DNA of 64,000 bases from Deltaproteobacteria bacterium. GTDB lineage: Bacteria; Desulfobacterota; Syntrophia; Syntrophales; UBA8958. Below, one piece after another: positions 1-64,000 of the stretch (its first letter is position 1; each line of letters opens with the position of its first letter). The position numbers were made by a program, and so were the translations under genes. The notes under the pieces are model-generated. The model saw only the letters and a list, made by a program, of their open reading frames with translations. It ran no database searches and had not been told where the DNA came from. Location of the stretch: contig JAPLJZ010000079.1 in the NCBI GenBank assembly GCA_026388335.1, forward strand, positions 2,586-66,585, given 5' to 3'.

Positions 1-56
1 TTCTTTTTTACTTCCTGCTGTTTCTTAATTTGTCTAAGCGAAGTCGCTTGATCCAC
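1..56 (-). CDS. flhG: FlhG/MinD-type flagellar number regulator, first 18 codons only (gene runs off the window start)
   Basis: Reverse strand reads AAGAGG-8nt-GTG GAT CAA GCG ACT TCG CTT AGA, giving (M)DQATSLRQIKKQQEVKK. The DQAxxLR N-terminal peptide is typical of FlhG. The gene lies immediately downstream of flhF, as in fla operons. Confidence 0.5.
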   Translation of the reverse strand, partial: MDQATSLRQIKKQQEVKK

Positions 57-70
57 CGGGGTTACCTCTT

Positions 71-1258
71 TTAATGTATTGAATTCTGTACAATTAATTT
101 CGCTAATTTTTCAGGTGTTGCGTTTTCAATATCTTGTGGCACATTCTGCCCAGTGGTTAAATAACCGACCGGTTTACCGGCATGCCGAACAAGGTCGTAA
201 ATGACCCCATAACGGCTGCATTCATCTACTTTGGTTAAAATGAGATTGTTGTATTCAGTCAGGCGATAGTAATTCTCTGTCTCCAGTAAATGATCTCTGG
301 ACATCGAGGGACTCAGCAACAGGTTTATTTCAACTCCAGTATTTTTGGAAAATGTTTCATGAATATTTTTAATGAATTCTGCATCATTTGGCGACCTCCC
401 GGCAGTGTCTACAAGAATGACATCTGCGTCTGACAATGCTTTCAGGCTTTTTTCAAAACCGGTTTTACTGGTTGCCACTTGTAAGGGGACGTCAATAATT
501 TTCGCATACACCTTCAATTGTTCCACTGCCGCAATCCGGAAGGTATCCATGGTAATAAGCCCAACCTTCTTTCTTTTATCGACACAAAAACTTGCCGCCA
601 ACTTTGCCAAGGTTGTCGTTTTCCCAACGCCTGTTGGGCCGATAAATGTCTTTATCCTCCTTGTTTTGGATATTACATCTATTTTTGAGAGAGATGAGGC
701 TATGGTTCTTTCAGCTAATTTAAGGCAAGAAGCATAGTCCTTTTCATTTTCCGGAAGACGACCATTTCTCATTTCATCGATAATGTGACATGTTTTACCT
801 TTAGAAATACCATTAGCCGTCAAAGTCTGGTACATTTTTGCCAAATGCTCGCTTTCTTGCCTGAATCTGGCCAAACCAATTACATCAACAAGTAATTCCA
901 CATTATCTTTCAGACTTTTTATCTCTTCACGAATGTCATTAACCGGTCCCATTTTCTCAAGGATGCGCTGAATCTCGTCATATTTTCGAACGACGTCACC
1001 CTGGGGCAAGCCAAAAGATCCATTTCTTCTTTCCCCATCTTGCTCTTTACACCATGCACGCCCCGGAATTTGATTGTTTAATTCCGTGATATCGATGGCG
1101 GCAATGACCTCAATTTTCTGTGGATTCGAATGCTTGATCGTCTTTGTCGATAAAATAATCGCTTCCGGTCCGAGATCGTTCTTGATTTGCTGCATGGCAT
1201 CCTGAATTTTCGACACTTCGTATCTTTTTATCTGCATCCTATATCTCCACCATTCCAA
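71..1258 (-). CDS. flhF: Flagellar biosynthesis SRP-type GTPase FlhF
   Basis: 395-aa ORF with GTPase motifs GPTGVGKTTT, DTAGR and TKVDE. It follows flhA. Confidence 0.9.
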   Translation of the reverse strand: MEWWRYRMQIKRYEVSKIQDAMQQIKNDLGPEAIILSTKTIKHSNPQKIEVIAAIDITELNNQIPGRAWCKEQDGERRNGSFGLPQGDVVRKYDEIQRILEKMGPVNDIREEIKSLKDNVELLVDVIGLARFRQESEHLAKMYQTLTANGISKGKTCHIIDEMRNGRLPENEKDYASCLKLAERTIASSLSKIDVISKTRRIKTFIGPTGVGKTTTLAKLAASFCVDKRKKVGLITMDTFRIAAVEQLKVYAKIIDVPLQVATSKTGFEKSLKALSDADVILVDTAGRSPNDAEFIKNIHETFSKNTGVEINLLLSPSMSRDHLLETENYYRLTEYNNLILTKVDECSRYGVIYDLVRHAGKPVGYLTTGQNVPQDIENATPEKLAKLIVQNSIH

Positions 1259-3323
1259 AAGATGTGATATTTGCGTCCCTTGTTAATTCGTTATGAGAAA
1301 TGACACATACATGGGGGAAAAACTTTTCTACAATCTTCCTGAAATGCGTTCTGATGTTCGGAGAACAGAGCAGTACCGGTTGGTATCCCTTCGCGGTAAA
1401 GTCTGTCACATAATTCTGGATACTCGTCATAATACGCTTGATTGTATTGGGGTCAGGGGTGATGAAGGATTCATGTTCACCATGCTGAATGGATCGCTGG
1501 ATGAGCTCCTCTATGTCCGGAGAAAGCATAATGACATTGACGTTTCCATTCTGGTCCTGATATTGTTTTGTAATTGCTCTCGAGAGCGACTGCCTGACAT
1601 ATCCCAGCAGTATATCGATATTCTTCGTCATCGGTACATAATCTGACAGGGTCTCGATAATGGTGAGAAGGTCGCGAATTGAGATTCGTTCCCGGAGCAG
1701 CCGTTGCAAAACCTTCTGGAGGATCGCAATGGAAATCACCTTCGGCACGAGATCCTCGACGACCTTGGCATGTGTCTTGGACAAGTTATCGAGCAGGGAT
1801 TGCACTTCCTGCCTGCCGATCAGGTCTTCGACGTTTGTACGAATAATCTCTGTCAGGTGGGTTGTAATTACCGTGGAAGGATCGACCACGACAACCCCCC
1901 TTGCCTGCACCGCATCTTTTTCTTTATCCGGAATCCACACCGCGGGAAGACCAAATGCCGGCTCTTTAGTTTCGATACCTCTAATCTTGTGACCAGGATC
2001 ATCAGGCGTTATTGCCAACTGGTACCCGGGCATCAACTCACCTCTGGCCATTTCAATTCCCTTGATCAAAAAAATGTATTCATTGGGTTTGATTTGAAGA
2101 TTGTCCCGGATATGAATGGACGGAACGACAAATCCAATTTCAAGGGCCAGTTGTTTTCGTAGCGCCTTGATGCGACCAAGCAATTCTCCGCCCTGTGCAG
2201 AATCCACAAGGGGGATCAGGCCATAACCGACCTCAAGACCGAGAGGATCGAGGGGCGTAAGAACATCTATTGCCTCTGTAGCAGGCGCGGCTACCGCCGG
2301 CTGGATCGTCTCCAGTTCATTGGTATCTTCTTGCGGTCTTTGAATAAGTTTATATGCCAAAACGGCAAACATAAAGGCGACAGCTAAAAAGGATACTTTC
2401 GGCATGCCGGGAATGAGGGCGATAACAAAGACAACAAAAGCAGTAAGTGTTATGACTTTAGGGTTATTGAACAACTGACCGGTCAGTTCCTGTCCCAGGT
2501 CCGTGGAAGCAGATGTGCGTGTTACCAGAATTCCGGCTGCCGTCGACACAATCAGGGCAGGAATCTGGGTTACGAGGCCATCGCCTATGGTCAGGAGTGA
2601 ATATACGCGAGCAGCATCAGCAACATTCATATCGTTCTGTAGGACACCGATGATCAAGCCTCCGAGGAGATTGACCACAACGATGATTATTCCGGCGATG
2701 GCATCGCCCCTGACAAACTTGCTCGCCCCATCCATGGCGCCATAGAAATTTGCTTCATCTTCAATTTCTTTGCGCCTTTTCCTGGCTGCCGTATCCGTAA
2801 TCAACCCTGCATTGAGATCGGCGTCGATACTCATCTGCTTTCCCGGCATGGAATCTAATGTAAATCTTGCTGCTACTTCGGCAATTCTGGTCGCGCCTTT
2901 TGTTATAACAATAAAATTGATGAGTACCAGAACTGAAAATACGATAAAACCGATGACATAGTTGCCGCCGACAACAAAAGACCCGAATGCCTTGATTACC
3001 TGACCTGCGGCGTCTGTTCCTTTGTTGCCGTGAAGAAGAATGAGCCGTGTTGAAGCTACGTTCAGAGAAAGGCGCAGCAGGGTAACAATTAACAGGACGG
3101 AGGGGAAAACTGAAAAATCCAAAGGTTTGAGAACATACAGGGACATGAGCAGAATCACGATGCTTATGGCGATGCTTATGGAAAGCAGGATATCCAGGAC
3201 AATGGTGGGCAGCGGAACCATCATGACCGTCAAAATACCTACAACTCCCAGCGCCAGCATGGCGCCGCTGCTTCTTATCAGTTCCGAAAAAAAGTTATTT
3301 CTCAGTGCGTATGATTCAGCCAT
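1239..3323 (-). CDS. flhA: Flagellar type III export gate protein FlhA
   Basis: 694 aa with an N-terminal polytopic TM region and the FHIPEP signature RIAEVAARFTLDSMPGKQMSIDADLNAG, followed by a large cytoplasmic C-domain. Confidence 0.95.
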   Translation of the reverse strand: MAESYALRNNFFSELIRSSGAMLALGVVGILTVMMVPLPTIVLDILLSISIAISIVILLMSLYVLKPLDFSVFPSVLLIVTLLRLSLNVASTRLILLHGNKGTDAAGQVIKAFGSFVVGGNYVIGFIVFSVLVLINFIVITKGATRIAEVAARFTLDSMPGKQMSIDADLNAGLITDTAARKRRKEIEDEANFYGAMDGASKFVRGDAIAGIIIVVVNLLGGLIIGVLQNDMNVADAARVYSLLTIGDGLVTQIPALIVSTAAGILVTRTSASTDLGQELTGQLFNNPKVITLTAFVVFVIALIPGMPKVSFLAVAFMFAVLAYKLIQRPQEDTNELETIQPAVAAPATEAIDVLTPLDPLGLEVGYGLIPLVDSAQGGELLGRIKALRKQLALEIGFVVPSIHIRDNLQIKPNEYIFLIKGIEMARGELMPGYQLAITPDDPGHKIRGIETKEPAFGLPAVWIPDKEKDAVQARGVVVVDPSTVITTHLTEIIRTNVEDLIGRQEVQSLLDNLSKTHAKVVEDLVPKVISIAILQKVLQRLLRERISIRDLLTIIETLSDYVPMTKNIDILLGYVRQSLSRAITKQYQDQNGNVNVIMLSPDIEELIQRSIQHGEHESFITPDPNTIKRIMTSIQNYVTDFTAKGYQPVLLCSPNIRTHFRKIVEKFFPHVCVISHNELTRDANITSFGMVEI

Positions 3324-4399
3324 TGAGTTTCTTCCACCACCGATTTCTTTTTCATTCCATAAACATAAGCAAGGATTTCAGCTACTGCCCGGTAAAGATT
3401 TTCCGGTATCACATCGTCTATATCGACTAACTTATACAATACTTGTGCCACCAATTTGTTTTCAACCACTGGGACGCCATGCGCCCTGGCAACTTCTTTA
3501 ATTTTCTCCGCAATGAACCCCGTTCCTTTCGCCAAAACAACGGGCGCCATCATCTTATCTGAATCATATCGAATGGCTATCGCAATATGGGTCGGATTCG
3601 TAATGACCACATCAGCTTTAGGTACACTCGCCATCATTCTCTTTCTTGCGGCGTCTCTTTGCAGTCGTCTGATGCGTCCCTTGACGATCGGATCTCCTTC
3701 TGATTGCTTGTTTTCTTCTTTCACCTCCTGCTTTGACATTTTGATACTTTTTTCGTGTTCCCACTTTTGGTAGGCGAAATCGAGGACGGCGACAATAATC
3801 AACAATAAACATACATTGGCAATGATAATGTAGGAATTGCGTCCGATAAAAGAAAATATTTGCCAAAGGTCCTGATTCATGAGGGGAACAACTTGATGCA
3901 AGCTCGACTTCACGGAAAGGTAGGCAACCAGGGATACGATCGTTACTTTTAATATATTCTTAATAAATTCAACGATTGATCTTGTCCCTAATAAATTTTT
4001 CAGTCCTTTTAGCGGATCAAGCTTCGAGAGTTTTGGAGCAATGGCTTCCGCTGAAAAGATGAATCCCGTCTGGAGTATATTCGAAAATAATGAGGCAATG
4101 ACAACCGTCAGCATCAGTGGATAGAGGATATAAAAGAATTGCAGCGTCAATTCTGCACAGAGCGCCGTTATCTCATTCGGAGAAAAGCTCATTGAAGACG
4201 CCCGGTGAAGATTTTTTGACAGCATCGTCATAATCTTCTTCAGCATGTCAGAAGCGTTGAAATAAAAGTAGATGATAGCTGCGCCCAGGATGGCAACGGA
4301 GGATAGATCCCTGCTTTTTGCAACCTGCCCCTTATCTTTAGATTCAGATCGTCTCTTCGGGGTTGCTTCTTCAGTACGTTCCTGATTTTCTTCCGCCAT
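3302..4399 (-). CDS. flhB: Flagellar export switch protein FlhB
   Basis: 365 aa with 4 TM segments and the NPTH autocleavage site (VVITNPTHIAIAIRYD). Position is between fliR and flhA. Confidence 0.95.
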   Translation of the reverse strand: MAEENQERTEEATPKRRSESKDKGQVAKSRDLSSVAILGAAIIYFYFNASDMLKKIMTMLSKNLHRASSMSFSPNEITALCAELTLQFFYILYPLMLTVVIASLFSNILQTGFIFSAEAIAPKLSKLDPLKGLKNLLGTRSIVEFIKNILKVTIVSLVAYLSVKSSLHQVVPLMNQDLWQIFSFIGRNSYIIIANVCLLLIIVAVLDFAYQKWEHEKSIKMSKQEVKEENKQSEGDPIVKGRIRRLQRDAARKRMMASVPKADVVITNPTHIAIAIRYDSDKMMAPVVLAKGTGFIAEKIKEVARAHGVPVVENKLVAQVLYKLVDIDDVIPENLYRAVAEILAYVYGMKKKSVVEETQWLNHTH

Positions 4400-4436
4400 G
4401 ACAGATAATCCCGGTCTTGTTCAGTGAAGAGATATT

Positions 4437-5216
4437 TTACATCAAGAGCATCAGTTGTCGAATATCCGCCGGCAGTTGGTGAAAAACTGTGCCTAACCAG
4501 TTGACGAAAAGAGGGATAGAAAGACCGAGAAAGAAAAAGCCCACCGCAATCTGCAGGGGGAAACCGACAATGAAGACGTTAATCTGGGGAACTGTTCTGG
4601 CAATAACGCCCAGACCGACATTGACAAAAATCATCACGGCCATAATCGGAGCGCTGATTTTTACGGCGATGACAAATACTTCTCTTGTATAATTAAAAAG
4701 CATCTCCATAAGAGAGCCGGAAAATGTGAAGCCAAGGGGTGGAATGCTTCTATAGCTCTCAACGATGGCGTTTAAAAAGATATGATGACCATCCACAAAC
4801 AAGAAAACCATCATCGCTATTAGATACTGAAATTCTGACAATGCAGATATTTGTATATTAGAAAGCGGGTCAAGAACACTCGCCATGGAAAAACCCATTT
4901 GAAAACCAATCAATTCTCCGGCTGACTGGACGCCGGCAAAGATGCACCTCGCTGCAAAACCGATAATGATTCCTATTAAGACTTCCCCCGTCATGCCAAT
5001 GATCATTGAGATAAAATTTGTAGAAAAGGGAGGCAAAGCTTCCGTTTTCAAGAACGGATAGATAATTACTGCCAAGATGAGACCCAAGCCGGCCTTGACC
5101 CTGGCGGGAACAGTACGGTCGCCAAACACGGGAATCATGACAATCAAAGCAGTTATGCGAAGAAATACAAGCGAAAATGAACTAATTTGCTGGAAATTGA
5201 GAACGGGAAACTGCAA
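4437..5216 (-). CDS. fliR: Flagellar export gate protein FliR
   Basis: 259-aa polytopic membrane protein, sited between fliQ and flhB. Confidence 0.9.
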   Translation of the reverse strand: MQFPVLNFQQISSFSLVFLRITALIVMIPVFGDRTVPARVKAGLGLILAVIIYPFLKTEALPPFSTNFISMIIGMTGEVLIGIIIGFAARCIFAGVQSAGELIGFQMGFSMASVLDPLSNIQISALSEFQYLIAMMVFLFVDGHHIFLNAIVESYRSIPPLGFTFSGSLMEMLFNYTREVFVIAVKISAPIMAVMIFVNVGLGVIARTVPQINVFIVGFPLQIAVGFFFLGLSIPLFVNWLGTVFHQLPADIRQLMLLM

Positions 5217-5235
5217 GATTCATTGCTCCTTATAA

Positions 5236-5505
5236 TTACCTTACATAATTGGGGATGTTATTAAATATGTTGATCGTGAAGCTCATCAACACATTCATCA
5301 TCCATGGAAGGGCGGCCACCAGGGCAATTAAACAGGCCACAATTTTCGGGACAAAGACCAGGGTAATTTCCTGCACCTGGGTAACAGCCTGGATAAGGCT
5401 TACAAAAACACCTACCGCCAGGCCAACGATCAAGACAGGTGCCGATATCAACAGCGTAATTCTAATGGTCTCCGCCATGACACCCGTAACAAAATCTATA
5501 GTCAT
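5236..5505 (-). CDS. fliQ: Flagellar export gate protein FliQ
   Basis: The track ORF is 109 aa. The internal ATG at 5505 (MTIDFVTGVM...) has a GGAGG RBS 4 nt upstream and gives the canonical 89 aa with two TM helices. Confidence 0.9.
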   Translation of the reverse strand: MTIDFVTGVMAETIRITLLISAPVLIVGLAVGVFVSLIQAVTQVQEITLVFVPKIVACLIALVAALPWMMNVLMSFTINIFNNIPNYVR

Positions 5506-5522
5506 ATAACCTCCTCTCACAC

Positions 5523-6311
5523 CTAATGAAAACTCTGCACCAGGGAACCGACAATGAGATGCCAACCATCAACCATGACGAACAAAAGAATCTTAAAGGG
5601 TAAACTCATCATAACTGGGGGAAGCATCATCATCCCCATCGACAAGAGCACGCTGGAAACCACCATATCAATAATGAAAAACGGCAAGAAGACCATAAAC
5701 CCGATTTGAAAGGCCGTTTTTAGTTCGCTGATTACGAAAGCCGGAATCAACGTAGTTAGGGAAACGTCTTCAGGCTTGGCAGGTCTTTTTTCTTTGGCTA
5801 TCTTCACAAAAAGGGCGAGATCTTTTTCTCGCGTCTGTTTCATCATAAAGCTTTTTATCGGCACGGACGCCCTTTCCAAGGCCTCGTCACCGGATATTTG
5901 TTCCTCATAATAAGGTTTTAAGGCTTGCTGATTCACTTGTTGCCAGACCGGCGCCATGATAAAAAAAGTGAGAAACATGGCCAAACCAATAATAATCTGG
6001 TTGGGAGGCACTTGCTGCGTACCAAGGGCGTGTCTCAACAACGACAGGACCACGACGATACGTGTAAAAGAGGTAAGCATTAAAAATATGGCAGGAGCGA
6101 GGGAGAGAACGGTGAGAATAAAAACCAGTTGGATAACCGTTGCTGCCTTTGCGGGTTGGTCAACCGATCCACCAATATTCAGGCTCACATTAGGTATGGG
6201 CAGCGGTTCCGCAGGACTCGCCGTTCCCGCCAGCACAAAGAAAGAAAGGGCGACTAAGAGTGAAAGTATAAGATATTCTCTGATTGAGACTTTTGACATC
6301 ATCTGCCCCAT
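5523..6311 (-). CDS. fliP: Flagellar export gate protein FliP
   Basis: 262 aa with a signal/TM N-terminus and a conserved FliP core (FTRIVVVLSLLRHALGTQQVPPNQ...). Overlaps fliO. Confidence 0.95.
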   Translation of the reverse strand: MGQMMSKVSIREYLILSLLVALSFFVLAGTASPAEPLPIPNVSLNIGGSVDQPAKAATVIQLVFILTVLSLAPAIFLMLTSFTRIVVVLSLLRHALGTQQVPPNQIIIGLAMFLTFFIMAPVWQQVNQQALKPYYEEQISGDEALERASVPIKSFMMKQTREKDLALFVKIAKEKRPAKPEDVSLTTLIPAFVISELKTAFQIGFMVFLPFFIIDMVVSSVLLSMGMMMLPPVMMSLPFKILLFVMVDGWHLIVGSLVQSFH

Positions 6312-6697
6312 CTGTTTCTCACTTTTTCAACCCAGTTTTTAACGCGCAGGGGATATTCCTGCATGGCCTGTGCAGAAGGCATTCCCAAGGATTGTGACTT
6401 TTGGAGATTATACATTCTCTCGATAAGTACGGGGTCGTTGATCTGAGTCAGCAAAGTCATCTGACCACTGGATACGCCGACGACAAGCATCTGACCGAGT
6501 ACTTCGATCATCATGATACTGTGCTTGGGACCCAGATAGCGAGTCATGAGAATATTGATCGCGTTGCCGTTATCTATCCCTGCAGGGGTGTGGCTAATGA
6601 TTCTCTTCAATAGATATGCAGATGCGATCATCAGACCGAGAACAACCGCCAAGGCAAATAACATCTTTACGAAGGATACAATCAGTGAATACTCCAA
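6299..6697 (-). CDS. fliO: Flagellar export protein FliO/FliZ
   Basis: 132 aa with a single N-terminal TM segment. Position between fliN and fliP is the main evidence. Confidence 0.7.
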   Translation of the reverse strand: MEYSLIVSFVKMLFALAVVLGLMIASAYLLKRIISHTPAGIDNGNAINILMTRYLGPKHSIMMIEVLGQMLVVGVSSGQMTLLTQINDPVLIERMYNLQKSQSLGMPSAQAMQEYPLRVKNWVEKVRNRWGR

Positions 6698-6706
6698 ATC
6701 ATCACC

Positions 6707-7171
6707 TCACTTCAATTTATTGACCCGTTCCGTCGGAGAAACAATATCCGTCAGGCGTACCCCGAATTTATCATTGACGACGACAACTTCCCCCCTGGCG
6801 ATGAGACGGTTATTTACATATACATCCATTGGTTCCCCTGCCAGTTTTGAGAGTTCGACTACAGATCCCTGCCCGAGCTGAAGAAGCTCGTTGATGAGCA
6901 TACGGCATCTGCCCAATTCGACATTCAAGGTCAGAGGGATATCCAGGATAAATTCAAGATCGAGGTTGCCCTTTGGCGTCTCGACTTTTCTAACTTCCTG
7001 AAAATTGACATTGGAAACCTCGGTTTTCTTTGTAGAAGCTCCCCGTGTCTGTTCCAATTCCTCCTGAACATCGTCCCAGGATAAATCATCATCACTTTTT
7101 GTTTTTTCGCTTTCCGGTTCGACACTGGTGTCGATATCCTTCAAAAGGGCGTCAATTTCATTCTGCTCCAT
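6707..7171 (-). CDS. fliN: Flagellar motor switch protein FliN, with an N-terminal EIDALL peptide
   Basis: C-terminal SpoA/FliN domain (VELGRCRMLINELLQLGQGSVVELSKLAGEPMDVYVNNRLIARGEVVVVNDKFGVRLTDIV). The N-terminus reads MEQNEIDALL. Confidence 0.9.
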   Translation of the reverse strand: MEQNEIDALLKDIDTSVEPESEKTKSDDDLSWDDVQEELEQTRGASTKKTEVSNVNFQEVRKVETPKGNLDLEFILDIPLTLNVELGRCRMLINELLQLGQGSVVELSKLAGEPMDVYVNNRLIARGEVVVVNDKFGVRLTDIVSPTERVNKLK

Positions 7172-7174
7172 ATG

Positions 7175-8164
7175 TCAGTCCTCTTTTCCTGAAAATATCT
7201 CCGATATTTGAACCGCCTGATTTCCCCGGTAAATGGCCGGTCGTCCCGCAAATTTCTTTATTCCTTCCACCATAATAGATAGTTCCGAAGCAACCGAGTC
7301 ATCCAATTGAATGACATCCCCTCGTTGCAAATGTACCACGTCTCGGGAGCTGATCTGAGTAGTCCCAAGTTCAACAATGATTTCTACATTGGATCGAAGA
7401 ATATTTTTCTTGAACCTTTCCACGAGGGATTGGTCCGCTTCCATTTGCTCACTCTGGAAACCTGCCTGCAGTTTGTCCTTGATGGGCTCCAGAGCGGCAT
7501 AAGGCAGACAAAGCGTCATCATGCCGGTCGAAGATTCGACTTCAATCTCGAAGTTGATGACAATGACAACATCCGTAGGTGAGGCGATGTATACGAACTG
7601 CGGGTTCATTTCTGACCGTTGATAGGTCATCTTAACTTCTATTAAGGATTTCCATGCCTTTTCCATATCTGCCAGGGCATTAATAACCACTCTTCGAATA
7701 ACATTACTCTCAATCGCCGTAAATTCTCTTCCCTCAACCTTGAAGGTATCTTTTCCCGTTCCGCCAAAGAGGATATCAACGAGCATAAAGATAATTTTTG
7801 CTTCAAACACAATCAATCCACTCCCTCTCAACGGATCAAGGCGAAACAGATGCAGACTGGTTGGTACGGGCAGTGTCTTCAGGAATTCACCAAATTTGAT
7901 CATATCCACTGAAATCGCGCTGACGCTTGTCACCTTGCGGAGCAGTGAAGACAATGTCGTCCTGAACATGCGGGAAAATTTTTCGTTCGTCATATCGAGG
8001 GTCGGCATCCGTCCCCGAATGATCCTGTCCTGGCTGGTCAGATCATAGGGCATAATATCCGCTGGATCGCGAATATCCTCCGCCTCCAACTCCGTTTCGA
8101 TTTCTCCGCCCGATATCCCCCTCAGGAGGGCGTCAACTTCTTCTTGCGATAGTATGCGAGTCAT
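7175..8164 (-). CDS. fliM: Flagellar motor switch protein FliM
   Basis: 329 aa with the N-terminal CheY-P binding peptide LSQEEVDALL, a FliM middle domain and a C-terminal SpoA-like domain. Confidence 0.95.
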   Translation of the reverse strand: MTRILSQEEVDALLRGISGGEIETELEAEDIRDPADIMPYDLTSQDRIIRGRMPTLDMTNEKFSRMFRTTLSSLLRKVTSVSAISVDMIKFGEFLKTLPVPTSLHLFRLDPLRGSGLIVFEAKIIFMLVDILFGGTGKDTFKVEGREFTAIESNVIRRVVINALADMEKAWKSLIEVKMTYQRSEMNPQFVYIASPTDVVIVINFEIEVESSTGMMTLCLPYAALEPIKDKLQAGFQSEQMEADQSLVERFKKNILRSNVEIIVELGTTQISSRDVVHLQRGDVIQLDDSVASELSIMVEGIKKFAGRPAIYRGNQAVQISEIFSGKED

Positions 8165-8193
8165 GCCTTGGTCCTATATATATTTCTTGACGC

Positions 8194-8697
8194 TCACTGG
8201 ACAACAAACTCGGTAAAATATACTTTTGATATTTTTGCCGTCGAGACAATACTGTTGAGCCGCATCAGGATTTCCTCTCGCAATCGCTGCTTGCCGCCGA
8301 CGTCCATCAGTTCCTTATAGGTTTTGGCTGACAGGAGGTCGAGGATGTTATCCCTCATTCTTGGCTTCAACATATCCAGCTCTTTAACGCCCAGCGGATC
8401 GCTAATCTCCAATTGCATGATCAGCTTTAAGTACCTCTCTCCTTGATTGTCCTGGAGATTGATAATGAAGGGCTCCATCGGATAGACAGTGCCAATGACC
8501 GGTTGACTTTGAGCAACTGTTTTCTTCGCTGGGGTCTTCATGAAGAAATAATAACCAGCTCCGGCACCGCCAATAACTAATACGAGAACTACTGAAATGA
8601 TGAGGATCCATTTCAGCAGGGGGGCCTTTTTATTTTCCTGTGGCTGTGGATCAAGCTGTCCCGCATCGTCGAGCTCATCTTTTTTTTCTTTTGCCAC
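8194..8697 (-). CDS. fliL: Flagellar basal body-associated protein FliL
   Basis: 167 aa with a single TM segment and a FliL-like C-domain (FIINLQD...RYLKLIMQLE). GTG start with an AAGGAGG RBS. Confidence 0.85.
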   Translation of the reverse strand: MAKEKKDELDDAGQLDPQPQENKKAPLLKWILIISVVLVLVIGGAGAGYYFFMKTPAKKTVAQSQPVIGTVYPMEPFIINLQDNQGERYLKLIMQLEISDPLGVKELDMLKPRMRDNILDLLSAKTYKELMDVGGKQRLREEILMRLNSIVSTAKISKVYFTEFVVQ

Positions 8698-8813
8698 CTT
8701 TTCATTCCTCCTTTATCTTATGACCTGAATATAATTTTAATTCTGTGCTTCTGCACGTCTTTCAAGGCCCCGTATCCCATTGCTGATGATCGTTGGGGTT
8801 GCATGCATATCTC

Positions 8814-9587
8814 TCAGACATTTGCAAAAAGCGACCTCCTCTGCCTGGGCGCCGCATAAGAATGAAGCTTTTGTTCAACCATGCGGGGATTATCTCCCCC
8901 TTGGATAGAAAGTACGCCCCTGATGATGAGTTGCTTGACCAATAATTCCTCTGCGCCCTTCGTTTTCAGCTTTCCGGCGATGGGATGAAATATTAGCTTA
9001 GAGAGGATAACGCCATAAAAGATCGTAATAAGTGCGATCGCCATGGAGGGGCCAATTGTGCGGGGTTCACTCATCTTCATCAACATTTGAACAAGCCCGA
9101 TCAGTGTCCCCAACATGCCCATGACCGGTGCAAAGTTCCCCATACTGGTAAAAATGTCTGCCCCCAGCCGATAACGTTCAGCAATAAAGCTCAACTCCGT
9201 CTCCAGAATATTCGACATATCTTCAGGCTCGATACCGTCAACAATCATGTTGACGGCCTTGACGAAAAAAGGGTCTCTGATCTGTTTTGTCATATCCTGC
9301 AGGGCAAGGAGACCTTCTCTCCTCGCCATTTTTGACATGCCGACCATGATCTTGATCATTTCATCGACCTTGAATTCCTTTCTGAAAAAAGCATTTTTTG
9401 CGACCTTGATGACACCGAGCATGTCGCTGAGACGATAATTGATCAATATCGCCCCTGTTGTTCCCCCGAGAACGATCATAAGCGACGGTCCATCTATGAA
9501 CCATGCCAGACCTCCTCCCCCCGAGATCATGGCCAGGATGACCAGACTGAACGCGCCGATGATGCCGATGATCGTTGCTATATCCAA
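8814..9587 (-). CDS. motA: MotA/PomA-family stator proton-channel subunit, with no adjacent motB
   Basis: 257 aa with a MotA/TolQ/ExbB-type 4-TM layout (MDIATIIGIIGAF... ; GMLGTLIGLVQML). TTG start. Only 116 nt separate it from fliL. Confidence 0.85.
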   Translation of the reverse strand: MDIATIIGIIGAFSLVILAMISGGGGLAWFIDGPSLMIVLGGTTGAILINYRLSDMLGVIKVAKNAFFRKEFKVDEMIKIMVGMSKMARREGLLALQDMTKQIRDPFFVKAVNMIVDGIEPEDMSNILETELSFIAERYRLGADIFTSMGNFAPVMGMLGTLIGLVQMLMKMSEPRTIGPSMAIALITIFYGVILSKLIFHPIAGKLKTKGAEELLVKQLIIRGVLSIQGGDNPRMVEQKLHSYAAPRQRRSLFANV

Positions 9588-9638
9588 AATTGATACACCA
9601 TGCCTGGAATATCCTTCCTTTCTTCTGCTTAATCCTTC

Positions 9639-9654
9639 AGCAATTTACGTACCA
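9639..9654 (-). promoter_or_regulatory. Sigma-54 (-24/-12) promoter for the motA-like/fliL... operon
   Basis: Reverse strand reads TGGTACGTAAATTGCT, with GG and GC at the consensus positions of TGGCAC-N5-TTGCW. It lies 52 nt upstream of the motA-like start. Confidence 0.7.
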
Positions 9655-9793
9655 AATCAAACGATATTGACAACCACGTGATTACATATAAGAATAATCT
9701 CGAGAAAGGCCGTAGGGATCAGGGAAATGGTCTGAAAGTTATCGTCATTTTATTGACGACATGATGAAAGCCAAGAGTTATACAGGGAAAACA

Positions 9794-10084
9794 TTAAGCC
9801 CAAGTATCAATCACAGTGCCTTTTTCTTTGCGATTGGGCGACAATGAATACATTACGGCGGAAGGATCTCGAACAGGCCGGGATGATTTTTGGTAAGTAA
9901 GGTCTATATGGATAATGTTATCCGGGGTTATATCGACAATGTCTTCAATATCCCTATTTTGCAGGACAACGTCTTGTGCTTCGTTTCCGAAGTCGATATC
10001 CGCATAGCTTCTACGCCCTTTTTTAGCTAAAATAGCCGACGTTTTTTCCGGAGTGGCGACGGGATATGCGGGTTTGATTTCCAT
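9794..10084 (-). CDS. Small flagellar-cluster protein, tentatively FlbD-like
   Basis: 96 aa. The segment VVLQNRDIEDIVDITPDNIIHIDL resembles the FlbD core (..N.DLIE.IE.TPDT.I.L). Its position between flgE and motA is where flbD sits in spirochaete/Firmicute clusters. Confidence 0.4.
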   Translation of the reverse strand: MEIKPAYPVATPEKTSAILAKKGRRSYADIDFGNEAQDVVLQNRDIEDIVDITPDNIIHIDLTYQKSSRPVRDPSAVMYSLSPNRKEKGTVIDTWA

Positions 10085-10179
10085 AAAGCGTTCAGAACTA
10101 ACTTGACGTCATATGAGACAAATCAACATATTACAAATTTCTTGGAACCTTTATGACCCAAAACGGTATGTTTGTCAAC

Positions 10180-10195
10180 GGCAAAAGAGGCGCCA
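10180..10195 (-). promoter_or_regulatory. Candidate sigma-54 promoter overlapping the flgE terminator
   Basis: Reverse strand reads TGGCGCCTCTTTTGCC with correct GG-N10-GC spacing. It lies about 96 nt upstream of the 96-aa ORF. Confidence 0.4.
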
Positions 10196-10223
10196 AAATG
10201 AACTGTATCATTTTAGCGCCTCT
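10181..10223 (-). terminator. Rho-independent terminator after flgE
   Basis: Reverse strand reads AGAGGCGCTAAAATGA-loop-TCATTTTGGCGCCTCT followed by TTTTG. The stem is 16 bp with one mismatch. Confidence 0.65.
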
Positions 10224-10244
10224 CCATACTTATTTTGCCTGCTG

Positions 10245-11909
10245 CTATCGCTTGATCTGCATCAGTTCCTGGAGCATCTCATCTGTCGTGGTAATGGTTT
10301 TCGCACTCGACTGATAGGCGCGTTGAGCGGCGATCATCTTGATGAACTCCCGGGCCACATCGGTGTTGGAAATTTCCAGAGAATGGGACTTGCTCTTGCC
10401 AAGACCGCCCTCGCCGGGATTTCCTATGCTTGGCGTTCCCGATTCGTTTGTTTCGGTGAAATAGCTCCCCACCTTGCTAAGACCGTCGTTGCTGCTGAAG
10501 CTCGCCGTCCGTATCCTGGCCAAGTTCTGCTGCTGACCGTTCGTAAAGAATCCCGTGATGATCCCATCCCCGCCAACATCGAGGGAATTAAGGAGTCCTG
10601 CAGGGTAACCGTCGTTTTTCATGGTGTTGACCCGTGAATCCATGGCATAGGAGGTGACTTCCGGGGCATCGGCGGCGGTGAGATCCCAGGTGATTTCCCC
10701 GCCGTTTCCCCAAGACGAGTTCTGGGCAGCAAAATCAAAGATGATGTTCTGCGCCGTTGCCCTTCCCTCTTGTCCGAAGGGATTGGAAGCATCCATCGTT
10801 CCGAAAGCAGTAGCTGCGTCAGAAGTTCCTGCTCCGAAACTCAGCGACATGACACTTTCCCCCGTCACCTCATCGATAAGGGCAAGGCGGCCTTCAACAA
10901 TGGTTGCTTTTACCGGTTTATCAGGAGCAAACAACGACAAAGCCTTCGCTTCGATGTCATCTAGAAAGTTCTGGACACTATCTACTCCCACAGCGGTACT
11001 AATTGTATATGTTGGAGCTACAGTACCATTTAACGTATAAACTATAGTTTCACCATTATTAAAACTATAAGTTACCCCTGCTGCATTAAAATCGCCCCAT
11101 TTTGAATCTGCCGTTATTGCCTTATCAGAAGTATCTAACAGCTCTTTATCTGCGGCAATCACTTCTCTTGTATCGTCAAGCTTCAATTTCCCCGCATCGT
11201 CAAATTCCAGCCAGGGACGGTCTGGAATAATGGCAGCTCCGTCGTCCATATCCGACTTCATATACCAGAAACTGCGTTCGCCCTCGGTTGTGCTTATATC
11301 AACAGAGCGATATAAATACGTCGCCATCGAGTGCTTCGAACCCTGGGAATCATAGATCGTTTGACTTGTCGTATAGTAATTGGGATTGTCCGTCGTTTCC
11401 AATTCCGAATCAAGGTTCACCCCGAGTTCGAATTTCGTCGTTTCGTTTGGCGTTGATTTTCTCCCCGTGAGGTTGACCGAAGTCAGTGATGTCGATTCTA
11501 CCCCCCCGTCATCGAACATCCTTCCCTGAACCTCATAGCCGCTTAAATCAACAAGATCGCCTTCAGAATTAAGGAAAAAACTACCGGCCCGGGTGTAATA
11601 GGTCAGATCGTCTTTAGAATTTTTGACAATAAAAAAACCCGTTCCATCGATGGCGAGGTCCGTGGCGCTTCCCGTTGTTTCGTAAGATCCCTGGGCAAAC
11701 GAAGTGGAGATGGCCGCGACGCCGACCCCCTGGCCTACCTGCTGATTACCGCTCCCACCGGATAGACTCTGGCTCAGCATGCTGGCAAAAGCTGTATCTC
11801 CCGCTTTGAAACCGATCGTATTGGAGTTTGCCAAGTTGTTTCCAATAACGTCCATCTGCTTGCTTGCCGCCGATAATCCTGTCGTCCCGATCCAAAGTGC
11901 ACTCGACAT
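10245..11909 (-). CDS. flgE: Flagellar hook protein FlgE
   Basis: 554 aa. N-terminal rod/hook motif (GLSAASKQMDVIGNNLANSNTIGFK) and C-terminal motif (SNTDVAREFIKMIAAQRAYQSSAKTITTTDEML). Confidence 0.95.
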   Translation of the reverse strand: MSSALWIGTTGLSAASKQMDVIGNNLANSNTIGFKAGDTAFASMLSQSLSGGSGNQQVGQGVGVAAISTSFAQGSYETTGSATDLAIDGTGFFIVKNSKDDLTYYTRAGSFFLNSEGDLVDLSGYEVQGRMFDDGGVESTSLTSVNLTGRKSTPNETTKFELGVNLDSELETTDNPNYYTTSQTIYDSQGSKHSMATYLYRSVDISTTEGERSFWYMKSDMDDGAAIIPDRPWLEFDDAGKLKLDDTREVIAADKELLDTSDKAITADSKWGDFNAAGVTYSFNNGETIVYTLNGTVAPTYTISTAVGVDSVQNFLDDIEAKALSLFAPDKPVKATIVEGRLALIDEVTGESVMSLSFGAGTSDAATAFGTMDASNPFGQEGRATAQNIIFDFAAQNSSWGNGGEITWDLTAADAPEVTSYAMDSRVNTMKNDGYPAGLLNSLDVGGDGIITGFFTNGQQQNLARIRTASFSSNDGLSKVGSYFTETNESGTPSIGNPGEGGLGKSKSHSLEISNTDVAREFIKMIAAQRAYQSSAKTITTTDEMLQELMQIKR

Positions 11910-11957
11910 GTCTATTTCCTCCTTCTTACTTATATCCTCGTTTTTATATGTTTATTC

Positions 11958-12623
11958 TTATCCCTTGACTTCCCTGACTTCACTGAAGGGCACTTCCTGC
12001 CCGGCAACATTTATATAAATGGATTTGTCCTTGAAGCTGACAGCGCTCACCTTTCCGGAGATGAGAGTATCTACGGGAAGAGTTGCTCCGTCGGCGCCGA
12101 ATGCATAGACCTTGAATGTACAATTTCCCGATCTTTCTTGACCATTATTCCAAGTCAAACTATTGACTCCCTGTGCCTGATCATAAGCGCTAACTGTATC
12201 GGCCAAGACACCCTGTTCGTCATAGATATTGATTTGAACTTCTTTGGCATCCGCTGATAAGTCGTAATATAGATTGACGGGAGAACCATCCGCGACAAAG
12301 CCATTGCCTTTACCCACCGTCACTTCTTTGCCGATCAGATTGACGGCCTGCAAATTGGCTTGACTGCTTTGATAGAGTCCCAGGTTCGTTATTCCCTGAT
12401 TCAAATTCGTGAGCTGTTCCAGGCTTGAAAATTGCGCCAATTGCGTGGCGAAGTCCGTCCCGCTCATGGGATTTAAAGGATCCTGGTTTTTAAGCTGGGC
12501 AACAAGCATCTTCAGGAAATCCTCTTTCCCCATCGACTGTGTCTTGCTTGTCCCTGTGGCGGTGCTGCTGCTGTACTGCTGGAGGATATTATCGATGCCA
12601 TTTACTGTTGTTGTATCGCTCAT
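11958..12623 (-). CDS. flgD: Hook capping/assembly protein FlgD
   Basis: 221 aa with the FlgD N-domain motif KEDFLKMLVAQLKNQDPLNPM. Confidence 0.9.
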   Translation of the reverse strand: MSDTTTVNGIDNILQQYSSSTATGTSKTQSMGKEDFLKMLVAQLKNQDPLNPMSGTDFATQLAQFSSLEQLTNLNQGITNLGLYQSSQANLQAVNLIGKEVTVGKGNGFVADGSPVNLYYDLSADAKEVQINIYDEQGVLADTVSAYDQAQGVNSLTWNNGQERSGNCTFKVYAFGADGATLPVDTLISGKVSAVSFKDKSIYINVAGQEVPFSEVREVKG

Positions 12624-12646
12624 GATGTGCTCCTTATATGCCTCTA

Positions 12647-14740
12647 TCAGGCAAAAATGCTGACCCCTTCCATGCTGTTTTGTGTCTTGATGATCTCCTG
12701 GCCACTTTTCGGGTAATGTTCATCTCCTAAAAATAGCTCCTGATTCAACATTCTCTCCTGATGGCTATTCTGACCGGGATTATTGAACCTTGTATTTGCC
12801 TGATCTTGATAAAAGCTCCGTTCCGGATCGGGCTGATTTTGCAACGTAACTTCAATTTTGTCGATCTTCAGTCCCTGATTCTGCAGAGCCGTTTTTAGAT
12901 CATCGATATGGGCATTCATCGCCTGGTGAACTTTTTCATTTTCTACTGTCATCATGATCTGGACAGTTTCATTGCGGACGGCGATCTGCATATCCAGATG
13001 GCCCATGATCTCCGGCTTAAGGGTCAATCGGACCTGCCCATTGTCTTTGTTTTGAGCAAGGGAGAAGCTGTCCTGAATCTGATCGACGACGGATTGATAT
13101 ATGGATTTTGAGGTATCCATAGTTGTTTTTCCAGCATGAAAATCGGCGCCTTTTGCAGCCACACTCAGGATATCCGCAGGTAAAGGCGCCTGTTCCCTGC
13201 CGGCAGGAAGGATAATATCTTCATGACTGGGATGACTTGTTTTTGCAGTTACATCTCCGGCTAACTTGGGCCATTTCCCCTGATCATCTTGAGCTGTTGC
13301 CGTGATGACCTTCCCGGGCTGTTGCGCATTGATCTCTTTATCGTTGACAATTAGCTGTTTATTCTCTGCTCCCCTCATCGCAGCCGAAAAGACATTCTTC
13401 TTTTCCGGTTGCTGAGTATTTTTAGGTTGTTCAAGGAGTTCTTTTTGAAGCCCCTCTTTTACCAGTTGCTTTTCAGGTGGATTGATTTTGATCTGGCCTT
13501 CAACATTTTCATGTCTGAAATCTTCCATAGAAGCTTCTTTTTGATATATATCGGCATGGATCTTTTTCCCGCCAACGGTAGCTACTTCTATAAATTCTTT
13601 ATGATACAAAGACTGCTGAATAAATATTGACTGGTCTGAACGTGGGTTCTGATCCGGTTTCAATCCACCAACCGTCGCTTGCTCGACTGCCTTCAGGATG
13701 CCTTTGATGTCCTCAGCGGAGAATCCATTTTTCTCAAGGATCGCGACGGCAGCTTGTCTGAATGACGGCGATGTCGGCTCAACATGAGTTGGAGACTTCC
13801 CTGTGGTATCTTGCGTAACCTCAGGCACCTTCGCCATGATTACCTGATCAATTTCCTTCATATTCTGTTGTGCCACACGTGCCTTAGCCATAATTACCTG
13901 ATCAATTTCTTTAAGAATTCCTGCAACGACATCCGCCGGGATTCCTTTTCCCTCCAGCGCTTTGACTAATTCATTTTTCATTTCCGGCTGATTTATCGTC
14001 TGTAGCAACTGGTCAGCAGGCCTGAATTTGAATGATGTTTCTTCGACTGCCTTCAGGATACCCTTGATCTCCTCAGCGGATAATCCCTTATCCTCCAGCG
14101 CCATGACCAATTGATTCTTCATTTCCGGGATTGTATTCAGATTGGCTTCCGTCAGGGGCAGATTTTTCTTTACCGGAGAGGCAAGGATGTCTTTATGTTG
14201 TTTCCCGAGGCTATCAGCGGTCGCATTAAGGAGGACCAGGACGTCTTTTAGGCTGACAAGCCCTTTTTCCCCTCCCTTTTGAATGGCAAGAACGGACGCT
14301 GCACCCGTTTCGTCTGCGCCTGCCGTCTTCGATGGGGCAATAATTTTTTCAATAAAGGCGGCGATAAATGCCGGTGTTGCAATGGTCTCTTTCTGCTCGT
14401 CAGTGCTATTTTCATCGGTAGGCTTTGTCGTTATTTCGCCGGGGGAGGCATTCCCCTCGCCCTTTTTTGACTTGCTATTGTCCTGGGAAGGAACATGCTT
14501 CTTCATTAAGAACATTTTGCCCATCTCGTTGTCATCAGATCCGGAGGCATGATTTTCTTCAGTATGATTCTGTTTTCGGCTCTGGCTCTGATACTCAGAC
14601 ATGGTCATCTGCATCATCCCGATAAAATCATTTGGAGAACCGCTTTTAGAGGAACCGGGAGACATTCTGCCCAGCATGGCTGCATTTGCCCCTGCCGGTT
14701 TTTGATCCTTCATCACAGTCATGATTTCTATTGCCGACAT
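12647..14740 (-). CDS. fliK: Hook-length control protein FliK (long form, internally repetitive)
   Basis: 697 aa. C-terminal Flg_hook domain (VRLTLKPEIMGHLDMQIAVRNETVQIMMTVENEKVHQAMNAHIDDLKTALQNQGL). Position is upstream of flgD. Confidence 0.85.
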   Translation of the reverse strand: MSAIEIMTVMKDQKPAGANAAMLGRMSPGSSKSGSPNDFIGMMQMTMSEYQSQSRKQNHTEENHASGSDDNEMGKMFLMKKHVPSQDNSKSKKGEGNASPGEITTKPTDENSTDEQKETIATPAFIAAFIEKIIAPSKTAGADETGAASVLAIQKGGEKGLVSLKDVLVLLNATADSLGKQHKDILASPVKKNLPLTEANLNTIPEMKNQLVMALEDKGLSAEEIKGILKAVEETSFKFRPADQLLQTINQPEMKNELVKALEGKGIPADVVAGILKEIDQVIMAKARVAQQNMKEIDQVIMAKVPEVTQDTTGKSPTHVEPTSPSFRQAAVAILEKNGFSAEDIKGILKAVEQATVGGLKPDQNPRSDQSIFIQQSLYHKEFIEVATVGGKKIHADIYQKEASMEDFRHENVEGQIKINPPEKQLVKEGLQKELLEQPKNTQQPEKKNVFSAAMRGAENKQLIVNDKEINAQQPGKVITATAQDDQGKWPKLAGDVTAKTSHPSHEDIILPAGREQAPLPADILSVAAKGADFHAGKTTMDTSKSIYQSVVDQIQDSFSLAQNKDNGQVRLTLKPEIMGHLDMQIAVRNETVQIMMTVENEKVHQAMNAHIDDLKTALQNQGLKIDKIEVTLQNQPDPERSFYQDQANTRFNNPGQNSHQERMLNQELFLGDEHYPKSGQEIIKTQNSMEGVSIFA
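13675..14130 (-). repeat. Three dispersed copies of a roughly 25-30-aa module, plus a short tandem duplication, inside fliK
   Basis: Protein modules: EMKNQLVMALEDKGLSAEEIKGILKAVEE, EMKNELVKALEGKGIPADVVAGILKEID and AAVAILEKNGFSAEDIKGILKAVEQ. KEIDQVIMAK occurs twice. At DNA level, gactgccttcaggat.cc.ttgat.tcctcagcgga recurs near 13685 and 14045. Confidence 0.8.
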
Positions 14741-14778
14741 ATCTTCTCCGTCTCATTGCGTTTGTTGTTCTTTATCAT

Positions 14779-14794
14779 AGCAAGGGATATGCCA
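14779..14794 (-). promoter_or_regulatory. Sigma-54 promoter for fliK-flgD-flgE
   Basis: Reverse strand reads TGGCATATCCCTTGCT. It lies 39 nt upstream of the fliK ATG. Confidence 0.75.
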
Positions 14795-14886
14795 CGACTT
14801 AAAAGCATTTACTTACAACTACTTATGATTTTTTGGGAGGGTTTTTTTTGAGATAAAAGGGAAAATATTTCCTACTGTTGTCTTTT

Positions 14887-14933
14887 CCCTATTTGACATC
14901 CCCGCGTGCTGGAATCGGGGATGTCAAATAGGG
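14887..14933 (-). terminator. Perfect 18-bp stem hairpin directly after the ylxF/motE-like stop codon
   Basis: ccctatttgacatccccg, an 11-nt loop, then cggggatgtcaaataggg. No adjacent U-tract. It sits between the upstream operon and the fliK sigma-54 promoter. Confidence 0.5.
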
Positions 14934-14939
14934 TAGTCA

Positions 14940-15548
14940 TCAGGGCTTGGCATCCTGCGTCACTTTGGTTAGTTGAGTTATTTCCTTTGTGATATCTACT
15001 GCTTTCTGTAAATTCATATTAGATAAAACAGCCCCTGCCCGATCTTTCTTCATGCTCATGGTGATACCGGCGGCCGTTTTTATGTCCAGTTTTTCCATCA
15101 TGGCCCCAGCCTTGGCAGGGGCAGCGGATTCATATATTTTTGCCAAATCCTTGTATTTCTTGATATCTACAGTATTCTGGGTTTCAACTTTGCCGTCAAG
15201 CTGCTTTTCCAAGGCTTTCAGGGCATCGATTTTATCAGTAATTTCTTTCTTTAAAACCTGAAGGTTCTGCGACTCAGTCCTCATGGCATTTTCCCGGGCA
15301 TCGAGTTCCGTTTTTCTCTTTTCCAGCGCACCGTATAGATCCCGCTCTTTCAGGAGTTTGTCATCAAAAATATCCTTTAATTTTTCCGGAGAATTACCTG
15401 GTGTACTTAATTGAGCCATCGCTTGGCCTACAAAAGACAGGTCCTTTTTATGTACATCCTTGTCAAAGACAAACTGTCCCGCCGCCAGAAGTTTCACGAC
15501 AACCATTCCGATGATTAATATTTGAGCCACGACAAGAATTTTTTTCAT
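14940..15548 (-). CDS. YlxF/MotE-like flagellar protein (MgtE_N-type C-terminal region, coiled coil)
   Basis: 202 aa with an N-terminal TM segment, a coiled coil and a C-terminus reading AKAGAMMEKLDIKTAAGITMSMKKDRAGAVLSNM. It occupies the fliJ-ylxF-fliK position known from B. subtilis. Confidence 0.55.
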   Translation of the reverse strand: MKKILVVAQILIIGMVVVKLLAAGQFVFDKDVHKKDLSFVGQAMAQLSTPGNSPEKLKDIFDDKLLKERDLYGALEKRKTELDARENAMRTESQNLQVLKKEITDKIDALKALEKQLDGKVETQNTVDIKKYKDLAKIYESAAPAKAGAMMEKLDIKTAAGITMSMKKDRAGAVLSNMNLQKAVDITKEITQLTKVTQDAKP

Positions 15549-15985
15549 CCCTCTGTCCTCCTGAATCGTAAGATGGCCGTTTCATCCGTCGTTATTCTTT
15601 CCTGCATGACCTCTGAAGCCTTGAATTCTTCCATATCTCTGTCTTTTAGGTTTTCCATCACTTTTCTTTCCTTCATCGCTTCCATCAGGGCGATCCTTCT
15701 TTCCTCAACTTCCTTCGTCACGCCCTCTATTACTTTCTTCTGTTTTTTTTCCTTTTCCGTACAAACATCGATATATGTAATCTGTAACTCAATGTCCCGT
15801 AAATGACGAATGAGGTGCTGCGAATCTCTCAGTTGATCTACAAGCAAAATCCGCTCCTTTTGTATGTCATTTAAAACTTTTATCTCTTCGTTTAACTGAT
15901 TTTTCTTCTCGGAAAACTCTGCGAGCTTTTGCTCCTCGATGATTTTTTTCGTATCCAGAACTGCCTGTAATTTGAAAACAAACAT
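15545..15985 (-). CDS. fliJ: Flagellar export chaperone/stalk protein FliJ
   Basis: 146-aa coiled coil with an N-terminus FKLQAVLDTKK typical of FliJ. Follows fliI. Confidence 0.8.
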   Translation of the reverse strand: MFVFKLQAVLDTKKIIEEQKLAEFSEKKNQLNEEIKVLNDIQKERILLVDQLRDSQHLIRHLRDIELQITYIDVCTEKEKKQKKVIEGVTKEVEERRIALMEAMKERKVMENLKDRDMEEFKASEVMQERITTDETAILRFRRTEG

Positions 15986-16046
15986 CGTAAGCCTATAATA
16001 ACGGCTGAAAATTGATTCGCTTGCGCCGAATCAATTGTTTTTTTGA

Positions 16047-17366
16047 TTATGAGTCACTAAAAAGACTTAATAATTGCTTCTTGGTATTCAAAAAATCTAC
16101 CTGCTCAGTTATCCCCTGTTGAAGGAAGGCATTGACCTTGGCAATCATTGCGATTGCGTAATCAATGTCAGGATTGCTTCCCTGAACGTAAGCCCCGATA
16201 TTGATCAGATCCTCCGCTTTTTTATATGTGGCAAGAATATTCTGAAGCTCATTGGCTTTTTTCTTCTGTTCCTCATCGACGACGTCAATCATGACCCTGC
16301 TGATGCTCTGCAGGATATCAATGGCCGGATAATGATTCTTGTTTGCCAATTCTCTGGTAAGGGAAATGTGCCCATCCAAAATAGACCTGGCTGCATCGGC
16401 TATCGGCTCATTGAAGTCGTCCCCTTCCACCAGAATCGTGTATAGTCCCGTAATACTACCTTTCCCGGCGTCAAGTCCCGATCTTTCCAATAGCTTCGGC
16501 AACAGACTGAAAACTGAAGGCGTATAGCCTTTTGTCGTAGGCGGTTCACCAATAGAGAGTCCAATTTCACGCTGGGCCATGGCAAATCTTGTCAAGGAAT
16601 CCAACATGAGCAGCACATCCTTTCCCTGATCACGGAAGTATTCGGAAATGGTAGTTGCGACATAAGCCGCCCTCATTCTAATAAGGGGATGACGATCAGA
16701 AGCCGCCACAACCACCACAGATCGTTTCAATCCCTCAAGCCCCAGGTTTTTTTCGAGAAATTCCCTTACTTCTCTCCCCCGCTCCCCGATCAGACCGATG
16801 ACATTTATATCTGCCTTCGTATTCCTGGCGATCATCCCCATGAGAACGCTTTTCCCCACTCCCGATCCCGAAAATATCCCCATTCTCTGACCCTTGCCGC
16901 ATGTCAGCACTCCATTGATGGCTTTTATCCCCAGATCCATCGGCGCGTCGATGCGACCGCGCTTCAAAGGATTTATCGGATCTGCATAAATGGGATACGC
17001 ATCATCATATTCAATGGCTCCCTTGTCGTCAATGGGATGCCCTAAACCATCGATCACTCGCCCAAGAAAGCCAGCTCCCACACCGACACTTGCCTGTTTT
17101 CCAAGGGAGATAATTTTGCAGCCTGGACCAAGACCTTGAAGGCTATCCAGGGGCATCAACAGAACCTTACCCTTTTTAAATCCCACTACCTCAGCAGTTA
17201 CGGGTCGTCCTTCTCCTGCCGGATAGATGGCGCAGAGCTCGCCCAACGACGCCACCGGACCATGGCCCTCCACAACGAGTCCAATGATTTCACTAACCTT
17301 TCCGTGAACTCTGATGGGATTTAGTCTATCCAATACGCGATGAAATTTTTTAAGATCAACATTCAT
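16047..17366 (-). CDS. fliI: Flagellum-specific ATPase FliI
   Basis: 439 aa, F1/V1-like, with Walker A GSGVGKS and Walker B VLLMLDSLTR. Confidence 0.95.
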   Translation of the reverse strand: MNVDLKKFHRVLDRLNPIRVHGKVSEIIGLVVEGHGPVASLGELCAIYPAGEGRPVTAEVVGFKKGKVLLMPLDSLQGLGPGCKIISLGKQASVGVGAGFLGRVIDGLGHPIDDKGAIEYDDAYPIYADPINPLKRGRIDAPMDLGIKAINGVLTCGKGQRMGIFSGSGVGKSVLMGMIARNTKADINVIGLIGERGREVREFLEKNLGLEGLKRSVVVVAASDRHPLIRMRAAYVATTISEYFRDQGKDVLLMLDSLTRFAMAQREIGLSIGEPPTTKGYTPSVFSLLPKLLERSGLDAGKGSITGLYTILVEGDDFNEPIADAARSILDGHISLTRELANKNHYPAIDILQSISRVMIDVVDEEQKKKANELQNILATYKKAEDLINIGAYVQGSNPDIDYAIAMIAKVNAFLQQGITEQVDFLNTKKQLLSLFSDS

Positions 17367-17390
17367 AAGAAGGATGGATTGGCATTTTGA

Positions 17391-18077
17391 TCAGTTTATT
17401 GACGACAAAAGTTGGTTCTTGACCTCTGCAAACTGGCGATCAATCCTGGCATCTACCTCACCGAACTGCGTTTCAATGAGCGCCCCGCCCCTGATGATGC
17501 CCCCATCTTCTTCGAATACGATGTTTTTAATCCCATCAAAGCCTTGAAGAAAGTCTTCCTTCTTGTCCATCATATAATGAAAATCTTGTGGGTGAAGGCG
17601 AACTTTGATGTTTTCCCGGTCAAGAATATTTTTCATGGCTGCCTTAAGAATATTTTGAACTGTATCTTGATTGGATGTTACCTCTTGCTGAAGAATCTTT
17701 TCAGCAATCGAGACAGATAACATCAGAATATCCTTTTCCGCTTTTTCTAAAATGCTTTTTCTTAATGAGGCGACTTCTTTGAGCTGATTTTGCAGAGCTT
17801 CTATGCTCTTTATGGATTCCTTCCGCGCCTGTTCCTCTCCGGTCCTGATACCCTCGCTAATTCCCCGCTCATAGGAATCTTTTTCCGCACTTTTGACACG
17901 CTTTTCATGCTCGCTTTTCAGAAGATCTATTTCTGATTGTCTTGATTTTGAGGGCTGCTGCGAAGAATTATTTGCCGTTCCGGCAACTTTCTTATTAGAT
18001 ATTTCAGCGTCGTCATCATCAACACTGATCAGTTTCACATGCAATGCCTTGATGACTTTAGAGTTATACGTACTCAT
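17391..18077 (-). CDS. fliH: Flagellar export ATPase regulator FliH
   Basis: 228 aa with a FliH-like C-domain (RGGALIETQFGEVDARIDRQ). Sits between fliG and fliI. Confidence 0.85.
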   Translation of the reverse strand: MSTYNSKVIKALHVKLISVDDDDAEISNKKVAGTANNSSQQPSKSRQSEIDLLKSEHEKRVKSAEKDSYERGISEGIRTGEEQARKESIKSIEALQNQLKEVASLRKSILEKAEKDILMLSVSIAEKILQQEVTSNQDTVQNILKAAMKNILDRENIKVRLHPQDFHYMMDKKEDFLQGFDGIKNIVFEEDGGIIRGGALIETQFGEVDARIDRQFAEVKNQLLSSIN

Positions 18078-19056
18078 CGCCCTGGGTACCCCTCAGTGCG
18101 GTTATTCTCCCCTCTCCTTCCAATCTTTTTGCTGTTTCGACAATGGAGCGTTGAGTTGTTTCGACCTCCGATAACCTGATCGGCGGCATCATTTCGATAT
18201 CTTCCTTTAGCATTTCAGCGCCGCGCCGCGACATGTTCTTATAGAATTTCTGTCGCTGCCCTTCATCAACAGCTTTAAGGGCTTTGGATAGGTCTTCTGA
18301 CGACACTTCTTTCAGCAACTCTTGCAGACTCCGATCCTCGAGTTTCAAGACATCTTCGAAGGTGAACATCAGGGCTCTTATTTGACTGGCAACATTCGGA
18401 TCTTTTTCGTCCAGAGACGCCATGATTTCATTTTCATTCGCCCTGTTCATCACATTGAGTATTTCCGACACGATCTGTACGCCCCCGACTTGATGCTCAC
18501 TGATAGCGCCAACGACAATCTCCTTTTCCAGCGTCTTAGCTATTTCATCAATGAATTCACGTGGTACAGTTTTTAGTGTCGCCATGCGTCTGATAATTTC
18601 ACCTTGCATTTCCATCGAAAAGCTCTCCACGATCTCTGCCGCCTGCACCGGTTGCAAATGAACAAGTATCAAGGCAATCGTTTGTGGATGTTCCGCTTTC
18701 GTGAACTCGAGCAATACCCGTGGATCAACATCTCTGAGCCTCTCAACAATCGGGTTTTCTCCTGAGTCAGAGGCTTCTTCAGTCATTAGAACATTTGCCT
18801 CTTTTTCTCCGATTGCTTTTCTAACGATATTTTTGGCAACCCCTTCCCCAACGGCAATCGTCCCTCCCCCTTCTTTGGCCAAAGTGATAAACTCCCTGGC
18901 AACCGTCCTTAACGTATCCTCTGGAATGGTATTGATTTTATTCATATATTTACCGATACGACGAACTTCCGCAGGGCGGAGATTTTTCATGACGAGGTCC
19001 GCCTGTGCCTCGTCCAATGATAGCAACATAATGGCTGCCTTTTCTTCGTTTGTCAT
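18064..19056 (-). CDS. fliG: Flagellar motor switch protein FliG
   Basis: 330 aa with EHPQTIALIL and MFTFEDV motifs and a charged C-terminal helix. Confidence 0.95.
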   Translation of the reverse strand: MTNEEKAAIMLLSLDEAQADLVMKNLRPAEVRRIGKYMNKINTIPEDTLRTVAREFITLAKEGGGTIAVGEGVAKNIVRKAIGEKEANVLMTEEASDSGENPIVERLRDVDPRVLLEFTKAEHPQTIALILVHLQPVQAAEIVESFSMEMQGEIIRRMATLKTVPREFIDEIAKTLEKEIVVGAISEHQVGGVQIVSEILNVMNRANENEIMASLDEKDPNVASQIRALMFTFEDVLKLEDRSLQELLKEVSSEDLSKALKAVDEGQRQKFYKNMSRRGAEMLKEDIEMMPPIRLSEVETTQRSIVETAKRLEGEGRITALRGTQGDEYV

Positions 19057-19072
19057 CGGTAAATGGTCCCCT

Positions 19073-20626
19073 TTATTTTACCCAATTTCTAAGTAATTCA
19101 GCAAATCTCTTTGCATCTGTGCTGGCGAGCTGTTTAACCAGTTCCGTTTCTGTCAAGCCGCCCCCTTCTGCCTGTCCGCTCAGTAATGCCATAGATTCAC
19201 CTCCCAGGCTCGCTTGTCTTGCGCCCGACAATTGAACGGTGTCCCGAGGCCCTTGTCGTGAAACACTCGTCATCAGTCCAGTCATCAGTGGCCGGATAAC
19301 GAAAAGGAAAAGGAGGCCGATCGCTGTGAGTAGGGCAAGATATTTTGCCACCGGAACAAATGGCGTAAGTCTTTCATGCCACGGAATGTTCGAGAGCGCC
19401 GCGTCAAGATCCTGCTTCGTGAAAGACATGCTTGTCAAAATAACCTGATCACCCCTGGCGGCATTGAAACCAGCCGATTTTCTAACCAGATCATCTAATG
19501 AATCGATTTCTTTTTTAGATCTTTCCTGATAGGTTTCCAGCCCCTTGTCATTCTTCGTGTAGATTCCATCCACGACCACGGCGATGGATAACTTCTTGAT
19601 TTCCCCCACAGGCATTACTGTCTTGTTGACCACCTTGTTGATTTCATAGTTGGTAACTTCATCGAGTTTATCTTTTTCCTGTCCCGGCGCGCTGCTCGTG
19701 ACCCCCACTTTTGCCGCACCTGAGGTGGCCACTGTTTTATCGCTCTGCTTCTGCGTACTCCTCACCACCGGAGATTCGGGATCGTAGGTTTCCTCCGTTT
19801 TTTCGGTGATGCGAAAATCGAGATCCGCCGTTACCCGAACAACAGCCTTTCCCTTCCCAACAACATTCTCCAGCATGGTCTGAATCTGGCTGGTAAGATT
19901 ACGTTCAACATTTCGCTGATATTCTATCTGCGAATTGGAGAGTTGGGATAATTTGTTTTCATCATGCCCCCTGGAAAGAATATTTCCTTTACTGTCAACA
20001 ACCATGACGTCTTCAAACCTCAGTCCCTCGACACTGCTGGCGACAAGATGACCTATGCCATCAATCTGATTCTGTCGCAGGCTCTTGCCAGTTTTAAGCT
20101 TGACTGTGACGGCAGCGGTTGATTTCTGCTGCTGATCGATAAATAATGTATCCTTTGCAAAGGCAATATGAACTCGACTTTGCTGGATCTCTTCGAGACT
20201 GTTGATTGTTCTGGCAAGTTCTCCCTGAATGGCCCGGCGATAATTGAGTTTTTGTTCAAATTCGGTAGCCCCGATAGATTTCTGGTCGAATATTTCAAAA
20301 CCTATATTACCACCTCTCGGCAAACCGGAGGCGGCAAGCTCCATCCTTAATTCCGGAACTTTATCGGATGCAACCGTTATGGCGTCGCCGGATGGACTGA
20401 TTTTGTAGGGGATTTTTTTCTCCTGCAATTTACCGACAATAGTCGCGGCGTCTTCGCTGGACAAGTTCGAATAGAGGGTTTGATAGTCCATCTGACCGGA
20501 AAAATGCACCATAGCAGCGACTGCGGCGAGACTGATCAGGGCGGAAGCTACAACCGTCATCTTTCTGACGGGCGTCAGCATGTTGAAATTCTGCCACAGT
20601 CTCGATAAGATTTCCAACGGGTTCAT
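19073..20626 (-). CDS. fliF: MS-ring protein FliF
   Basis: 517 aa with N- and C-terminal TM segments flanking a periplasmic ring domain. Position is fliE-fliF-fliG. Confidence 0.95.
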   Translation of the reverse strand: MNPLEILSRLWQNFNMLTPVRKMTVVASALISLAAVAAMVHFSGQMDYQTLYSNLSSEDAATIVGKLQEKKIPYKISPSGDAITVASDKVPELRMELAASGLPRGGNIGFEIFDQKSIGATEFEQKLNYRRAIQGELARTINSLEEIQQSRVHIAFAKDTLFIDQQQKSTAAVTVKLKTGKSLRQNQIDGIGHLVASSVEGLRFEDVMVVDSKGNILSRGHDENKLSQLSNSQIEYQRNVERNLTSQIQTMLENVVGKGKAVVRVTADLDFRITEKTEETYDPESPVVRSTQKQSDKTVATSGAAKVGVTSSAPGQEKDKLDEVTNYEINKVVNKTVMPVGEIKKLSIAVVVDGIYTKNDKGLETYQERSKKEIDSLDDLVRKSAGFNAARGDQVILTSMSFTKQDLDAALSNIPWHERLTPFVPVAKYLALLTAIGLLFLFVIRPLMTGLMTSVSRQGPRDTVQLSGARQASLGGESMALLSGQAEGGGLTETELVKQLASTDAKRFAELLRNWVK

Positions 20627-20675
20627 ATTGTATAATCCAAATGGCTAATTATTTCGTTTCATTATAGATGTCCAT

Positions 20676-20984
20676 TTATACACTCATCCGCATGATTTCT
20701 TGATATGCCTCTAAAGCCTTGTTTCTGACTTGCAACATGGTTCGAAACGAAATATCTGCTTTCTCAAGGGCAATCATGACTTCATGGAGGCTGCCTGATT
20801 CCTGAACCTGCATTTTGGTAACAGACTGATCCGCCTGGACCTGCATCTGGCTGACCTCATTTACAGCATCTTTCAAAACATTCCCGAAACTGTTGCCGCT
20901 CTTTTCCTGTCGAAACGGCTGTTTAACCTTCTGTAGTTGTCCCGCCGGGTCGGTTAGCCCTCCAATTGAGAATATATCTTTCAT
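20676..20984 (-). CDS. fliE: Flagellar hook-basal body protein FliE
   Basis: 102 aa with a C-terminal FliE motif (SLHEVMIALEKADISFRTMLQVRNKALEAYQEIMRM). Confidence 0.9.
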   Translation of the reverse strand: MKDIFSIGGLTDPAGQLQKVKQPFRQEKSGNSFGNVLKDAVNEVSQMQVQADQSVTKMQVQESGSLHEVMIALEKADISFRTMLQVRNKALEAYQEIMRMSV

Positions 20985-21010
20985 CTTCCCTCACCTTTCA
21001 GCATTTTGGC

Positions 21011-21436
21011 TTATTTCCCGAGATCGAGGGTTTTCAAAGCCATGTTTTTTGTTGCATCGTAAGCCGTGGCACATGCTTCAAAGGATCTGGCGGCGGTAAT
21101 CATATCCGCCATTTCCGTCACAAGATTGACATTGGGCAGATTTACCATACCCTTCTCATCTGCATCAGGATGGCCGGGGTTATAGATGGTCTTGAATCCA
21201 GTACTGTCTTCGGCAATATTGTCTACCTTGACGGTTCTCAAAGCATCTTTTAAGGCCCCACCAAACCCGTCCTGCGGGGTTTCGGCGGATAAAACAACCG
21301 ATTTCCGCTTGTACGGCCCCCCTTCCGGTGTCCTTGTTGTTTCCGCATTTGCCAGATTGCTTGCCACAACATCCATCTTTGTTCTTGAGGCAGCCATACC
21401 GGCGCCGCATATTTTAAAAGAAAGTGAATAATCCAT
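21011..21436 (-). CDS. flgC: Proximal rod protein FlgC
   Basis: 141 aa with motifs RTKMDVVASNLANAETT and YNPGHPDADEKGMV. Confidence 0.95.
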   Translation of the reverse strand: MDYSLSFKICGAGMAASRTKMDVVASNLANAETTRTPEGGPYKRKSVVLSAETPQDGFGGALKDALRTVKVDNIAEDSTGFKTIYNPGHPDADEKGMVNLPNVNLVTEMADMITAARSFEACATAYDATKNMALKTLDLGK

Positions 21437-21437
21437 A

Positions 21438-21824
21438 TTATTTCGTCTCCCTTAATGCCGTTTGTAGAGTCCTAAACTTCCTCGCCAACATTTCCACCGT
21501 CGTATTGTACATAAGATTATTTTCCGCCAGATTTACCATTTCCGAATCAAGCTTGACCGCTTCCTCAGTTTCACTAGTCTCGTAATTTCCAGGATCATTC
21601 TTGTTTAGTTCAGGCGCCATATGCCGATCCTGGGTCTTGATCATCTGCACCTTGCCCTTGCTCACCATAGCTTCCCGCAGATCCTTACGAAAGGTCAAAT
21701 CCGCTGCTTTGAAGCCGGGAGTATCGATATTTGTAACATTTGACAGGATGACTTGGTGCCTTTTCGACCGGTAGGTCAGCATATTTGAGAGGACATCAAA
21801 TGTTTTATTAAATAATGGCGGCAT
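21438..21824 (-). CDS. flgB: Proximal rod protein FlgB
   Basis: 128 aa with the motif RHQVILSNVTNIDTPGFK. First gene of the rod/MS-ring operon. Confidence 0.9.
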   Translation of the reverse strand: MPPLFNKTFDVLSNMLTYRSKRHQVILSNVTNIDTPGFKAADLTFRKDLREAMVSKGKVQMIKTQDRHMAPELNKNDPGNYETSETEEAVKLDSEMVNLAENNLMYNTTVEMLARKFRTLQTALRETK

Positions 21825-21860
21825 CCTATTTTCTCTCTATTGATTTATATTGAACAGTCA

Positions 21861-21876
21861 TGCAAAGCATATACCA
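21861..21876 (-). promoter_or_regulatory. Sigma-54 promoter for flgB...fliJ/ylxF
   Basis: Reverse strand reads TGGTATATGCTTTGCA. It lies 36 nt upstream of the flgB ATG and directly abuts the stop codon of the upstream sigma-54 activator gene. Confidence 0.75.
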
Positions 21877-23289
21877 TTATGATTCTTCTTCATCCTCGCT
21901 GAATCCATGGCCTTCCAACTGATACTCATGAAGCTTGTTTCTCATCGTGCGCACACTGATTCCCAAAAGCCGTGACGCCTTGCTTTTATTCCCGTCTACT
22001 TTCGAGAGGGTTTCATAAATGAGCGCCTTTTCGACGTCTTTCAAAGTCATATTTGCTGTGTCCATATGCAATTTTACAGACTCCTGATGCCCTGATAAGA
22101 AATCGGGAGGTTCCTTAAATAAATCGCCCTCGAGGAAAAGATCTCCAGGATGAATAACATTATTTTCACAAATCAGGATCGCCCTTTCCATGGTGTTTTC
22201 CAACTCCCGGACATTGCCCGGCCAGTCATGGCCCATCAAGGAGTCAATTGCCTGCGGGGATAGATCCGGTTTCTTTGTGTCGTTAGCCTGACTGTATTTT
22301 TTCAAAAAATGATCGGCAAGGAGGGGAATATCGTCCCTGCGTTCACGCAAAGCCGGTATAACGAGGGGAATGACGTTTAATCTATAGAATAAATCCCCAC
22401 GGAATTTTTTATCTTCAACAGCGGCCTTTAAGTCGATATTGGTTGTTGCAATGATCCTAACGTCAACAGGTACGGGGGCCTTACCTCCCAACCGATCGAT
22501 TTCACCTTCCTGAACGACGCGCAGGAGTTTGGCCTGAAGTTGAACATCCATTTCACTGACCTCGTCAAGGAGTAACGTCCCTCCATCGGCCAGTTCAAAT
22601 TTTCCTGGTTTACGAAAAAGGGCGCCCGTAAAAGCGCCTTTCTCGTAACCGAACATTTCACTTTCGAGTAGATTGTTGGGAATGGCTGCACAATTGACGG
22701 CAACAAACGGGTTTTGCCTTCTCTTGCTGTGAAGATATATGAACCGGGCAAATAATTCCTTGCCGGTGCCGCTTTCCCCTTGAATCAATATGCTTGACCG
22801 GCTTTTGGCGACGTTTTTCAACATGGCAAGGAGTTTTATAATTCTGTCATTTCTGGTAATAATTTCCATCGAGGCCGGGTATGATGCATCCGCGAGATCA
22901 TCGTTCGGCGTATCCAACTCAACTCGCGACGCCAGAACATTTCTGACCGCGAATTCCAGATCATCAAGGGAGAAGGGCTTCATGATAAACTCAGCCGCCC
23001 CTTCCTTCATGGCTTCCACAGCTGTTTTTACCGTTCCGTACGCCGTAATGAGAATGACCGGTGTCTGGGGGGATATTTTTTTTATTTCTTTAAGGACATC
23101 CATCCCACCCATCTTGGGCATTCTCATGTCCGTCACGACAACTTCAAAATGATTTTTTCCAAACATTTTAAGGGCTTCATCGCCATTTTCGGCAATACAG
23201 ACATCATAACCGCTCGTCTCAAGAGAGTCGGCAAGGGCCATCCTCATGGTCAGATCGTCATCCACAATGAGTATTTTCTTGTTTTTCAT
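21877..23289 (-). CDS. Sigma-54-dependent response regulator (FlgR/FlrC/FleR-like: REC, AAA+, Fis-HTH)
   Basis: REC domain (MKNKKILIVDD...VVTDMRMP), Walker A GESGTGKE, GAFTGA loop and a C-terminal HTH (ASRLLGISVRTMRNKL). I chose the start at 23289 (the track ORF extends to 23409) because it sits 7 nt after the kinase stop. Confidence 0.9.
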   Translation of the reverse strand: MKNKKILIVDDDLTMRMALADSLETSGYDVCIAENGDEALKMFGKNHFEVVVTDMRMPKMGGMDVLKEIKKISPQTPVILITAYGTVKTAVEAMKEGAAEFIMKPFSLDDLEFAVRNVLASRVELDTPNDDLADASYPASMEIITRNDRIIKLLAMLKNVAKSRSSILIQGESGTGKELFARFIYLHSKRRQNPFVAVNCAAIPNNLLESEMFGYEKGAFTGALFRKPGKFELADGGTLLLDEVSEMDVQLQAKLLRVVQEGEIDRLGGKAPVPVDVRIIATTNIDLKAAVEDKKFRGDLFYRLNVIPLVIPALRERRDDIPLLADHFLKKYSQANDTKKPDLSPQAIDSLMGHDWPGNVRELENTMERAILICENNVIHPGDLFLEGDLFKEPPDFLSGHQESVKLHMDTANMTLKDVEKALIYETLSKVDGNKSKASRLLGISVRTMRNKLHEYQLEGHGFSEDEEES

Positions 23290-23296
23290 TTCAGCT

Positions 23297-24091
23297 TTAA
23301 TCAGCGAATGCCGGCAGAGATATACAAAATACCATGCTGTCTTCGTCTTTTTCCAGATGAACGGAGCCCTGATGCATCTCAACGATGCTGGAAACGACGG
23401 CAATCCCAAGACCCGTTTTCATTTCTTCTTTCTGAAAGATCCATTCGAGACTGTTCACGGTTCTCATGCTCGCCCTTTTTTCTGCACTTGTTTTCATAGA
23501 GAAACGAATATCGAAATTCCCGCTGTTATTCATATCAGAAGATTTCGACGCCTGCGTGTCTTCGATTTTGAAGCGCGTTTCAATGAAAAGATATTCCCCT
23601 TCCCGAATAGACTGAAGGGCATTAAGAATAAGCATCAAAAATAGTTGCTTGAGCATTTCCCCGTTTCCATAAACTACCGGTTCTGACGGCGCATACTTCA
23701 TCAGCAGAAAGAGAGTTTTCCCGTCGCGCATCATCTCGGAAAATTGCAGAATTTCTCTTATAATGTCGTGGATCTGAATCTTTCCAAAAACGATTTCCCT
23801 CGCCCTCGTTGAAACCATCATATTTGTTATTCTTTCGTTAATTTCTTTCACTGCGTTAATAATCTGTGCTGCTCGCCTTATATTCGTCTGATCATCCGTG
23901 CTTTTCATCAAAAGAGAAGCAAGCAGTTCGATGCTCCCCAAAGGATTGCGAACTTCATGGGCAAGCTCCGCCGCAAGATCTGTGAATGATTGTTTTTGCT
24001 CATCTTCTTTATGATGGCGGTTAAGGCTTTTCATTAGGTTCCCCGGCTTCAATTTCAATTCGGCGCCAATCCCATATTTTTCCCTTTCCAC
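23297..24091 (-). CDS. Soluble histidine kinase (FlgS/FlrB-like), with no TM or sensor domain
   Basis: H-box ELAHEVRNPLGSIE and G2 box GLGIAVVSSIVEMHQG. An alternative start at 24034 (MKSLN) would remove the overlap with the upstream gene. Confidence 0.85.
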   Translation of the reverse strand: MEREKYGIGAELKLKPGNLMKSLNRHHKEDEQKQSFTDLAAELAHEVRNPLGSIELLASLLMKSTDDQTNIRRAAQIINAVKEINERITNMMVSTRAREIVFGKIQIHDIIREILQFSEMMRDGKTLFLLMKYAPSEPVVYGNGEMLKQLFLMLILNALQSIREGEYLFIETRFKIEDTQASKSSDMNNSGNFDIRFSMKTSAEKRASMRTVNSLEWIFQKEEMKTGLGIAVVSSIVEMHQGSVHLEKDEDSMVFCISLPAFAD

Positions 24092-26373
24092 GCGGCTTCT
24101 TCCGACATATAATCAGCCACTTTGGTCCAGAAGGCGTCTTCACCGCCTCCCTTGAGGTTCGCAATTTTCTTCTTGGCGGCGTCCCCATTGGACGCTTTTA
24201 TCTCACACAACGCCAGGCGGTACAAAATCCAGCGCTTATCGGCTTTATCGGAACTGTTGAGGGCGCCTTCATACCACTTCATGGCTTCCTGGTATTTTCC
24301 TTCTAAATACAGACGGTCCCCTGCACTCAGGAGATTTTCATTCCCGGTGGCCTCCCCCTGTTTCAGACTTTCAATATCCTTCTGGATGTTTGCCCTGACA
24401 ATGCTGTCTTTGCAGACGGCATCCATATAATTAAGCATCGACATCGCCTCTTTTTTGAATGAAAGTTTTTGCAGCGCCGTAGCGATTTTCATCAGCGCGT
24501 CATCATCCGGCTGGTCATAAAACCCTTTATGGAAGGTTTTAAAATACAGGTCAGCCATAGAGAGATAATCTTCGCGGGCGAATGAATCATTGACCAGGGA
24601 TTTGAAGGCGCTTTTTAGAACTTTTGACGTTTCCGGTGTATATGGTCCCTTGGGATATCTTGAGATTGCATCACTTGATATTTCAAAGGCTTCAAGAAAA
24701 CGACCGGTTTTCTCCAAACCACGGGCCTTCAGATAAAGGACGCGCTGCATGGTTTCACTGTCGGGGAGAGCAGAAAGAACCAGATCATAGTTGGCAATGG
24801 GGTCCTCGACATATTTGCTGCCCGGCATAGGTGCGGGAAATTTTAGTTCCGGATGTAGAATCCCCAGATTCGCCAGGGCAATCAAGCTTTCCGTAGCTTC
24901 CCGGGAGCCTGTATATGCTTCAATGACCTTGGAAAAAAGTTGCACGGCGGTTCGGTATTGGCGGCTGCCGTAAAATGACGCCGCTAAAGCATAATAAGCC
25001 GATTTAGCCTGGTCGCCCTGGGGATAGATGCTCAAAAAGTACGACAGCGATCCGATGGCATCTTCATACCTTCCCGATTCATACTGCAGACATCCCATAT
25101 ACAGGATGGCATCCCTGGGTATGTCTGCCTTGTTCGGCCATCTTTTTAGAATATCTTCATATAATTGAAGGGCGTTTTTCAGATCCTTCATTTCGTAGTA
25201 GCTTTCCGCCAACGAGAATCTTGCCTCCCGGTTGTATTTACCTGTGGGATATTTTTTTAGATATAACTGTAGGCGGTCTGCTGCCTGAGCGTACCTGCCG
25301 ATTTTTCGCGTCATCACCCCGACCCCGAACATGGCTTCCTGGATAAATGTCGAGTCGGGGTACTTTTTCGCGAGTCCGTCATAGGCGGCACCCGCTTCAT
25401 AATAGAATTTCAACTTGTCATTGCACATCGCCAATCGATAATAGGCCAAATCATTCTCTTCCTTCGGATCCGGATAATTCCGCAAGATGGCTTTGTAATG
25501 TTCAACGGCAATAATATATTTTCCCGCAAATCCCTGCTCGCCCATGAAAAAATAACAATCTGCCAAGCGGCGGACTGCTCTTTCGTATGTCGGGATATCG
25601 ACATTTTTTTGACGTGTTATTGCATAGAACATCTCCGCTGCTTGATCATACTGATGATTTTGAAATGATTGCATCGCCTTCCCAATAATTGAATATTGCG
25701 GCGCCCCTTGTTGTTGCTGGACGGATGCTACCGGCGGCGTTGTAGCGGGCGCCGCCTGTATGGCTGCGGCTGACACCATCGGAGGGGGGGTAACGGCAAC
25801 GGCTTGTGGGGAATTAGCTTGTGCCACCGGTGGGGTTGTAACGGACGCCGCCGGCGAAGTCGCCTTGAGTTTTTCCGACGCATAGTCAACACGATGACGC
25901 TCACGTAATTTTGATTTCTCTACCGCCGGTTGCAGAGTCGTGGATTTTCCCACTGCCTTCTCTACGGCGGGTTGGGGAGTTGCAGATTTTCTAACGGTTT
26001 TCTCTACCGCAGGCTTGGGTTCCGTCGATTTCCTCACAGACGTGTTTGCTTCATAAAGTTGACGTTCAGGCATATCATAGGCCGTGCGGAGCATGCTTTC
26101 CGGATAAACTTGCCGAATCTTTTGTAAAATTGCCGTTCCATCCGTCTGTTTGGAATATTTGCCGATCCTGACTACATACTGCTCACCGATTTTCTCCACC
26201 CTGATATCGTTCACTTTTTCAGCCTCCAGCTTCTTAGCTTCTCTCAGGGCGTTATTCTTTTCTTTATTTGTGATGACCTGAATGGTGAATATCTTGTTGG
26301 GTTCGGAATAAACGGTTTGCGCTGAGACAATAAAGGCCAGTAAAGTCATAAAGATACAAATTGTTTTCACCAT
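24055..26373 (-). CDS. Secreted SPOR-domain plus TPR-repeat protein
   Basis: I chose the start at 26373 (MVKTICIFMTLLAFIVSAQTVYS, a signal peptide). An N-terminal SPOR-like fold (FTIQVITNKEKNNALREAKKLE...VRIGKYS) is followed by a triple repeat RKS(T/A)xP(K/Q)PAVEK, a Pro/Ala-rich linker and about 500 aa of TPR-like repeats. Confidence 0.75.
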   Translation of the reverse strand: MVKTICIFMTLLAFIVSAQTVYSEPNKIFTIQVITNKEKNNALREAKKLEAEKVNDIRVEKIGEQYVVRIGKYSKQTDGTAILQKIRQVYPESMLRTAYDMPERQLYEANTSVRKSTEPKPAVEKTVRKSATPQPAVEKAVGKSTTLQPAVEKSKLRERHRVDYASEKLKATSPAASVTTPPVAQANSPQAVAVTPPPMVSAAAIQAAPATTPPVASVQQQQGAPQYSIIGKAMQSFQNHQYDQAAEMFYAITRQKNVDIPTYERAVRRLADCYFFMGEQGFAGKYIIAVEHYKAILRNYPDPKEENDLAYYRLAMCNDKLKFYYEAGAAYDGLAKKYPDSTFIQEAMFGVGVMTRKIGRYAQAADRLQLYLKKYPTGKYNREARFSLAESYYEMKDLKNALQLYEDILKRWPNKADIPRDAILYMGCLQYESGRYEDAIGSLSYFLSIYPQGDQAKSAYYALAASFYGSRQYRTAVQLFSKVIEAYTGSREATESLIALANLGILHPELKFPAPMPGSKYVEDPIANYDLVLSALPDSETMQRVLYLKARGLEKTGRFLEAFEISSDAISRYPKGPYTPETSKVLKSAFKSLVNDSFAREDYLSMADLYFKTFHKGFYDQPDDDALMKIATALQKLSFKKEAMSMLNYMDAVCKDSIVRANIQKDIESLKQGEATGNENLLSAGDRLYLEGKYQEAMKWYEGALNSSDKADKRWILYRLALCEIKASNGDAAKKKIANLKGGGEDAFWTKVADYMSEEAAWKGKNMGLAPN

Positions 26374-26412
26374 GCCGGATTGCCTTTCAATAAAGTAGTC
26401 ACAGTGCCTGAC

Positions 26413-26428
26413 AGCAATTACCGTACCA
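26413..26428 (-). promoter_or_regulatory. Sigma-54 promoter for the SPOR/TPR-kinase-activator operon
   Basis: Reverse strand reads TGGTACGGTAATTGCT. It lies 40 nt upstream of the ATG at 26373. Confidence 0.7.
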
Positions 26429-26459
26429 TGATTTTTCCCTGCGCTCTTTACCAGGCAGG

Positions 26460-26475
26460 TGGCACCCCACTTGCA
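26460..26475 (+). promoter_or_regulatory. Sigma-54 promoter for pilZ-motA-motB
   Basis: TGGCACCCCACTTGCA is a near-perfect consensus match. It lies 35 nt upstream of the pilZ ATG. Confidence 0.8.
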
Positions 26476-26510
26476 AGGCAATTTTCATTATTCATCAAAT
26501 AGGGGGAAAT

Positions 26511-27053
26511 ATGACATCTGAAGACTGTATAACCATGAACCGTCGCGAATACACCCGTGTTTATGCCTACATTCCCATGGCCTATCGTCTTATATCAAAG
26601 GATGAACATCCGGTGGTTCGTTCCCGAATCTCAGGTAATATGGCCATCCCGGATTACTCCATGCTGCCGGAGGTTGAGGAACCCCTTCTCAACGAATGGT
26701 TACGTGTGATCAATACAAAGCTCGATTCCCTTATCCGGCTCATAACGCTCCAAGGTGAGGGCTTTCAGTCTCTTCCCTTCAAGGCGGTCCACATCAGCGG
26801 CAACGGAATTAATTTTACAACTAAAGATCCTTTCCAGTCCGGTGATATTCTGGAAATGAAGCTTGTTTTGTCTTCCGGGCAGTCGGCGGGGCTGTACCTT
26901 TATCTCTATGGTGAAGTTGTCAAAACTGAAAAGCAGACCAGCGGGTACGTAACGGTTCTGAGTTATGTCAAGATAGACGACAAGATCAGGGATGAAATCG
27001 TCCGCTTCGTTTTTGAAAAGGAACGGGAAATTCTTAGAGAGAAAAGGAAGTGA
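26511..27053 (+). CDS. PilZ-domain protein with widely separated c-di-GMP motifs
   Basis: 180 aa. RxxxR is at residues 12-16 (RREYTR). An xxSxxG-like motif HISGNG is at residues 94-99, followed by a beta-barrel-like C-terminus. Confidence 0.65.
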   Translation: MTSEDCITMNRREYTRVYAYIPMAYRLISKDEHPVVRSRISGNMAIPDYSMLPEVEEPLLNEWLRVINTKLDSLIRLITLQGEGFQSLPFKAVHISGNGINFTTKDPFQSGDILEMKLVLSSGQSAGLYLYLYGEVVKTEKQTSGYVTVLSYVKIDDKIRDEIVRFVFEKEREILREKRK

Positions 27054-27061
27054 AATAATCT

Positions 27062-27919
27062 ATGTTTGTCATTTTTGGAGTGCTCTTCGTGACCGCATGC
27101 GTGATCGGCGGCTACCTTCTGGAACACGGTAAATTAGAAGTACTGTTCCAACCGGTGGAACTGTTGATCATCGGCGGGGCTGCTTGTGGCGGTTTTCTTA
27201 TAGCTGCACCCCTGAAGACCGCTAAGACCGTCATGGCCGCCGTGTTAGCCACCCTTACACACAAGCCCTATGGCAAGCAGGAATATATGGAATCACTGAT
27301 ACTGCTCAATGGAATTTTTTACAAAATCAGGCAACAGGGTCTTGTTTCCATTGAAAGCGATGTGGACGACCCCGAAAAAAGTCTTCTTTTTAACAAATTC
27401 CCGAAGATTTTACACAACCACCGTGCCATCGGTCTCATCACCGATACCCTGCGGCTGGTCATGACGACCACGATAGCCTCTCATGAACTGGAAGCCCTCA
27501 TCGATACGGAATTGGAAGGTCATTTTGAAGAACTGATCCTCCCTTCCAAGATGGTAAATTTTACCGCCGATTCCCTCCCAGGTCTCGGTATCGTAGCGGC
27601 CGTTCTCGGGATAGTCCTGACCATGGCAAAAATAGATTCGCCCCCTTCCGTATTGGGAAACAGCATCGGCGCTGCCCTGGTGGGAACATTTCTCGGCGTT
27701 CTCCTCTGCTATGGCTATGTTGGACCGATGGGGAAGAATCTCGAACACGTCGCCATGGAAGAATTACAGTATCTGGTGGTTTACAAGGTAGCGCTGGTGT
27801 CCTTTGTCGGCGGCGCCGCCCCCAAGGTGGCCCTGGAATTCGGGCGCCGGGTCATCCCCCATGAATCAAAACCGGGTTTTCTGGAAGTCGAAGAAGCATT
27901 GCGGGCGCAAAAGAAATAA
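27062..27919 (+). CDS. motA: Flagellar stator protein MotA
   Basis: 285 aa with a MotA 4-TM layout. Its stop directly abuts the motB start. Confidence 0.9.
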   Translation: MFVIFGVLFVTACVIGGYLLEHGKLEVLFQPVELLIIGGAACGGFLIAAPLKTAKTVMAAVLATLTHKPYGKQEYMESLILLNGIFYKIRQQGLVSIESDVDDPEKSLLFNKFPKILHNHRAIGLITDTLRLVMTTTIASHELEALIDTELEGHFEELILPSKMVNFTADSLPGLGIVAAVLGIVLTMAKIDSPPSVLGNSIGAALVGTFLGVLLCYGYVGPMGKNLEHVAMEELQYLVVYKVALVSFVGGAAPKVALEFGRRVIPHESKPGFLEVEEALRAQKK

Positions 27920-28696
27920 ATGGACGACAAAGCAACCATAATTATCAAAAGAGGAAGAAACAAGAAACAAGAAGGCCATCATGGCGGTTCATGGAAGGTC
28001 GCCTATGCCGATTTCGTGACGGCGATGATGGCCTTCTTTCTGTTGATGTGGCTGATCTCGATGGTCTCCCCTGATAAGAAAGCGGCCGTTTCCCAATATT
28101 TCAAAGAACCGAATGTCTTTAAAGAGCAATCGTCATCGTCAGCATCAAGCAAATCAATGCTGGACAAATCCCCCAGCCCTTTGGGTATGGCGCCTCCCAT
28201 CGGGAAGGCGGGCGCTACGGATCTTGTCGCCAAGATGAAAAAATCGGTGGAGCAGAAACTTCAGAGCTCCAAGAACCAGGTCGTCATCGACATCGTCGAG
28301 GGCGGTGTCCGGATCCAATTGATCGATATGGAGGGAAGCATGATGTTTCCGGCGGGAAGCAATGATCTGAGCGCCCGGGGCAAGGAAATCATCAAGCTTG
28401 TTGCCGAGAATATCAAAGACCTTCCTAATCGCATCGCCGTCGAAGGCCATACAGACGCCGCTCCCTTTACAGCCAAAGGCGCACATGTGACCAACTGGGA
28501 ACTTTCTACCGCCAGAGCTTCTTCGGCGCGGCGGGAACTGGAAAACAACGGGATTGAACCCACTGCTATCGCCAGAGTCGTAGGATATGCTGATCAGGAA
28601 TTGTACATCAAGGAAAATCCGAACGATCCGCGGAACCGGAGAATCAGTATTATCGTTCTCCAGCCCCGGCAACAGGTCATGCAGCAATTAAGGTAG
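27920..28696 (+). CDS. motB: Flagellar stator protein MotB (OmpA-like peptidoglycan-binding C-domain)
   Basis: 258 aa. It has a TM helix with the conserved Asp (WKVAYADFVTAMMAFFLLMWL) and an OmpA-like C-terminus (AVEGHTD...NWELSTARASSARREL...NRRISI). Confidence 0.9.
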   Translation: MDDKATIIIKRGRNKKQEGHHGGSWKVAYADFVTAMMAFFLLMWLISMVSPDKKAAVSQYFKEPNVFKEQSSSSASSKSMLDKSPSPLGMAPPIGKAGATDLVAKMKKSVEQKLQSSKNQVVIDIVEGGVRIQLIDMEGSMMFPAGSNDLSARGKEIIKLVAENIKDLPNRIAVEGHTDAAPFTAKGAHVTNWELSTARASSARRELENNGIEPTAIARVVGYADQELYIKENPNDPRNRRISIIVLQPRQQVMQQLR

Positions 28697-28735
28697 GGCA
28701 GACGCTCACTTCCGCTTCCCTTCGCATCATTACTT

Positions 28736-29203
28736 TTAGGTGCTCTCAGTCAGACAGACATCAACAACAAAAGGGCCGTGATCGGTGGTGAAGGGGATAA
28801 TGATGCTTGGCCCCCCCATGACGTGGACAATCGAGTGGCCCTTCCCGGAAACCACCGTGGGAATGGCGGCGGAGATGGTAAAGCCTTCAGCTTCCAATCT
28901 TTTCCGCGCCGACCCGGACACCATATTTGTAATCTCACCGACGGCGTCCTTAATATCTCCGTTAATCTCTTTAATCTCCTCACCAAGCATGTTGGAGACG
29001 ATCCTGACGATGCAGGATTCAGAAAAAGTCAATGCCAGAGACCCTTTTGCCGCCCCCGTCATACCGATAATTGCCGATATGTCGCCCTTGGCATAGTTGT
29101 CCTTTTTAAGATAGGGCTTACCCGGAGTTGGTTCAACAAAGGCCATCGTTTTCAACACATCGATGGTCGCTTCTAAAAAAGGATTGATAAATTTGACGTT
29201 CAT
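28736..29203 (-). CDS. cheX: CheY-P phosphatase CheX
   Basis: 155 aa with the CheX-type ExxN motif (AVGEITNMVSG) and an N-terminus reading FINPFLEATIDVLKTM. Confidence 0.8.
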   Translation of the reverse strand: MNVKFINPFLEATIDVLKTMAFVEPTPGKPYLKKDNYAKGDISAIIGMTGAAKGSLALTFSESCIVRIVSNMLGEEIKEINGDIKDAVGEITNMVSGSARKRLEAEGFTISAAIPTVVSGKGHSIVHVMGGPSIIIPFTTDHGPFVVDVCLTEST

Positions 29204-29226
29204 AGCGTTACTCGCCTCTATTCCCC

Positions 29227-29604
29227 TTATTTTTCCATAATTTTCGTTATTTTTTCATTCAGCGTCTCGGCGGTAAACGGCTTCACAATATAATTGCTGA
29301 CCCCGGCCTTGACTGCGGCAACAACGTTTTCCTGAAGCGACTCGGCCGTAATCATAAGAAATGGCGTCTTTCCGATTTCAGGGTCGGCCCGCACCGCTTT
29401 GAGAAGTTCATAACCCGTCATGTTCGGCATGTTCCAGTCGCTGATCACAAAATCAATCTTTTGTGATTTCAAAATATTTAAGGCCACGACGCCGTCTTCC
29501 GCTTCCACAATATTCTCGTATTGAACCTGTTTGAGAATGTTCCTGATGACTTTCCTCATCGTGGCAAAATCATCAACAACAAGTATCTTAATGTTTTTAT
29601 CCAT
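29227..29604 (-). CDS. cheY: Chemotaxis response regulator CheY
   Basis: 125-aa single REC domain (ILVVDD, VISDWNMP, VKPF). Confidence 0.9.
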   Translation of the reverse strand: MDKNIKILVVDDFATMRKVIRNILKQVQYENIVEAEDGVVALNILKSQKIDFVISDWNMPNMTGYELLKAVRADPEIGKTPFLMITAESLQENVVAAVKAGVSNYIVKPFTAETLNEKITKIMEK

Positions 29605-29641
29605 GGCTCCTCCCGAACACTTTATATTCTTCCATTCTTTA

Positions 29642-30109
29642 TCAGCACTGCTGCTGATATATGATCATTTCCACGCGCAAGGGAATATGGCCGGACTCGA
29701 AATTTAGATCGAGTTTATAAATTTGCCTCTGGCCGTCAAGTTCACTTCCGCCCTTCCCGATGACGGCTTTTGGCAACGTCATATGAAACAGTTTGTCAGC
29801 GTTGTGTTTTTGCAGAAAATTACCGCAGAGCATATTGAGGCATTCTCTCCGGCAATCCGCCAGGATCTGGTCGGACATTTCCTGATCATCCATTCCCAGG
29901 GCGTTTGCCGCCATCATCATCGACAATTCCTGAGGAAATCGAGCAATGATGCTTCCAGCTATATCGCCGGAAAAGCCAATCTCGACGGCGCTGAAATCTT
30001 TCCCGGCGGCTTCACCTTCTACCGGTTCCAGAAATATATAATACATTTTTTCAAATACTTCGAAAACCGCCTTCAGCAGGTTTTGTCTCAATATCTTGTT
30101 CTGTTCCAT
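29642..30109 (-). CDS. Divergent CheX/CheC-like domain protein
   Basis: 155 aa with an ExxN-like motif (RRECLNMLCGN) in a CheX-length protein, inside the che operon. Confidence 0.5.
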   Translation of the reverse strand: MEQNKILRQNLLKAVFEVFEKMYYIFLEPVEGEAAGKDFSAVEIGFSGDIAGSIIARFPQELSMMMAANALGMDDQEMSDQILADCRRECLNMLCGNFLQKHNADKLFHMTLPKAVIGKGGSELDGQRQIYKLDLNFESGHIPLRVEMIIYQQQC

Positions 30110-30147
30110 ATTCGGATGCGCCTCAGTTATATTGGTTGATTATAAGA

Positions 30148-30993
30148 TTATTTATCAACAATACGCAACAATTCATTTGCCTGTTTTAACTGCTCCAGGA
30201 GCATGAGCATACACTTTTCGATGTCGGATTCCCTTAATTGAAATTTATTCGTCACCTCGCTGAATCCCCGGTGGGCAAGGCCATCCATCCCGCCGTCGAT
30301 ACCCATCGTCAGGCAGAACTGATCGGACAGGTAGATGAGACTGATTAATACCTTCCCTTCGGGATCGATAAGATTAGGGCGATGATGCAAGGCGATGGCA
30401 TCTCTGATTTCCGCAGGGAAGTTCCAGTATTCGGCGATCCGCCCGCCAAGATCTGCGTGATTGATGCCAACAACCTCTTCCTCAGCCTCAAGAAACGAAT
30501 AAGCGTGATTATTTACAAGTTCGAAGATCTTTTTGGACGCATCCTGCACGTACTCGCCCATCACCAATTTCCCTACATCGTGGAGCAGGGCTGCCGTATA
30601 AAGAACGGAATTTTCCTGTTGGTACATCTGACGCGACAAAATCTGCGACATCAGGGCAACGGCCACCGAATGCTCCCATAGCTCGCTGGCTTTATCGCCA
30701 TAACCCTTATTTGTAAAGAACTTCGAGATGCTTGCCGTCTGAATGGCGCGGACGAGATGCTGTTGCCCCAAATAGACGACGGCGTCATGAATGGTCTTGA
30801 TTTTTTGACGGACACCAAAATAAGCGGAATTACTTATTTTAAGGATATTTGCGGTGACAGCCTGGTCGAATTTAATGACCGCTACGATTTCATTGACCGA
30901 ATAGTCCTCATTTTTAAGAAGTTCGGCTACCCGCTGTACAGTCGCCGGAAAGGCCGGCAATTTATTAATTGAAAGGAGGATTCTGTCGAGCAT
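30148..30993 (-). CDS. HDOD-domain signalling protein
   Basis: 281 aa with an HDOD N-terminal pattern (LPAFPATVQRVAELLKNEDYSVNEIVAVIKFDQAVTANILKISNSAYFG) and LLHDVGKLV. Confidence 0.85.
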   Translation of the reverse strand: MLDRILLSINKLPAFPATVQRVAELLKNEDYSVNEIVAVIKFDQAVTANILKISNSAYFGVRQKIKTIHDAVVYLGQQHLVRAIQTASISKFFTNKGYGDKASELWEHSVAVALMSQILSRQMYQQENSVLYTAALLHDVGKLVMGEYVQDASKKIFELVNNHAYSFLEAEEEVVGINHADLGGRIAEYWNFPAEIRDAIALHHRPNLIDPEGKVLISLIYLSDQFCLTMGIDGGMDGLAHRGFSEVTNKFQLRESDIEKCMLMLLEQLKQANELLRIVDK

Positions 30994-31475
30994 TATAACT
31001 CCTCTACCGCTCCACCAGAAGATCTAACGAAGCACTTGCCGTCGGCAAGCTGGAGCTTAACCGTACGGTTACAGTTTTTCCCGGTGTCTTCTGCTTTGAT
31101 TAGTACATTGTTTTTCCAGAATAATTTTCTCATCGCGGTGATGTTCTTTTGTCCGATGCGAAAATAATCCGCATCGTTGAGAATACTTGCCCCACCGGCA
31201 ATCTTTACGATCATTCGCTTCTTTTCCGCGCCTAACTGATAGCAGCTCTTGAAGAGCAAGGGAACCCCCGTATCGGCAAACATACCCGGTAATGCAGCCG
31301 CCTTGGTTTTATCCAGCGTTGAATCTGGAAGCATGAAATGCAGCATGCCCCCCACTCGCGCCATCGGGTCATAGATGACAACGGCGATACAAGAACCCAA
31401 AGCATAGGTTATAATAACATCATTCTGTTGTCCGCTGCACTTCAGGTCTGAAATTCCTACAACAAGATCAGCCAT
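30993..31475 (-). CDS. cheD: Chemoreceptor glutamine deamidase CheD
   Basis: 160 aa with the CheD core (YALGSCIAVVIYDPMARVGGMLHFMLPDS). Confidence 0.9.
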   Translation of the reverse strand: MADLVVGISDLKCSGQQNDVIITYALGSCIAVVIYDPMARVGGMLHFMLPDSTLDKTKAAALPGMFADTGVPLLFKSCYQLGAEKKRMIVKIAGGASILNDADYFRIGQKNITAMRKLFWKNNVLIKAEDTGKNCNRTVKLQLADGKCFVRSSGGAVEEL

Positions 31476-31516
31476 AATTGAAATATTACAATTCCTTTCC
31501 TCACGCCCGATCCGTA

Positions 31517-31544
31517 ATCAATGAGAAACATGTTTCTCATTGAT
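31517..31544. promoter_or_regulatory. Perfect 28-bp palindrome in the cheD leader
   Basis: ATCAATGAGAAACA|TGTTTCTCATTGAT. It lies between the sigma-54 promoter at 31625-31640 and the cheD start at 31475. Confidence 0.5.
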
Positions 31545-31624
31545 ATGAAGAAATCGCTTCCATCTGAATTGATCACCGAGAAACGACCATGAGCGGATCT
31601 GCATCGCAATTCTGTCTCACGAAA

Positions 31625-31640
31625 TGCAAATTTAAGGCCA
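31625..31640 (-). promoter_or_regulatory. Sigma-54 promoter for the cheD-HDOD-cheX-like-cheY-cheX operon
   Basis: Reverse strand reads TGGCCTTAAATTTGCA. It lies about 150 nt upstream of cheD and 18 nt downstream of the activator gene stop. Confidence 0.7.
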
Positions 31641-31657
31641 GATATAATGAAAGGTAG

Positions 31658-33025
31658 TTACAGCCTTTTGAGTTTCTCAACAAGAGTGGTGCGATTCAGA
31701 TTGAGCATCTTTGCCGCCCGGTTTTTTACACCGCCGCATTTGTCAAGGGCTTTTAAAAGGAGATCCTTTTCAAACTGAACGACCATGTTGTTGAAATCAA
31801 CTCCTTCCTCCGGAAAATCACCGCTGTATTGGGTGGAGGCGGGAATCCTTCTCTGAGCTATCTTGTTCGGTAAATCCTCGATGCCAATGTCACCCTCTTC
31901 TTTCATGACCACAAGCATCTCGATCAAGTTCTCCAGTTCTCTCACGTTACCCGGCCAGGGGTATTCCATAAGCATGTTCATCACCGCCGGGGCAATACGT
32001 TGTACATCCTTCTTCTTTAATTTGTTGACCTTCTTCAAGAAATGATTTGCCAAAATCGGCAGGTCCATCCCCCTTTCTCTGAGGGGGGGCAAATAAATAG
32101 GGATGACATTGATGCGATAAAAAAGGTCTTCCCGGAATCGCTTCTCTTCGACAAGTTTTTCCAGATCCTGGTTCGTCGCGGCAATAATTCTGACATCGGC
32201 GTTGATGGTTTTGACGCCCCCGATTCTTTCAAACTGCTTCTCCTGAATCACCCTTAACAACTTCACCTGCAGGGCGGGACTCATGTCTCCTATTTCGTCG
32301 AGGAAGATCGTGCCCCCCTGGGCAAGTTCGAATCTGCCGATTCTGGTTCGGATCGCCCCGGTGAAGGCCCCCTTTTCGTGGCCAAACAGCTCACTCTCCA
32401 GGAGTTCTTCCGGAATGGCACCGCAATTGACCGGAACAAGAGGTTTATCTTTTCGCTCGCTATTGAAATGAATTGCCCGGGCGACCAGTTCTTTTCCGGT
32501 GCCGCTATCGCCGTGAATGAGGACGGTACTATCCGTCGTCGCCACCTTCTCTATTTTTTCAAATACTTTCTTCATCGGTTCGCTGTATCCGATCATTTTA
32601 CCAAAATCGGGGTGATTCTTCAATCGACCCTTGAGGAGAACATTTTCTTCCTTCAGTTTTACATAGGATAACGCCCGCTCGATGGTAATTTTGACAAGAT
32701 CGTTTTTAAGAGGCTTGGTGACGTAGTCAAAAGCGCCCATCTTCATGGCGTCAACAGCGGAGTGGACACTGGCGTAGCCCGTGACGAGAATCACGAGATT
32801 ATTCTGGTTCATTTCCTTGACAAACCGCAACAATTCAAGACCATCCGCGTTGGGCATCCGCAGATCGGTGATCACGAGATCATAGCGGTCTCTCACAAAT
32901 TCCTCCATGCCCTGTTTTCCATCTGCCACGGCCTTGGCGAGGTAACCGCTTTCCTCGACAAGATCCACTAAATTCTGACGATTGAGTTCATCGTCTTCGG
33001 CAATGAGAATCCTGAATGCTTTCAT
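31658..33025 (-). CDS. Sigma-54-dependent response regulator (NtrC family) embedded in the che locus
   Basis: 455 aa with REC (ILIAEDD...VITDLRMP), Walker A GDSGTGKE, GAFTGA and a C-terminal HTH (AAKMLNLNRTTLVEKLK). Confidence 0.9.
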   Translation of the reverse strand: MKAFRILIAEDDELNRQNLVDLVEESGYLAKAVADGKQGMEEFVRDRYDLVITDLRMPNADGLELLRFVKEMNQNNLVILVTGYASVHSAVDAMKMGAFDYVTKPLKNDLVKITIERALSYVKLKEENVLLKGRLKNHPDFGKMIGYSEPMKKVFEKIEKVATTDSTVLIHGDSGTGKELVARAIHFNSERKDKPLVPVNCGAIPEELLESELFGHEKGAFTGAIRTRIGRFELAQGGTIFLDEIGDMSPALQVKLLRVIQEKQFERIGGVKTINADVRIIAATNQDLEKLVEEKRFREDLFYRINVIPIYLPPLRERGMDLPILANHFLKKVNKLKKKDVQRIAPAVMNMLMEYPWPGNVRELENLIEMLVVMKEEGDIGIEDLPNKIAQRRIPASTQYSGDFPEEGVDFNNMVVQFEKDLLLKALDKCGGVKNRAAKMLNLNRTTLVEKLKRL

Positions 33026-33214
33026 AAAGATCTTTCTTTCCTTTGTTTATGCCGGAAGGACGTCAATAGTCTGACATCTTCTGTCAAAATATCACGCAAA
33101 GTCAAGAATTTTTTACTGAGAGCACTTAGTTGGGGCAGGTCTCGCTTGTGCCTTCCAGGGTATGAAGGGGTATTCAGGGAGATTTTACAATCCCGTTGAA
33201 TTGACGGCACGTCA

Positions 33215-33230
33215 TGGCCTTGATTTTGCA
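33215..33230 (+). promoter_or_regulatory. Sigma-54 promoter for mcp-cheR-cheY-cheB-cheA-cheW
   Basis: TGGCCTTGATTTTGCA lies 66 nt upstream of the MCP ATG. It closely resembles the promoter at 31625-31640. Confidence 0.75.
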
Positions 33231-33295
33231 AACATCCTCAGGACGGAGCAATCCATGCGGGGCAAACAAACCTATGAAGGAGAATTAAATTATAT

Positions 33296-35191
33296 ATGAA
33301 AAGATCCTCGTTGCGCACAAAACTTTTAACGGGAGGTATCCTGATCGTCCTTATACCACTTCTCGTGGTCGGCATTTTTTCGGCCTACAAATCATCTACG
33401 GCCCTTCAGGAAATTTCCCTCGAACAATCTGTTAATGTAGCCAAAAACCTCTCCGCCATGGTCCAGATGACCCTGGCGGAAGAAATCAAGATGCTGACGG
33501 CCTTCTCCGTTGACCCGGCCTTTATTGACGCTACGGGTGGAAACAGTGACCTCGCCGCCGCTAAGCTCACGGAGATGATGAAAAAAATCGGCGGTGAATA
33601 TGAAGTCCTCTTTGTGGCCGATGCAACGGGCCTCATTAAGGCAGACGGCATCGGAGGATCATACAACGGCATCAACATCGGGGAACGGGATTATTTTGTC
33701 ACGGCCAAGGCCGGTAAAGCCAACGTCGGGACGGTGATCAAGTCGAAAAAGACGGGATACCCCGTCGCCGTGGTCGCCGCCCCCGTTTATAAGGACGGCA
33801 ATTTTTCCGGTATCATCGCCGCGGCCATGAAAGTCGACACCTTGATCGAAAAAATCTCCTCGATTAAAATCGGCAAGACCGGGTATGCCTTTATGACGGA
33901 TAAAACGGGCCTTGTCATCGCCCATCCCAAAAAGGAATTCGTTCTCGAACTGAATATGAGAAACATCCAGGGCATGGAAAATATCACCAAAAGAATGCTC
34001 GCCTTTGAGACGGCCTCGGATCATTATGTATTCAAGGGTGTGAACAAGATTGCCGGCTTTGCCCCCGTGGAAATTTCAAGCTGGGCTATCGGCGTCACCC
34101 AGGATGAAGCGGAATTTCTTGGGGCCGCCCATGCAATCCGCAATGTTATATTTATCTTCGCCGGCGTATTTCTTCTCCTCACCGTGGTGGGCGTTCTCTA
34201 TTTTGCCAGAGGCATTACCCTTCCTATCGGTAAGGCGACGGCAGAACTGACCGAAGCCTCTACGCAGGTAGCCGCAGCCTCAAGCCAGGTAGCCACCGCC
34301 AGCCAGTCTCTCGCCGAAGGGGCCTCCGAACAGGCCTCGGCCCTCGAAGAGACATCCTCTTCCCTGGAAGAAATGTCTTCCATGACCAAGCAGAACGCCG
34401 GCAACGCCTCTCAGGCGGACAGTCTTATGAAACAGGCCAATTCTGTGGTCAAGAGGGCCAACGACTCCATGGCCGAACTTACCCGTTCGATGGGAGACAT
34501 CTCCGCGGCAAGCATGGAGACATCGAAGATCATCAAAACCATCGATGAGATCGCCTTCCAGACGAATCTGCTGGCCCTGAACGCCGCTGTGGAAGCGGCA
34601 AGGGCCGGGGAAGCGGGGGCCGGTTTCGCCGTCGTCGCCGAAGAAGTCAGAAATCTGGCCATGCGGGCGGCGGAAGCGGCAAAGAATACCTCCGCCCTTA
34701 TCGAAACCACGGTAATCAAGATCAAGGACGGCTCCAATCTCGTATCCAAGACGAACGAGGCATTCCTGGAAGTAGCGGCGAGCGCCTCCAAGGTCGGCGA
34801 ACTGGTCGGCGAGATTTCCGCAGCCTCCAATGAACAAGCTCAGGGCATTGACCAGATCACCAAGGCGGTCGCGGAAATGGACAAGGTAACCCAGGAGACG
34901 GCTGCCAGCGCGGAAGAATCCGCCTCCGCGTCCGAAGAAATGAACGCCCAGGCGGAACAGATGAAGCATGTCACCGCGGAATTGACGAATATCATCGGGG
35001 GGAATACGGAACACATGCACAGCGCCGCTTCCGGCGCTGCCGGAGCGAGGACGTCGGGATTGCGCAAGGTCCTCCGCCTTACCGGGGCCAGCGGGAAAGA
35101 TAAATCGCCGGCTCATCATTCCAGCGCCATGAAAGGGCGGCAGGTAACGAAGCATAGTTCTATTGACGATAGTAATTTCTCGGACTTCTGA
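33296..35191 (+). CDS. Methyl-accepting chemotaxis protein with a periplasmic Cache-type sensor
   Basis: 631 aa. A TM segment is followed by a roughly 250-aa Cache-like region ([12 protein letters not shown]...[16 protein letters not shown]) and a second TM segment. The MCP signalling hairpin reads [40 protein letters not shown]. The C-terminus is NFSDF. Confidence 0.9.
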
Positions 35192-35192
35192 T

Positions 35193-36005
35193 ATGCAATT
35201 GATGAATGCCGACTTGAAAGACAGTGATTTTGACCGGATTAGCAAGCTTGTTTACGAGCAGTGCGGAATCCATCTGCACGATGGGAAAAAAGAGCTTGTC
35301 AAGGCCCGGTTGGGAAAGCGTCTCCGGGAAGGCAATTTCAGATCCTTTGCCGATTATTACGGGTATGTGACGACCCGTGAAGGTCAGGAGGAATTGATCA
35401 CCATGATCGATTCCATCTCCACTAACCTGACCTATTTTTTCAGAGAAGAGAGCCACTTCCGAAAGTTGGAGAAGATTTTACCGAAATTGTCGGAAAATAA
35501 AAAACTCAACCTCTGGTGCGCCGGATGCTCTACGGGAGAAGAGCCCTATTCCATAGCCATGATCGTCAGGGAACAAGTCAACGTCAGCGCCGTCAATGTC
35601 AAAATATTGGCGACGGACATCTCGACTAAGGTCCTGAAAACGGCCCAGGCTGCCGTTTATCCGACCGAAAGAACCGACAAGATCCCCCAACCCCTTTTAA
35701 GGAAATATTTCCAGTACGGCACCGGCCCTTCTGCAGGGCTCTACCGGGTGAAAAAGGATCTCCGCGACCTGATAGAATTCCGACGCTTGAACCTCATTGA
35801 ACCGTTTCCGCAACAATTCCGGTTCGATGTCATCTTTTGCCGGAATGTCATGATCTATTTCGATAAGGCTACCCAAAGCGTCCTGGTCAATAAATATTAC
35901 GAACACCTGGAAAAAGGCGGTTATTTATTCGTCGGTCATTCAGAAAGCCTCACGGGATTGTCCCATCCCTTCAAGTATTCTGAACCGAGCATCTATAAAA
36001 AATGA
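35193..36005 (+). CDS. cheR: Chemotaxis methyltransferase CheR
   Basis: I chose the start at 35193 (MQLMNADL...), 1 nt after the MCP stop. The SAM-binding motif is LWCAGCSTGEEPYSIAM. Confidence 0.9.
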   Translation: MQLMNADLKDSDFDRISKLVYEQCGIHLHDGKKELVKARLGKRLREGNFRSFADYYGYVTTREGQEELITMIDSISTNLTYFFREESHFRKLEKILPKLSENKKLNLWCAGCSTGEEPYSIAMIVREQVNVSAVNVKILATDISTKVLKTAQAAVYPTERTDKIPQPLLRKYFQYGTGPSAGLYRVKKDLRDLIEFRRLNLIEPFPQQFRFDVIFCRNVMIYFDKATQSVLVNKYYEHLEKGGYLFVGHSESLTGLSHPFKYSEPSIYKK

Positions 36006-36027
36006 CGGAAGGATCGGTATCGAGCCC

Positions 36028-37520
<1,493 letters not shown>

Positions 37521-37522
37521 AC

Positions 37523-39739
37523 ATGACAGACAATGCATTGATCGCACTTGCCGATGAGATGGCCTCGGATTTCCTGTTTCTTAGCGGTCGCGAGGTGGAT
37601 ATACCTGCCGCGGGCATGTTCCTTAATCAACTCGAAGGCGTAATGAAAGCGGCCGAGGAACATCAGTTGGGGCCGATCAAGACGGTGTCCTCGGGAATGA
37701 GTTTCCTTCTGGAAAAGATGATCCTCGATGCCGTGAAGGACAAGGAAGCAGGTTTTGCTGTCATCGAAAAAGGGATTACCATTATTCAGCAACTTGCCCA
37801 GGAATATCAGCTCTCCGGCAAGATCGAGGGTAGTATCGATACTTATCTGGAAACCCTTTCCAAGTTGATCGGCTTCGTACCGGAAGGGGCGCCAAAAAGC
37901 GAAGATTCAGCAGCACCGGTGGAACAGGAGAAACAGGACCGGCCCGATGATATAACCCCCGATGGTATAACGGAAGTTCAGGACATGTCGCTCCTGAAGG
38001 ATTTTATTACCGAGTCTCTCGAATATATTGATGAGATTGAGGTCAACATCCTGAATCTCGAGCAGGATACTGAAAATAAAGAATATATAAACGCCATTTT
38101 CAGACCCTTTCATTCCATCAAGGGGGTCGCGGGCTTTCTGAATCTGGACGAGATCAGAACTCTGGCCCACAGCCTGGAGAATCTTCTCGACAAGGCCAGA
38201 AACGGCGAGCTGGAAGTTTCGTCTGCGGTGATCGACGTTGTTCTCGAAGGAGCAGACACCTTGAAGGCCATGATCGTGCACTTGAAAAACGAGATGGAAG
38301 GTCGGCAGCTCCCGCCTCCATCGCTTGATATTAACGCCCTGAAAGAAAGAATCAAACAGGTTGAGTCCGGCGTCGAACCGCCCCCGCAACGAAAACGCGT
38401 CGGGGAGATTCTCGTGGAGGATGGAATCATTTCCCAAGCAGCCCTCGATGAGGGGCTGCAAACAGCGCAGGAGGTTCCGGGAAAGAAAATCGGTGAAGCG
38501 CTTATCAGCAAGGGCATTGCCACACCCAAACAGGTTTCCACCGCCCTGCGCAAACAAACGGAACAGGCTACGGACGCCACGATGATCCGCGTCGATATGC
38601 GCAAACTGGATGATATGATCGACATGGTCGGCGAACTGGTCATCACTCAGACGATCATTCAACAGGATGTTAAACATCATATCAGTTCAGACCGCAATCT
38701 CCATCGCGATATTTCTCAGCTTTCCCGGATCAGTTCTTCACTCCAGCGGGCCTCGACGGGCCTGCGCATGATCCCCATCAAGCAGACTTTCCAGCGCATG
38801 TCGCGCCTTGTTCGTGATCTTGCCAAGGGGGCCGGCAAGTCTGTCGTCATTGAACCGGTGGGTGAAGATACGGAAATTGATCGTAACATGGTCGATGAAA
38901 TATACAACCCCCTCGTGCATTTGGTGAGAAACGCCGTTGACCACGGCATCGATACCCCGGAGGAAAGAATCCGCAGCGGCAAACCGGAAAAAGGCCTGAT
39001 TGAACTGAAGGCCTATCATCGCGGCGGCAATATTGTCATCGAAATCAGCGACGACGGCAGGGGTCTTAATAAAGAAAAAATTTTACAGAAGGCCATCAAG
39101 AACGGCGTGGTCGGTGAGAACGACAATCTCACGGATTATGAAATCTACCGCCTGATCCTGTTGCCGGGACTCTCCACGGCGGAAAAGGTCACGGATATCT
39201 CCGGTCGCGGTGTGGGTATGGATGTGGTCAAACAGGCCGTGGAAAAACTGCGAGGCAAGATTGACATTACCTCGGTCCCCGGCAAGGGAACAACCTTTAT
39301 CACCAGCTTCCCACTGACAATGGCCATCATCGACGGGATGATCGTTAGAGTCGGCAAGGAGCGTTATATCCTGCCGACAACAGCGATTCGTCAGGCCCTG
39401 CGTCCGGCCAGGAAGGACTACACCAATATCATCGGCAAGGGTGAAATGATCACCGTTATGGGGCGACTCCTGCCACTCATAAGATTGGCCGATTTGTTTG
39501 GCATTGCGGCAAACAACCACGAGCCGTGGGATGCCATTACCGTCGTTGTGGAAGGGGAAGGTCGCGCCAAGTGCATCATGGTTGATGAGATCCTCGGAAA
39601 GGCAGAGGTCGTCATCAAAAGCCTTGGGGACGGCCTGAAAAACACCAAGGGAATATCCGGCGGCGCCATCCTTGGGGACGGCCAAATCGGTCTGATTATC
39701 GATCCGGAAGGATTGTTTGAACTGAGTGAAAACTTGTGA
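37523..39739 (+). CDS. cheA: Chemotaxis histidine kinase CheA with an N-terminal extension and an MshEN-like insert in place of P2
   Basis: 738 aa. The Hpt His is in FRPFHSIKGVAGF (His197). P3 begins IRVDMRKLDDMIDMVGELVI (about aa 353). The HATPase domain contains GRGVGMDVV and a CheW-like P5 domain follows. Residues 290-345 read RKRVGEILVEDGIISQAALDEGLQTAQEVPGKKIGEALISKGIATPKQVSTALRKQ. Confidence 0.9.
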   Translation: MTDNALIALADEMASDFLFLSGREVDIPAAGMFLNQLEGVMKAAEEHQLGPIKTVSSGMSFLLEKMILDAVKDKEAGFAVIEKGITIIQQLAQEYQLSGKIEGSIDTYLETLSKLIGFVPEGAPKSEDSAAPVEQEKQDRPDDITPDGITEVQDMSLLKDFITESLEYIDEIEVNILNLEQDTENKEYINAIFRPFHSIKGVAGFLNLDEIRTLAHSLENLLDKARNGELEVSSAVIDVVLEGADTLKAMIVHLKNEMEGRQLPPPSLDINALKERIKQVESGVEPPPQRKRVGEILVEDGIISQAALDEGLQTAQEVPGKKIGEALISKGIATPKQVSTALRKQTEQATDATMIRVDMRKLDDMIDMVGELVITQTIIQQDVKHHISSDRNLHRDISQLSRISSSLQRASTGLRMIPIKQTFQRMSRLVRDLAKGAGKSVVIEPVGEDTEIDRNMVDEIYNPLVHLVRNAVDHGIDTPEERIRSGKPEKGLIELKAYHRGGNIVIEISDDGRGLNKEKILQKAIKNGVVGENDNLTDYEIYRLILLPGLSTAEKVTDISGRGVGMDVVKQAVEKLRGKIDITSVPGKGTTFITSFPLTMAIIDGMIVRVGKERYILPTTAIRQALRPARKDYTNIIGKGEMITVMGRLLPLIRLADLFGIAANNHEPWDAITVVVEGEGRAKCIMVDEILGKAEVVIKSLGDGLKNTKGISGGAILGDGQIGLIIDPEGLFELSENL

Positions 39740-39819
39740 CAGGGCAGAACAAAACAGTATAAGAATATATTATCATACAAATATGACTCTTTAGAGTCAA
39801 TTAAAGGAGGAAATAGGTC

Positions 39820-40335
39820 ATGGCAGAGGACATAATAAAGGCAATGGATCAGGCAGTGAAGGCCATTTCCAATCGGGAGGGAAAATATCTTACCTTTACC
39901 CTGGCGGAAGAGGAATACGGCATCGGCATTCTGAAAGTAAAAGAGATTATCGGTATGATGACGATTACCACGGTCCCGCAAACGCCAGGATATGTAAAAG
40001 GCGTCATCAACCTCCGGGGGAAGGTTATTCCCGTTATCGATCTGCGGCTGAAATTCGGCATGGAAGCCATGGAATACACGGAAAGGACCTGTATCATCGT
40101 GGTGGAAATAACGGGACCTAACGCGAAAATTCCCATGGGCATCGTCGTCGATTCGGTATCGGAAGTCCTCAACATCAAGGCCGGCGACATCGAAGACACC
40201 CCGACCTTCGGCAGCAAAATGGACACCGCTTATATCCTCGGCATGGCCAAAACGGGAGGCGGCGTCAAAATTCTCCTCGATATCGACAAAGTCCTTAACT
40301 CGGAAGAGATGGGTCTTCTGGATCGCATGGCCTGA
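39820..40335 (+). CDS. cheW: Chemotaxis coupling protein CheW
   Basis: 171 aa with the CheW fold pattern (EEYGIGILKVKEIIGMMTITTVPQTPGYVKGVINLRGKVIPVIDLR). Confidence 0.9.
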   Translation: MAEDIIKAMDQAVKAISNREGKYLTFTLAEEEYGIGILKVKEIIGMMTITTVPQTPGYVKGVINLRGKVIPVIDLRLKFGMEAMEYTERTCIIVVEITGPNAKIPMGIVVDSVSEVLNIKAGDIEDTPTFGSKMDTAYILGMAKTGGGVKILLDIDKVLNSEEMGLLDRMA

Positions 40336-40522
40336 TCGTTTTTCACCATGAATGCGGCCTCACGGTCTCGCTGTGAAGTAGCGAATGTTTCACCCGGAGT
40401 ATGGCCCGGGCTGTCATAATTGAAATGAGAAGAGAGGGGGGGATAAATAGAAGCGGATTGGCTGTTTCAGAGGTAGATAACGATTTATTTAATCAATAAT
40501 ATTTAAGAAGGGGGAAAGAGGA

Positions 40523-40972
40523 ATGAAAAAAATCTTGATGGCGGTTATTATTTGTCTGCTTACAACGGGTTATGTATATGCTGCGGAAAAGGGAACGGCC
40601 AAGGAGGCCCAGGATCTCGTGGGGAAAGCCATTGCCTATTACAAGGCCAACGGCAAGGACAAGGCCTTTGCAGCCATTAATGAACCCAAAGGTCAGTTCG
40701 TCAAAAAGGATCTTTATGTCTTTGTCTTCGACTTCAATACGGTCTGCCTGTCCCACGGCGCCAACAAGGCGCTTATCGGCAAGAACCTGAAGGAACTCAA
40801 GGATACCAATGGAAAGCAGTTCATGAATGAAATGACCATTGGGGCCAAAACCAAAGGCAAAGGCTGGGTTGATTATAACTGGACAAACCCGACGACCAAG
40901 AAAATTGACGCCAAGTCAACCTATTACCAACGGGAGGGGGATTATTTCTTCTGCTGCGGGATCTATAAATAG
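40523..40972 (+). CDS. Secreted stand-alone single-Cache (sCache_2-like) protein, copy 1
   Basis: 149 aa with a signal peptide (MKKILMAVIICLLTTGYVYAA) and an sCache_2-like pattern (A.A.Y...G...AF..I......F....LYVFV.D.....L.H......G.N......D..G...........G.GWVDY.W.NP........K..Y......Y....GIY). Confidence 0.7.
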   Translation: MKKILMAVIICLLTTGYVYAAEKGTAKEAQDLVGKAIAYYKANGKDKAFAAINEPKGQFVKKDLYVFVFDFNTVCLSHGANKALIGKNLKELKDTNGKQFMNEMTIGAKTKGKGWVDYNWTNPTTKKIDAKSTYYQREGDYFFCCGIYK

Positions 40973-40988
40973 GAAAGTATCTGTTGTC

Positions 40989-41030
40989 TCAATGTATTCT
41001 ACCACCGAGGTCGGGGGCAGAATACATTGA
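40989..41030 (+). terminator. 12-bp perfect hairpin between the two Cache genes
   Basis: tcaatgtattct, an 18-nt loop, then agaatacattga, followed by ttgatt. The U-tract is weak. Confidence 0.35.
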
Positions 41031-41063
41031 TTGATTAAAACTAAAATAAAGGGGGGAAAATGG

Positions 41064-41513
41064 ATGAAAAAAATCTTGATGGCGGTTATTATTTGTCTGC
41101 TGACAACGGGTTATGTTTACGCTGCGGAAAAGGGAACGGCCAAGGAGGCCCAGGATCTCGTGACTAAAGCAATTGCCTATTACAAGGCCAACGGCAAGGA
41201 CAAGGCCTTTGCGGCCATTAATGACCCCAAAGGTCAGTTCGTCAAAAAAGACCTTTATATCTTTGTCATCGACTTCAATTCTGTCATGCTGGCCCACGGC
41301 GCCAACAAGGCCCTTATCGGCAAGAACCTGAAGGAACTCAAGGACAGCAATGGAAAGCAGTTCATTAATGAAATGACCCAAGCAGCCAAAACCAAAGGCA
41401 AAGGCTGGATTGATTATACATGGACAAACCCGGTGACCAAGAGGATCGAGCCCAAGTCATCCTATTTCGTGAAGGAAGGGGATATGTACTTCGGCTGCGG
41501 GATCTATAAATAA
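41064..41513 (+). CDS. Secreted stand-alone single-Cache (sCache_2-like) protein, copy 2
   Basis: I chose the start at 41064 (MKKILMAV...). It is 149 aa and is a close paralogue of 40523..40972. The first roughly 100 nt are almost identical; divergence is concentrated in the central and C-terminal parts. Confidence 0.7.
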   Translation: MKKILMAVIICLLTTGYVYAAEKGTAKEAQDLVTKAIAYYKANGKDKAFAAINDPKGQFVKKDLYIFVIDFNSVMLAHGANKALIGKNLKELKDSNGKQFINEMTQAAKTKGKGWIDYTWTNPVTKRIEPKSSYFVKEGDMYFGCGIYK

Positions 41514-41524
41514 CCGGCCAAGAC

Positions 41525-41563
41525 AATGCAGCCAGATAGACCCCCAGTCTGTCTGGCTGCATT
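41525..41563 (+). terminator. 16-bp stem hairpin (one G-U pair) between Cache copy 2 and the next MCP
   Basis: aatgcagccagataga, loop cccccag, then tctgtctggctgcatt. There is no U-tract. It ends 20 nt before the MCP ATG at 41583 and overlaps the longer track ORF start, which argues against that start. Confidence 0.45.
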
Positions 41564-41582
41564 AACAGAGGGGGAAGAGCAT

Positions 41583-43178
41583 ATGAGACGTATTATCAAC
41601 AACTTAAAGATGGCCAACAAGTTGATCCTGGCACCCATGACCGCCATTTTCTTTTTATTGGTGCTGGCCTATGTATCCTACTACGGACTTAGCGGGCAGA
41701 AGACGGCCATCGAGGATATCTTCAACAACCGCTTCAAGGCTTATCAGAGCAGTTCTGAACTAGTAAAAACCATCGCCAATGTTCATGCCAATCTCTACAA
41801 GGTCATCAGTTGGGCAGGGGCAAATATAGGCGCGGAAAAGACCGAGGCCCTGGCCAAGGAACAGCGAAACGCTATGGAAAAGCTCCTTGGTCATATTCAG
41901 AATATCCTGAAATCAGAGACCCTCACCCAGGAAGAGAAAAAACTCTATCAGGACACCTTGCAGCAATTGAAGGACTATCAGACCCCGGCCATCGGAATCC
42001 TGGACATGGCCACGACGGATTTGAATGCCGCAACCATGTTCATGGCCAATACGGATGATAAATACCAGGTCCTCAACAAGACCCTGGGGCAGCTTATGGA
42101 GCTTGAAACCAGGCTCAGCAAGGAAAAATATGATGCGGCGATGACAAGCTATTCCGCCGTCCTGAAAATATTTGTGATTGTGATGATCATTGCCGTGCTC
42201 CTGTTTGTCGTGATCAACGTGTTCATGGCCCGCATCATTACCCAGCCCATCATGAAAACAATCGATGTTGTTCGCAGGGTAGCAGAAGGTGATCTTACTC
42301 AGGATATCGATGTGGATTCGAAGGACGAGATAGGTGAACTGGCCGACTCCGTGAACACCATGCAGAGTAAAATGGGAGAAGCAGTGGGTCAGTCTCTGAT
42401 GACTGCAGAGGTTTTGTCCGAGGCTGCCTCCGAACAGGCGGCCGCCATTGAGGAAACATCGGCGTCTCTGGATGAAATGGCGTCTATGACCAGGCGCAAC
42501 GCAAGCAACACCACCGAGGCCAACAGCCTGATGAACACGGCGAAACAGGCTATTCAAAAGGCGAATATCTCCATGGCTGATCTTACGGTATCAATGAAGC
42601 AGATCGCCTCGTCGAGTGAACAGACCCAGAAAATTGTGAAAAGTATCGATGAGATTGCCTTTCAGACCAACCTGCTGGCCCTGAATGCCGCCGTGGAAGC
42701 TGCCCGGGCCGGTGAGGCCGGCGCCGGCTTTGCAGTGGTTGCCGATGAGGTCAGGAATCTCGCCATGCGCGCCACCGAGGCGGCCCGGAATACCTCCGAG
42801 TTGATCGACGACATCGCCGTCAAGGTCAAAGGCGGAGATAGCCTGGTAAATACGACCAATGATGCCTTTCAGCAGGTGACCACGAGTTCGTCAAAGGTTG
42901 TGGAGCTGATGGCGGAGATTGCCGCCGCCTCCCAGGAACAGTCCCAGGGGATCGATCAGGTCAATCGCGCCGTGGCCGAGATGAACCAGGTCACCCAGCA
43001 AAACGCCGCCAGCGCCGAGGAACTGGCCTCGATTATGTCGATGTTCAAGACAAATTATGAGGGAGGACACACGGCAGGGGCATCAAAGGTGAAACGGTTG
43101 CCCGCTCCTGCGGCCCGGGGACTCTCCCGTGCAGTATCTCCCGAAAAGGCGATTCCCATGGGTGAAGATGACTTTTAA
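41583..43178 (+). CDS. Methyl-accepting chemotaxis protein (helical 4HB-type sensor, HAMP)
   Basis: I chose the start at 41583 ([10 protein letters not shown]...). It has two TM segments, a HAMP domain ([28 protein letters not shown]) and the MCP hairpin [40 protein letters not shown]. The C-terminus is GEDDF. Confidence 0.9.
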
Positions 43179-43208
43179 TGGCAGATGACTGAATAAATAA
43201 TTTTAAAA

Positions 43209-43240
43209 GGGCGGCTAATTTCTTTTGCCGCCCATTCTTT
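43209..43240 (+). terminator. Rho-independent terminator after MCP 2
   Basis: gggcggc, an 11-nt loop, then gccgccc, followed by attcttt. Confidence 0.5.
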
Positions 43241-43264
43241 AACAGATGAAACATCCATGACGGA

Positions 43265-44896
43265 TTGTCATCACAAAGAGTGGGGGAGAAATTGAACAAC
43301 TTCAAATTAAAAACAAAAATATTGGTAGCCTTTGTAGCGGTATCCATGGTTTTGGCTATCGGGGGTGGGGTCGGAATCTTCTTTCTTCACAAAAGCGCCC
43401 GGGCCGGCACAGCCATGTACGAGAACAATCTGAAATCTCTTAATGATATATCTAATGTTCTGAACTATTTCATGCAGTTGCGGGTAAGAGCGCTTTATCT
43501 GCAAGTGGAAAAGTTCGTTATGAAAGACGATAACCGCGCCGTGGCCAGCGCCGGCGCCATGAAGGAAATGGACAAGAAGATCATGGGGCTGGTCGCGGAA
43601 TACGAAAAGCGCGTTGATCAGCAGAACAAGGGTTTCTATGGAGACTTCAAGAGTCAACTGACCAAATATATAGAAACGCGAAGCAAGATGGACGAACTCA
43701 TCGTCGCCGGCAATCAGGCCGAGGCCATGGACTACATGCTCGGTACCGTGACCCCCCAGGGGGCAAAGGTCCTCCAGATGTTCGACCAACTCTATGAAAC
43801 AGAAGTGAAAAACGCCCAGGCCAAGGCCGAGGAAAACAGTGCACTCACGAAGTGGGCCTCCTGGTTCATGGGATTGTCAACCGCCGGCGGCATCGCCTTT
43901 TTCATCTTTCTCGGATTCATCCTGACCAGGGTCATCACCCTGCCGATCAATCGCGTCGTCACGGGTATGTCGGAAGGGGCGGAACAGGTGACGTCTGCTT
44001 CCACGCAAGTCGCTTCCGCCAGCCAGAGCCTGGCCGAGGGGGCATCCGAACAGGCATCAGCTCTTGAAGAAACCTCCGCATCCCTCGAAGAACTCTCGTC
44101 CATGACCCAAAGAACCCTCGATAACGCCGATAGCCTCAATAAATCCGGCGATATCACTTTTGGACTTATGAAAAGCAGCCACAAGGCCCTGAAGGAGACG
44201 GACGCCTCCATGAAGCGGATCGGCGAATCCAGTGAAAAGGCATCGAAGGTTGTCAAGGCGAGCGATGAAATCGCCTTCCAGATCAATCTCCTCGCCCTCA
44301 ACGCCGCCGTTGAAGCGGCAAGGGCGGGCGAAGCGGGATCAGGGTTTGCCGTTGTCGCCGAAGAAGTCAGAAACCTGGCGAAAAAATCCGCCGAAGCGGC
44401 GAAAAATACCGAAGTCATTATTGGCGAAATGTCCACGCTTATTGACGACGGTATGTCCCATGTAAAAAATACCCTTGAATCCTTCCATGCCATGGGGGAT
44501 GAAGGCAAAAATACCAACAGTATGATCAAGGAGATTCATCAGGCATCTCAGGAACAGATGCAGGGGATTCAACAGATCGCAACGGCCGTCGGCAATATGG
44601 ATAAAGTGACCCAGGCGACAGCCGCCAGTGCTGAGGAATCGGCCAGCGCCGCCGAGGAATTGAACGCCCAGGCCCAACAGATGAAGGCTTTTGTGGGGGA
44701 ATTAATCGCCGTGATCGGCAGCAGCAACGGTAACACCATAGCCGTAACAGGAGCTTTGCCATATCAACGGTCAAGCAATCCTGATAAGAAGAAAATCATC
44801 GCTCCGGGAAGGCGGCCAGCAGCGGCGACGGGCGCCAAGGGTGTTCGTCCCGATCAGCTTATTCCTCTGGAAGAAAAAGATTTCCAGGATTTTTGA
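43265..44896 (+). CDS. Methyl-accepting chemotaxis protein (helical sensor, no obvious HAMP)
   Basis: 543 aa with the MCP hairpin [40 protein letters not shown] and a C-terminus DFQDF. The start is uncertain: TTG at 43265, or TTG at 43292 giving (M)NNFKLKTK. Confidence 0.85.
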   Translation: MSSQRVGEKLNNFKLKTKILVAFVAVSMVLAIGGGVGIFFLHKSARAGTAMYENNLKSLNDISNVLNYFMQLRVRALYLQVEKFVMKDDNRAVASAGAMKEMDKKIMGLVAEYEKRVDQQNKGFYGDFKSQLTKYIETRSKMDELIVAGNQAEAMDYMLGTVTPQGAKVLQMFDQLYETEVKNAQAKAEENSALTKWASWFMGLSTAGGIAFFIFLGFILTRVITLPINRVVTGMSEGAEQVTSASTQVASASQSLAEGASEQASALEETSASLEELSSMTQRTLDNADSLNKSGDITFGLMKSSHKALKETDASMKRIGESSEKASKVVKASDEIAFQINLLALNAAVEAARAGEAGSGFAVVAEEVRNLAKKSAEAAKNTEVIIGEMSTLIDDGMSHVKNTLESFHAMGDEGKNTNSMIKEIHQASQEQMQGIQQIATAVGNMDKVTQATAASAEESASAAEELNAQAQQMKAFVGELIAVIGSSNGNTIAVTGALPYQRSSNPDKKKIIAPGRRPAAATGAKGVRPDQLIPLEEKDFQDF

Positions 44897-44911
44897 TCTA
44901 TTTGTTCCGAT

Positions 44912-44951
44912 AAGGGAAGGGCGGCGGTGATCCCACTGCCGCCCTTCCCTT
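44912..44951 (+). terminator. Strong 14-bp GC-rich hairpin after MCP 3
   Basis: aagggaagggcggc, a 12-nt loop, then gccgcccttccctt. It lies 16 nt after the stop and has no clear U-tract. Confidence 0.55.
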
Positions 44952-45192
44952 ATATTACCTTCTTCCTCATATATCTATTCAATATTATAGGGAATGTCCA
45001 GAGAGACAACTGTAGCAAGAACTTCGGCTTTCGCTAAACAATATCAGATACTTGAACTATTCCGGCGTCTGGAATAGTTGTTCGACTGAGATACTTGTTG
45101 CCATCTTGACATTTTGAGATACAGGCGTTAGATAGTTTACTTGAATTTTTTCTCATCCAAACGCCCTTCGGGCAAACGCTGAGGGTATCCAA

Positions 45193-48081
45193 ATGCACAA
45201 GCAATCAGATATGGAACCGGTATCGAGACAGGAACTGGCTTCTTTGAGACAAAGAGTTACAGAACTTGAGCGGCTGGAATCGGTATGCCGGATCGCTGAG
45301 GAGAGATTGCGTACAATTAATGAATGTCTGCTCAACCTTGGGAATGATGCTGGTGATAATATCATGCGTTTGACTGCTCTTACCGGCGAGTTGATGGGCG
45401 CCACAGCCTCAATATACAACCGCCTGGAAGGGGATATGCTCGTAGCTGTCGGCCAGTGGCAAACGCCCGCAGACTTTAAAAGAAAGGACCGGGCGCAGGG
45501 GCACCTTTGTTATGATGTCATTCGCAAAAATGATGAAAGGATTGTCCATATCCGCAACCTGTCCTCAAGCCAATACGCCCAAACCGATCCCAACATTCAC
45601 GCTTATGGTCTTGCTACCTATGTCGGACATGTGGTGCGATGGGGATCAGAGCCGGTCGGCTCTTTATGCATCGTTTTTCAGCATGATTTTACACCTAGCA
45701 CTGATGAAGAGCGTTTGCTTGGCATTATGGCCGCTTCGATAGGTTCTGAAGAAAGACGTTGGCGAAATGAAAATGCCTTACAGGAGAGCGAGGAACGCTT
45801 CCGCTGTCTGCTCCAAAACATTCCGTCTATGGCGATTCAAGGATATAGACGGGATGGCACAACCACATACTGGAATCAAGCATCCGAGCGGCTCTATGGA
45901 TACACAGCGCAAGAGGCAATCGGACAGCACCTGCTGGACCTCATTATTCCTCCGGAAATGCGGGGCGATGTCAAGCAGGCCATTCAGCAGATGATCGAAA
46001 CCGGCAAACCTATCCCTTCTGCAGAACTTTCCCTCATGCGAAAAGACGGGTCGCGGGTTGCCGTATTTTCGAATCACGTGCTCATGAATTTGCCGGGATC
46101 TCCCCTCGAATTGTTCTGCATTGATATTGACCTCACCGAACGCAAGCAGGCGGAGGAGACACTGAAGGCAAGTGAGGCGAAGTACCGATTTCTTACCGAG
46201 AAGATGAATGATGTCATATGGACCATGGATATGAATTTCAATATGGTCTATGTCAGCCCCTCAGTTGAGAAAACGCTTGGATTTAGCCCGGAAGAACATC
46301 TATGTCGGGACATCAATGAACAGGTGACCCCTGCATCAATGTCCATCGTTCAGGATGTCATAGCCAGAGAACTTGCCCTTGAACAGGAGGGTCAGTCAGA
46401 TCCTGAAAGGAAAATTATTGTTGAGGCTGAATACTATCATAAGGATGGCAGTGCCCGTTGGCTTGAAAATGTCATAAACGGGATTCGAAATGATCAGGGG
46501 ATTCTTACCGGGATTTATGGCGCAGCCCGTGACATCACCGAGCGCAAAAGGCTTGAGCAGGAGCTGCGGAATAGCGAGCAACGTATGGGGCTTGTCCTGG
46601 AAGGCACGGATCAGGGGTTATGGGATGTCGATTTGTTAGCCAATAAAATCAACTACGGCGCTAATTGGCATAAAATCCTGGGCTACGGACCCGAAGAAAG
46701 TCGCTTTGATTATGAATGGTGGATAAATCAAATGCATCCCGAAAGCAGGCCTGTCTTTGAAAAAGCGCTTTTGGACTATATGTCAGGTCATACGAAATAT
46801 CTTGATTGGGAGTATCAGATCAGGGCTAAATCAGGAGAATGGCAATGGGTCCACGCCCTGGGGATATTTACTGAAACCGACAAGACAGGCTTTCCAGTAA
46901 AGATGACCAGTATACATCGGAATATCACCGTGCGCAAACAAATGGAGGAGGAATTTCTCCGGGCTCACAAGCTGGAGTCGCTGGGCGTTTTGGCCGGGGG
47001 TATTGCCCATGATTTTAACAATCTGATGGCGATTGTGCTGGGATATATTGATCTGGCCCTCATAGATCTACCCCCTGGTCATGTTTCCCGCCAACGGCTC
47101 CTAAACGCCATTCGCAGTGTTGACCAGACAAAGGATCTGACCAGCCGGCTAATCACCTTTTCCCGGGGTGGGGGTCCCCTCATGGAAATATTTGATACTG
47201 TAGAGGTCATCCGGGATGCCGTCCACAGGAACGTAAAGAGGACAAAAGTCAGGGCGACGTTCGACTTCATGGAAAACCTCTGGCCTGTTGAGGTAGATGA
47301 CCTCCAGATGAAACAGGTATTTTACAATCTGACAACGAACGCCGTGGAGGCCATGCCGGAAGGAGGACATCTGACGGTGCAGGCGGAGAACGAGCTGGTA
47401 ACTGCCGGAGAAGTTCTTGACCTGAAGGAGGGGCCGTATCTCAAAATCACTTTTGCTGATGAGGGAATCGGCATCCATGAGGAACATCTGGCGAAGATAT
47501 TTGATCCCTATTTCACGACGAAAAAGATGGCATCCCAGAAGGGGCTGGGATTGGGGCTGGCGGTCTGCTATTCTGTTTTGAAGAATCATGACGGCCATAT
47601 CACTGTAAAATCGCAGCCGGGAGAAGGCGCATCCTTTGTACTTTACCTCCCGGCGCGGGCGGACATGTCGAAAGATAAAGAGGTTAAGAAGGTATTATCG
47701 ACTGGCACGATCCGGGTGCTGATCATGGACGATGAGCCTCCCATTCGTGAAATCGAGCGGGCCTATCTGGAGCGAATGGGTTATGAGGTAACGGATGTGA
47801 AGGATGGACAGGAGGCAATTGATACTTACAAAAATGCTCTCCAGTCCGGGACACCCTTTGATCTGGTAATGCTTGATCTGACGGTGCGCCAGGGAATGGG
47901 AGGACAGATGGCCATGGAGCGGCTGTTGAAGATCGATCCATCTATCAAGGCCATCATTGCTTCGGGATATGTGGATGATCCTGTCATTGAGCACTTTAGC
48001 GATTACGGCTTTCAAGGCGCTCTGACGAAACCGTTCAAGGGAGAAGAAATGAAAAGTTTAGTGGAAGAGATACTTCATTGA
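45193..48081 (+). CDS. Hybrid sensor histidine kinase (coiled coil, GAF, three PAS, HisKA, HATPase, REC)
   Basis: 962 aa. It has repeated PAS signatures (ESEERFRCLLQNIPSMAI; SEAKYRFLTEKMNDVIW; NSEQRMGLVLEGTDQGLW), the H-box [11 protein letters not shown], the G-box GLGLGLAVCYSVLKNHDG and REC (VLIMDDE...VMLDLTV). Confidence 0.9.
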   Translation: MHKQSDMEPVSRQELASLRQRVTELERLESVCRIAEERLRTINECLLNLGNDAGDNIMRLTALTGELMGATASIYNRLEGDMLVAVGQWQTPADFKRKDRAQGHLCYDVIRKNDERIVHIRNLSSSQYAQTDPNIHAYGLATYVGHVVRWGSEPVGSLCIVFQHDFTPSTDEERLLGIMAASIGSEERRWRNENALQESEERFRCLLQNIPSMAIQGYRRDGTTTYWNQASERLYGYTAQEAIGQHLLDLIIPPEMRGDVKQAIQQMIETGKPIPSAELSLMRKDGSRVAVFSNHVLMNLPGSPLELFCIDIDLTERKQAEETLKASEAKYRFLTEKMNDVIWTMDMNFNMVYVSPSVEKTLGFSPEEHLCRDINEQVTPASMSIVQDVIARELALEQEGQSDPERKIIVEAEYYHKDGSARWLENVINGIRNDQGILTGIYGAARDITERKRLEQELRNSEQRMGLVLEGTDQGLWDVDLLANKINYGANWHKILGYGPEESRFDYEWWINQMHPESRPVFEKALLDYMSGHTKYLDWEYQIRAKSGEWQWVHALGIFTETDKTGFPVKMTSIHRNITVRKQMEEEFLRAHKLESLGVLAGGIAHDFNNLMAIVLGYIDLALIDLPPGHVSRQRLLNAIRSVDQTKDLTSRLITFSRGGGPLMEIFDTVEVIRDAVHRNVKRTKVRATFDFMENLWPVEVDDLQMKQVFYNLTTNAVEAMPEGGHLTVQAENELVTAGEVLDLKEGPYLKITFADEGIGIHEEHLAKIFDPYFTTKKMASQKGLGLGLAVCYSVLKNHDGHITVKSQPGEGASFVLYLPARADMSKDKEVKKVLSTGTIRVLIMDDEPPIREIERAYLERMGYEVTDVKDGQEAIDTYKNALQSGTPFDLVMLDLTVRQGMGGQMAMERLLKIDPSIKAIIASGYVDDPVIEHFSDYGFQGALTKPFKGEEMKSLVEEILH

Positions 48082-50132
48082 TATCAAAGAGCGAGGAAAA
48101 GGGTAATTCATACCGCATGAACGATGAAACAAAGACAAAGCAGGAACTGATCGGGGAGCTGGCGGCGCTGAGACAAAGGATTGCCGCCCTGGAACGCTTG
48201 GAATTGCCGGGAATAAAACCTGACGATACGGAAGAGCAGTACCGGTCATTGTTTGAAATCTCAACGAGCGCCATCTTGATATTCGATCCCGACAGCGTCA
48301 TTACCATGCTCAATGGTGCGGCCTTGCGCCTCTTGGGGGCGTCCGGTTCCGATGAAGTCCGGGGGCGGCGCTATCTTGATTTTGTCCATCCCGAAGACCG
48401 GCCCCTGTCAGCGGAGCGAATAGAGAATATCTTTCAAGCGGTTATAACCCCCGATCCATCCGGCGGCAGTCACGCCGCGATCCTCCCCCGGGAGCATCGG
48501 CTGATAAATCTGCGGGGAGAGGTCATCTATGTAGAATCTACGGGGGTAGGTTTCCGCCATCAGGGAGAGATTCTCATTCAGGCAATTTATCGCGATATCA
48601 CAACTCAAAAACAGGCAGAATTCTCCCTCCGGGAGAGTGAGAGCCGCTTTCGCATGCTCATCGAAAACGCACCCTTCGGCGTGAGCATCATCACCCTGGC
48701 GGGAAAGATCCTTTACCTCAACCACCGCGCCACCCAATTGTTGGAATGCCCGCTGGAGGATGTGATTGACCGGGAACTCGTCCACAAGTTCTGGGTAAAC
48801 CCGGAGCAACGAGCGGCGTGGCGGGAAGAAGTGTTGAAAAGAGGGATTGTAGCGGATTACGAGGTCCAGTTACAGACAGTGGCCACGCACAAACATCTCT
48901 GGATTCTCCTGTCGGGTATGATTACCGAGTACCGGGGCCAGCGGGTCATCCTGGCAACGCATCATGATATTACTGATCGCAAGCGCCTGGAATCACAGTT
49001 TCTTCAGGCCCAGAAAATGGAGGCCATCGGGACTTTAGCGGCAGGAATTGCCCACGATTTCAACAATCTTCTCATGGGGATGCAAGGATATACTTCGCTA
49101 ATGTTGATGGATCTCGATCCCTCTCATCTCCATCACGACCGACTGAAGCACATCGAAGATCAGATCCGGAGCGGCGCGGAGCTGACGAAACAGCTTTTAG
49201 GTTTTGCCCAAGGAGGAAGGTATGATGTCAAGTCAATCGACATGAACACCCTCCTTAGCAAAAGCTCCTCCATCTTCAGCAGGACAAAGAAGGAGCTTAC
49301 CGTTTGCAGCAAGCTCGCGGAGGATCTCTGGACGATCGAGGCCGATGCGGGGCAGATGGAACAGATACTGATGAATCTCTATGTCAACGCCTGGCAGGCC
49401 ATGCCCGAAGGCGGCGAACTCTTGATTGAAACCAGGAATGTACATCTCTCGGGAGCGGCTATACCGGACCCCACCCTTCCCCCGGGAAGATACATCCTGG
49501 TCAACGTCGCCGATACGGGGATGGGGATGAACGAAAACACCAAGCAGCGGATCTTCGACCCCTTCTTCACGACGAAGGGCATGGGCAGGGGGACCGGCCT
49601 GGGGCTGGCCACGGTCTATGGCATTGTTAAGGGGCATGGGGGGACGATCCAGGTGGCAAGCGAGCCCGGCAGGGGGACGGCCTTTTCCATCTATCTACCG
49701 GCGTCGGAAAAGGCCGTGGTCAAGGAAACACCGCTTTCTCAGGACGCTGTGCAAGGACATGAGACCATCCTGCTGGTTGATGACGAGTCGATGGTAATCC
49801 AGATTACTAAAGAACTCATCGAAGCCCTCGGCTACCAGGTCTATCTTGCGGCAAGCGGTCAGGAGGCCCTGGCGGTATTTATGGAAAAACGCCAAGAGAT
49901 CGATCTCGTCATTCTGGACATGATCATGCCGGGGATCTCCGGAGGCGAGACATTTGACCGGCTGCGAAAGATCGAGCCCGCCGTCCGGGTCCTGCTCTCC
50001 AGCGGGTACAGCATTACGGGCCAGGCCCAGGAAATCCTCAACCGCGGCTGTAACGGCTTCCTCCAAAAACCATTTAAACTGGAAAATCTTTCCGGTAAGG
50101 TGCGGGAAATCCTGGACGCCCCAATGACCTGA
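48078..50132 (+). CDS. Hybrid sensor histidine kinase (coiled coil, two PAS, HisKA, HATPase, REC)
   Basis: 684 aa with the H-box [14 protein letters not shown], the G-box [18 protein letters not shown] and REC (ILLVDDE...VILDMIMP). The TTG start overlaps the upstream stop; an alternative ATG is at 48117. Confidence 0.9.
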
Positions 50133-50385
50133 AAATATCGGCGTGCCGATATGGAACATAATTCATCATTGCGCCGGGAAATGAATCTCCAAAATCCCTT
50201 TTACAGCTTTATAATAAAATGTGGCACAATATTTGTTTGAAATATACGAATAAATTCCTTGATTTTTTTCATGCAATCGGAATATTTCATTAGGACTATA
50301 ATATTAAGAAGGATAAAAGATTCATGTCCTCACAGTTCCTTTATTTTATTTAACATTTACTGGAAGTAGCGTTGGAGACAAAGGC

Positions 50386-50781
50386 ATGGGAAAAAGAATT
50401 CTGGTCGTAGACGACGAACCGTCAATGCTTGATTTCATGGAGACGGTACTTGAGGATGCCGGATATGAGGTATTGTTAGCCGACGGCGCGGACAGGGCGC
50501 TGGACATTTTTTCCCGTCAGGAGGTATCCCTCGTCTTTCTCGACCTACGGCTATTTGGGGTGAACGGCATGGAGCTGTGCCGTCAAATGCGTCAAAAGAA
50601 ACCTCTCACCATCCTGTATGCCATGACGGGCTGGTCCGGCTTATTCGATATCGAAGAATGCCGGGAAGCGGGCTTCGATGATTATTTTGCAAAACCCTTA
50701 AGAATCGAAGCGATCCTGAAGGCTGTCGAAGCGGCCTTCGAGAAAAGGGACCGCTGGCTGATGAAATTTAAACAAATCTGA
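50386..50781 (+). CDS. Stand-alone REC response regulator
   Basis: 131 aa with ILVVDDE, VFLDLRL and AKPL. Confidence 0.85.
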   Translation: MGKRILVVDDEPSMLDFMETVLEDAGYEVLLADGADRALDIFSRQEVSLVFLDLRLFGVNGMELCRQMRQKKPLTILYAMTGWSGLFDIEECREAGFDDYFAKPLRIEAILKAVEAAFEKRDRWLMKFKQI

Positions 50782-50798
50782 CAGGATAGACGAAAACA

Positions 50799-51650
50799 AT
50801 GGATGTAGAATATATCAATCCTTTTTTGAATGGAACGTTAGAAGTTCTAAAAACAATGGCCTCTTTTCAACCAGTTCCGGGGAAACCCTATGTAAAGAAA
50901 GACGATCTTGCCCACGGCGACGTATCGGGAATTATCGGCATCACCGGCGACGCTATCGGTTCGCTGGCGATCAGTTTCAGTGAAAGTTGCATCTGCAATG
51001 TTGTGGGGCGGATGCTAGGTGAAACTTATACTACCATAAATCACGATGTTCTGGACGCCGTCGGCGAGCTTACCAACATGATCTCCGGCGTCTCCCGCAC
51101 CCAACTGGAAAAAAAGGGCATGACCGTCTTTGCCGCTATTCCTTCGGTGGTCTTCGGGTCGAACCATACGATCACCCATATCTTGAAAAGCCCGAGCATC
51201 GTCATTCCCTTTACCTCACCAAGCGGTCCTTTCTTTGTGGATGTCTGCATCCGAACCGCAAATGAACCGGAAAAAAAATCCTCCTCATACGGGGTCGTCA
51301 ACAAACCTACCCTTGCCGGGGAAAATACTCCTCCTCCCGCTCCCGCCGTTGCCAATTCTGACAATCAGGAACCCCTAGACAGGCTGGAACTCTTGAAAAA
51401 GAAGCTTTCCGAACTACTTAAAGCCCGGACCTCCATGCAGAATGAGTTAGCGGAAAAACCCTTCATGGAAATGGCCCGGCGAAAACTATTCAAGAAAAAC
51501 ATCCCCCTTCTTGACGTCAGGATCAAACGCCTCAAGCTCGATATCACCACTACGGAAATGTTGCAGAAAATGACGAAAGATGAGTTGGAAAATCCAAAGA
51601 TTGTCGCGCACTATCAACATTATGACCCCAAAGAGACGAGGAATAAATGA
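50799..51650 (+). CDS. CheX-domain protein with a roughly 130-aa Pro-rich/coiled-coil C-terminal extension
   Basis: The N-terminal 150 aa are a paralogue of CheX at 28736..29203 (YINPFLNGTLEVLKTM...AVGELTNMISG...PFFVDVCI). The remainder is PPPAPAV followed by a coiled coil. Confidence 0.75.
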   Translation: MDVEYINPFLNGTLEVLKTMASFQPVPGKPYVKKDDLAHGDVSGIIGITGDAIGSLAISFSESCICNVVGRMLGETYTTINHDVLDAVGELTNMISGVSRTQLEKKGMTVFAAIPSVVFGSNHTITHILKSPSIVIPFTSPSGPFFVDVCIRTANEPEKKSSSYGVVNKPTLAGENTPPPAPAVANSDNQEPLDRLELLKKKLSELLKARTSMQNELAEKPFMEMARRKLFKKNIPLLDVRIKRLKLDITTTEMLQKMTKDELENPKIVAHYQHYDPKETRNK

Positions 51651-51994
51651 AGACGGCATGGTGGCAAATATCTGTGGGAATGTTTTTGGGGACGCTTTTG
51701 GGAATGCTTTCCTTTACCAATGTTCTTGCCCTCACCCCTGATCAGGTCCTGGCCCTGAGAAAGGCCGGGGTCAGCGACCGGACCATTCAATTGATGATTG
51801 AACAGGAACGGGAGGCGAAACAGAACCCCTACGACACCATGGGAACGAAAGAAATTACGGACAGCGACGGAAATCGGTCTGTAATTTACTCAACCGGCAA
51901 ATCCGACCGAACCTGGGAAGCATCTGAAAAGGAGAAGGTAGACAAGGCCTGGCAAATGCTCCAGAGTACCATCATTGACGGCAGACAGAAGTAA
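51647..51994 (+). CDS. Hypothetical small exported/membrane-anchored protein
   Basis: 115 aa with an N-terminal hydrophobic segment. Its start overlaps the upstream stop (ATGA). I recognise no motif. Confidence 0.5.
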   Translation: MKTAWWQISVGMFLGTLLGMLSFTNVLALTPDQVLALRKAGVSDRTIQLMIEQEREAKQNPYDTMGTKEITDSDGNRSVIYSTGKSDRTWEASEKEKVDKAWQMLQSTIIDGRQK

Positions 51995-52021
51995 ACGAAA
52001 AGCGATGCAGAAACTGGCATC

Positions 52022-52891
52022 ATGAGCGATCAAGCGCAGAGCCGCCATCAGATAGAGTCCTTTATCAATCGGATGCCGAGTCTGCCAACAACGGTTGCCA
52101 AGGTAATCGAGGTCTGTAACCAGCCCCAGACCTCCCCCAACGACCTCAACCGCCTGATCTCTCTGGACCCTGTCTTGACGGGAAAGGTACTCAAGCTCAT
52201 CAACTCGGCCTTCTTTACCCTCAGGGAACCGGTCACCTCCGTAACCAGGGCGATTATCATGCTGGGCCTCAATACTGTCAAAAATATGGCATTAAGCACG
52301 TCTATTGTCGGTATCTTCGGGGGAGACAGTAAGGAGGGGTGTTTTTCCATGAACGATTTCTGGGTTCATTCCCTGGCCGCCGGCGTCACGGCCAGGATGC
52401 TTGCTGCCAGTAAAGGTCTTCCTGCCGATACACGGGAAGAATACTTTGTCGGCGGCCTTCTTCACGATATCGGCAAGATTCCTATGATGCACTGCTTTCC
52501 GGAAGACTACCGTCATATCCTGAGGGAATCACAACAGCTTCGTCAACCGTTATACAGCGCGGAGAAAGAAACCCTCGGTTTCGATCACTGCCATGTCGGG
52601 CAAATTATCGCGGAGAAGTGGCGACTTTCCGTCAACCTCTCCTCCGCCCTCACATCACACCATCAAGGGGAGTTGCACTTCCTTGCCAGATTCAGCGATG
52701 TTATTGCTGCGGCAAATATCTGCGCAAAAAGTTTTTCCCTGGGCTCGGCGGGAGATGGTTTCGTTGAGGACCCGACGCCTCTTGTACTGAAGGAGACCGG
52801 ACCGGGCTGTCATGATTTATCCCAGTTCCAGTCGGATGTTGCCGAAGAACTTGAAAAAGCGAAGATTTTCCTCGACGTTTCGGGGGCATGA
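52022..52891 (+). CDS. HDOD-domain signalling protein
   Basis: 289 aa with the HDOD pattern (MPSLPTTVAKVIEVCNQPQTSPNDLNRLISLDPVLTGKVLKLINSAFF; LLHDIGKIPM). Confidence 0.85.
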   Translation: MSDQAQSRHQIESFINRMPSLPTTVAKVIEVCNQPQTSPNDLNRLISLDPVLTGKVLKLINSAFFTLREPVTSVTRAIIMLGLNTVKNMALSTSIVGIFGGDSKEGCFSMNDFWVHSLAAGVTARMLAASKGLPADTREEYFVGGLLHDIGKIPMMHCFPEDYRHILRESQQLRQPLYSAEKETLGFDHCHVGQIIAEKWRLSVNLSSALTSHHQGELHFLARFSDVIAAANICAKSFSLGSAGDGFVEDPTPLVLKETGPGCHDLSQFQSDVAEELEKAKIFLDVSGA

Positions 52892-52897
52892 AATACC

Positions 52898-53824
52898 ATG
52901 AAAATAACTTTTTGGGGAGTCAGAGGTTCCATTCCCTGCCCCGGCAGAAACACCTACCGGTATGGCGGCAATACAGCCTGCGTCGAGCTGTCTTTTAAAA
53001 ATATGAACAGATCCCTCATCATCGACGCCGGTTCGGGAATACGGGAACTCGGAAACCTCATAATGGCCCGCGATTTTCCAAAGGGACCATTAAATATAGA
53101 AATCTTTCTGACTCATACCCATTGGGACCATATCCTCGGGTTGCCTTTCTTTGCACCCCTGTATGTTCCCGGCGCCAAGGTGAAGATTTACGGTCCGGCC
53201 TCCTTCGAGGGAAATTCCTTGCAGGAAATCGTCGGCAGTCAGTTCAGCTACCATTATTTCCCCATCCGCCATGCCGAACTGGCAGCCCAAATAGATTATG
53301 TGGAATTGAAAGAGGGGTTTTGTGACCTTCACGACGGCATCATTCTAAAAACAAAGTTTCTAAACCATCCCGTAATGTGCCTTGGTTATCGTTTTGAATG
53401 CAGAGGGATGGTTTTCTGTACCCTCTACGATACGGAACCTTTCCGGAACGTATTTATTGACGATCCGGCAAACCCTGCGTATAATGAAGACATGCACCGC
53501 GAGGGAGAGCTCATTGCCTCTGAGGAAAATCGGCGCGTCGAGGAATTCATTTCCGGGGCCGATACGGTGGTTTATGATGGACAATATACCCTCAAGGAAT
53601 ATGAATCCAGCAAGATCGGCTGGGGACATACCCCCTGCGAATACGCCATTGCCGTCGCCGCACGCGCGGGAGTGAAGCGGCTTTGTCTTTTTCATCACGA
53701 TCCGTTGCGTACGGACGATGAACTTGATCAACTTTCGGAAGTTTTATGCCAGTCCCATATATCCGGAGGTATGGATGTGTCCTTTGCACGGGAAGGCAGA
53801 TCCATAAACCTTTCTTATGATTAA
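52898..53824 (+). CDS. MBL-fold metallo-hydrolase
   Basis: 308 aa with the HxHxDH motif (LTHTHWDHILG). Confidence 0.8.
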   Translation: MKITFWGVRGSIPCPGRNTYRYGGNTACVELSFKNMNRSLIIDAGSGIRELGNLIMARDFPKGPLNIEIFLTHTHWDHILGLPFFAPLYVPGAKVKIYGPASFEGNSLQEIVGSQFSYHYFPIRHAELAAQIDYVELKEGFCDLHDGIILKTKFLNHPVMCLGYRFECRGMVFCTLYDTEPFRNVFIDDPANPAYNEDMHREGELIASEENRRVEEFISGADTVVYDGQYTLKEYESSKIGWGHTPCEYAIAVAARAGVKRLCLFHHDPLRTDDELDQLSEVLCQSHISGGMDVSFAREGRSINLSYD

Positions 53825-54803
53825 AACAATCTCCGCAAAAAAATTAGAAGTGGGAATGTACATCAATCTACCCACGTCGTGGATGTCCCATTCCTTCATC
53901 AAGAACAAGTTTCTTATTACCTCCCGGAGTCAGATTGATAAAATCATTCAGAGCAGCCTAAAAGAAATAAAAATTGATACCTCATTGGGGAAAGATCTCA
54001 TTGATGAGGTCATTGCTGATGAACCATCGCCGAGTGTCCCGGAGACCGTTCAAAAGGTTGTCCCGGAAGGCCTGCGGGAAATGATTCGTGATCCAAAGCT
54101 GGCTTCGGATAAGAAGGCGCAGGCTGTTCAGCATTATTCACAGGACATGATGAAGAACCTTCTGGAATCTCCCACGGCTGAAAATATCGGTGCGGTAATG
54201 ACGACAGTCTCCGAGATTGTCGATCTTATTGTAACCGATGATGATACAAACCATTATCTGTTGAATATCACGTCCCACGATTTTGCCACCTACACCCATT
54301 CGGTAAATGTCGGCATCTTATCAATTTCCCTGGCCAAGGCTCTGTACCGGAAATCCGACAATCACGACATGCATGCCCTGGGATCGGGATTTTTTTTACA
54401 CGATCTTGGAAAGACTCGGATTGATCAGTCGATTATCAACAAGCCGGGAAAACTGACTGAGCAGGAATGGAACGAGATGCGGGGCCACCCTAATCACGGT
54501 TTTGAAATCCTGACTGAAACAGATAAGCTTAACAAAGAAAGTCGCATCATTGTCCTTCAGCACCACGAAAGGAATGACGGTTCCGGCTATCCTCTCGGCA
54601 TCAAGGGCGACGATATTCATCCTTACGGGCGCATCTGCTCCGTCGCCGACGTTTACGACGCCCTGACTTCCATTCGCCCCTATAAGCCGAAAATACCCCC
54701 CTTTGAGGCCCTCCGGATAATGCAGAAGGAAATGCTCCACCATTTCCATCGGGATGTCTTTGAACGATTCGTGCTGCTCCTCGCTGCGGCCGAAAAAACC
54801 TAA
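53817..54803 (+). CDS. HD-GYP domain protein (putative c-di-GMP phosphodiesterase)
   Basis: 328 aa with HSVNVG, FLHDLGKTRI and HHERNDGSGYPLG. Confidence 0.85.
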   Translation: MIKTISAKKLEVGMYINLPTSWMSHSFIKNKFLITSRSQIDKIIQSSLKEIKIDTSLGKDLIDEVIADEPSPSVPETVQKVVPEGLREMIRDPKLASDKKAQAVQHYSQDMMKNLLESPTAENIGAVMTTVSEIVDLIVTDDDTNHYLLNITSHDFATYTHSVNVGILSISLAKALYRKSDNHDMHALGSGFFLHDLGKTRIDQSIINKPGKLTEQEWNEMRGHPNHGFEILTETDKLNKESRIIVLQHHERNDGSGYPLGIKGDDIHPYGRICSVADVYDALTSIRPYKPKIPPFEALRIMQKEMLHHFHRDVFERFVLLLAAAEKT

Positions 54804-54816
54804 GAAAAAAGCAAGC

Positions 54817-55608
54817 CTATCTCCCCTTGAAGTTCGCCTGGCGGCGCTCGATGAGGGACATAACCCCTTCGGCGGCGTCTTCCGATTGCATCACTTTCAG
54901 GAGTTTCGGCATGATCTCCCGGACGCCGGCGGTGAAACCATCGTATGCCGCCGTCTTGGCCAAGGAAAGAGTCGCCTGGACGGCGAGGGGCGCCTGGGCG
55001 GCAATCTTTTCCGCGATTTTCAATGCCTGCTCAAGTTGCTTCCCCGGTTCCGTGATTTCCTGGACGAGGCCAAAGCGGTAAGCGTCTTCGACGTTGAACT
55101 CGTCTCCCGTCAGGAGATAACGCATGGCGTTTCCCCAGCCCGCCGTCTTGGCCATGCGGATCGTTGCTCCGCCGAACGGGAAGATGCCGCGCTTCACTTC
55201 CAACTGGGCAAAGCGTGTATCCGATGCGGCAACCACGATATCGGCAGCAAGGGAAAGTTCCGCTCCCAGTGTATAGCACCGACCCTGCACGGCCATGATC
55301 AGCGGCTTGGAAAGCATCCGGCCATGAACGGCAAAGGGATCGATCTCCCCTTCCTTAATGAAGGGTTCCCCTTTGGCGACATGGGGCGCCACATCCCCCA
55401 GGTCCAGACCGGCGGTAAAATGATTGCCTGCTGCGAAAACAACGGCACAGCGCAAATTTGCATCCTGATCATACTCGCCAAATGCTTTGGACAGATCGAG
55501 AAGCATATCCCAGGTAAAGGCGTTCATCTTGGAAGATCTGTGAACACCGATCAAAAATACGTGGCCACGTATTTCACGGCTGATGGTTCCTTCTTTGATT
55601 TCAGTCAT
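54817..55608 (-). CDS. Enoyl-CoA hydratase/isomerase (crotonase) family protein
   Basis: I chose the start at 55608 (MTEIKEGTISREIRGHVFLIG). It shows the crotonase pattern (FTAGLDL..., MAVQGRCYTLGAELSLAADIVVA). The longer track ORF upstream merely translates the tRNA fragment. Confidence 0.85.
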   Translation of the reverse strand: MTEIKEGTISREIRGHVFLIGVHRSSKMNAFTWDMLLDLSKAFGEYDQDANLRCAVVFAAGNHFTAGLDLGDVAPHVAKGEPFIKEGEIDPFAVHGRMLSKPLIMAVQGRCYTLGAELSLAADIVVAASDTRFAQLEVKRGIFPFGGATIRMAKTAGWGNAMRYLLTGDEFNVEDAYRFGLVQEITEPGKQLEQALKIAEKIAAQAPLAVQATLSLAKTAAYDGFTAGVREIMPKLLKVMQSEDAAEGVMSLIERRQANFKGR

Positions 55609-55643
55609 GTTTTGTGCTCCCTCTTTTTGGTTATAACAAAAAA

Positions 55644-55693
55644 TGGTCGGGGCGGCAGGATTTGAACCTGCGACATCCTGCTCCCAAAGCAAG
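55644..55693 (-). pseudogene. 3' fragment (anticodon arm to CCA) of tRNA-Pro(UGG), lacking the acceptor 5' strand and D-arm
   Basis: RNA-sense sequence is CTTGC-TTTGGGA-GCAGG-ATGTC-GCAGG-TTCAAAT-CCTGC-CGCCCCG-A-CCA. The anticodon loop carries UGG and the T-arm is perfect. The required 5' acceptor strand CGGGGCG and a foldable D-arm are absent upstream (ATTATTTTAGCGAATTAGGCGATACGT). Confidence 0.75.
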
Positions 55694-55739
55694 ACGTATC
55701 GCCTAATTCGCTAAAATAATCAATGATATTGCGATTCGT

Positions 55740-55823
55740 CTGTGCGCCGTGTGCCCTTATTTTACATCCTTTTACCCCAAAGGCGCACACGGAAAGCGCA
55801 CACGGTTTTGACGGAAAAACCGT
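55740..55823. repeat. Cluster of GCGCACACGG motifs plus a small hairpin next to the tRNA fragment
   Basis: Direct copies of gcgcacacgg are at 55783-55792 and 55796-55805. Inverted partial copies are ctgtgcgcc (55740-55748) and ccgtgtgc (55747-55754). A hairpin cggtttt/aaaaccg spans 55803-55822. Confidence 0.6.
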
Positions 55824-56174
55824 ACAGCAAATTGGAGGTGATTGCAACGAAAATCCCCCCTGCCCCGTACATGTAGTATAATTGGCAATACCTCGAGGAG
55901 CAATGCCTCAGTGCGACATTGCTCAAATCGCTGACGAACTTCTTCAAGGATTGGCCTCTCACTACCTGCGAATATCTGATCCATCGGTTATCCCCCTTCC
56001 CTTTTGATAACCAACGGCACCGCCGCCGCCAAAATATTTCGCGCTGGCTCACCGGAAGGACACGGATGTTACTGTTTTTCCCTTTACCTTATAACAATTT
56101 GAATCTATGATGCGTTCCAATAGAGAATAAACAATTTCAAGTGCAGATTGTAACCACAAGAAAACGAGGACGAC

Positions 56175-56519
56175 ATGGAGAAAGACCCTGTAAGGCGGAT
56201 AAATACAGACATTGATCATGCTGATCGCAAGACAGAGAAGGAGATTCTTGATCCTTTTCAGAGAGTGAATCCTTTCGTCTCATTTCGGTATTCCTCCCGG
56301 GAAATATCGTCTGTTGGCGGCAAAACGTATGTGAAAGCCAAAGAAAAGAGCTTTGTAGATGGCAAGTTCAAGTCGGAGGAGTTTGAGGGAGTGGCGCCGG
56401 GGAATCTTTATGGCAATATGGCCACAGAAATGCAGAAGATGTTTTTCGGGCAGATAGCGTCAGTGATAGGTATGTTTTCAGCATTTTTGCCAAGCGTGAA
56501 GAAGGATAAGAGAGATTGA
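56175..56519 (+). CDS. Hypothetical protein
   Basis: 114-aa ORF with a GAGGA-type RBS and a hydrophobic C-terminal segment (FFGQIASVIGMFSAFLP). I recognise no motif. Confidence 0.4.
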   Translation: MEKDPVRRINTDIDHADRKTEKEILDPFQRVNPFVSFRYSSREISSVGGKTYVKAKEKSFVDGKFKSEEFEGVAPGNLYGNMATEMQKMFFGQIASVIGMFSAFLPSVKKDKRD

Positions 56520-56693
56520 TTTTGAGGGGCGGAGGACTGAGCGGGAATGGGAGCTTGCCGGTGGCCGTATGTATGGATATGGGAACAAGGCGGTTGCTGA
56601 CAACAAATACAAGTCCTCACATAGATAAATTTGGCCAGCCAATAAATCCCATTGGAAAGCGCGCATACATCTGAAAGCCAATTTCTCTCTTTT

Positions 56694-56755
56694 GGAGTGG
56701 ATCCACTCCTTCCTTATAATCCCCGTTTGACATGCCATATTGGACGGTGTAGACT
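56694..56755 (+). promoter_or_regulatory. 16-bp perfect palindrome followed by a sigma-70-like promoter upstream of the Mrr-like gene
   Basis: GGAGTGGATCCACTCC is at 56694-56709. TTGACA (56727-32), a 17-nt spacer and TAGACT (56750-55) follow, about 95 nt upstream of the ATG. Confidence 0.35.
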
Positions 56756-56851
56756 CCTTCCCGAAGTCAGACACTAAACGGTCAATAGATCTCTCTCAAG
56801 GTTCCTTAGAAGTTCAATGTTTCTTCACGAATAACCGCACTGGAGGTGCCC

Positions 56852-58360
56852 ATGGCTAAGCCGTACGTCACTCGCACCTTAGGCCCGATCCATTTTGAGG
56901 ACCTTGATCCTCATAGGTTCGAGGACCTCATCCGTCAACTTGTCTATGACTTCAGGCAATGGCAATCAATTGAATCAACGGGACGAGGTGGTGCAGACGA
57001 TGGCTTTGATATTCGCGCTTACGAGGTACTGCCGGTTGCAGAACCTACAACAAACGACGAAGGTGAGCAGGAAGATGCTCCTCATCCAATGGAGGGTAAT
57101 CTATGGATGATTCAATGCAAGCGTGAAAGGGAACTTGGCCCAAAGAGAGTCGAGGCTATCATCAAAGATGCAATGAATCCCTATGCTCTACCTTACGGCT
57201 ATATCTTGGCGGCTCCAGCAAATTTCTCGAAAGCTGCGCACGATAAGTTTAGAGAGGAGCTTAGAAACCACGGCGTAATGGAGTTCTATTTGTGGGGCGC
57301 TGGTGAGCTTGAAGACATGCTTTACCAGCCAAGGAACGACCACATTCTATTTGCCTTTTTCGGCATTTCACTGATTAGTCGCAGGCGATCAAGAACAACC
57401 GAAATTCGTGCCACGGTCAACGCGAAGAACAAGCTCCTAAGGGCTTTAGGTGATAATCCACATCATCAGTCCGTGCTGGTGCGCGATCTGAAGGATATCA
57501 ACTATCCGTATGAGGACGACTGTGAGGACTTCGAAGAACACCCTCGATGGAAGCAATACTCGGCTGTTGCGTTCTATCCTCTTGGGCTTATCGTTTCCAT
57601 TGGGAGGTATTACGCATACATCGACAGAACGAAAGGCGAGTGGGATTTCACAAAGGTCGTGAACAACGTCAGGAACATCCATGGTCATCAAAGGCGCCGT
57701 GACGTTGAGAAAGAGGAACTAAGAAACGCCGTTCAGGGATTCTGGGAGCAGATCCCTCACGCCAAGCAAACCACATACGTGCGAGATGGGCTCATTAGGT
57801 TCGACTCAATTGCTTTCATCGACGACAAAGGCGATAGCGAATACAAATGCCCGCATTTGTTTGTTGACTTCCATATAAAACGTGGGCCATTCTCCGCCTT
57901 CTTCGAGTACCTTGAGATAAATGAGCACCATAGTGAATCTCTCAAGGGGTTGAAGCGCGCCAAAATTTTTCCGAAGACCTTCCCGAAACCGAGCTTTGGG
58001 ACAGTTCACAAAGAAAGGCTAATCGTACTTGACGATAGCACGCGCGCGACTCTTAAGCACAATAGGGGAGGAATTACACTCTACGACTCAGATAAGAAGT
58101 ATGCGTACTTAAAGCCTGCTGATGTCATCGGTGTTGAGAAGACAGAAGACAAGGATGGGAAGAAAACTCTCCTCAAGATAACCAATATCAGAGTGGCTAC
58201 AGGGAAGGAACTGCTGGACTCATGTAACGATGATCCGCCGCTAAGACGAGAGATCGAGAATCAATTAGGTCGAGAGCTGAAACTGGGGGAAGAGATCCAG
58301 GTTATAGAGGCACTGGCAATTTGCGACTGGCAAATAGAGCAAAACCGACCAGTAGTCTGA
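56852..58360 (+). CDS. Mrr-like PD-(D/E)xK restriction-endonuclease-domain protein with a roughly 370-aa uncharacterised C-terminal region
   Basis: I chose the ATG at 56852 (GGAGG RBS 5 nt upstream). The N-terminus follows the Mrr_cat pattern: FEDLDPHRFEDLIRQLVYDF...GRGGADDGFDIRAY...NLWMIQCKRER. I recognise nothing in the rest. Confidence 0.7.
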   Translation: MAKPYVTRTLGPIHFEDLDPHRFEDLIRQLVYDFRQWQSIESTGRGGADDGFDIRAYEVLPVAEPTTNDEGEQEDAPHPMEGNLWMIQCKRERELGPKRVEAIIKDAMNPYALPYGYILAAPANFSKAAHDKFREELRNHGVMEFYLWGAGELEDMLYQPRNDHILFAFFGISLISRRRSRTTEIRATVNAKNKLLRALGDNPHHQSVLVRDLKDINYPYEDDCEDFEEHPRWKQYSAVAFYPLGLIVSIGRYYAYIDRTKGEWDFTKVVNNVRNIHGHQRRRDVEKEELRNAVQGFWEQIPHAKQTTYVRDGLIRFDSIAFIDDKGDSEYKCPHLFVDFHIKRGPFSAFFEYLEINEHHSESLKGLKRAKIFPKTFPKPSFGTVHKERLIVLDDSTRATLKHNRGGITLYDSDKKYAYLKPADVIGVEKTEDKDGKKTLLKITNIRVATGKELLDSCNDDPPLRREIENQLGRELKLGEEIQVIEALAICDWQIEQNRPVV

Positions 58361-58766
58361 ACACTTTGGTAACCTGAAGCATCTTGTGGAGGTGCTCAGG
58401 GACAGTAAAACCGATTTTATTAAGCTTGAGTTTTCACAGCGTGGTGGCGAAACAATGATTTTCCCACGTAAGGACATGGTCAACTCCACTGAAGAGATTT
58501 TGACGGACAACGGAATTCGCAGTCAGGGCTCGCCGGATACGCTGGCAGTATGGAACAGCAAGCCGTCTCAATAAGCTCTTCATATGAATAGACAAATGAT
58601 AAAGAGGGGAGTAACGAAAGGAATTACGGATTACCTGCTTGTAACGGCCTGATACTTTACATTTTATTTTGAAAAAAGACACCCATCCTTATGCTTTTAT
58701 AATGAATTAAGACCAGACTAATCTCAAAGCATGGCTTTCATCCAATAGAAAACACCAATTCATGCA

Positions 58767-61700
58767 TCACTTGATCTGATACACTCTTTCTTTAAAGCAC
58801 ACTAATCCTCTCGATGTTTCAGATCCAAAATTATCAAGAAATTCATTACTGACATTAATAACAAAAGTAAAATGCGTAGCATCCTCTCTTTTGCGAAGCG
58901 TGGGAAGATCCCAACCTGTAATTTCTATTTCTGAGTCATCGGTCTCAATTCTCCATATCCATCTGCCATGTCGTGGTAGATTTTTTAAGTCTTCGAGAGG
59001 GTCCCACAACCATATAATATTTTGATCATTCTCAGCATACCCAGGCCGCATTAACACCATCCAGTATTTTATTTTGTGATCTTTAGCCTTAGACACTTCT
59101 CCTTCAGACCAAAATATTTCACCTGCTTCAACATGTTTTACCTCAACATGGTATTTGCCGAAATTTGGATGCGATAGAACGATATCACTCTCGCGTTTTA
59201 AATTATCTCTTTCAGACTGACCACTAACAGACCAATCAGAGGTTGATAGCAGGTCAGATATTTTTATTCTCATCCAATTTTCCGCATTCTCTCCCTTTTC
59301 GCGTCTGCTTTGGTTTACTGAAGAACTGGTTGTGGTGGTTCCAGTTCTTTTCTTTTTTGGTTCAGATATGACTTCACTTATAGGCAATTCTTCTGTGATC
59401 TCATTTTGTGTATCATTTTCGTTATGATCTCCATTTTGTATAACCTCTTCCGACACTATTCGAGCATTATGTCTTTTATGGTCAGTAATTACAGCGTCTT
59501 TGAAATCACTTTCTAAGTCTTCAATCGCTGATTCAGGTACTCCAAGATCTCGGAGGCGTTGAAGGACTTCACTACTATCTCTTGCACGAAGAAGATTCTC
59601 AAATAGATTCGATAGATCTTTCCGGGTCTGCCTCTGCATGAGAGCTAATCCTAAGGCCTCCCATTTTCTCGCTCTATCCAGTAAAATTAGATCATTTTGT
59701 TTCCAATTTCTGACACTTGGAGCTGAGATTATTTGTTCTTCTTTGATAATTCTCAATCGCAAGTTATCAACAGCAAGTATGTTCAGGTTCTCTGGCTTTG
59801 GAAGATTGGCAAACCCGGAAACCACCTTTAAAGAATTGTAACGTTCACCATATCTCTGCCGAATGATACTAGTCGTATCCTGGTCTTCAGTATAATAATG
59901 AGGCTCCACATGCACTATTGTTGATAGCGGCTTTATTGTATACCAATCAGCAGCTTTCTTCCCTTGTTCCTGTTCCAAAACAAAGATATTAAATCTGCGT
60001 AACAGTTCGATCCGCGTATTAGGTTCGGCAAGATAAGGTTCGTCAAGCCAGTAGATATCAGAAGAATTGAAATCGATTTGTTCAATTTTGCTCCCCTGAT
60101 CCCATTTTAAGCAAGGAATATTAGAAATTTCATCAAACCATTCAGGCTTTTCATCGTGTATATCAAAGAAACTCCTATAAAGCATTCGAGTAGCTCGTAT
60201 TGCTACATCTTGGTCTATATTACATTGCAGTGCCTGGGGCAGCTGCTCGATCCATTCTTTCCAAATCATTTCACCAGGAAGAGGGAGTGTTTCCCTGACT
60301 CCAAGCATTTGTGTGAGGAAAGTTGCAAGATCGCGGCCCTCCTGTCCATCGGGGACTTTAATGTTTATTTCTGGAAGAAGCCCTCCTATACCTTTTCCGG
60401 GCATATATGCTTTATCTATCGGTACTCTTTGCTGATTATCCAAGATGCTTTGCTTACATGGCATCCATGGAAAATTCTCCACCTGCCAAGACGCGAATGA
60501 CTTTAGTTGGCCTGTGTTTCTTCCATCCCAACCGCCGCCTTTCTGGAATGAGTATTTCATCCTACTGTCCTTGGCTTCTTTTGCTATGGGTCTAATGGAT
60601 ATCAACCTTTCTATTGGGCTTTGAGGCAACGCCTCTGGGAAGAATTCGATTGCCCATTGTTCATGGATTTTGGTATCCCAATCAAACTCAGTTCTCCTAT
60701 TGAAACTTGCCGGATTTAAACTCTTTAGATAACTGCTCCAATCTTCTTCTTGAACCAATGATTGAAAGGGTGATTCTATCCTCCAAGATCCTTGATATCC
60801 GTCAATTTTCCAACCCACGTCATCTGAAGATAATTTACGGATTAATTTAACTTCCCACGATACTCCTGCATAACGTAGGATTTTTTTCCAATAATTACTT
60901 TCTTCGATATCGACGGGCCATTGGCTAGGTTCAATTAAAACGCCACGATCCTTGATACTTATGAAAAATATATCTATGGATTCAGAGGCACCCCAAGATT
61001 TGCCAGCATAACATTGCCAGGAGGGGATCCATCCCTTATCAGTCGGTAAAAATAAGGACTTCCCTAATCTTTCGCGACTGTTATCATTCCATATCGAAAC
61101 AGAATGACCATCATATTTAAGATCTTTTGTCCATAATTGATAAAAATTAAGCACCTCGGCGCCGTGTTGTTGCCACCAGTTAATTTCTTTTTTTGATTCT
61201 ATTGCCGGTATAAGAAAATGTTCTAGCAACTCATTTTTTTTATCATGCAAAAGTCTGCCATATATTATTTCATCCCATATTTTAGACGAACCATCATTTT
61301 CGTTCGATTCAATTTCATTTAAAAATTCTAAATATTCATTATGAAGTGCATAAAATTTTAGCCAATTTGGTAAGTTTAGGTTTGGTTTTATGCGTAACAA
61401 TGGGAACTTGTCTGATAAGCTTTGGGCACTGCCGTTAGCAGTCCACCAACAAGGTATTTCACGGCATATTTTCAAATAATATTCATGTTTTTTGTAAGGA
61501 AAATATTTGAAGAGTTCCTTAATAATTACAAAAAAAGCTTTAAGAGCATTCTGACATTCATCTTTATGCTCATTTTTGCAGTATTTTAGTAGACAAAGGT
61601 ACTGATCATTTTCAAGAGGCTCAGCACCTAAATACTCAAGGGCTTTTTTGAGATTGATATCGTTTTGAATATCTGAATCGATTAGGTTTTGCTCTTTAAT

Positions 61701-62975
61701 TTCATCAGGTTTTAAAACATTCCCTAAATTATATTCCCAGCGTCGTGCTTTAGATGGCGCAACTTTATTTCCACCAACGCAGGATACAAATTTCTTTTGT
61801 CGAAGCACTGATTCAATGCGTTTCCAAAGTGAGTAAGCAATTGTTTCTTTATTAGGCTGATCTTTAGGGAAAAAGGCTTCGATCGCTATTTTTGTCTGAA
61901 CTGAATCAACAATACGCCCCAGAAGCATTTCAAAATGATTGAGAATATCCTCATTACCCGGATCTCTAACATGCTTGCGACTTTGATCAAGATCAAAAGA
62001 TGCGTGGAAAAGAGCTCGGAAGGGCAGGTATTCTTCAGTTGGAAAAAAGGAATACAGAGGAAAAGAGTTTTCCCATGCTTGCACTTCATGTTTTGAGTTC
62101 ATTGGCAAACAACAAGCAACACTGTGACGTTTATCTATACCTTCGGACTTCCAAATATTTACCCAACGACGAAATCTATATGTATCTTGAACAATTTCAT
62201 TTTCAATGATTTTTACAAGGATATCATCATCCTTAATTTCAATATCGCTGCTTCTATCAATTCTCCATTTACGGCTTCGACCATCCTGCCATACAACCTC
62301 AACGATTTTAATGTACTGAGAAAGAAGAAGAAAAAATAAGCTAAGATTATTTAACGTGCTTTCAACTTTTTTCTGCGCAATTTCATCCTTATAAGGTAAT
62401 CTGATAATGGTTGGATATTCATCAACCAAATCTATTATATCTTCGATGTTTTGATTATCATGAGGAATTCGAAACGTAAGTGATGGGGGATCATTAATGC
62501 CTCTTTGATGCAACATTCTCTGGGTATCTGTAGCTGAAAAATAAAAATGAAATGGTTCTGAATATATCTCCGGCTTGTTTGTGATTTCTAGTACTGATTT
62601 GAAACCAAGGCCCTTTATTCCAATAAGGTCGGATGTTGAAGTATTAAGCGGGCACATTGCATCATCAGCATTTTGTAAGAGTTCCCAAAGGAAACGCCCC
62701 CCATAATCAAAACTGACTTCTCTTTCTTGGCTATAATCATCAAGCAATCTGTTTTTATCCCGAAGATATGTTTCTATTTCTTTTTCACGAATCCCTTTAG
62801 GGAGATCGGCATCTGTACATTTACTGTATAAATCAATTGGCTGAGACTTCTTTTTTGTCCCGCGGTAAGAGGCACAGATAGAGATTACCCCTAGCCTGCT
62901 AAATGGCTGCCCTGTGTTTGCGACCAAAAGTGAATCGTGAGTCATTTTTAGAAGGCATTTTCTTTCATTATCCAT
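58767..62975 (-). CDS. Giant NO VEIN-like protein: sacsin-type GHKL ATPase motifs at the N-terminus and a DUF3883-like PD-(D/E)xK module near the C-terminus
   Basis: 1402-aa uninterrupted ORF in AT-rich DNA. The N-box is FLWELLQNADDAM (aa 96-107) and the G2-like box is LIGIKGLGFKSVLEITNKPEIYS (aa 117-139). A G1-like LLVANTGQPFSRLGVISICASYRGTKKK sits at aa 16-43. The C-terminus reads ...RESDIVLSHPNFGKYHVEVKHVEAGEIFWSEGEVSKAKDHKIKYWMVLM. An AGGAAGG RBS and a TATAAT box lie upstream. Confidence 0.75.
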   Translation of the reverse strand: MDNERKCLLKMTHDSLLVANTGQPFSRLGVISICASYRGTKKKSQPIDLYSKCTDADLPKGIREKEIETYLRDKNRLLDDYSQEREVSFDYGGRFLWELLQNADDAMCPLNTSTSDLIGIKGLGFKSVLEITNKPEIYSEPFHFYFSATDTQRMLHQRGINDPPSLTFRIPHDNQNIEDIIDLVDEYPTIIRLPYKDEIAQKKVESTLNNLSLFFLLLSQYIKIVEVVWQDGRSRKWRIDRSSDIEIKDDDILVKIIENEIVQDTYRFRRWVNIWKSEGIDKRHSVACCLPMNSKHEVQAWENSFPLYSFFPTEEYLPFRALFHASFDLDQSRKHVRDPGNEDILNHFEMLLGRIVDSVQTKIAIEAFFPKDQPNKETIAYSLWKRIESVLRQKKFVSCVGGNKVAPSKARRWEYNLGNVLKPDEIKEQNLIDSDIQNDINLKKALEYLGAEPLENDQYLCLLKYCKNEHKDECQNALKAFFVIIKELFKYFPYKKHEYYLKICREIPCWWTANGSAQSLSDKFPLLRIKPNLNLPNWLKFYALHNEYLEFLNEIESNENDGSSKIWDEIIYGRLLHDKKNELLEHFLIPAIESKKEINWWQQHGAEVLNFYQLWTKDLKYDGHSVSIWNDNSRERLGKSLFLPTDKGWIPSWQCYAGKSWGASESIDIFFISIKDRGVLIEPSQWPVDIEESNYWKKILRYAGVSWEVKLIRKLSSDDVGWKIDGYQGSWRIESPFQSLVQEEDWSSYLKSLNPASFNRRTEFDWDTKIHEQWAIEFFPEALPQSPIERLISIRPIAKEAKDSRMKYSFQKGGGWDGRNTGQLKSFASWQVENFPWMPCKQSILDNQQRVPIDKAYMPGKGIGGLLPEINIKVPDGQEGRDLATFLTQMLGVRETLPLPGEMIWKEWIEQLPQALQCNIDQDVAIRATRMLYRSFFDIHDEKPEWFDEISNIPCLKWDQGSKIEQIDFNSSDIYWLDEPYLAEPNTRIELLRRFNIFVLEQEQGKKAADWYTIKPLSTIVHVEPHYYTEDQDTTSIIRQRYGERYNSLKVVSGFANLPKPENLNILAVDNLRLRIIKEEQIISAPSVRNWKQNDLILLDRARKWEALGLALMQRQTRKDLSNLFENLLRARDSSEVLQRLRDLGVPESAIEDLESDFKDAVITDHKRHNARIVSEEVIQNGDHNENDTQNEITEELPISEVISEPKKKRTGTTTTSSSVNQSRREKGENAENWMRIKISDLLSTSDWSVSGQSERDNLKRESDIVLSHPNFGKYHVEVKHVEAGEIFWSEGEVSKAKDHKIKYWMVLMRPGYAENDQNIIWLWDPLEDLKNLPRHGRWIWRIETDDSEIEITGWDLPTLRKREDATHFTFVINVSNEFLDNFGSETSRGLVCFKERVYQIK

Positions 62976-63290
62976 GATACATTACCTTCCTGATAAAATT
63001 AAGAATATTCAATTATACGCCTTCAAATGGTTTAGGATAAAGCATGTCTTAAACTAAGATACTGTTTCGGCACACATAATCCTTTCCTACCTTTTCGGCA
63101 AGCATCAAAGCTTGTTTATTCATCAGATCATGAGCCTTCCTTCCATTTTCAAAGACTATGAGTAGAGCAATATAATGAAAATGTCAAAGAGTCATCCCAA
63201 AGAACACCAGATCCAGCTCTCGCCGATAACCATCATCCATTAAAAACATCATGGCTTCTGGAAATATGATCTCCAAGAATGATGACATAT

Positions 63291-63332
63291 CAAGGTCGGA
63301 TATGTTTCATTAGATGATCATATCCGACCTTG
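63291..63332. repeat. Perfect 14-bp inverted repeat at the truncation point of the transposase remnant
   Basis: caaggtcggatatg, a 14-nt loop, then catatccgaccttg. Confidence 0.7.
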
Positions 63333-63489
63333 GTGTTGATCAACAGCGGCGTGATCTTTTTACTGGTGACTTTCTATACTTTGAAAGAAGCAAAGGTGCT
63401 GATTGAAAAATGGCGACTGGAATACAACACGTTCAGGCCACAGCTCATTGAATTAACGTCCTCCAGCGCCAGAAGCTTGGCTACATTGA
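63333..63489 (+). pseudogene. C-terminal remnant of a DDE (rve/integrase-core) transposase, frameshifted and carrying a premature stop
   Basis: It reads ...FYTLKEAKVLIEKWRLEYNTFRP in one frame and HSSLN*RPPAPEAWLH in the +1 frame. Together these reconstruct the canonical YNxxRPHSSLxYRPPAPE transposase tail. The catalytic core is absent. Confidence 0.7.
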
Positions 63490-63669
63490 AGGGCATAAAA
63501 TTACAGAATCCTAACTTTAAATGTGGTACAAGATTCGGGGCATGTTAAAAGAAAATTGAAAAGATCGTTTCTGTCAACGTGAATGAGACAATCTTATCGT
63601 TTTTGGTGCATCGCGTAGCTGACGGTTCAGCAGGGGGAACGGCACAGATAACGAAGAGAGGTTTTGAAC

Positions 63670-64000
63670 ATGGCCACAATGATCCCTTCCGACATCCTTA
63701 CCTTCACAACACCAGGCGAGCGGGCCTTTTACAGGTTTCTCCAAACCTGTGCCAAGCCGGATGATAGATACATTGCCTGGTATCAGCCGGATATAGCAGG
63801 TCATGAGCCTGATTTCATCCTCTACGCCCAAGACGCAGGATTGGTCATATTCGAGGTTAAGGACTGGTCCCTTGATCAGATCATTGATGCCGATCCCCAA
63901 TTCTTCACTCTGTATATCGAGGGAAAAGAAGAACGGCGCAAGAACCCCGTCCAGCAAATCCGGGACTATTTCGGGCGGGTCATGGACAAGATCAAAAAAG
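63670..64000 (+). CDS. NERD-domain (nuclease-related) protein, N-terminal 110 codons (runs off the window end)
   Basis: Hand translation gives MATMIPSDILTFTTPGERAFYRFLQTCAKPDDRYIAWYQPDIAGHEPDFILYAQDAGLVIFEVKDWSLDQI... This fits the NERD pattern GE..FY..L.......(Y).......G.EPDF.L....G..V.EVKDW. It is absent from the ORF track because no stop codon falls in the window. Confidence 0.65.
   Translation, partial: MATMIPSDILTFTTPGERAFYRFLQTCAKPDDRYIAWYQPDIAGHEPDFILYAQDAGLVIFEVKDWSLDQIIDADPQFFTLYIEGKEERRKNPVQQIRDYFGRVMDKIKK

Follow-up and report, generated by a model that had tools for sequence, protein, structure and literature searches.

An MshEN_N module in the place of P2 in a chemotaxis kinase CheA of the Syntrophales

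MshEN domains and the routes from c-di-GMP to chemotaxis

The described routes from c-di-GMP to chemotaxis include: (i) the MapZ-CheR1 pair of P. aeruginosa, (ii) the PilZ chemoreceptors Tlp1 and Cbp1, (iii) motor brakes of the YcgR type, and (iv) the PlzC-CheX pair of V. cholerae. To our knowledge, the c-di-GMP-chemotaxis links are all PilZ-based and act on the methyltransferase, receptor, phosphatase or motor; we know of none that acts on CheA and of none that operates via MshEN. The canonical CheA of the E. coli type has an alpha/beta P2 domain between P1 and P3, and P2 is not universal. Fusion of an MshEN domain to an unrelated enzyme is seen in the E. coli glycosyltransferase NfrB, which is reportedly activated by c-di-GMP, as stated in the name of its NCBIfam model. 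The NfrB domain is C-terminal; it differs in location as well as in fusion partner from the module of the CheA described here.

MshEN_N is a four-helix c-di-GMP sensor of 53-54 residues that was first defined in Vibrio cholerae MshE, where a basic patch (K5/R7/K8/R9) is also noted (PMC5013675). In the MshEN site, the position-1 Arg stacks on guanine, the backbone NH of Gly-3 reads guanine O6/N7 and Gln-24 hydrogen bonds to ribose and phosphate. The backbone amides of Gly-3 and of the next residue give guanine selectivity, as the adenine N6 would clash, and isolated MshEN_N without MshEN_C binds c-di-GMP with a KD of 0.35 µM (PMC5013675). Thermus thermophilus PilF has two binding domains (GSPII-B and GSPII-C) and one non-binding domain (GSPII-A), which have the fold and motifs in common with the CheA module; the PilF domains have a C-terminal subdomain and are part of an ATPase, neither of which is true of the CheA module. 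GSPII-B accepts either Lys or Leu at position 1 as well as minor changes of length, nanomolar binding is compatible with either residue, and loss of a single Gln (Q190E or Q218E) still leaves a KD of 0.5-1 µM (PMC11731258).

The fusion of CheA to MshEN_N was already on record: CheA appears among the MshEN partners listed by Wang et al. 2016, with Aeromonas veronii as the example (Suppl. Table 4; PMC5013675). It is still uncharacterised. A literature search turned up no experiment that shows c-di-GMP binding to a CheA, and the supposition of the original prediction that no CheA with this module had been characterised held for the searchable literature. The V. cholerae PlzC paper was considered as a precedent and set aside, as it concerns CheX, not CheA.

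Domain architecture of the CheA protein

The cheA gene (37523..39739, + strand; 738 aa) was taken from the ORF list of the window (the whole 64,000-nucleotide stretch analysed) and annotated with Pfam, NCBIfam and a full-length AF2 model. Its host is a syntroph that grows slowly and is ill suited to experiments. The product is a chemotaxis histidine kinase with a P1 Hpt His, P3, P4, P5 and a che operon context (cheR, cheY, cheB and cheW flanking). Its Pfam matches are Hpt, H-kinase_dim, HATPase_c and CheW, and the NCBIfam CheA models match with E = 2.3e-129, yet under the equivalog cut-off. The domain order is N-terminal helical domain, P1, MshEN_N, P3, P4 and P5, with P2 missing.

The N-terminal domain (aa 1-120; 37523..37882, +) is all-helical in the AF2 model (helices within 4-116, pLDDT 82-91); a disordered linker (aa 123-151) comes next. 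It has no Pfam match and no significant match among PDB sequences (best E 0.26). A degenerate second P1 was considered as its identity and is not supported, the hhalign comparison with P1 being not significant (probability 2.5%, E = 0.018). P1 (aa 155-281; 37985..38365, +) has the Hpt match (157-254, E = 7e-15) and five AF2 helices, A-E (155-181, 186-205, 209-226, 234-258 and 270-281). Its phospho-accepting His197 (38111-38113, +) lies in the Pfam Hpt region and is invariant across 67 sequences. After the module, a connector of fixed length (13 residues, aa 346-358; 38558..38596, +) bridges motif 2 and the first helix of P3. The dimerisation hairpin of P3 (aa 359-415; 38597..38767, +) has AF2 helices 359-385 and 391-415 and overlaps the Pfam H-kinase_dim match (353-410). 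The P4 ATP-binding kinase domain (aa 416-600; 38768..39322, +; HATPase_c 463-599) and the P5 CheW-like domain (aa 601-738; 39323..39736, +; CheW 605-733) complete the protein.

The MshEN_N module

Positions 38390-38557 (+) translate to RKRVGEILVEDGIISQAALDEGLQTAQEVPGKKIGEALISKGIATPKQVSTALRKQ, CheA residues 290-345, exactly the tandem-motif sequence quoted in the original prediction, and this segment sits between the Pfam Hpt (157-254, with His197) and H-kinase_dim (353-410) matches. The basic arm Arg290-Lys291 (38390..38395, +) stands just ahead of motif 1 and is preceded by Pro286-288; in the alignment to MshE (5HTL), the CheA stretch RKR-V-G matches RKR-L-G. Motif 1 (aa 292-315, RVGEILVEDGIISQAALDEGLQTA; 38396..38467, +) spans alpha1 (293-299) and alpha2 (305-317), the inter-motif spacer QEVPGK (aa 316-321; 38468..38485, +) has 6 residues versus 5 in MshE, and motif 2 (aa 322-345, KIGEALISKGIATPKQVSTALRKQ; 38486..38557, +) spans alpha3 (323-329) and alpha4 (335-352). 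Residues 292-345 are an MshEN_N module inserted between P1 and P3, replacing P2.

Both 24-residue copies fit the MshEN pattern of Arg/Lys at position 1, a hydrophobic residue at position 2, Gly at positions 3 and 10 and hydrophobic residues at positions 17 and 21. The position-1 residue and hydrophobic triad are Arg292, Val293, Leu308 and Leu312 in motif 1 and Lys322, Ile323, Val338 and Leu342 in motif 2, where Val338 for Leu is a conservative deviation; Gly-3 is Gly294 and Gly324, respectively. The two-copy reading originally proposed therefore stands for both copies, with two details that do not: the terminal Gln of copy 1 and the 5-residue linker. Copy 1 reads L-DEG-L-QTA-Q, such that canonical position 24 is Ala315 and a Gln follows one residue later (Gln316), whereas motif 2 retains its Gln-24 (Gln345). 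The 6-residue spacer makes a unit of 54 rather than 53 residues, and spacers of 6-7 residues are the norm among CheA-type modules. HMMER, by allowing a one-residue insertion, equates Gln316 with MshE Gln32. This equivalence is rejected, since Gln316 is not conserved and CheA-type modules have 6-7-residue spacers together with a Gln at position 24; on the same grounds, Ala315 is read as a real loss. The inactivating substitutions of XpsE (G11V, I19R, L29R, R38G, G40L, L54H, L58C and Q61V; PMC5013675) are all absent from the CheA module.

Under the relaxed Wang et al. 2016 regex, copy 1 fails at position 24 alone and copy 2 passes; many homologues fail the published regex in copy 2 at position 11 (Lys), and the module was detected with profiles instead. 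The NCBIfam profile NF053729 (MshE-related c-di-GMP motif) gives the significant MshEN-type match that the prediction called for: 45.7 bits and E = 4.2e-12 on the whole CheA (cut-off 38) and 49.9 bits and E = 2.1e-13 on the segment, over profile positions 1-53 of 53. It also matches 41/41 homologue segments. The NfrB model of NCBIfam also aligns with this part of CheA (E = 2.7e-7, segment search). Against PDB sequences, phmmer finds only the MshE and PilF/PilB families at E < 0.005, with PilF best (E = 2.9e-15) and MshE at E = 4.9e-8; domain scores are 35.8 bits for MshE and 35.9 for PilF GSPII-C, both known binders, versus 9.6 for the non-binder GSPII-A. By contrast, Pfam T2SSE_N (PF05157), the profile originally named for the check, failed to match CheA at E up to 10, with only a weak sub-threshold DUF4388 hit. 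This negative is explained by the Pfam model, which covers the N and C subdomains, while CheA has only MshEN_N. The stretch from motif 2 to P3 is just 13 residues long and has no predicted strand, so the module is not a full MshEN but an 'MshEN_N only' domain in the classification of Wang et al. When every ORF of 60 aa or more in the window (384 over six frames) was scanned, CheA was the sole significant match; no other MshEN motif was found, e.g., in the long CheX protein (50799-51650).

Compared with MshE (5HTL, PMC5013675), the CheA module has the same tandem 24-residue motifs, four-helix bundle, RKR(L/V)G start, Gly-3, Gly-10, hydrophobic positions 17/21 and Gln-24 of motif 2. It differs in host protein (a chemotaxis kinase rather than a T2SS/T4P ATPase), in being internal and lacking MshEN_C (the MshE module is N-terminal and has it), and in Ala for the motif-1 Gln, Lys at position 1 and Val at position 17 of motif 2, and the 6-residue spacer. 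The Aeromonas CheA of Wang et al. 2016 carries the same module immediately upstream of P3. That protein keeps P2 and starts motif 1 with Met, whereas the CheA of the window lacks P2, has Arg at position 1 of motif 1 and has an extra N-terminal helical domain that the Aeromonas protein is without.

Predicted structure and the missing P2

The AF2 model of the segment (mean pLDDT 76) predicts a compact four-helix bundle with a short alpha1 (helices 293-299, 305-317, 323-329 and 335-352). Its top Foldseek match is MshE with c-di-GMP (5HTL; rmsd 1.1 Å over 57 columns, probability 1.00), the next is c-di-GMP-bound PilF GSPII-B, and the 17 best are all MshEN/GSPII domains. Sequence identity is 37-41% to MshE and 18% to the N-terminal domain of Xanthomonas PilB (7LKM). 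The structure check thus went in favour of the proposed module, the best PDB match being a c-di-GMP-bound MshE and no alpha/beta P2 being apparent.

The absence of a canonical P2, also proposed at the outset, is borne out: for a CheY/CheB-docking domain between P1 and P3 there is neither a Pfam match nor an alpha/beta fold in the AF2 model. The full-length model is all helix to residue 415 and has no beta-strand before 416. Helix E of P1 ends only about 10 residues ahead of the module, so that the module takes the P2 position. In both models alpha1 begins only at 293, and a PPP lies upstream of motif 1; the extended, N-capped alpha1 that blocks the site in GSPII-A is thus not predicted. The two models differ over continuity of alpha4 with P3: the segment model has a helix at 335-353, while the full-length model has a low-confidence break at 350-357. 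Coupling of the module to P3 may be flexible, given this drop in AF2 confidence.

Conservation and distribution

The survey of CheA homologues that had been suggested found the insert to be common. The module is present in 120/120 close homologues. Of the 150 best cluster representatives, 121 carry it immediately before P3, and they come from many phyla and groups (Syntrophales, Desulfobacterales, Planctomycetota, Acidobacteriota, Fibrobacterota, Omnitrophota and Nitrospirota, among others). Fewer than 100 residues separate P1 from the module in 101/107 representatives, i.e., the P2-less form predominates in a survey that is biased towards relatives of the query.

Gly-3 of both motifs (Gly294 and Gly324) is invariant in the close homologues (120/120) and is found in 120/121 and 121/121 of the distant representatives for the respective motifs. 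Gly301 of motif 1 and Leu342 and Gln345 of motif 2 are likewise invariant in the 120 homologues, across which position 1 is Lys or Arg. Position 24 of motif 1 is A/S/T/V/K across the clade, with Gln316 present in 53/120, versus Gln in 99/121 of the wider CheA-MshEN_N family; thus, the clade has lost one polar contact. Identity is 62% in the module and 66% in P3 versus 18-39% in the linkers, and the connector from motif 2 to P3 shows zero length variation in 66 homologues. Judged by this sequence conservation, the ligand-contact residues of the module are under selection.

Genomic context

Upstream of cheA, on the same (+) strand, Pfam identifies a dCache MCP (33296-35191), CheR (35163-36005), CheY (36028-36459) and CheB (36489-37520). 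Downstream (+), Pfam identifies CheW (39820-40335), a small sCache_2 protein (40523-40972) and two 4HB MCPs (41526-43178 and 43265-44896); a second small protein (41031-41513) is assigned to sCache_2 by its near-identical translation to the first. A further CheY is encoded at 29227-29604. The c-di-GMP components announced for the window, a PilZ protein and an HD-GYP phosphodiesterase, are both there, the former by Pfam and the latter by Pfam and by motif. PilZ (26511-27053, +) forms one run (26511..28696, +) with MotA (27062-27919, +) and MotB (27920-28696, +); this unit, which also adjoins a CheA homologue elsewhere (L069), is a candidate second c-di-GMP input to motility. The phosphodiesterase (53817..54803, +; Pfam HD_5, DUF3391 and HD) is of the DUF3391 plus HD-GYP type, and its translation reads HD at 195, HHE at 249 and GYP at 257. 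Rfam detects no c-di-GMP riboswitch and no other family in the window.

Possible function of the module

On balance, we consider it likely that the MshEN_N module in the P2 place binds c-di-GMP, at the end where the chain comes in from P1 and goes out to P3, and thereby modulates CheA phosphorylation. We infer the binding, any effect on the kinase and the direction of that effect from the motifs, models and conservation described above; the PilZ-MotAB unit and the HD-GYP gene also place c-di-GMP components in this motility region. The affinity is probably sub-micromolar to micromolar, as expected from the missing motif-1 Gln; our guess is that high c-di-GMP would inhibit the kinase or alter the bias.

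That the resemblance is due to chance, or to a mis-read P2 or linker, might be argued from the missing T2SSE_N match and the failure of copy 1 in the published regex, yet the profile E-values (1e-12 to 1e-13), the confinement of PDB sequence matches to MshE and PilF/PilB families at E < 0.005, the 17 best fold matches (all MshEN/GSPII), the all-helical full-length model without beta-sheet and the retention of the module in homologues from several phyla rule this reading out. A degenerate fold that no longer binds c-di-GMP is a weightier rival, which we regard as unlikely. Such a fold would be a rigid spacer or docking pad that performs part of the P2 role, with a CheY, CheX or the PilZ protein nearby as possible partners. 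In favour of this rival, the clade has lost the motif-1 Gln, the module occupies the usual site of the CheY-docking P2, and the N-terminal domain of Xanthomonas PilB (structural match 7LKM) binds a PilZ protein, not c-di-GMP. [quoted passage not shown] However, non-binders drift at Gly-3, Leu-17/21 and Gln-24 (XpsE; A41 of GSPII-A), whereas the 120 close and about 120 distant homologues show no change at either Gly-3, in the hydrophobic triads or at the motif-2 Gln, an invariance not obviously needed for a docking pad. The models also have no N-cap or extended alpha1, and identity to 7LKM is about half that to MshE.

The ligand could also be another cyclic dinucleotide, e.g., 3',3'-cGAMP, which is used by some deltaproteobacteria; we hold this to be very improbable. 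Unequal half-sites would suit an asymmetric ligand, and the half-sites do differ in this clade (canonical motif 2, Gln-less motif 1). MshEN does bind cGAMP, if weakly (KD ~0.33 mM; PMC5013675). Against this, the Gly-3 amides select guanine and both Gly-3 residues are invariant, and the window has PilZ and HD-GYP, which are c-di-GMP components, with no cGAMP-specific component seen in it.

If c-di-GMP is the ligand, one molecule would dock at the end of the bundle where alpha1 and alpha3 start (Arg292-Val-Gly294 and Lys322-Ile-Gly324), with further contacts from the ends of alpha2 and alpha4 (Leu308/Leu312 and Val338/Leu342/Gln345). At this same end, the chain would enter from P1, some 10 residues after helix E, and leave for P3 by the 13-residue connector; thus, the ligand should rearrange the basic arm together with the opening turn of alpha1. 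Such a rearrangement would shift the tethering of P1 near the P3-P4 hinge, and altered tethering may in turn change the phosphate flow from P4 to P1 to CheY. The furthest-reaching reading, with c-di-GMP as a direct allosteric ligand at the P1/P3 tether junction that gates access of P1 to P4, we put at somewhat below even chances.

Implications

That the ligand site lies where both tethers meet is a specific hypothesis, open to mutational testing. The CheA-MshEN_N fusion is common, conserved and mostly P2-less, and not a one-off, so that a single biochemical test would inform a large class of chemotaxis systems. If the c-di-GMP reading is true, a sensor inside CheA would bring the second messenger directly to the kinase at the centre of the pathway, and the c-di-GMP level would set CheY phosphorylation without a PilZ adaptor. 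The fusion predicted in 2016 would then be a widespread, phylum-spanning control point of chemotaxis.

MshEN_N module of CheA

The cheA gene (37523-39739, + strand) encodes a 738-residue protein in which Pfam places an Hpt domain (P1) at residues 157-254, with His197, an H-kinase_dim domain (P3) at 353-410, HATPase_c at 463-599 and CheW at 605-733; thus, residues 290-345 fall between P1 and P3. Translation of window positions 38390-38557 yields these residues and is identical to the tandem-motif stretch quoted in the original prediction. In the register of the published 24-residue MshEN motif, motif 1 (RVGEILVEDGIISQAALDEGLQTA) spans residues 292-315 and motif 2 (KIGEALISKGIATPKQVSTALRKQ) residues 322-345, with the spacer QEVPGK at 316-321. 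The two-copy pattern first described holds throughout except at the end of copy 1, where position 24 is Ala315 and the Gln lies one residue on. For this reason motif 1 does not match the relaxed regular expression of Wang et al. 2016; motif 2 does.

The NCBIfam model NF053729 (53 positions; 'cyclic di-GMP-binding domain-containing protein, MshE-related'; cut-off 38 bits) covers residues 292-345 end to end, scoring 45.7 bits (E 4e-12) with the whole protein and 49.9 bits (E 2e-13) with the isolated segment. The NfrB equivalog models of NCBIfam also align at this stretch, and phmmer against PDB sequences recovers T. thermophilus PilF (2.9e-15), V. cholerae MshE (5HTL, 4.9e-8) and C. thermophilum PilB. 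Pfam T2SSE_N, the profile originally suggested for the comparison, has no match in CheA, where only a weak DUF4388 hit is found. An HMM of the CheA-type module, run against all 384 six-frame ORFs of the window, matches CheA alone. Chance resemblance as the source of the motif match is refuted.

Predicted fold

An AlphaFold2 model of residues 280-356 (41 sequences) consists of four helices with a mean pLDDT of 76. Its top Foldseek match in the PDB is 5HTL, MshE with c-di-GMP (rmsd 1.1 Å over 57 columns, identity 37-41%, probability 1.00), followed by c-di-GMP-bound structures of the PilF domain GSPII-B, and all of the top 17 matches are MshEN/GSPII domains. Together with the NF053729 score, this structural match bears out the identification of an MshEN-type module in CheA.

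The full-length model (67 sequences) comprises an N-terminal helical domain (residues 4-116), a disordered linker (123-151), P1 helices A-E (155-281), the four module helices (293-299, 305-317, 323-329 and 335-352), a low-confidence break (350-357) and P3 (359-415), with about 10 residues from P1 helix E to the module. Only helices occur through residue 415 and a strand first appears at 416; the CheY-docking P2 domain, an alpha/beta fold, is thus missing from the model, as anticipated. The MshEN_C subdomain is likewise absent from this CheA, the module of which is of the 'MshEN_N only' type. The isolated MshEN_N subdomain of V. cholerae has a KD of 0.35 µM for c-di-GMP (Wang et al. 2016, PMC5013675).

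The N-terminal domain (residues 1-120, window 37523-37882) is confidently predicted to be all-helical (pLDDT 82-91) and stands ahead of the linker and of P1 proper. Pfam gives no match to it, and PDB sequences no significant one (best E 0.26). Comparison with P1 profiles is not significant, the single aligned stretch falling at the His-box helix region; many distant relatives carry two P1 domains instead. The domain may be a degenerate, His-less P1.

Conservation and distribution

The window derives from a Syntrophales bacterium, and the closest homologs of its CheA carry the names Syntrophus or Syntrophales, and the module is kept in all of the 120 best (60-100% identity). Invariant in these are Gly-3 of each motif, Gly-10 of motif 1, Leu-6 and a hydrophobic position 7, and Leu-21 and Gln-24 of motif 2, numbered by place within the motif. 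Position 1 is Lys or Arg in 106/120 (motif 1) and 120/120 (motif 2). Motif-1 position 24 is variable (A 50, S 17, T 13, V 11, K 8), and the residue after it is Gln in just 53/120. Mean identity is 62% in the module versus 66% in P3 and 18-39% in linkers; the module is conserved to the same degree as P3, and the 13-residue connector between the two is constant in length across 66 homologs. The module region is real and under selection. Of 121 representatives in a wider set, 99 have Gln at motif-1 position 24, and spacers are mostly 6-7 residues long, which rules out an alignment artefact at Ala315 and means that this clade in particular has lost one polar contact.

The 68 loci found by scanning GTDB species genomes are all cheA genes with an MshEN_N insert; they belong to Syntrophales (among them Syntrophus buswellii DM-2, whose genome is complete), Desulfobacterales, Planctomycetota and Acidobacteriota. 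An exhaustive phmmer search with residues 286-420 against 1.84 billion cluster representatives gives 2217 matches at E <=1e-3 (234 at E <=1e-10). In the best 150 of these, a sample biased to relatives of the query, the module lies directly upstream of P3 in 121 (gap mostly 6-20 residues), as one copy in 104 and two in 17. P1 and the module are fewer than 100 residues apart in 101/107 cases, so the P2-less form predominates in this biased sample; six representatives have space enough for P2. Named carriers of the architecture include Fibrobacterota and Omnitrophota, and those of the P2-sized-gap type Nitrospirota, Nitrosomonadales and Alphaproteobacteria. At the locus of one P2-sized-gap protein (P0267; L070, contig DAHWNB010000009.1, genes 9702-12163), a STAS-domain gene lies upstream of and overlaps cheA, a GGDEF-EAL gene lies 5 kb upstream, and the che-cluster layout is unlike that of the window.

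Five other phmmer matches from outside the window (P0128, P0133, P0149, P0167 and P0182; about 1160-1180 residues) consist of three [Hpt (P1) - MshEN_N - MshEN_N] repeats and lack the kinase core (P3, P4 and P5); one is labeled CheA by JGI. They would be phosphorelay proteins with multiple Hpt domains and, putatively, six c-di-GMP modules each. We know of no description of this architecture.

Gene neighborhood

Genes for flagella and chemotaxis surround cheA. Those for flagellar export, switch, hook and related functions (about 71-23400) are followed by PilZ-MotA-MotB (26511-28696), by CheX, CheY, CheX, HDOD, CheD and a sigma-54 response regulator (28736-33025), and by MCP, CheR, CheY, CheB, CheA, CheW, two sCache proteins and two MCPs (33296-44896). 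Two PAS hybrid kinases come next, and a further group (50386-54803) encodes a response regulator, CheX, HDOD, a metallo-beta-lactamase-fold protein and HD-GYP. The PilZ and HD-GYP genes noted originally are thus present. Locus L069, the CheA of which is 61% identical, has the same gene set in another order (CheR, CheD, HDOD, CheY, CheX, CheB, CheA, CheY, CheX, MotB, MotA, PilZ, flagellar rod genes); therefore, the association with flagellar motility and the PilZ-stator unit is conserved.

The PilZ protein (180 residues) is encoded immediately upstream of motA-motB, a second stator set, another MotA/ExbB-family gene being at 8814-9587. It retains RxxxR (REYTR) and has HISGNG in place of (D/N)xSxxG. 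The unit, which adjoins the CheA homolog in L069, looks like a c-di-GMP-controlled stator or brake. Two HDOD genes lie within the che groups: one (30148-30993, - strand) adjoins CheD and CheX, and the other (52022-52891, + strand) stands between a response regulator/CheX/115-residue ORF run (50386-51994) and the metallo-beta-lactamase-fold and HD-GYP genes (52898-54803); the L069 cluster likewise has an HDOD gene. At about 283 residues, the CheX at 50799-51650 is double the normal length. The C-terminal 140 residues, Lys/Glu-rich and low-complexity or coiled-coil-like, have no Pfam match; they also lack MshEN motifs, in which they differ from the (MshEN_N)2-CheX fusions of Wang et al. Between cheW and two MCP genes, 40523-40972 and 41031-41513 encode a tandem pair of small, secreted sCache_2 paralogs (149 and 160 residues; Pfam scan of the first) with near-identical N-terminal halves and no transmembrane signaling domain, which may be periplasmic ligand-binding partners of MCPs. 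ORFs at 54754-55665, 56846-58360 and 58767-62975 (- strand) encode 303, 504 and 1402 residues, the last being the largest of the window, and have no Pfam match at E <=1e-5.

Putative c-di-GMP binding and kinase control

Wang et al. 2016 (PMC5013675) defined the motif, showed the ligand contacts per residue and explicitly included CheA among MshEN fusion partners. Guanine is stacked by the position-1 side chain, its O6 and N7 are read by the backbone NH of Gly-3 and the following residue, residues 2, 17 and 21 form Leu triads, and Gln-24 binds ribose and phosphate (PMC5013675). The CheA-MshEN_N fusion is an already catalogued architecture; the copy in the window lacks P2 and has one half-site weakened. 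Literature searches found no paper in which c-di-GMP binding was tested on any CheA. Residue conservation and fold make c-di-GMP binding by the module a fairly probable prediction, and, lacking the motif-1 Gln, the module would probably bind less tightly than canonical ones. In PilF (PMC11731258), domains with Lys or Leu in position 1 can still have nanomolar affinity. Replacing one Gln-24 by Glu costs PilF roughly 100-fold in affinity, to a KD of 0.5-1 µM, and binding is lost only when both are replaced.

A module that serves as a non-binding docking or spacer unit is a plausible alternative, consistent with the lost motif-1 Gln and with the precedents of Xanthomonas PilB-PilZ and of PilF GSPII-A, which does not bind even with consensus motifs restored, its site being blocked by contacts between the subdomains and by an alpha1 that is extended and N-capped (PMC12002112). 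However, the Gly-3 residues and hydrophobic triads that drift in known non-binders are invariant here. In CheA, Pro286-288 precede a basic arm (Arg290-Lys291-Arg292) that mirrors the RKR of MshE, and these prolines should prevent an extended alpha1. Binding of another dinucleotide, such as cGAMP, is unlikely since the guanine-reading Gly-3 is retained in both motifs.

From the published MshE structure, the ligand-contact residues lie at the starts of alpha1/alpha3 and the ends of alpha2/alpha4, converging at one end of the bundle. In CheA this end is the entry of the chain from P1 and also its exit toward P3, with Gln345 13 residues ahead of the first P3 helix; hence a re-ordering mechanism is proposed for a c-di-GMP-binding module. 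Binding would re-order the arm that leads into the module together with the first helical turn of alpha1. The P1 tether, which is very short and lies beside the P3-P4 hinge, would thereby change in geometry or reach, with an effect on autophosphorylation or on phosphotransfer to CheY. The module's identity, fold, position and conservation are established; what binding would do to the kinase, and in which direction, is speculation. The module, while not unexpected to specialists, offers a clear, testable putative route from c-di-GMP directly to the chemotaxis kinase.

Follow-up and report, generated by a model that had tools for sequence, protein, structure and literature searches.

The window analysed here, a 64-kb stretch (64,000 nt) from a deltaproteobacterium whose host lineage is Syntrophales, ends in a patchwork accessory island that runs from position 55695 to the window end, about 8 kb in all. 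The island begins at a fragment of a tRNA-Pro gene and contains, after a leader, three unrelated stand-alone nuclease genes, those of a Mrr-like nuclease, of a giant protein with a GHKL ATPase and a DUF3883 domain, and of a NERD nuclease fused to a UvrD-type helicase (Table 1). A preliminary description had noticed these three nuclease-domain genes past the tRNA scar, and all of them were found to be intact, the NERD gene being complete on contig L001, which is 100% identical to the window. The PADLOC search proposed at that time was run on the island and linked the giant protein to TmtA, the NERD-UvrD protein to C3a187 and, weakly, the Mrr-like protein to PDC-M58A.

Table 1. Features of the accessory island and its boundary in the 64-kb window.
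Feature	Position	Strand	Description
tRNA-Pro(UGG) 3' fragment, 51 nt	55644-55694	-	att-type junction between core genome and island
Island leader	55695-56851		no recognisable gene; GC 46.1%
Mrr-type PD-(D/E)xK nuclease, 502 aa	56852-58360	+	Mrr_cat; catalytic D53 and Q88-x-K90 at 57008-57121
Tiamat-like TmtA, 1402 aa	58767-62975	-	GHKL ATPase head, long middle region, C-terminal DUF3883/NOV_C nuclease
TmtA-like nuclease motif D1264, E1278-x-K1280	59136-59186	-	PD-(D/E)xK, DUF3883/NOV_C
TmtA-like G2 box	62601-62624	-	sacsin-type motif
TmtA-like N box	62661-62684	-	sacsin-type motif
Perfect 14-nt inverted repeat, CAAGGTCGGATATG / CATATCCGACCTTG	63291-63332		directly upstream of the transposase relic
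Decayed transposase	63330-63548	+	rve_3-type integrase core, last ~50-70 codons, frameshifted
NERD nuclease with UvrD-type SF1 helicase	63670-64000	+	first 110 codons; 613 aa in full, extending ~1.5 kb past the window
NERD catalytic D48, E62-x-K64	63811-63861	+	invariant motif

The border that separates core genome and island is sharp. Compared with locus L041 of a related MAG from Syntrophales, the window is syntenic over 50200-55694 (86% nt identity) and ceases to be so precisely at 55694; the 50 nt from the 3' end of the tRNA-Pro(UGG) fragment are 100% identical in that MAG. Past the same junction, L041 carries another island with DUF6088, HTH_17, a phage integrase and IS110, one of its genes being excisionase-like, and the segment found in the window is absent from this site. 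The fragment contains the anticodon arm, the T arm, the 3' acceptor strand and CCA, and lacks the 5' acceptor strand. The Rfam tRNA model matched 55655-55713 with 23.2 bits (model positions 8-63), below the gathering score of 29, and ARAGORN detected no intact tRNA anywhere in the window. No integrase and no intact tRNA were found in the window or L001, nor was a second att copy visible, because the contig (67.5 kb) ends soon past the window. The five same-strain Logan contigs all break at 55672, inside the tRNA-Pro fragment, and Logan contigs also break at 56658, within the leader. The leader has a 114-aa ORF at 56175-56519 (+) as well as smaller ones, and gave no family match in Pfam, NCBIfam, PADLOC or PHROG.

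Within the island, a foreign base composition was seen in the TmtA cassette alone (38% vs. 48% GC in the core). The TmtA-like gene has a G+C content of 38.1% (GC3 of 31.6%; lowest 1-kb window of 34.8%), whereas the core genome averages 48.1 ± 2.3% in 4.2-kb windows, the lowest of which reaches 44.4%. Neither the Mrr-like gene, at 48.3%, nor the NERD-UvrD gene, at 51.4%, departs from the core. The sharp shift described earlier (~33% vs. ~52%) is therefore real, but narrower and milder than claimed and limited to the TmtA-like gene.

The Mrr-like protein matched the Pfam family Mrr_cat with 21.6 bits, barely above the cutoff of 21, and D53 and Q88-C-K90 were invariant across 24 homologues. A total of 944 homologues of uniform length (~500 aa) were found, some of which are labelled "restriction endonuclease" by NCBI. 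Members of the family share 53 to 92% identity between distant phyla, where they occur in defence islands and in variable contexts. Their neighbours vary between loci and include MmeI, NACHT and patatin with a DncV-like protein (CBASS-like) in L033, and Abi_alpha in L035. With PADLOC v2, only a weak match to the candidate model PDC-M58A was obtained (E = 4.7e-4). The C-terminal domain (residues ~190-502, ~310 residues) was seen in this architecture alone and had no Pfam match, and no solved structure was found for the family. In the AF2 model, this domain was confident (pLDDT ~88) and the nuclease domain was of low confidence. The best folds for the C-terminal domain were ASCH/PUA-like (3s9x, 2kku, 1t62), with weak scores (E ≥ 0.005, target-normalised TM-score of 0.34-0.41). 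Domain searches also revealed no methyltransferase domain in any ORF of the island.

Like Mrr and the PUA-fused type IV (modification-dependent) enzymes, the 502-aa protein has a Mrr_cat PD-QxK core and stands alone, without a methyltransferase; it also has an extra non-catalytic domain, whose model gave weak ASCH/PUA-like matches. Unlike in these enzymes, the C-terminal ~310 residues are private and without a Pfam model. The N-terminus of E. coli Mrr is a winged-helix domain, which the 502-aa protein does not have. PUA-Mrr-like fusions have been described (PMC6765204). From its sequence, we regard the 502-aa protein as a candidate type IV-like restriction nuclease. The private C-terminal domain probably serves to recognise some feature of DNA, and restriction would be type IV-like and independent of a methyltransferase.

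No defence system had been named for any of the three genes, a statement that no longer holds for the giant protein, as it matched Tiamat TmtA models and no other PADLOC family. The match to PDLC03964 (E = 2.5e-68, 229 bits) covered residues 114-1203 (78% of the length) and profile positions 107-1181 of 1538, at a low density of 229 bits over ~1075 positions, and six more TmtA models also matched. The same was true of the whole family, in which 28 of 28 members (the protein and 27 relatives) matched TmtA models alone. The best TmtA E-value in this ~1400-aa clade was 3.5e-86; therefore, those Tiamat proteins that have been tested by experiment belong to other branches and none of the proteins studied here is seed-like. 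Tiamat consists of one gene, whose product has a PD-(D/E)xK fold, and Millman et al. reportedly presented it (TmtA) in 2022 as a single-gene anti-phage system. Like Tiamat, the giant protein is encoded by a single large gene located in a defence island without an obligatory partner, matches only TmtA profiles, and combines a sacsin/Hsp90-like GHKL head with a C-terminal PD-(D/E)xK domain (DUF3883). Unlike Tiamat, it falls in a divergent clade of ~1400-aa proteins, none of them seed-like, and comes from an anaerobic Syntrophales MAG, where it is known from sequence. The profile matches thus place the giant protein within the Tiamat family, in a divergent clade.

Alignment of the 28 sequences showed that E98/N102/D105 and G119-x-K-G-x-G-F of the ATPase are invariant, as are D1264 and E1278-x-K1280 of the nuclease. 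The N box and the G2 box of the giant protein align with sacsin motifs. The match to Pfam NOV_C was below the cutoff (16.7 vs. 22.1 bits), SACS likewise being below cutoff, and NOV_C is annotated in the records of many homologues. The AF2 model had a pLDDT of 85.8, and Foldseek retrieved Hsp90, TRAP1, MORC3 and sacsin with a probability of ~0.99 but a TM-score of only ~0.27. The invariant catalytic motifs predict an intact nuclease and an intact ATPase, and the modelled structure backs the GHKL fold of the latter. The protein shares its N-box and G2 motifs, NOV_C and Hsp90/MORC-like fold with sacsin, NO VEIN (NOV) and prokaryotic MORC-like GHKL ATPases. It differs from eukaryotic sacsin and NOV in being bacterial, standing alone and lying in an island, and from the SACS profile in the absence of ~55 residues that separate the N box from the G2 box there. 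DUF3883 has been experimentally shown to be an endonuclease domain in YenY4I (PMC6765204). In the TmtA-like protein, the GHKL head, which would dimerise upon ATP binding, is linked by a ~900-residue body to the DUF3883 endonuclease. Invading DNA would be recognised or clamped under the control of ATP and then cleaved.

The decayed transposase reported between the giant gene and the NERD gene was recovered as a relic with 21.3 bits against Pfam rve_3, below the cutoff of 26.5. Its six-frame translation reads "...IEKWRLEYNTFRP" before a change of frame, and the five Logan contigs all break at 63410, within the relic. Together with the absence of a visible integrase in the window, this relic would be expected if the island were decaying cargo with genes that are no longer functional, and the Logan assembly breakpoints suggest population heterogeneity. 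We consider such decay extremely unlikely, since the three reading frames are intact, have family-typical lengths (502, 1402, and 613 aa) and keep every invariant catalytic residue.

The last gene of the island matched Pfam NERD (34.9 bits) from 63670 onward, and L001 revealed the whole 613-aa protein with its UvrD domains, which bears out the earlier expectation of a fusion to a UvrD-like helicase. PADLOC candidate C3a187 (NERD+UvrD) matched the protein end to end (E = 6.2e-81; residues 10-605, profile positions 12-547 of 559); this model has the status of a candidate and is not known to represent a validated system. Residues D48, E62-x-K64, the Walker A motif GPSGSGK and DEGQD were invariant in the homologues. 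An identity as Nhi was not supported, the model match reaching just 23.7 bits and containing no individually significant stretch, and the GajB (Gabija) models matched at the helicase C-terminus only. The arrangement of an N-terminal NERD nuclease and a SF1/UvrD helicase is that of NERD-helicase defence proteins (C3a187, UG34-associated, Nhi, GajB). By analogy with Nhi, the nuclease-helicase would translocate on foreign DNA and degrade it. NERD-helicase genes go with some UG34 reverse transcriptases (PMC9226505). Unlike in those cases, no UG/Abi reverse transcriptase was present upstream of the gene or in the known 206 nt downstream.

The possible partnership of the three genes was surveyed in about 100 related loci. 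Using tblastn, none of 20 other TmtA-like loci contained the Mrr-like gene and only one, L008, contained a NERD-UvrD gene. Conversely, neither a TmtA-like nor a Mrr-like gene was present in any of 80 NERD-UvrD loci, where no majority partner was observed, and unbiased neighbour clustering of 21 TmtA-like loci identified no partner common across clades. The absence of a conserved partnership indicates that the three genes are independent cassettes, and the pairing of the Mrr-like and NOV-like genes put forward earlier is not conserved. A single cooperating multi-gene system, in which the NERD-UvrD or the Mrr-like protein works with the GHKL/DUF3883 protein, could explain why, in L008, a NERD-UvrD homologue (53-55% identity) is found 1.5 kb upstream of the TmtA-like gene, itself 56% identical. 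It would also fit with NERD-UvrD homologues adjoining other GHKL proteins in L028 and L030 (a 2735-aa SACS-domain protein and two HATPase_c_3 proteins) and with a Pseudomonas hotspot co-dominated by Tiamat and type IV restriction-modification genes (PMC12629846). Considering the counts above, such a system is very improbable. Moreover, gene order and orientation differ, being convergent/divergent with a transposase relic in the window and co-directional with an unrelated 475-aa gene between in L008, and GC content varies among the three genes.

The neighbourhoods of the homologues, which had been suggested as a check, were defence-rich for close homologues of the TmtA-like and Mrr-like genes. 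The four closest TmtA-like loci contained SspBCD (L007), BrxL/PglZ/PglX of BREX (L010), DpdB/DndB-like proteins (L011), and NERD-UvrD with a MTase and DUF1848 (L008). Some neighbourhoods were of the other kind, with conserved synteny around distant TmtA-like genes from Binatia (~31% identity) and housekeeping neighbours in L009 and L014. NERD-UvrD homologues often adjoin recBCD, sbcCD-like and other UvrD genes, and thus a role in repair fits as well. UvrD-type helicases and SbcC/Metallophos-like pairs are their commonest neighbours, and in one locus the gene just upstream of recC-recB-recD is a homologue with 94% aa identity. Still, we find it unlikely that the three genes serve host DNA repair, recombination or other housekeeping next to a merely adjacent tRNA. 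The NERD-UvrD gene is 91.5% similar at the nucleotide level to that of L028, with the similarity stopping at the gene ends, and the flanks of close relatives are unrelated. The spread of the Mrr-like family across phyla, the foreign GC of the TmtA cassette and the related MAG without the segment also argue against such a role, as do PADLOC matches to defence models only.

Quite probably, the sequence between 55695 and the end of the window is an accessory island of composite origin, assembled at a tRNA-Pro att site from at least three independently mobile single-gene cassettes, for which defence is the best-supported function. In type, the island is an ordinary bacterial composite defence island. 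The original proposal, an accessory island for defence that sits at a tRNA integration hotspot, gains support from the end of synteny at 55694, the matches to Tiamat and C3a187, and the defence genes next to the homologues. Each cassette encodes a PD-(D/E)xK nuclease with its own kind of sensor or motor. For each gene, sequence evidence points to innate defence against phage or plasmid DNA as the best-supported function; both the biochemical mechanisms and the protective phenotype are inferred. More tentatively, and with some doubt, the 502-aa family could represent a new kind of stand-alone nuclease, directed against phages or plasmids and equipped with a sensor domain not previously described, and, separately, the TmtA-like clade may have a sequence-permuted Bergerat ATP-binding fold. 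Unlike in Tiamat, a G1-like hairpin in the giant protein of the window appears to come before the N box in the sequence.

The island begins at a fragment of a tRNA-Pro(UGG) gene next to the last core gene, which encodes an enoyl-CoA hydratase; the named members of its 90%-identity cluster are from Syntrophus and Syntrophales MAGs. The 5' acceptor strand is absent, so the tRNA-Pro sequence is a fragment only, in agreement with the tRNA scar of the preliminary description. The Rfam tRNA model aligned to 55655-55713 with 23.2 bits, under its gathering score of 29, and ARAGORN predicted no intact tRNA in the whole window. We then compared the region with a contig from a related Syntrophales MAG (L041), which is 86% identical at the nucleotide level over window positions 50200-55694. 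The similarity ends exactly at 55694, confirming that the island start proposed earlier is the true junction, and the two genomes have the same 50 nt of tRNA-Pro fragment sequence. Past the junction, the L041 contig (L041 1-10000) carries another island, with the same fragment and the same enoyl-CoA hydratase gene adjoining. Its order is DUF6088, an HTH_17 excisionase-like gene, a tyrosine integrase and an IS110 transposase, then Usp, TetR and an RND efflux operon. Since synteny stops at 55694 and a different element occupies this position in L041, the sequence comparison indicates that the tRNA-Pro site is a real hotspot of integration whose cargo can be exchanged. No integrase, second att copy or intact tRNA was seen in the window or in L001, a 100%-identical contig; the source contig (67,529 bp) ends before the far side, and the longest same-strain contig stops 206 nt past the NERD-UvrD gene. 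Same-strain contigs from the independent Logan metagenome assemblies break at 55672 (5/5 contigs), inside the tRNA fragment, at 56658 (2/2), inside the gene-free leader, and at 63410 (5/5), inside the transposase relic. These shared breakpoints suggest either repeats elsewhere in the genome or cassette-level population polymorphism at cassette borders. Metagenome samples containing the strain include SRR20698639 and ERR15302169. A 303-aa ORF antisense to the enoyl-CoA hydratase gene (54754-55665, plus strand) has a low-complexity, implausible translation and is almost certainly a shadow ORF.

Features at the core/island junction and within the island (window coordinates)
Feature	Position	Strand	Remarks
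Enoyl-CoA hydratase gene	54817-55608	-	last core gene; Pfam ECH_1, E=5.6e-39
tRNA-Pro(UGG) 3' fragment	55644-55694	-	anticodon arm, T arm, 3' acceptor strand, CCA
Leader without recognisable gene, ~1.15 kb	after the fragment, before 56852		114-aa ORF and smaller ORFs
Mrr-like gene, 502 aa	56852-58360	+	
TmtA-like gene, 1402 aa	58767-62975	-	
Transposase relic, ~220 nt	63330-63548		rve_3, 21.3 bits, below cutoff; frameshifted
NERD-domain gene	from 63670	+	truncated by the window end

All three nuclease-domain genes announced past the tRNA scar are present, as is the decayed transposase, a frameshifted rve_3 relic between the TmtA-like and NERD-UvrD genes. No family matches were obtained for the ORFs of the leader, including the longest, or for small ORFs in the gaps between island genes. 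A repeat search of the island revealed neither a second att copy nor IS ends; the short matches it gave are probably due to chance. Promoter and terminator scans did not rise above shuffled expectation. Directly before the transposase relic, two perfect 14-nt inverted repeat arms enclose a loop of 14 nt (63291-63332); this structure may represent an IS end or a hairpin. The sharp composition shift noticed previously is real, but the 33% G+C quoted for it fits only the lowest local windows (34.8%). The TmtA-like gene has a G+C content of 38.1% (GC3 31.6%) and its flanks 41.6% (58361-58766) and 39.5% (62976-63669), against 48.1 +/- 2.3% in the core (minimum 44.4%, 4.2-kb windows). The Mrr-like and NERD-UvrD genes have 48.3 and 51.4%, respectively. 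The deviation is thus limited to the giant gene and its flanks and marks one cassette, not the whole island.

The preliminary description could not assign any of the three proteins to a nameable system; one of them can now be placed in a named system, and another matches a candidate model. The giant protein matched seven PADLOC models of TmtA (Tiamat), a known single-gene anti-phage system, and nothing else, with the best match to PDLC03964 (E=2.5e-68, 229 bits, residues 114-1203). More than 500 full-length relatives of ~1400 aa were found, and TmtA models were matched by 28/28 family members (best score in the clade, 3.5e-86). By these matches, the family is a distinct, divergent Tiamat clade that does not include the tested proteins. 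An alignment of 28 members revealed an invariant sacsin-type N box (E98, N102, D105) and G2 box (G119-x-K-G-x-G-F) as well as an invariant C-terminal D1264 ... E1278-x-K1280, the PD-(D/E)xK signature of DUF3883/NOV_C. DUF3883 was experimentally shown to be an endonuclease domain in YenY4I (PMC6765204), and reviews place Tiamat among the single-gene systems, giving its fold as PD-(D/E)xK and its mechanism as unknown. With residues 1-580 modelled by AlphaFold2 (pLDDT 85.8, pTM 0.81), Foldseek retrieved Hsp90, TRAP1, HtpG, MORC3 and sacsin SR1 with probabilities of ~0.99 and TM-scores of only ~0.27, as expected for a multi-domain query. A profile search of solved structures returned sacsin motif matches only. 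For both the TmtA-like and the Mrr-like protein, the sequence search of solved structures and PHROGs yielded nothing, and the plasmid collection gave weak matches only (5 and 3), all on non-mobilizable plasmids. Throughout the TmtA-like family, residues 6-41 (LLVANxGxPFSRLGVISICAS..TK) form a conserved beta-hairpin and helix. This segment resembles the G1 box of sacsin/MORC GHKL proteins, yet is placed before the N-box helix (95-106); furthermore, the N box and G2 box are only ~12 residues apart, compared with ~60 in sacsin. Judged solely by the order of motifs and the predicted secondary structure, the N-terminus (residues 1-125; 62601-62975, minus strand) may be a sequence-permuted Bergerat fold. 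A search with the first 45 residues alone returned nothing.

The L001 contig adds 1.7 kb beyond the window, completing the NERD gene as a 613-aa NERD and UvrD helicase protein. The full protein matched the PADLOC candidate model C3a187 ('NERD+UvrD') over its whole length (E=6.2e-81), while the RT-associated NERD-helicase, GajB, AbiO and Nhi models gave partial matches only. The NERD residues D48/E62-x-K64, the Walker A motif (GPSGSGK) and DEGQD do not vary among 17 homologues, and family members abound in Syntrophales and Thermodesulfobacteriota (>1800 matches). Locus L028/L029 (1-20400) carries a 94%-identical NERD-UvrD protein, flanked by a 2735-aa SACS-domain protein with an SNF2 helicase and, on the opposite side, by recC-recB-recD. 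Only the NERD-UvrD gene itself resembles the window at the nucleotide level (91.5%), which means that it moves as a single cassette. The SACS-domain protein has only the G2 motif in common with the TmtA-like protein. Among 80 metagenome loci with NERD-UvrD, no neighbour occurred in more than 15; the commonest were UvrD-type helicases, SbcC/Metallophos-like pairs, SNF2 helicases and methylases.

For the 502-aa Mrr-like protein, Pfam Mrr_cat was barely above its cutoff (21.6 vs 21 bits) and PADLOC gave only a weak PDC-M58A match. Its family has 944 matches of strikingly uniform length (~500 aa), with members 53-92% identical across Gallionellales, Burkholderia, Phycisphaerae and others, some of which carry the NCBI name 'restriction endonuclease'. 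The Mrr PD-QxK motif is invariant as D53 and Q88-C-K90. When residues 190-502 were used in an exhaustive HMMER search, the C-terminal domain turned up in 360 clusters at 50% identity, always in the same place within proteins of matching size, shorter matches having the look of fragments; by this distribution, the domain is private to the Mrr-like family. AlphaFold2 modelled it confidently (~88 pLDDT) and the nuclease domain poorly. Foldseek gave no match to the C-terminal model at E <= 0.001, the best partial matches being ASCH/PUA-like beta-barrels. These matches would fit, if weakly, a domain that reads modified bases, like that of type IV enzymes with a PUA fusion (PMC6765204). Neighbours of Mrr-like homologues varied: they were MmeI, NACHT, patatin and DncV-like genes in a Gallionellales genome, Abi_alpha, a T6SS toxin and a prophage in Burkholderia cenocepacia, and, at a third locus, a HepT/MNT pair among housekeeping genes.

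With one gene belonging to Tiamat and another matching a catalogued candidate model (C3a187), the interpretation of this stretch as a defence island is supported. Homologues living mainly in housekeeping contexts had been named as the observation that would speak against it, and for the close TmtA-like clade this objection is answered. The four closest loci (56-72% identity) lie among defence genes: SspB, SspC and SspD in L007, BrxL, PglZ and PglX in L010, a DpdB/DndB-like gene in L011, and NERD-UvrD with a methyltransferase/DUF1848 pair in L008. More distant members (about 31-38% identity), however, occupy syntenic or housekeeping contexts. In L008, the NERD and UvrD parts are two ORFs of 139 and 463 aa (L008 1862-3704), suggesting a frameshift or a split gene. 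Downstream (L008 14728-17555), a 595-aa methyltransferase-domain protein precedes a DUF1848 protein, an order reminiscent of the UG25 RT-methylase/DUF1848 association in PMC9226505. A two-gene module coding for a ~452-aa HATPase_c_3 protein and a 481-aa protein with no Pfam match on record was also observed beside TmtA-like in L011 (2611-5418) and beside NERD-UvrD in L030 (4724-7520). The module is 55-60% identical between these loci, has no PADLOC match, and may be a further mobile cassette of the same island pool.

The GHKL ATPases Hsp90, MORC and MutL dimerise upon ATP binding. By analogy, ATP binding would bring together two GHKL heads of the TmtA-like protein, and this dimerisation would link the sensing of foreign DNA to the C-terminal DUF3883 nuclease. 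In the Mrr-like protein, the private C-terminal domain would recognise the DNA to be cut, with no need for a methyltransferase, and the NERD-UvrD protein would act on DNA processively, both unwinding and degrading it. This is a routine annotation result that leaves current understanding unchanged. It adds an example of a defence island from Syntrophales, poorly studied syntrophic anaerobes of an under-sampled lineage, and shows that related genomes swap different cargo at the tRNA-Pro site by the enoyl-CoA hydratase gene. Either of two families identified here, a divergent Tiamat clade with many members and an uncharacterised Mrr-type family, could also help to work out how single-gene nuclease systems sense invaders.

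We found no support for cooperation of the three genes. The Mrr-like and NOV-like pair suggested previously does not hold as a conserved unit, as tblastn detected the Mrr-like gene in 0/20 other TmtA-like loci. A NERD-UvrD/TmtA pair has one supporting locus among these 20 (L008), but neither a TmtA-like nor a Mrr-like gene occurs in the 80 NERD-UvrD metagenome loci. A general association of UvrD with TmtA was likewise rejected, the 4 UvrD among 57 neighbours being L008 and one syntenic PcrA-like pair (L009/L014). Unbiased clustering of neighbours at 21 TmtA-like loci revealed common genes only within related lineages (Binatia; Brocadia-like). In the window, the three genes differ in G+C content and orientation, with the transposase relic in between. 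The simplest reading is that three independent cassettes gathered at one hotspot. In 4/4 Binatia MAG loci (L016, L017, L020, L025), a co-directional gene of ~341 aa precedes the TmtA-like gene by 61-73 nt; other neighbours are also common to these loci, and this gene could reflect lineage synteny or be a clade-specific partner.

What the first reader, a model, noticed from the sequence alone, without database searches (positions are those of the whole stretch)
58767..62975. 1402-aa NO VEIN-like protein (sacsin-type GHKL ATPase plus DUF3883-like nuclease) as a likely single-gene conflict system
The protein combines three features. The first is the highly diagnostic ELLQNADDA N-box and IGxKGLGFKSV box of sacsin/NOV-type Hsp90-like ATPases. 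The second is about 1000 residues with no motif I can assign. The third is a C-terminal module with D...E-V-K spacing (ESDIV...YHVEVKH...SEGEV...YWMVLM), typical of DUF3883, the NO VEIN C-terminal domain and a restriction-endonuclease-like fold. It is the most AT-rich gene in the window and has its own RBS and -10 box. It lies convergent with the Mrr-like gene. To my knowledge, bacterial proteins with this architecture have not been experimentally tied to a function.
Basis: partly seen in the sequence, partly recalled or inferred. Interest (0 to 1): 0.8.

Follow-up and report, generated by a model that had tools for sequence, protein, structure and literature searches.

The report
Tiamat-type defence nuclease, rearranged ATPase
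This 1402-residue gene is a divergent member of the already-described single-gene anti-phage system Tiamat (an Hsp90/sacsin-like ATPase fused to a DNA-cutting domain), and it belongs to a large, apparently undescribed branch in which two pieces of the ATPase fold have swapped order in the sequence.

Summary
It is the most AT-rich gene in the window (GC 0.381, against 0.481±0.035 for the others). It is not an orphan architecture: seven PADLOC TmtA (Tiamat) profiles match it (best E=2.5e-68). AlphaFold2 and Foldseek show an Hsp90-like N-terminal plus middle domain (aa 1-520). They also show about 650 aa of confidently folded sequence with no structural match, a disordered linker, and a C-terminal PD-(D/E)XK nuclease. 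D1264, E1278 and K1280 are invariant in 112 homologues. Close relatives lie beside BREX, Ssp, type III/IV restriction, GmrSD and NERD/UvrD genes. The neighbouring Mrr-like gene is not a conserved partner, and homology to the 89%-identical copy ends exactly at the gene's borders. The unexpected part is the ATPase. The G1 module (aa 1-45) precedes the N-box helix, whereas TmtA profiles, canonical relatives and sacsin have N-box, then G1, then G2. At least 154 of 176 long homologues share this swap. Verdict: a new variant of a known kind. The mechanism (nucleotide-gated nuclease) is inferred, not shown.

The parts
58767..62975 (-). Complete TmtA-like (Tiamat family) ORF, 1402 aa plus stop codon
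   Evidence: ORF list. PADLOC TmtA PDLC03964 E=2.5e-68, plus six further TmtA models. 557 homologues of about 1400 aa. dN/dS 0.20 against the 89%-identical copy.
62841..62975 (-). Module A, aa 1-45: beta-hairpin, G1-like motif (LLVANTGQPF), helix and invariant K41. It sits N-terminal to the N-box.
   Evidence: Maps to TmtA profile positions 67-107, i.e. after the N-box. Aligns to aa 95-134 of the canonical Agrobacterium TmtA. N20 in 107/112, G22 in 111/112, K41 in 111/112. pLDDT 82-96.
62628..62840 (-). Segment B, aa 46-116: flexible loop, two helices and the N-box helix (ELLQNADDA at 62658-62684)
   Evidence: Maps to TmtA profile positions 16-60. E98, N102 and D105 are 112/112. Helices at 55-72, 74-90 and 95-106.
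62592..62627 (-). G2 box, aa 117-128 (LIGIKGLGFKSV)
   Evidence: G119, K121, G122 and G124 are 112/112. Aligns to the sacsin SR1 G2 box at 104-127.
61416..62975 (-). Hsp90/sacsin-like N-terminal plus middle-domain module, aa 1-520
   Evidence: AF2 pLDDT 90.5, pTM 0.86. Foldseek PDB top 49 hits are Hsp90/TRAP1/GRP94 (E from 1e-6); sacsin SR1 5v46 is at rank 50.
59478..61415 (-). Conserved middle region, aa 521-1166, of unknown fold and function (candidate sensor or scaffold)
   Evidence: pLDDT mostly above 90. No PDB or BFVD match beyond noise. No Pfam hit. No repeat relationship to the N-terminal module. dN/dS 0.16. Homologous to the same region of canonical TmtA.
59319..59477 (-). Disordered linker, aa 1167-1219
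   Evidence: pLDDT below 50 over model residues 647-699. dN/dS 1.5.
58770..59318 (-). C-terminal NOV_C/DUF3883-type PD-(D/E)XK nuclease domain, aa 1220-1402. The catalytic core D1264...E1278-V-K1280 lies at 59136-59186.
   Evidence: D1264, E1278 and K1280 are 112/112. Foldseek hits are DpnI, Hjc, SPARDA, Bax1 and NucC at prob 0.9-0.99, plus a phage NOV_C protein and resolvases. Pfam NOV_C 21.4 bits vs a cut-off of 22.1. Weak hit to the TmtA profile C-terminus at 1450-1508.
62985..63017 (-). Putative RBS (AGGAAGG, 62985-62991) and -10-like TATAAT (63012-63017)
   Evidence: Read directly from the sequence. Not statistically supported. DNA homology to the 89%-identical copy starts at 62991, which is at the RBS.
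56846..58360 (+). Neighbouring Mrr_cat-domain protein (504 aa), convergent. An island co-resident, not part of the system.
   Evidence: Pfam Mrr_cat E=2.4e-4, 21.6 vs 21 bits. No homologue in 38 related loci. Present only on contigs carrying the identical TmtA-like gene.
63670..64000 (+). 5' end of a divergent NERD + UvrD-type helicase gene (613 aa, runs off the window). A second island co-resident.
   Evidence: Translation matches the L041 gene. PADLOC C3a187 'NERD+UvrD' E=6e-81. Pfam NERD, UvrD-helicase and UvrD_C.

Best explanation
The gene encodes a stand-alone, horizontally mobile defence protein of the Tiamat (TmtA) family. It has four parts. The N-terminal Hsp90/sacsin-like GHKL module (aa 1-520) is the nucleotide-dependent switch. 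A conserved region of about 650 aa, of unknown fold, is the likely sensor or scaffold. A disordered tether of about 50 aa follows. A NOV_C-type PD-(D/E)XK nuclease is the effector. The proposed mechanism is inferred, not shown. On sensing an invading element, nucleotide binding at the Bergerat fold would drive the dimerisation or clamping typical of GHKL proteins. That would license the tethered nuclease to nick or cut DNA. The window protein belongs to a large clade in which the G1 strand-helix module has moved in front of the N-box helix. The motif order is therefore G1, N-box, G2 instead of the canonical N-box, G1, G2.
For: Family: seven TmtA profiles match, best E=2.5e-68 over aa 114-1203. 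Canonical relatives score up to 932 bits on the same model. Fold: the Hsp90-like N-terminal plus middle module is modelled at pLDDT 90.5 with Foldseek E about 1e-6. The C-terminal half gives only PD-(D/E)XK hits. Active sites: E98, N102, D105, G119, K121, G122, G124 and D1264, E1278, K1280 are invariant in 112 sequences. Selection: dN/dS is 0.12-0.21 in the folded parts and 1.5 in the linker. Stand-alone and mobile: homology to the 89%-identical copy covers only window 58766-62991 and the flanks are unrelated. GC is 0.381 against 0.481 for the other genes, and an IS remnant lies next door. Distribution is patchy across many bacterial phyla and archaea. Defence context in all 8 close-relative loci: Mrr-like plus NERD/UvrD; BrxL/PglZ/PglX; SspBCD; type III R-M plus Mrr plus NERD; GmrSD and a FokI/Mrr-type protein; a DpdB/DndB-like protein; PDC-S44. 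Effector precedent: the NOV_C domain of HmaA is a nickase required for defence, with a D/E/K triad (PMC11232893). Permutation.
Against: There is no experimental data for this protein or for any member of the permuted clade. All PADLOC TmtA models have the canonical order, so the validated Tiamat was probably canonical. The G1 motif has Asn (N20) where GHKL ATPases have the adenine-binding Asp, so ATP binding or hydrolysis is not assured. Both Pfam terminal-domain hits are sub-threshold for this sequence. Immediate neighbours of the distant (27-38% identity) homologues are mostly housekeeping genes. No homologues were found on viral contigs, and only one full-length copy on plasmids. I could not inspect the model coordinates, so the three-dimensional placement of the moved module is inferred from confidence scores and motif logic.
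Confidence: 0.7

Rival explanations
1. The GHKL-like module is a non-hydrolytic ligand sensor or pseudo-ATPase. It would bind a nucleotide or other small molecule, or act only as a dimerisation scaffold, and the nuclease would be controlled without an ATPase cycle.
For: Asn replaces the adenine-contacting Asp of G1 in 107/112 sequences. Canonical relatives also have A-N/H. The rewired N-terminus removes the usual N-terminal segment ahead of the N-box. From memory, not checked here: nucleotide binding by the isolated sacsin SR1 domain has been hard to demonstrate.
Against: The general-base Glu (E98), the Mg-binding Asn (N102), D105 and the whole G2 glycine box are invariant in 112 sequences. 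That is not expected of a dead site. R333 in the Hsp90-like middle part is also invariant.
Confidence: 0.2
2. The gene is one component of a multi-gene system, working with the adjacent NERD/UvrD helicase and/or the Mrr-like nuclease.
For: A NERD+UvrD gene lies next to the window gene and next to the 56%-identical homologue on L045. A NERD gene is also near P0007. Tiamat and type IV restriction co-occur in a Pseudomonas hotspot (PMC12629846).
Against: The Mrr-like protein has no homologue in 38 related loci. The NERD/UvrD protein recurs only in L045, with different orientation and spacing. The 89%-identical copy has neither neighbour, and its homology stops at the gene borders. Other close relatives sit beside unrelated systems.
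Confidence: 0.08
3. It is a housekeeping DNA-repair or chromosome-maintenance factor (MutL/MORC-like GHKL with a nuclease), not an immune gene.
For: The GHKL-plus-nuclease logic resembles MutL. Neighbours of many distant homologues are housekeeping genes. Tiamat is reported as almost always chromosomal (PMC10482375). Plant NO VEIN is a developmental gene (cited in PMC11232893).
Against: Distribution is patchy. The base composition is foreign. The gene moves as an exact cassette between unrelated flanks. All 8 close-relative contexts contain defence genes. The match is to profiles built from a defence family.
Confidence: 0.07
4. It is a decaying or inactive relic carried along in an island.
For: It is AT-rich and next to an IS scar. 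The Pfam scores are sub-threshold.
Against: The reading frame is intact at 4.2 kb. Identical copies occur on six contigs from other samples. dN/dS is 0.20. All catalytic residues are intact.
Confidence: 0.02

Closest known systems
Tiamat defence system, protein TmtA (attributed to Millman et al. 2022; PADLOC models PDLC03964-03972)
   Same: Single gene of about 1400 aa. It has an Hsp90/sacsin-like GHKL N-terminus, a long conserved middle region that is homologous through to about aa 1200, and a C-terminal NOV_C PD-(D/E)XK domain. It occurs in defence islands, often beside type IV restriction genes (PMC12629846).
   Different: The first 116 aa are not collinear with any TmtA profile, because the G1 module and the N-box segment are swapped. 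The score is much lower than for canonical relatives: 229 against 261-932 bits on PDLC03964. The C-terminal domain matches the profile only weakly. No member of this clade is known to have been tested.
Sacsin repeating region SR1 / Hsp90 N-terminal and middle domains (PDB 5v44-5v47; Hsp90, TRAP1, GRP94)
   Same: N-box (ELxQNAxDA) and G2 box (GxxGxGF) sequence motifs. Overall fold of aa 1-520. Non-Asp G1 as in sacsin.
   Different: In sacsin the N-box and G2 are about 60 aa apart with G1 between them. Here they are about 12 aa apart and G1 lies upstream. There is no chaperone context, and the protein is fused to a nuclease.
HmaA of the Hma system (SNF2 helicase fused to NOV_C)
   Same: C-terminal NOV_C domain with a D...ExK triad. 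In HmaA this domain is a nickase essential for anti-phage defence (PMC11232893). The canonical TmtA P0209 also hits the HmaA C-terminus.
   Different: The motor is an SF2 helicase, not a GHKL module. The window protein's own C-terminus did not reach the HmaA model.
Plant NO VEIN (source of the Pfam NOV_C name)
   Same: A combination of a sacsin-like ATPase region and a NOV_C domain. Tiamat HMMs pick up plant genome sequences in metagenomes (PMC12409356).
   Different: It is a eukaryotic developmental protein that is much longer. It was not compared directly here.
MutL / MORC-type GHKL proteins coupled to nucleases
   Same: A nucleotide-driven GHKL dimerisation switch controlling DNA transactions. 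This is the basis of the proposed mechanism.
   Different: No sequence-level membership. The middle and C-terminal domains differ, and those proteins have the canonical motif order.

Membership tests
Tiamat / TmtA | Significant match to TmtA profile HMMs | tested here: met
   PDLC03964 E=2.5e-68 (229 bits), aa 114-1203 against profile positions 107-1181 of 1538. Six other TmtA models also match.
Tiamat / TmtA | Collinear, near full-length match including the N-terminal ATPase motifs | tested here: not met
   The native N-terminus splits into 3 stretches (118 bits). A re-ordered B+A+C construct matches in one stretch (153 bits, E=2.5e-45). Segment A maps to profile positions 67-107 and segment B to 16-60. 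Canonical relatives match from profile position 6-13 onward.
Tiamat / TmtA | Architecture: GHKL-like N-terminus, long middle region, C-terminal PD-(D/E)XK (NOV_C) | tested here: met
   The C-terminus hits TmtA profile positions 1450-1508 at E=0.0034.
Tiamat / TmtA | Single-gene system with no conserved partner | tested here: met
   Neighbours differ in every close-relative locus. The Mrr-like neighbour is absent from 38 loci. Homology to the 89%-identical copy ends at the gene borders.
Tiamat / TmtA | Protection against phage when expressed | not testable with these tools
   Needs wet-lab work. The literature in the library only lists Tiamat as a Millman 2022 system of unknown mechanism (PMC12926258, PMC10482375).
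GHKL (Bergerat-fold) ATPase, sacsin/Hsp90 type | N-box with catalytic Glu and Mg-binding Asn (ExxxNxxD) | tested here: met
   E98, N102 and D105 are 112/112. They align to the sacsin N-box.
GHKL (Bergerat-fold) ATPase, sacsin/Hsp90 type | G1 box DxGxG with the adenine-binding Asp | tested here: not met
   The motif is A19-N20-x-G22-x-P24-F25. Asn is present in 107/112 and Ser in 4/112, with no Asp. Canonical TmtA relatives also have N or H.
GHKL (Bergerat-fold) ATPase, sacsin/Hsp90 type | G2 glycine-rich box | tested here: met
   G119, K121, G122, G124 and F125 are 112/112.
GHKL (Bergerat-fold) ATPase, sacsin/Hsp90 type | Motif order N-box, then G1, then G2 | tested here: not met
   The order here is G1 (aa 16-25), N-box (98-106), G2 (117-128). 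154 of 176 homologues share this order, with N-to-G2 spacing of 14-28 aa against 58-62 aa in canonical relatives.
GHKL (Bergerat-fold) ATPase, sacsin/Hsp90 type | Fold similarity to a solved GHKL N-terminal plus middle module | tested here: met
   Foldseek finds Hsp90, TRAP1 and GRP94 at E 1e-6 to 3e-4 with prob 1.0. TM is only about 0.3 because these are multi-domain proteins. Sacsin SR1 scores E=4e-3.
GHKL (Bergerat-fold) ATPase, sacsin/Hsp90 type | ATP binding and hydrolysis | not testable with these tools
   Needs a biochemical assay.
NOV_C / DUF3883 (PF13020), PD-(D/E)XK superfamily | Pfam PF13020 match above the gathering score | tested here: inconclusive
   16.7 bits for the whole protein and 21.4 bits for the isolated domain, against a cut-off of 22.1. 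Many homologues and canonical relatives pass, e.g. P0209 at 64.5 bits.
NOV_C / DUF3883 (PF13020), PD-(D/E)XK superfamily | Catalytic D...(D/E)xK triad | tested here: met
   D1264, E1278 and K1280 are 112/112. The downstream position 1293 is E in 66 and Q in 46 sequences.
NOV_C / DUF3883 (PF13020), PD-(D/E)XK superfamily | Restriction-endonuclease-like fold | tested here: met
   The top PDB hits are all PD-(D/E)XK enzymes (DpnI, Hjc, SPARDA, Bax1, NucC) at prob 0.85-0.99 and E 0.01-0.1. BFVD hits include resolvases and a phage NOV_C protein.
Two-gene system with the adjacent Mrr-like gene | Conserved co-occurrence of the two genes | tested here: not met
   tblastn with the 504-aa protein finds nothing in 38 related loci. 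It is found only on contigs with the identical TmtA-like gene.

The most novel reading that the evidence does not exclude
The clade represented here is a distinct, unrecognised subtype of Tiamat. In it, a natural sequence-order permutation of the Bergerat fold places the G1 strand-helix module ahead of the N-box helix. This rewires the N-terminal strap and lid elements that normally couple nucleotide binding to GHKL dimerisation, so the switch controlling the nuclease would work differently from canonical TmtA. As far as the searchable literature shows, it would also be the first described natural permutation of the otherwise fixed N, G1, G2 motif order of GHKL proteins.
Probability: 0.3. Interest if true: 0.65.

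Novelty: new variant of a known kind. Interest (0 to 1): 0.45.

Why it matters
Tiamat is a widespread single-gene defence system whose mechanism is still listed as unknown. This locus adds three useful things. First, invariant catalytic residues in both the GHKL-like and nuclease domains give direct mutational targets. Second, there is a natural rewiring experiment: canonical and permuted proteins share the same middle and nuclease regions but differ in Bergerat-fold connectivity. Comparing them could show which N-terminal elements couple nucleotide state to nuclease licensing. Third, current TmtA profiles cover this large clade only non-collinearly (816 representatives at E≤1e-3, mostly permuted among the closest 176). 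Defence-system annotators may therefore under-call or mis-score it. The conserved middle region of about 650 aa, which has no structural relative, is a candidate new sensor module.

Tried and rejected
1. A second, degenerate sacsin-like repeat in the middle region. The idea came from weak Hsp90 Foldseek hits at E about 0.2. hhalign of the N-terminal profile against the middle profile gives probability below 1%, so I rejected it.
2. The Mrr-like gene as a functional partner. It has no homologue in 38 loci, so I rejected it.
3. Phage origin. No relative was found in IMG/VR. BFVD structural hits are only generic PD-(D/E)XK proteins.
4. Plasmid carriage. There are 10 weak hits and only one full-length hit, in Mesorhizobium. 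These were useful only as a source of canonical relatives.
5. Direct PDB sequence match. There is none for the single sequence. The family profile gives only short sacsin and TRAP1 motif hits.
6. Own promoter and terminator. Scans are not above the shuffled expectation.
7. tRNA-linked integration. There are no tRNA genes in the window.
8. A duplication intermediate for the permutation. None of 176 homologues carries two G1 modules.
9. Literature on the Tiamat mechanism or on permuted GHKL folds. The Millman preprint text does not name Tiamat. The final paper and the sacsin SR1 paper are not held. No paper combines 'permut*', Bergerat and GHKL. Three literature searches were too broad to help.
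10. Neighbour enrichment among distant homologues. The results are mixed, with some Septu, mREase_IV, BrxL and GmrSD genes among many housekeeping genes. I did not run the prepared far-gene control set, so no enrichment statistic is claimed.

Full report
**Observation**

The ORF exists as described: 58767..62975 on the minus strand, ATG start, 1402 aa. The quoted motifs are all present:
- ELLQNADDA at aa 98-106
- IGIKGLGFKSV at aa 118-128
- ESDIV...YHVEVKH...SEGEV...YWMVLM at aa 1262-1309

Its GC content is 0.381, the lowest of 47 ORFs in the window; the others average 0.481 with sd 0.035. It is convergent with a 504-aa ORF that carries a borderline Mrr_cat domain. An AGGAAGG RBS and a TATAAT are visible upstream, but consensus promoter and terminator scans of the region are no better than shuffled sequence.

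**What it is**

Pfam alone is weak for this sequence. SACS scores E=2.4e-4 and NOV_C scores E=0.008, both below their gathering scores. NCBIfam's sacsin N-terminal model scores 47.9 against a cut-off of 50.

PADLOC is unambiguous. Seven TmtA models, from the single-gene Tiamat defence system, match. The best is E=2.5e-68 over aa 114-1203.

The library's literature says the following:
- Tiamat is one of the systems from Millman et al. 2022, with unknown mechanism (PMC12926258, PMC10482375).
- It is a single-gene PD-(D/E)XK system (bioRxiv 10.1101/2024.10.26.620412).
- In Pseudomonas it is concentrated in an island hotspot together with type IV restriction (PMC12629846).

The details of the original phage assays are from my memory. 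I could not read them, because the preprint text does not name Tiamat and the final paper is not held.

**Family and conservation**

There are 557 homologues in the 90%-clustered database, almost all about 1400 aa and full length. In the 50%-clustered library there are 816 representatives at E≤1e-3. Genome hits span Planctomycetota, Brocadiales, Nitrospinota, Binatia, Latescibacterota, Sphingomonadales, Bradyrhizobium, Desulfobacteraceae, and archaea (Methanoperedens, Woesearchaeota). This is a patchy distribution that suggests horizontal transfer.

In a 112-sequence alignment the following are invariant or nearly so:
- N-box: E98, N102, D105 in 112/112
- G2 box: G119, K121, G122, G124 in 112/112
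- Nuclease triad: D1264, E1278, K1280 in 112/112
- G1 module: N20 in 107/112, G22 and K41 in 111/112

Against the 89%-identical copy, dN/dS is 0.20 overall. It is 0.12 for the GHKL module, 0.16 for the middle region, 0.21 for the nuclease, and 1.5 for the linker.

**Structure**

AlphaFold2 with the family alignment gives confident models.
- **aa 1-520:** pLDDT 90.5, pTM 0.86. Foldseek against the PDB returns Hsp90, TRAP1 and GRP94 N-terminal plus middle domains for the top 49 hits (E from 1e-6). Sacsin SR1 is at rank 50.
- **aa 521-1402:** pLDDT 87.5, with a disordered stretch at aa 1167-1219. Its only meaningful PDB matches are PD-(D/E)XK enzymes: DpnI, archaeal Hjc resolvases, SPARDA, Bax1 and NucC, at probabilities 0.85-0.99. 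BFVD gives resolvases, Mrr-type enzymes and a phage 'NO VEIN C-terminal domain' protein.
- **aa 521-1166:** confidently folded and under purifying selection, but with no structural or Pfam relative. It is not a degenerate repeat of the N-terminal module.

The NOV_C domain has an experimental precedent. In HmaA it is a nickase whose D/E/K triad is required for phage defence (PMC11232893).

**The unexpected feature**

In GHKL proteins the nucleotide-binding motifs come in the order N-box, G1, G2. Here the N-box (aa 98-106) and G2 (aa 117-128) are about 12 aa apart. The G1 module (a beta-hairpin, 'LLVANTGQPF', a helix and an invariant Lys) occupies aa 1-45, ahead of the N-box. Four independent tests agree.

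1. **Canonical relatives.** Proteins annotated 'DUF3883 domain-containing protein' on an Agrobacterium plasmid and a Haloferax plasmid have N-box, then 'CVANTGQPF', then 'LIGAKGLGF'. Window segment A (aa 1-45) aligns to their residues 95-134 and 63-101. Segment B (aa 46-116) aligns to residues 57-86 and 6-59. Re-ordering the window protein as B+A+C raises the collinear score from 94 to 170 and from 130 to 197.
2. **PADLOC TmtA profiles.** Against PDLC03964, segment A maps to profile positions 67-107 and segment B to 16-60. The other TmtA models that match both segments show the same order. The re-ordered construct matches as one stretch (153 bits, E=2.5e-45). The native order breaks into three stretches (118 bits).
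3. **Sacsin SR1.** In sacsin SR1 the two boxes are 60 aa apart. In this family's profile they are 9 aa apart.
4. **Census.** Among 176 homologues of at least 1000 aa, 154 have G1 before the N-box, with N-to-G2 spacing of 14-28 aa. Seven or eight are canonical, with spacing of 58-62 aa. None has two G1 modules. Most of the 15 unclassified ones have the short spacing.

Canonical relatives are bona fide TmtA: they score up to 932 bits on PDLC03964, collinear from profile position 6. They share homology with the window protein from G2 to about aa 1160. The secondary-structure order of the model fits a fold in which a compact module was re-attached through a flexible loop (aa 35-54, pLDDT about 68). 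That order is hairpin 6-20, helix 27-34, loop, helices 55-72 and 74-90, N-box helix 95-106, G2, helix 123-130, strands. I could not inspect the coordinates, so this last point is an inference. A full-text search found no paper combining permutation, Bergerat and GHKL. That is weak evidence that the swap is undescribed.

**Context**

The identical protein occurs on six short public contigs. One of them (L041) extends past the window. It shows that the ORF starting at 63670 is a 613-aa NERD+UvrD helicase, matching PADLOC candidate C3a187 at E=6e-81. A fragment of an IS-type integrase core lies between the two genes (rve_3, E=2.3e-4).

All eight contexts of close relatives (56-89% identity) contain known or candidate defence genes:

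| Locus | Neighbouring defence genes |
|---|---|
| Window / L041 | Mrr-like protein, NERD/UvrD helicase |
| L001 | BrxL, PglZ, PglX, plus a transposase |
| L046 | SspB, SspC, SspD |
| L047 | Type III R-M, Mrr, NERD |
| L049 | FokI/Mrr-type protein, GmrSD-like protein |
| L045 | NERD, UvrD, GajB-like helicase |
| L002 | DpdB/DndB-like protein |
| L051 | DUF429 = PDC-S44 |

No neighbour is conserved. The Mrr-like protein has no homologue in 38 related loci. DNA homology between the window and L051 is confined to 58766-62991, from the stop codon to the RBS, at 92% identity. The gene therefore moves as an exact single-gene cassette. Neighbours of distant homologues are mostly housekeeping genes with a sprinkling of defence genes. 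I did not run a control set, so I claim no enrichment statistic there.

**Mechanism (inferred)**

The GHKL-like module would act as a nucleotide-dependent dimerisation switch. The large middle region would sense or bind the invader, probably DNA. The tethered PD-(D/E)XK domain would nick or cleave.

What is shown: family membership, folds, invariant catalytic residues, purifying selection, stand-alone mobility and island context.

What is not shown: nucleotide binding, nuclease activity, the trigger and the phenotype. Nucleotide binding is a real question because G1 has Asn where GHKL ATPases have the adenine-binding Asp.

**Verdict**

The locus is best classed as a new variant of a known kind, because it represents a large TmtA clade with a permuted Bergerat-fold motif order. 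Interest is moderate at 0.45.

Noticed in passing
window 63670-64000 (+), continuing on L041: This is the 5' end of a 613-aa NERD + UvrD-type helicase (PADLOC candidate C3a187, E=6e-81), divergent from the TmtA-like gene. A 52-55% identical NERD and UvrD pair, split into two genes, lies upstream of the 56%-identical homologue on L045.
   Followed up: partly
window 63330-63548 (+): A 72-aa ORF ends in '...KEAKVLIEKWRLEYNTFRPQ' and gives a sub-threshold rve_3 integrase-core hit (E=2.3e-4). It looks like a transposase C-terminal remnant, i.e. an IS scar in the 694-bp spacer between the TmtA-like and helicase genes.
   Followed up: partly
window 58766-62991 vs L051:2301-6526: Nucleotide homology (92%) to the contig carrying the 89%-identical protein starts at the RBS and stops one base past the stop codon. 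The flanks are unrelated, so the exchange breakpoints are cassette-precise.
   Followed up: yes
window 56846-58360 (+): In this Mrr_cat-domain protein of 504 aa, only aa 19-137 have a profile match (21.6 vs 21 bits). The remaining roughly 360 aa have no Pfam hit, and there is only a weak PADLOC PDC-M58A hit. It may be an uncharacterised type IV-like restriction protein.
   Followed up: partly
L051:208-915 and L039:2674-3492: A DUF429 protein (PADLOC candidate PDC-S44) lies two genes upstream of the TmtA-like gene. This holds both in the locus of the 89%-identical permuted homologue and on the Agrobacterium plasmid carrying a canonical TmtA. It may be a recurrent association.
   Followed up: no
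window 59319-59477 (-), aa 1167-1219: The disordered acidic/polar linker between the middle region and the nuclease has dN/dS of about 1.5 against the 89%-identical copy. The folded parts have 0.12-0.21.
   Followed up: yes
window 59478-61415 (-), aa 521-1166: About 650 aa are confidently modelled (pLDDT mostly above 90) and contain strongly conserved motifs (VPCWWT, LPTDKGW, CYAGxxW, AGVSWEPK, LPGKGLxGLLPE). There is no PDB, BFVD or Pfam relative.
   Followed up: partly
window 56175-56519 (+): A 114-aa ORF at the left edge of the low-GC stretch has no PADLOC hit. Its function and reality are unknown.
   Followed up: partly
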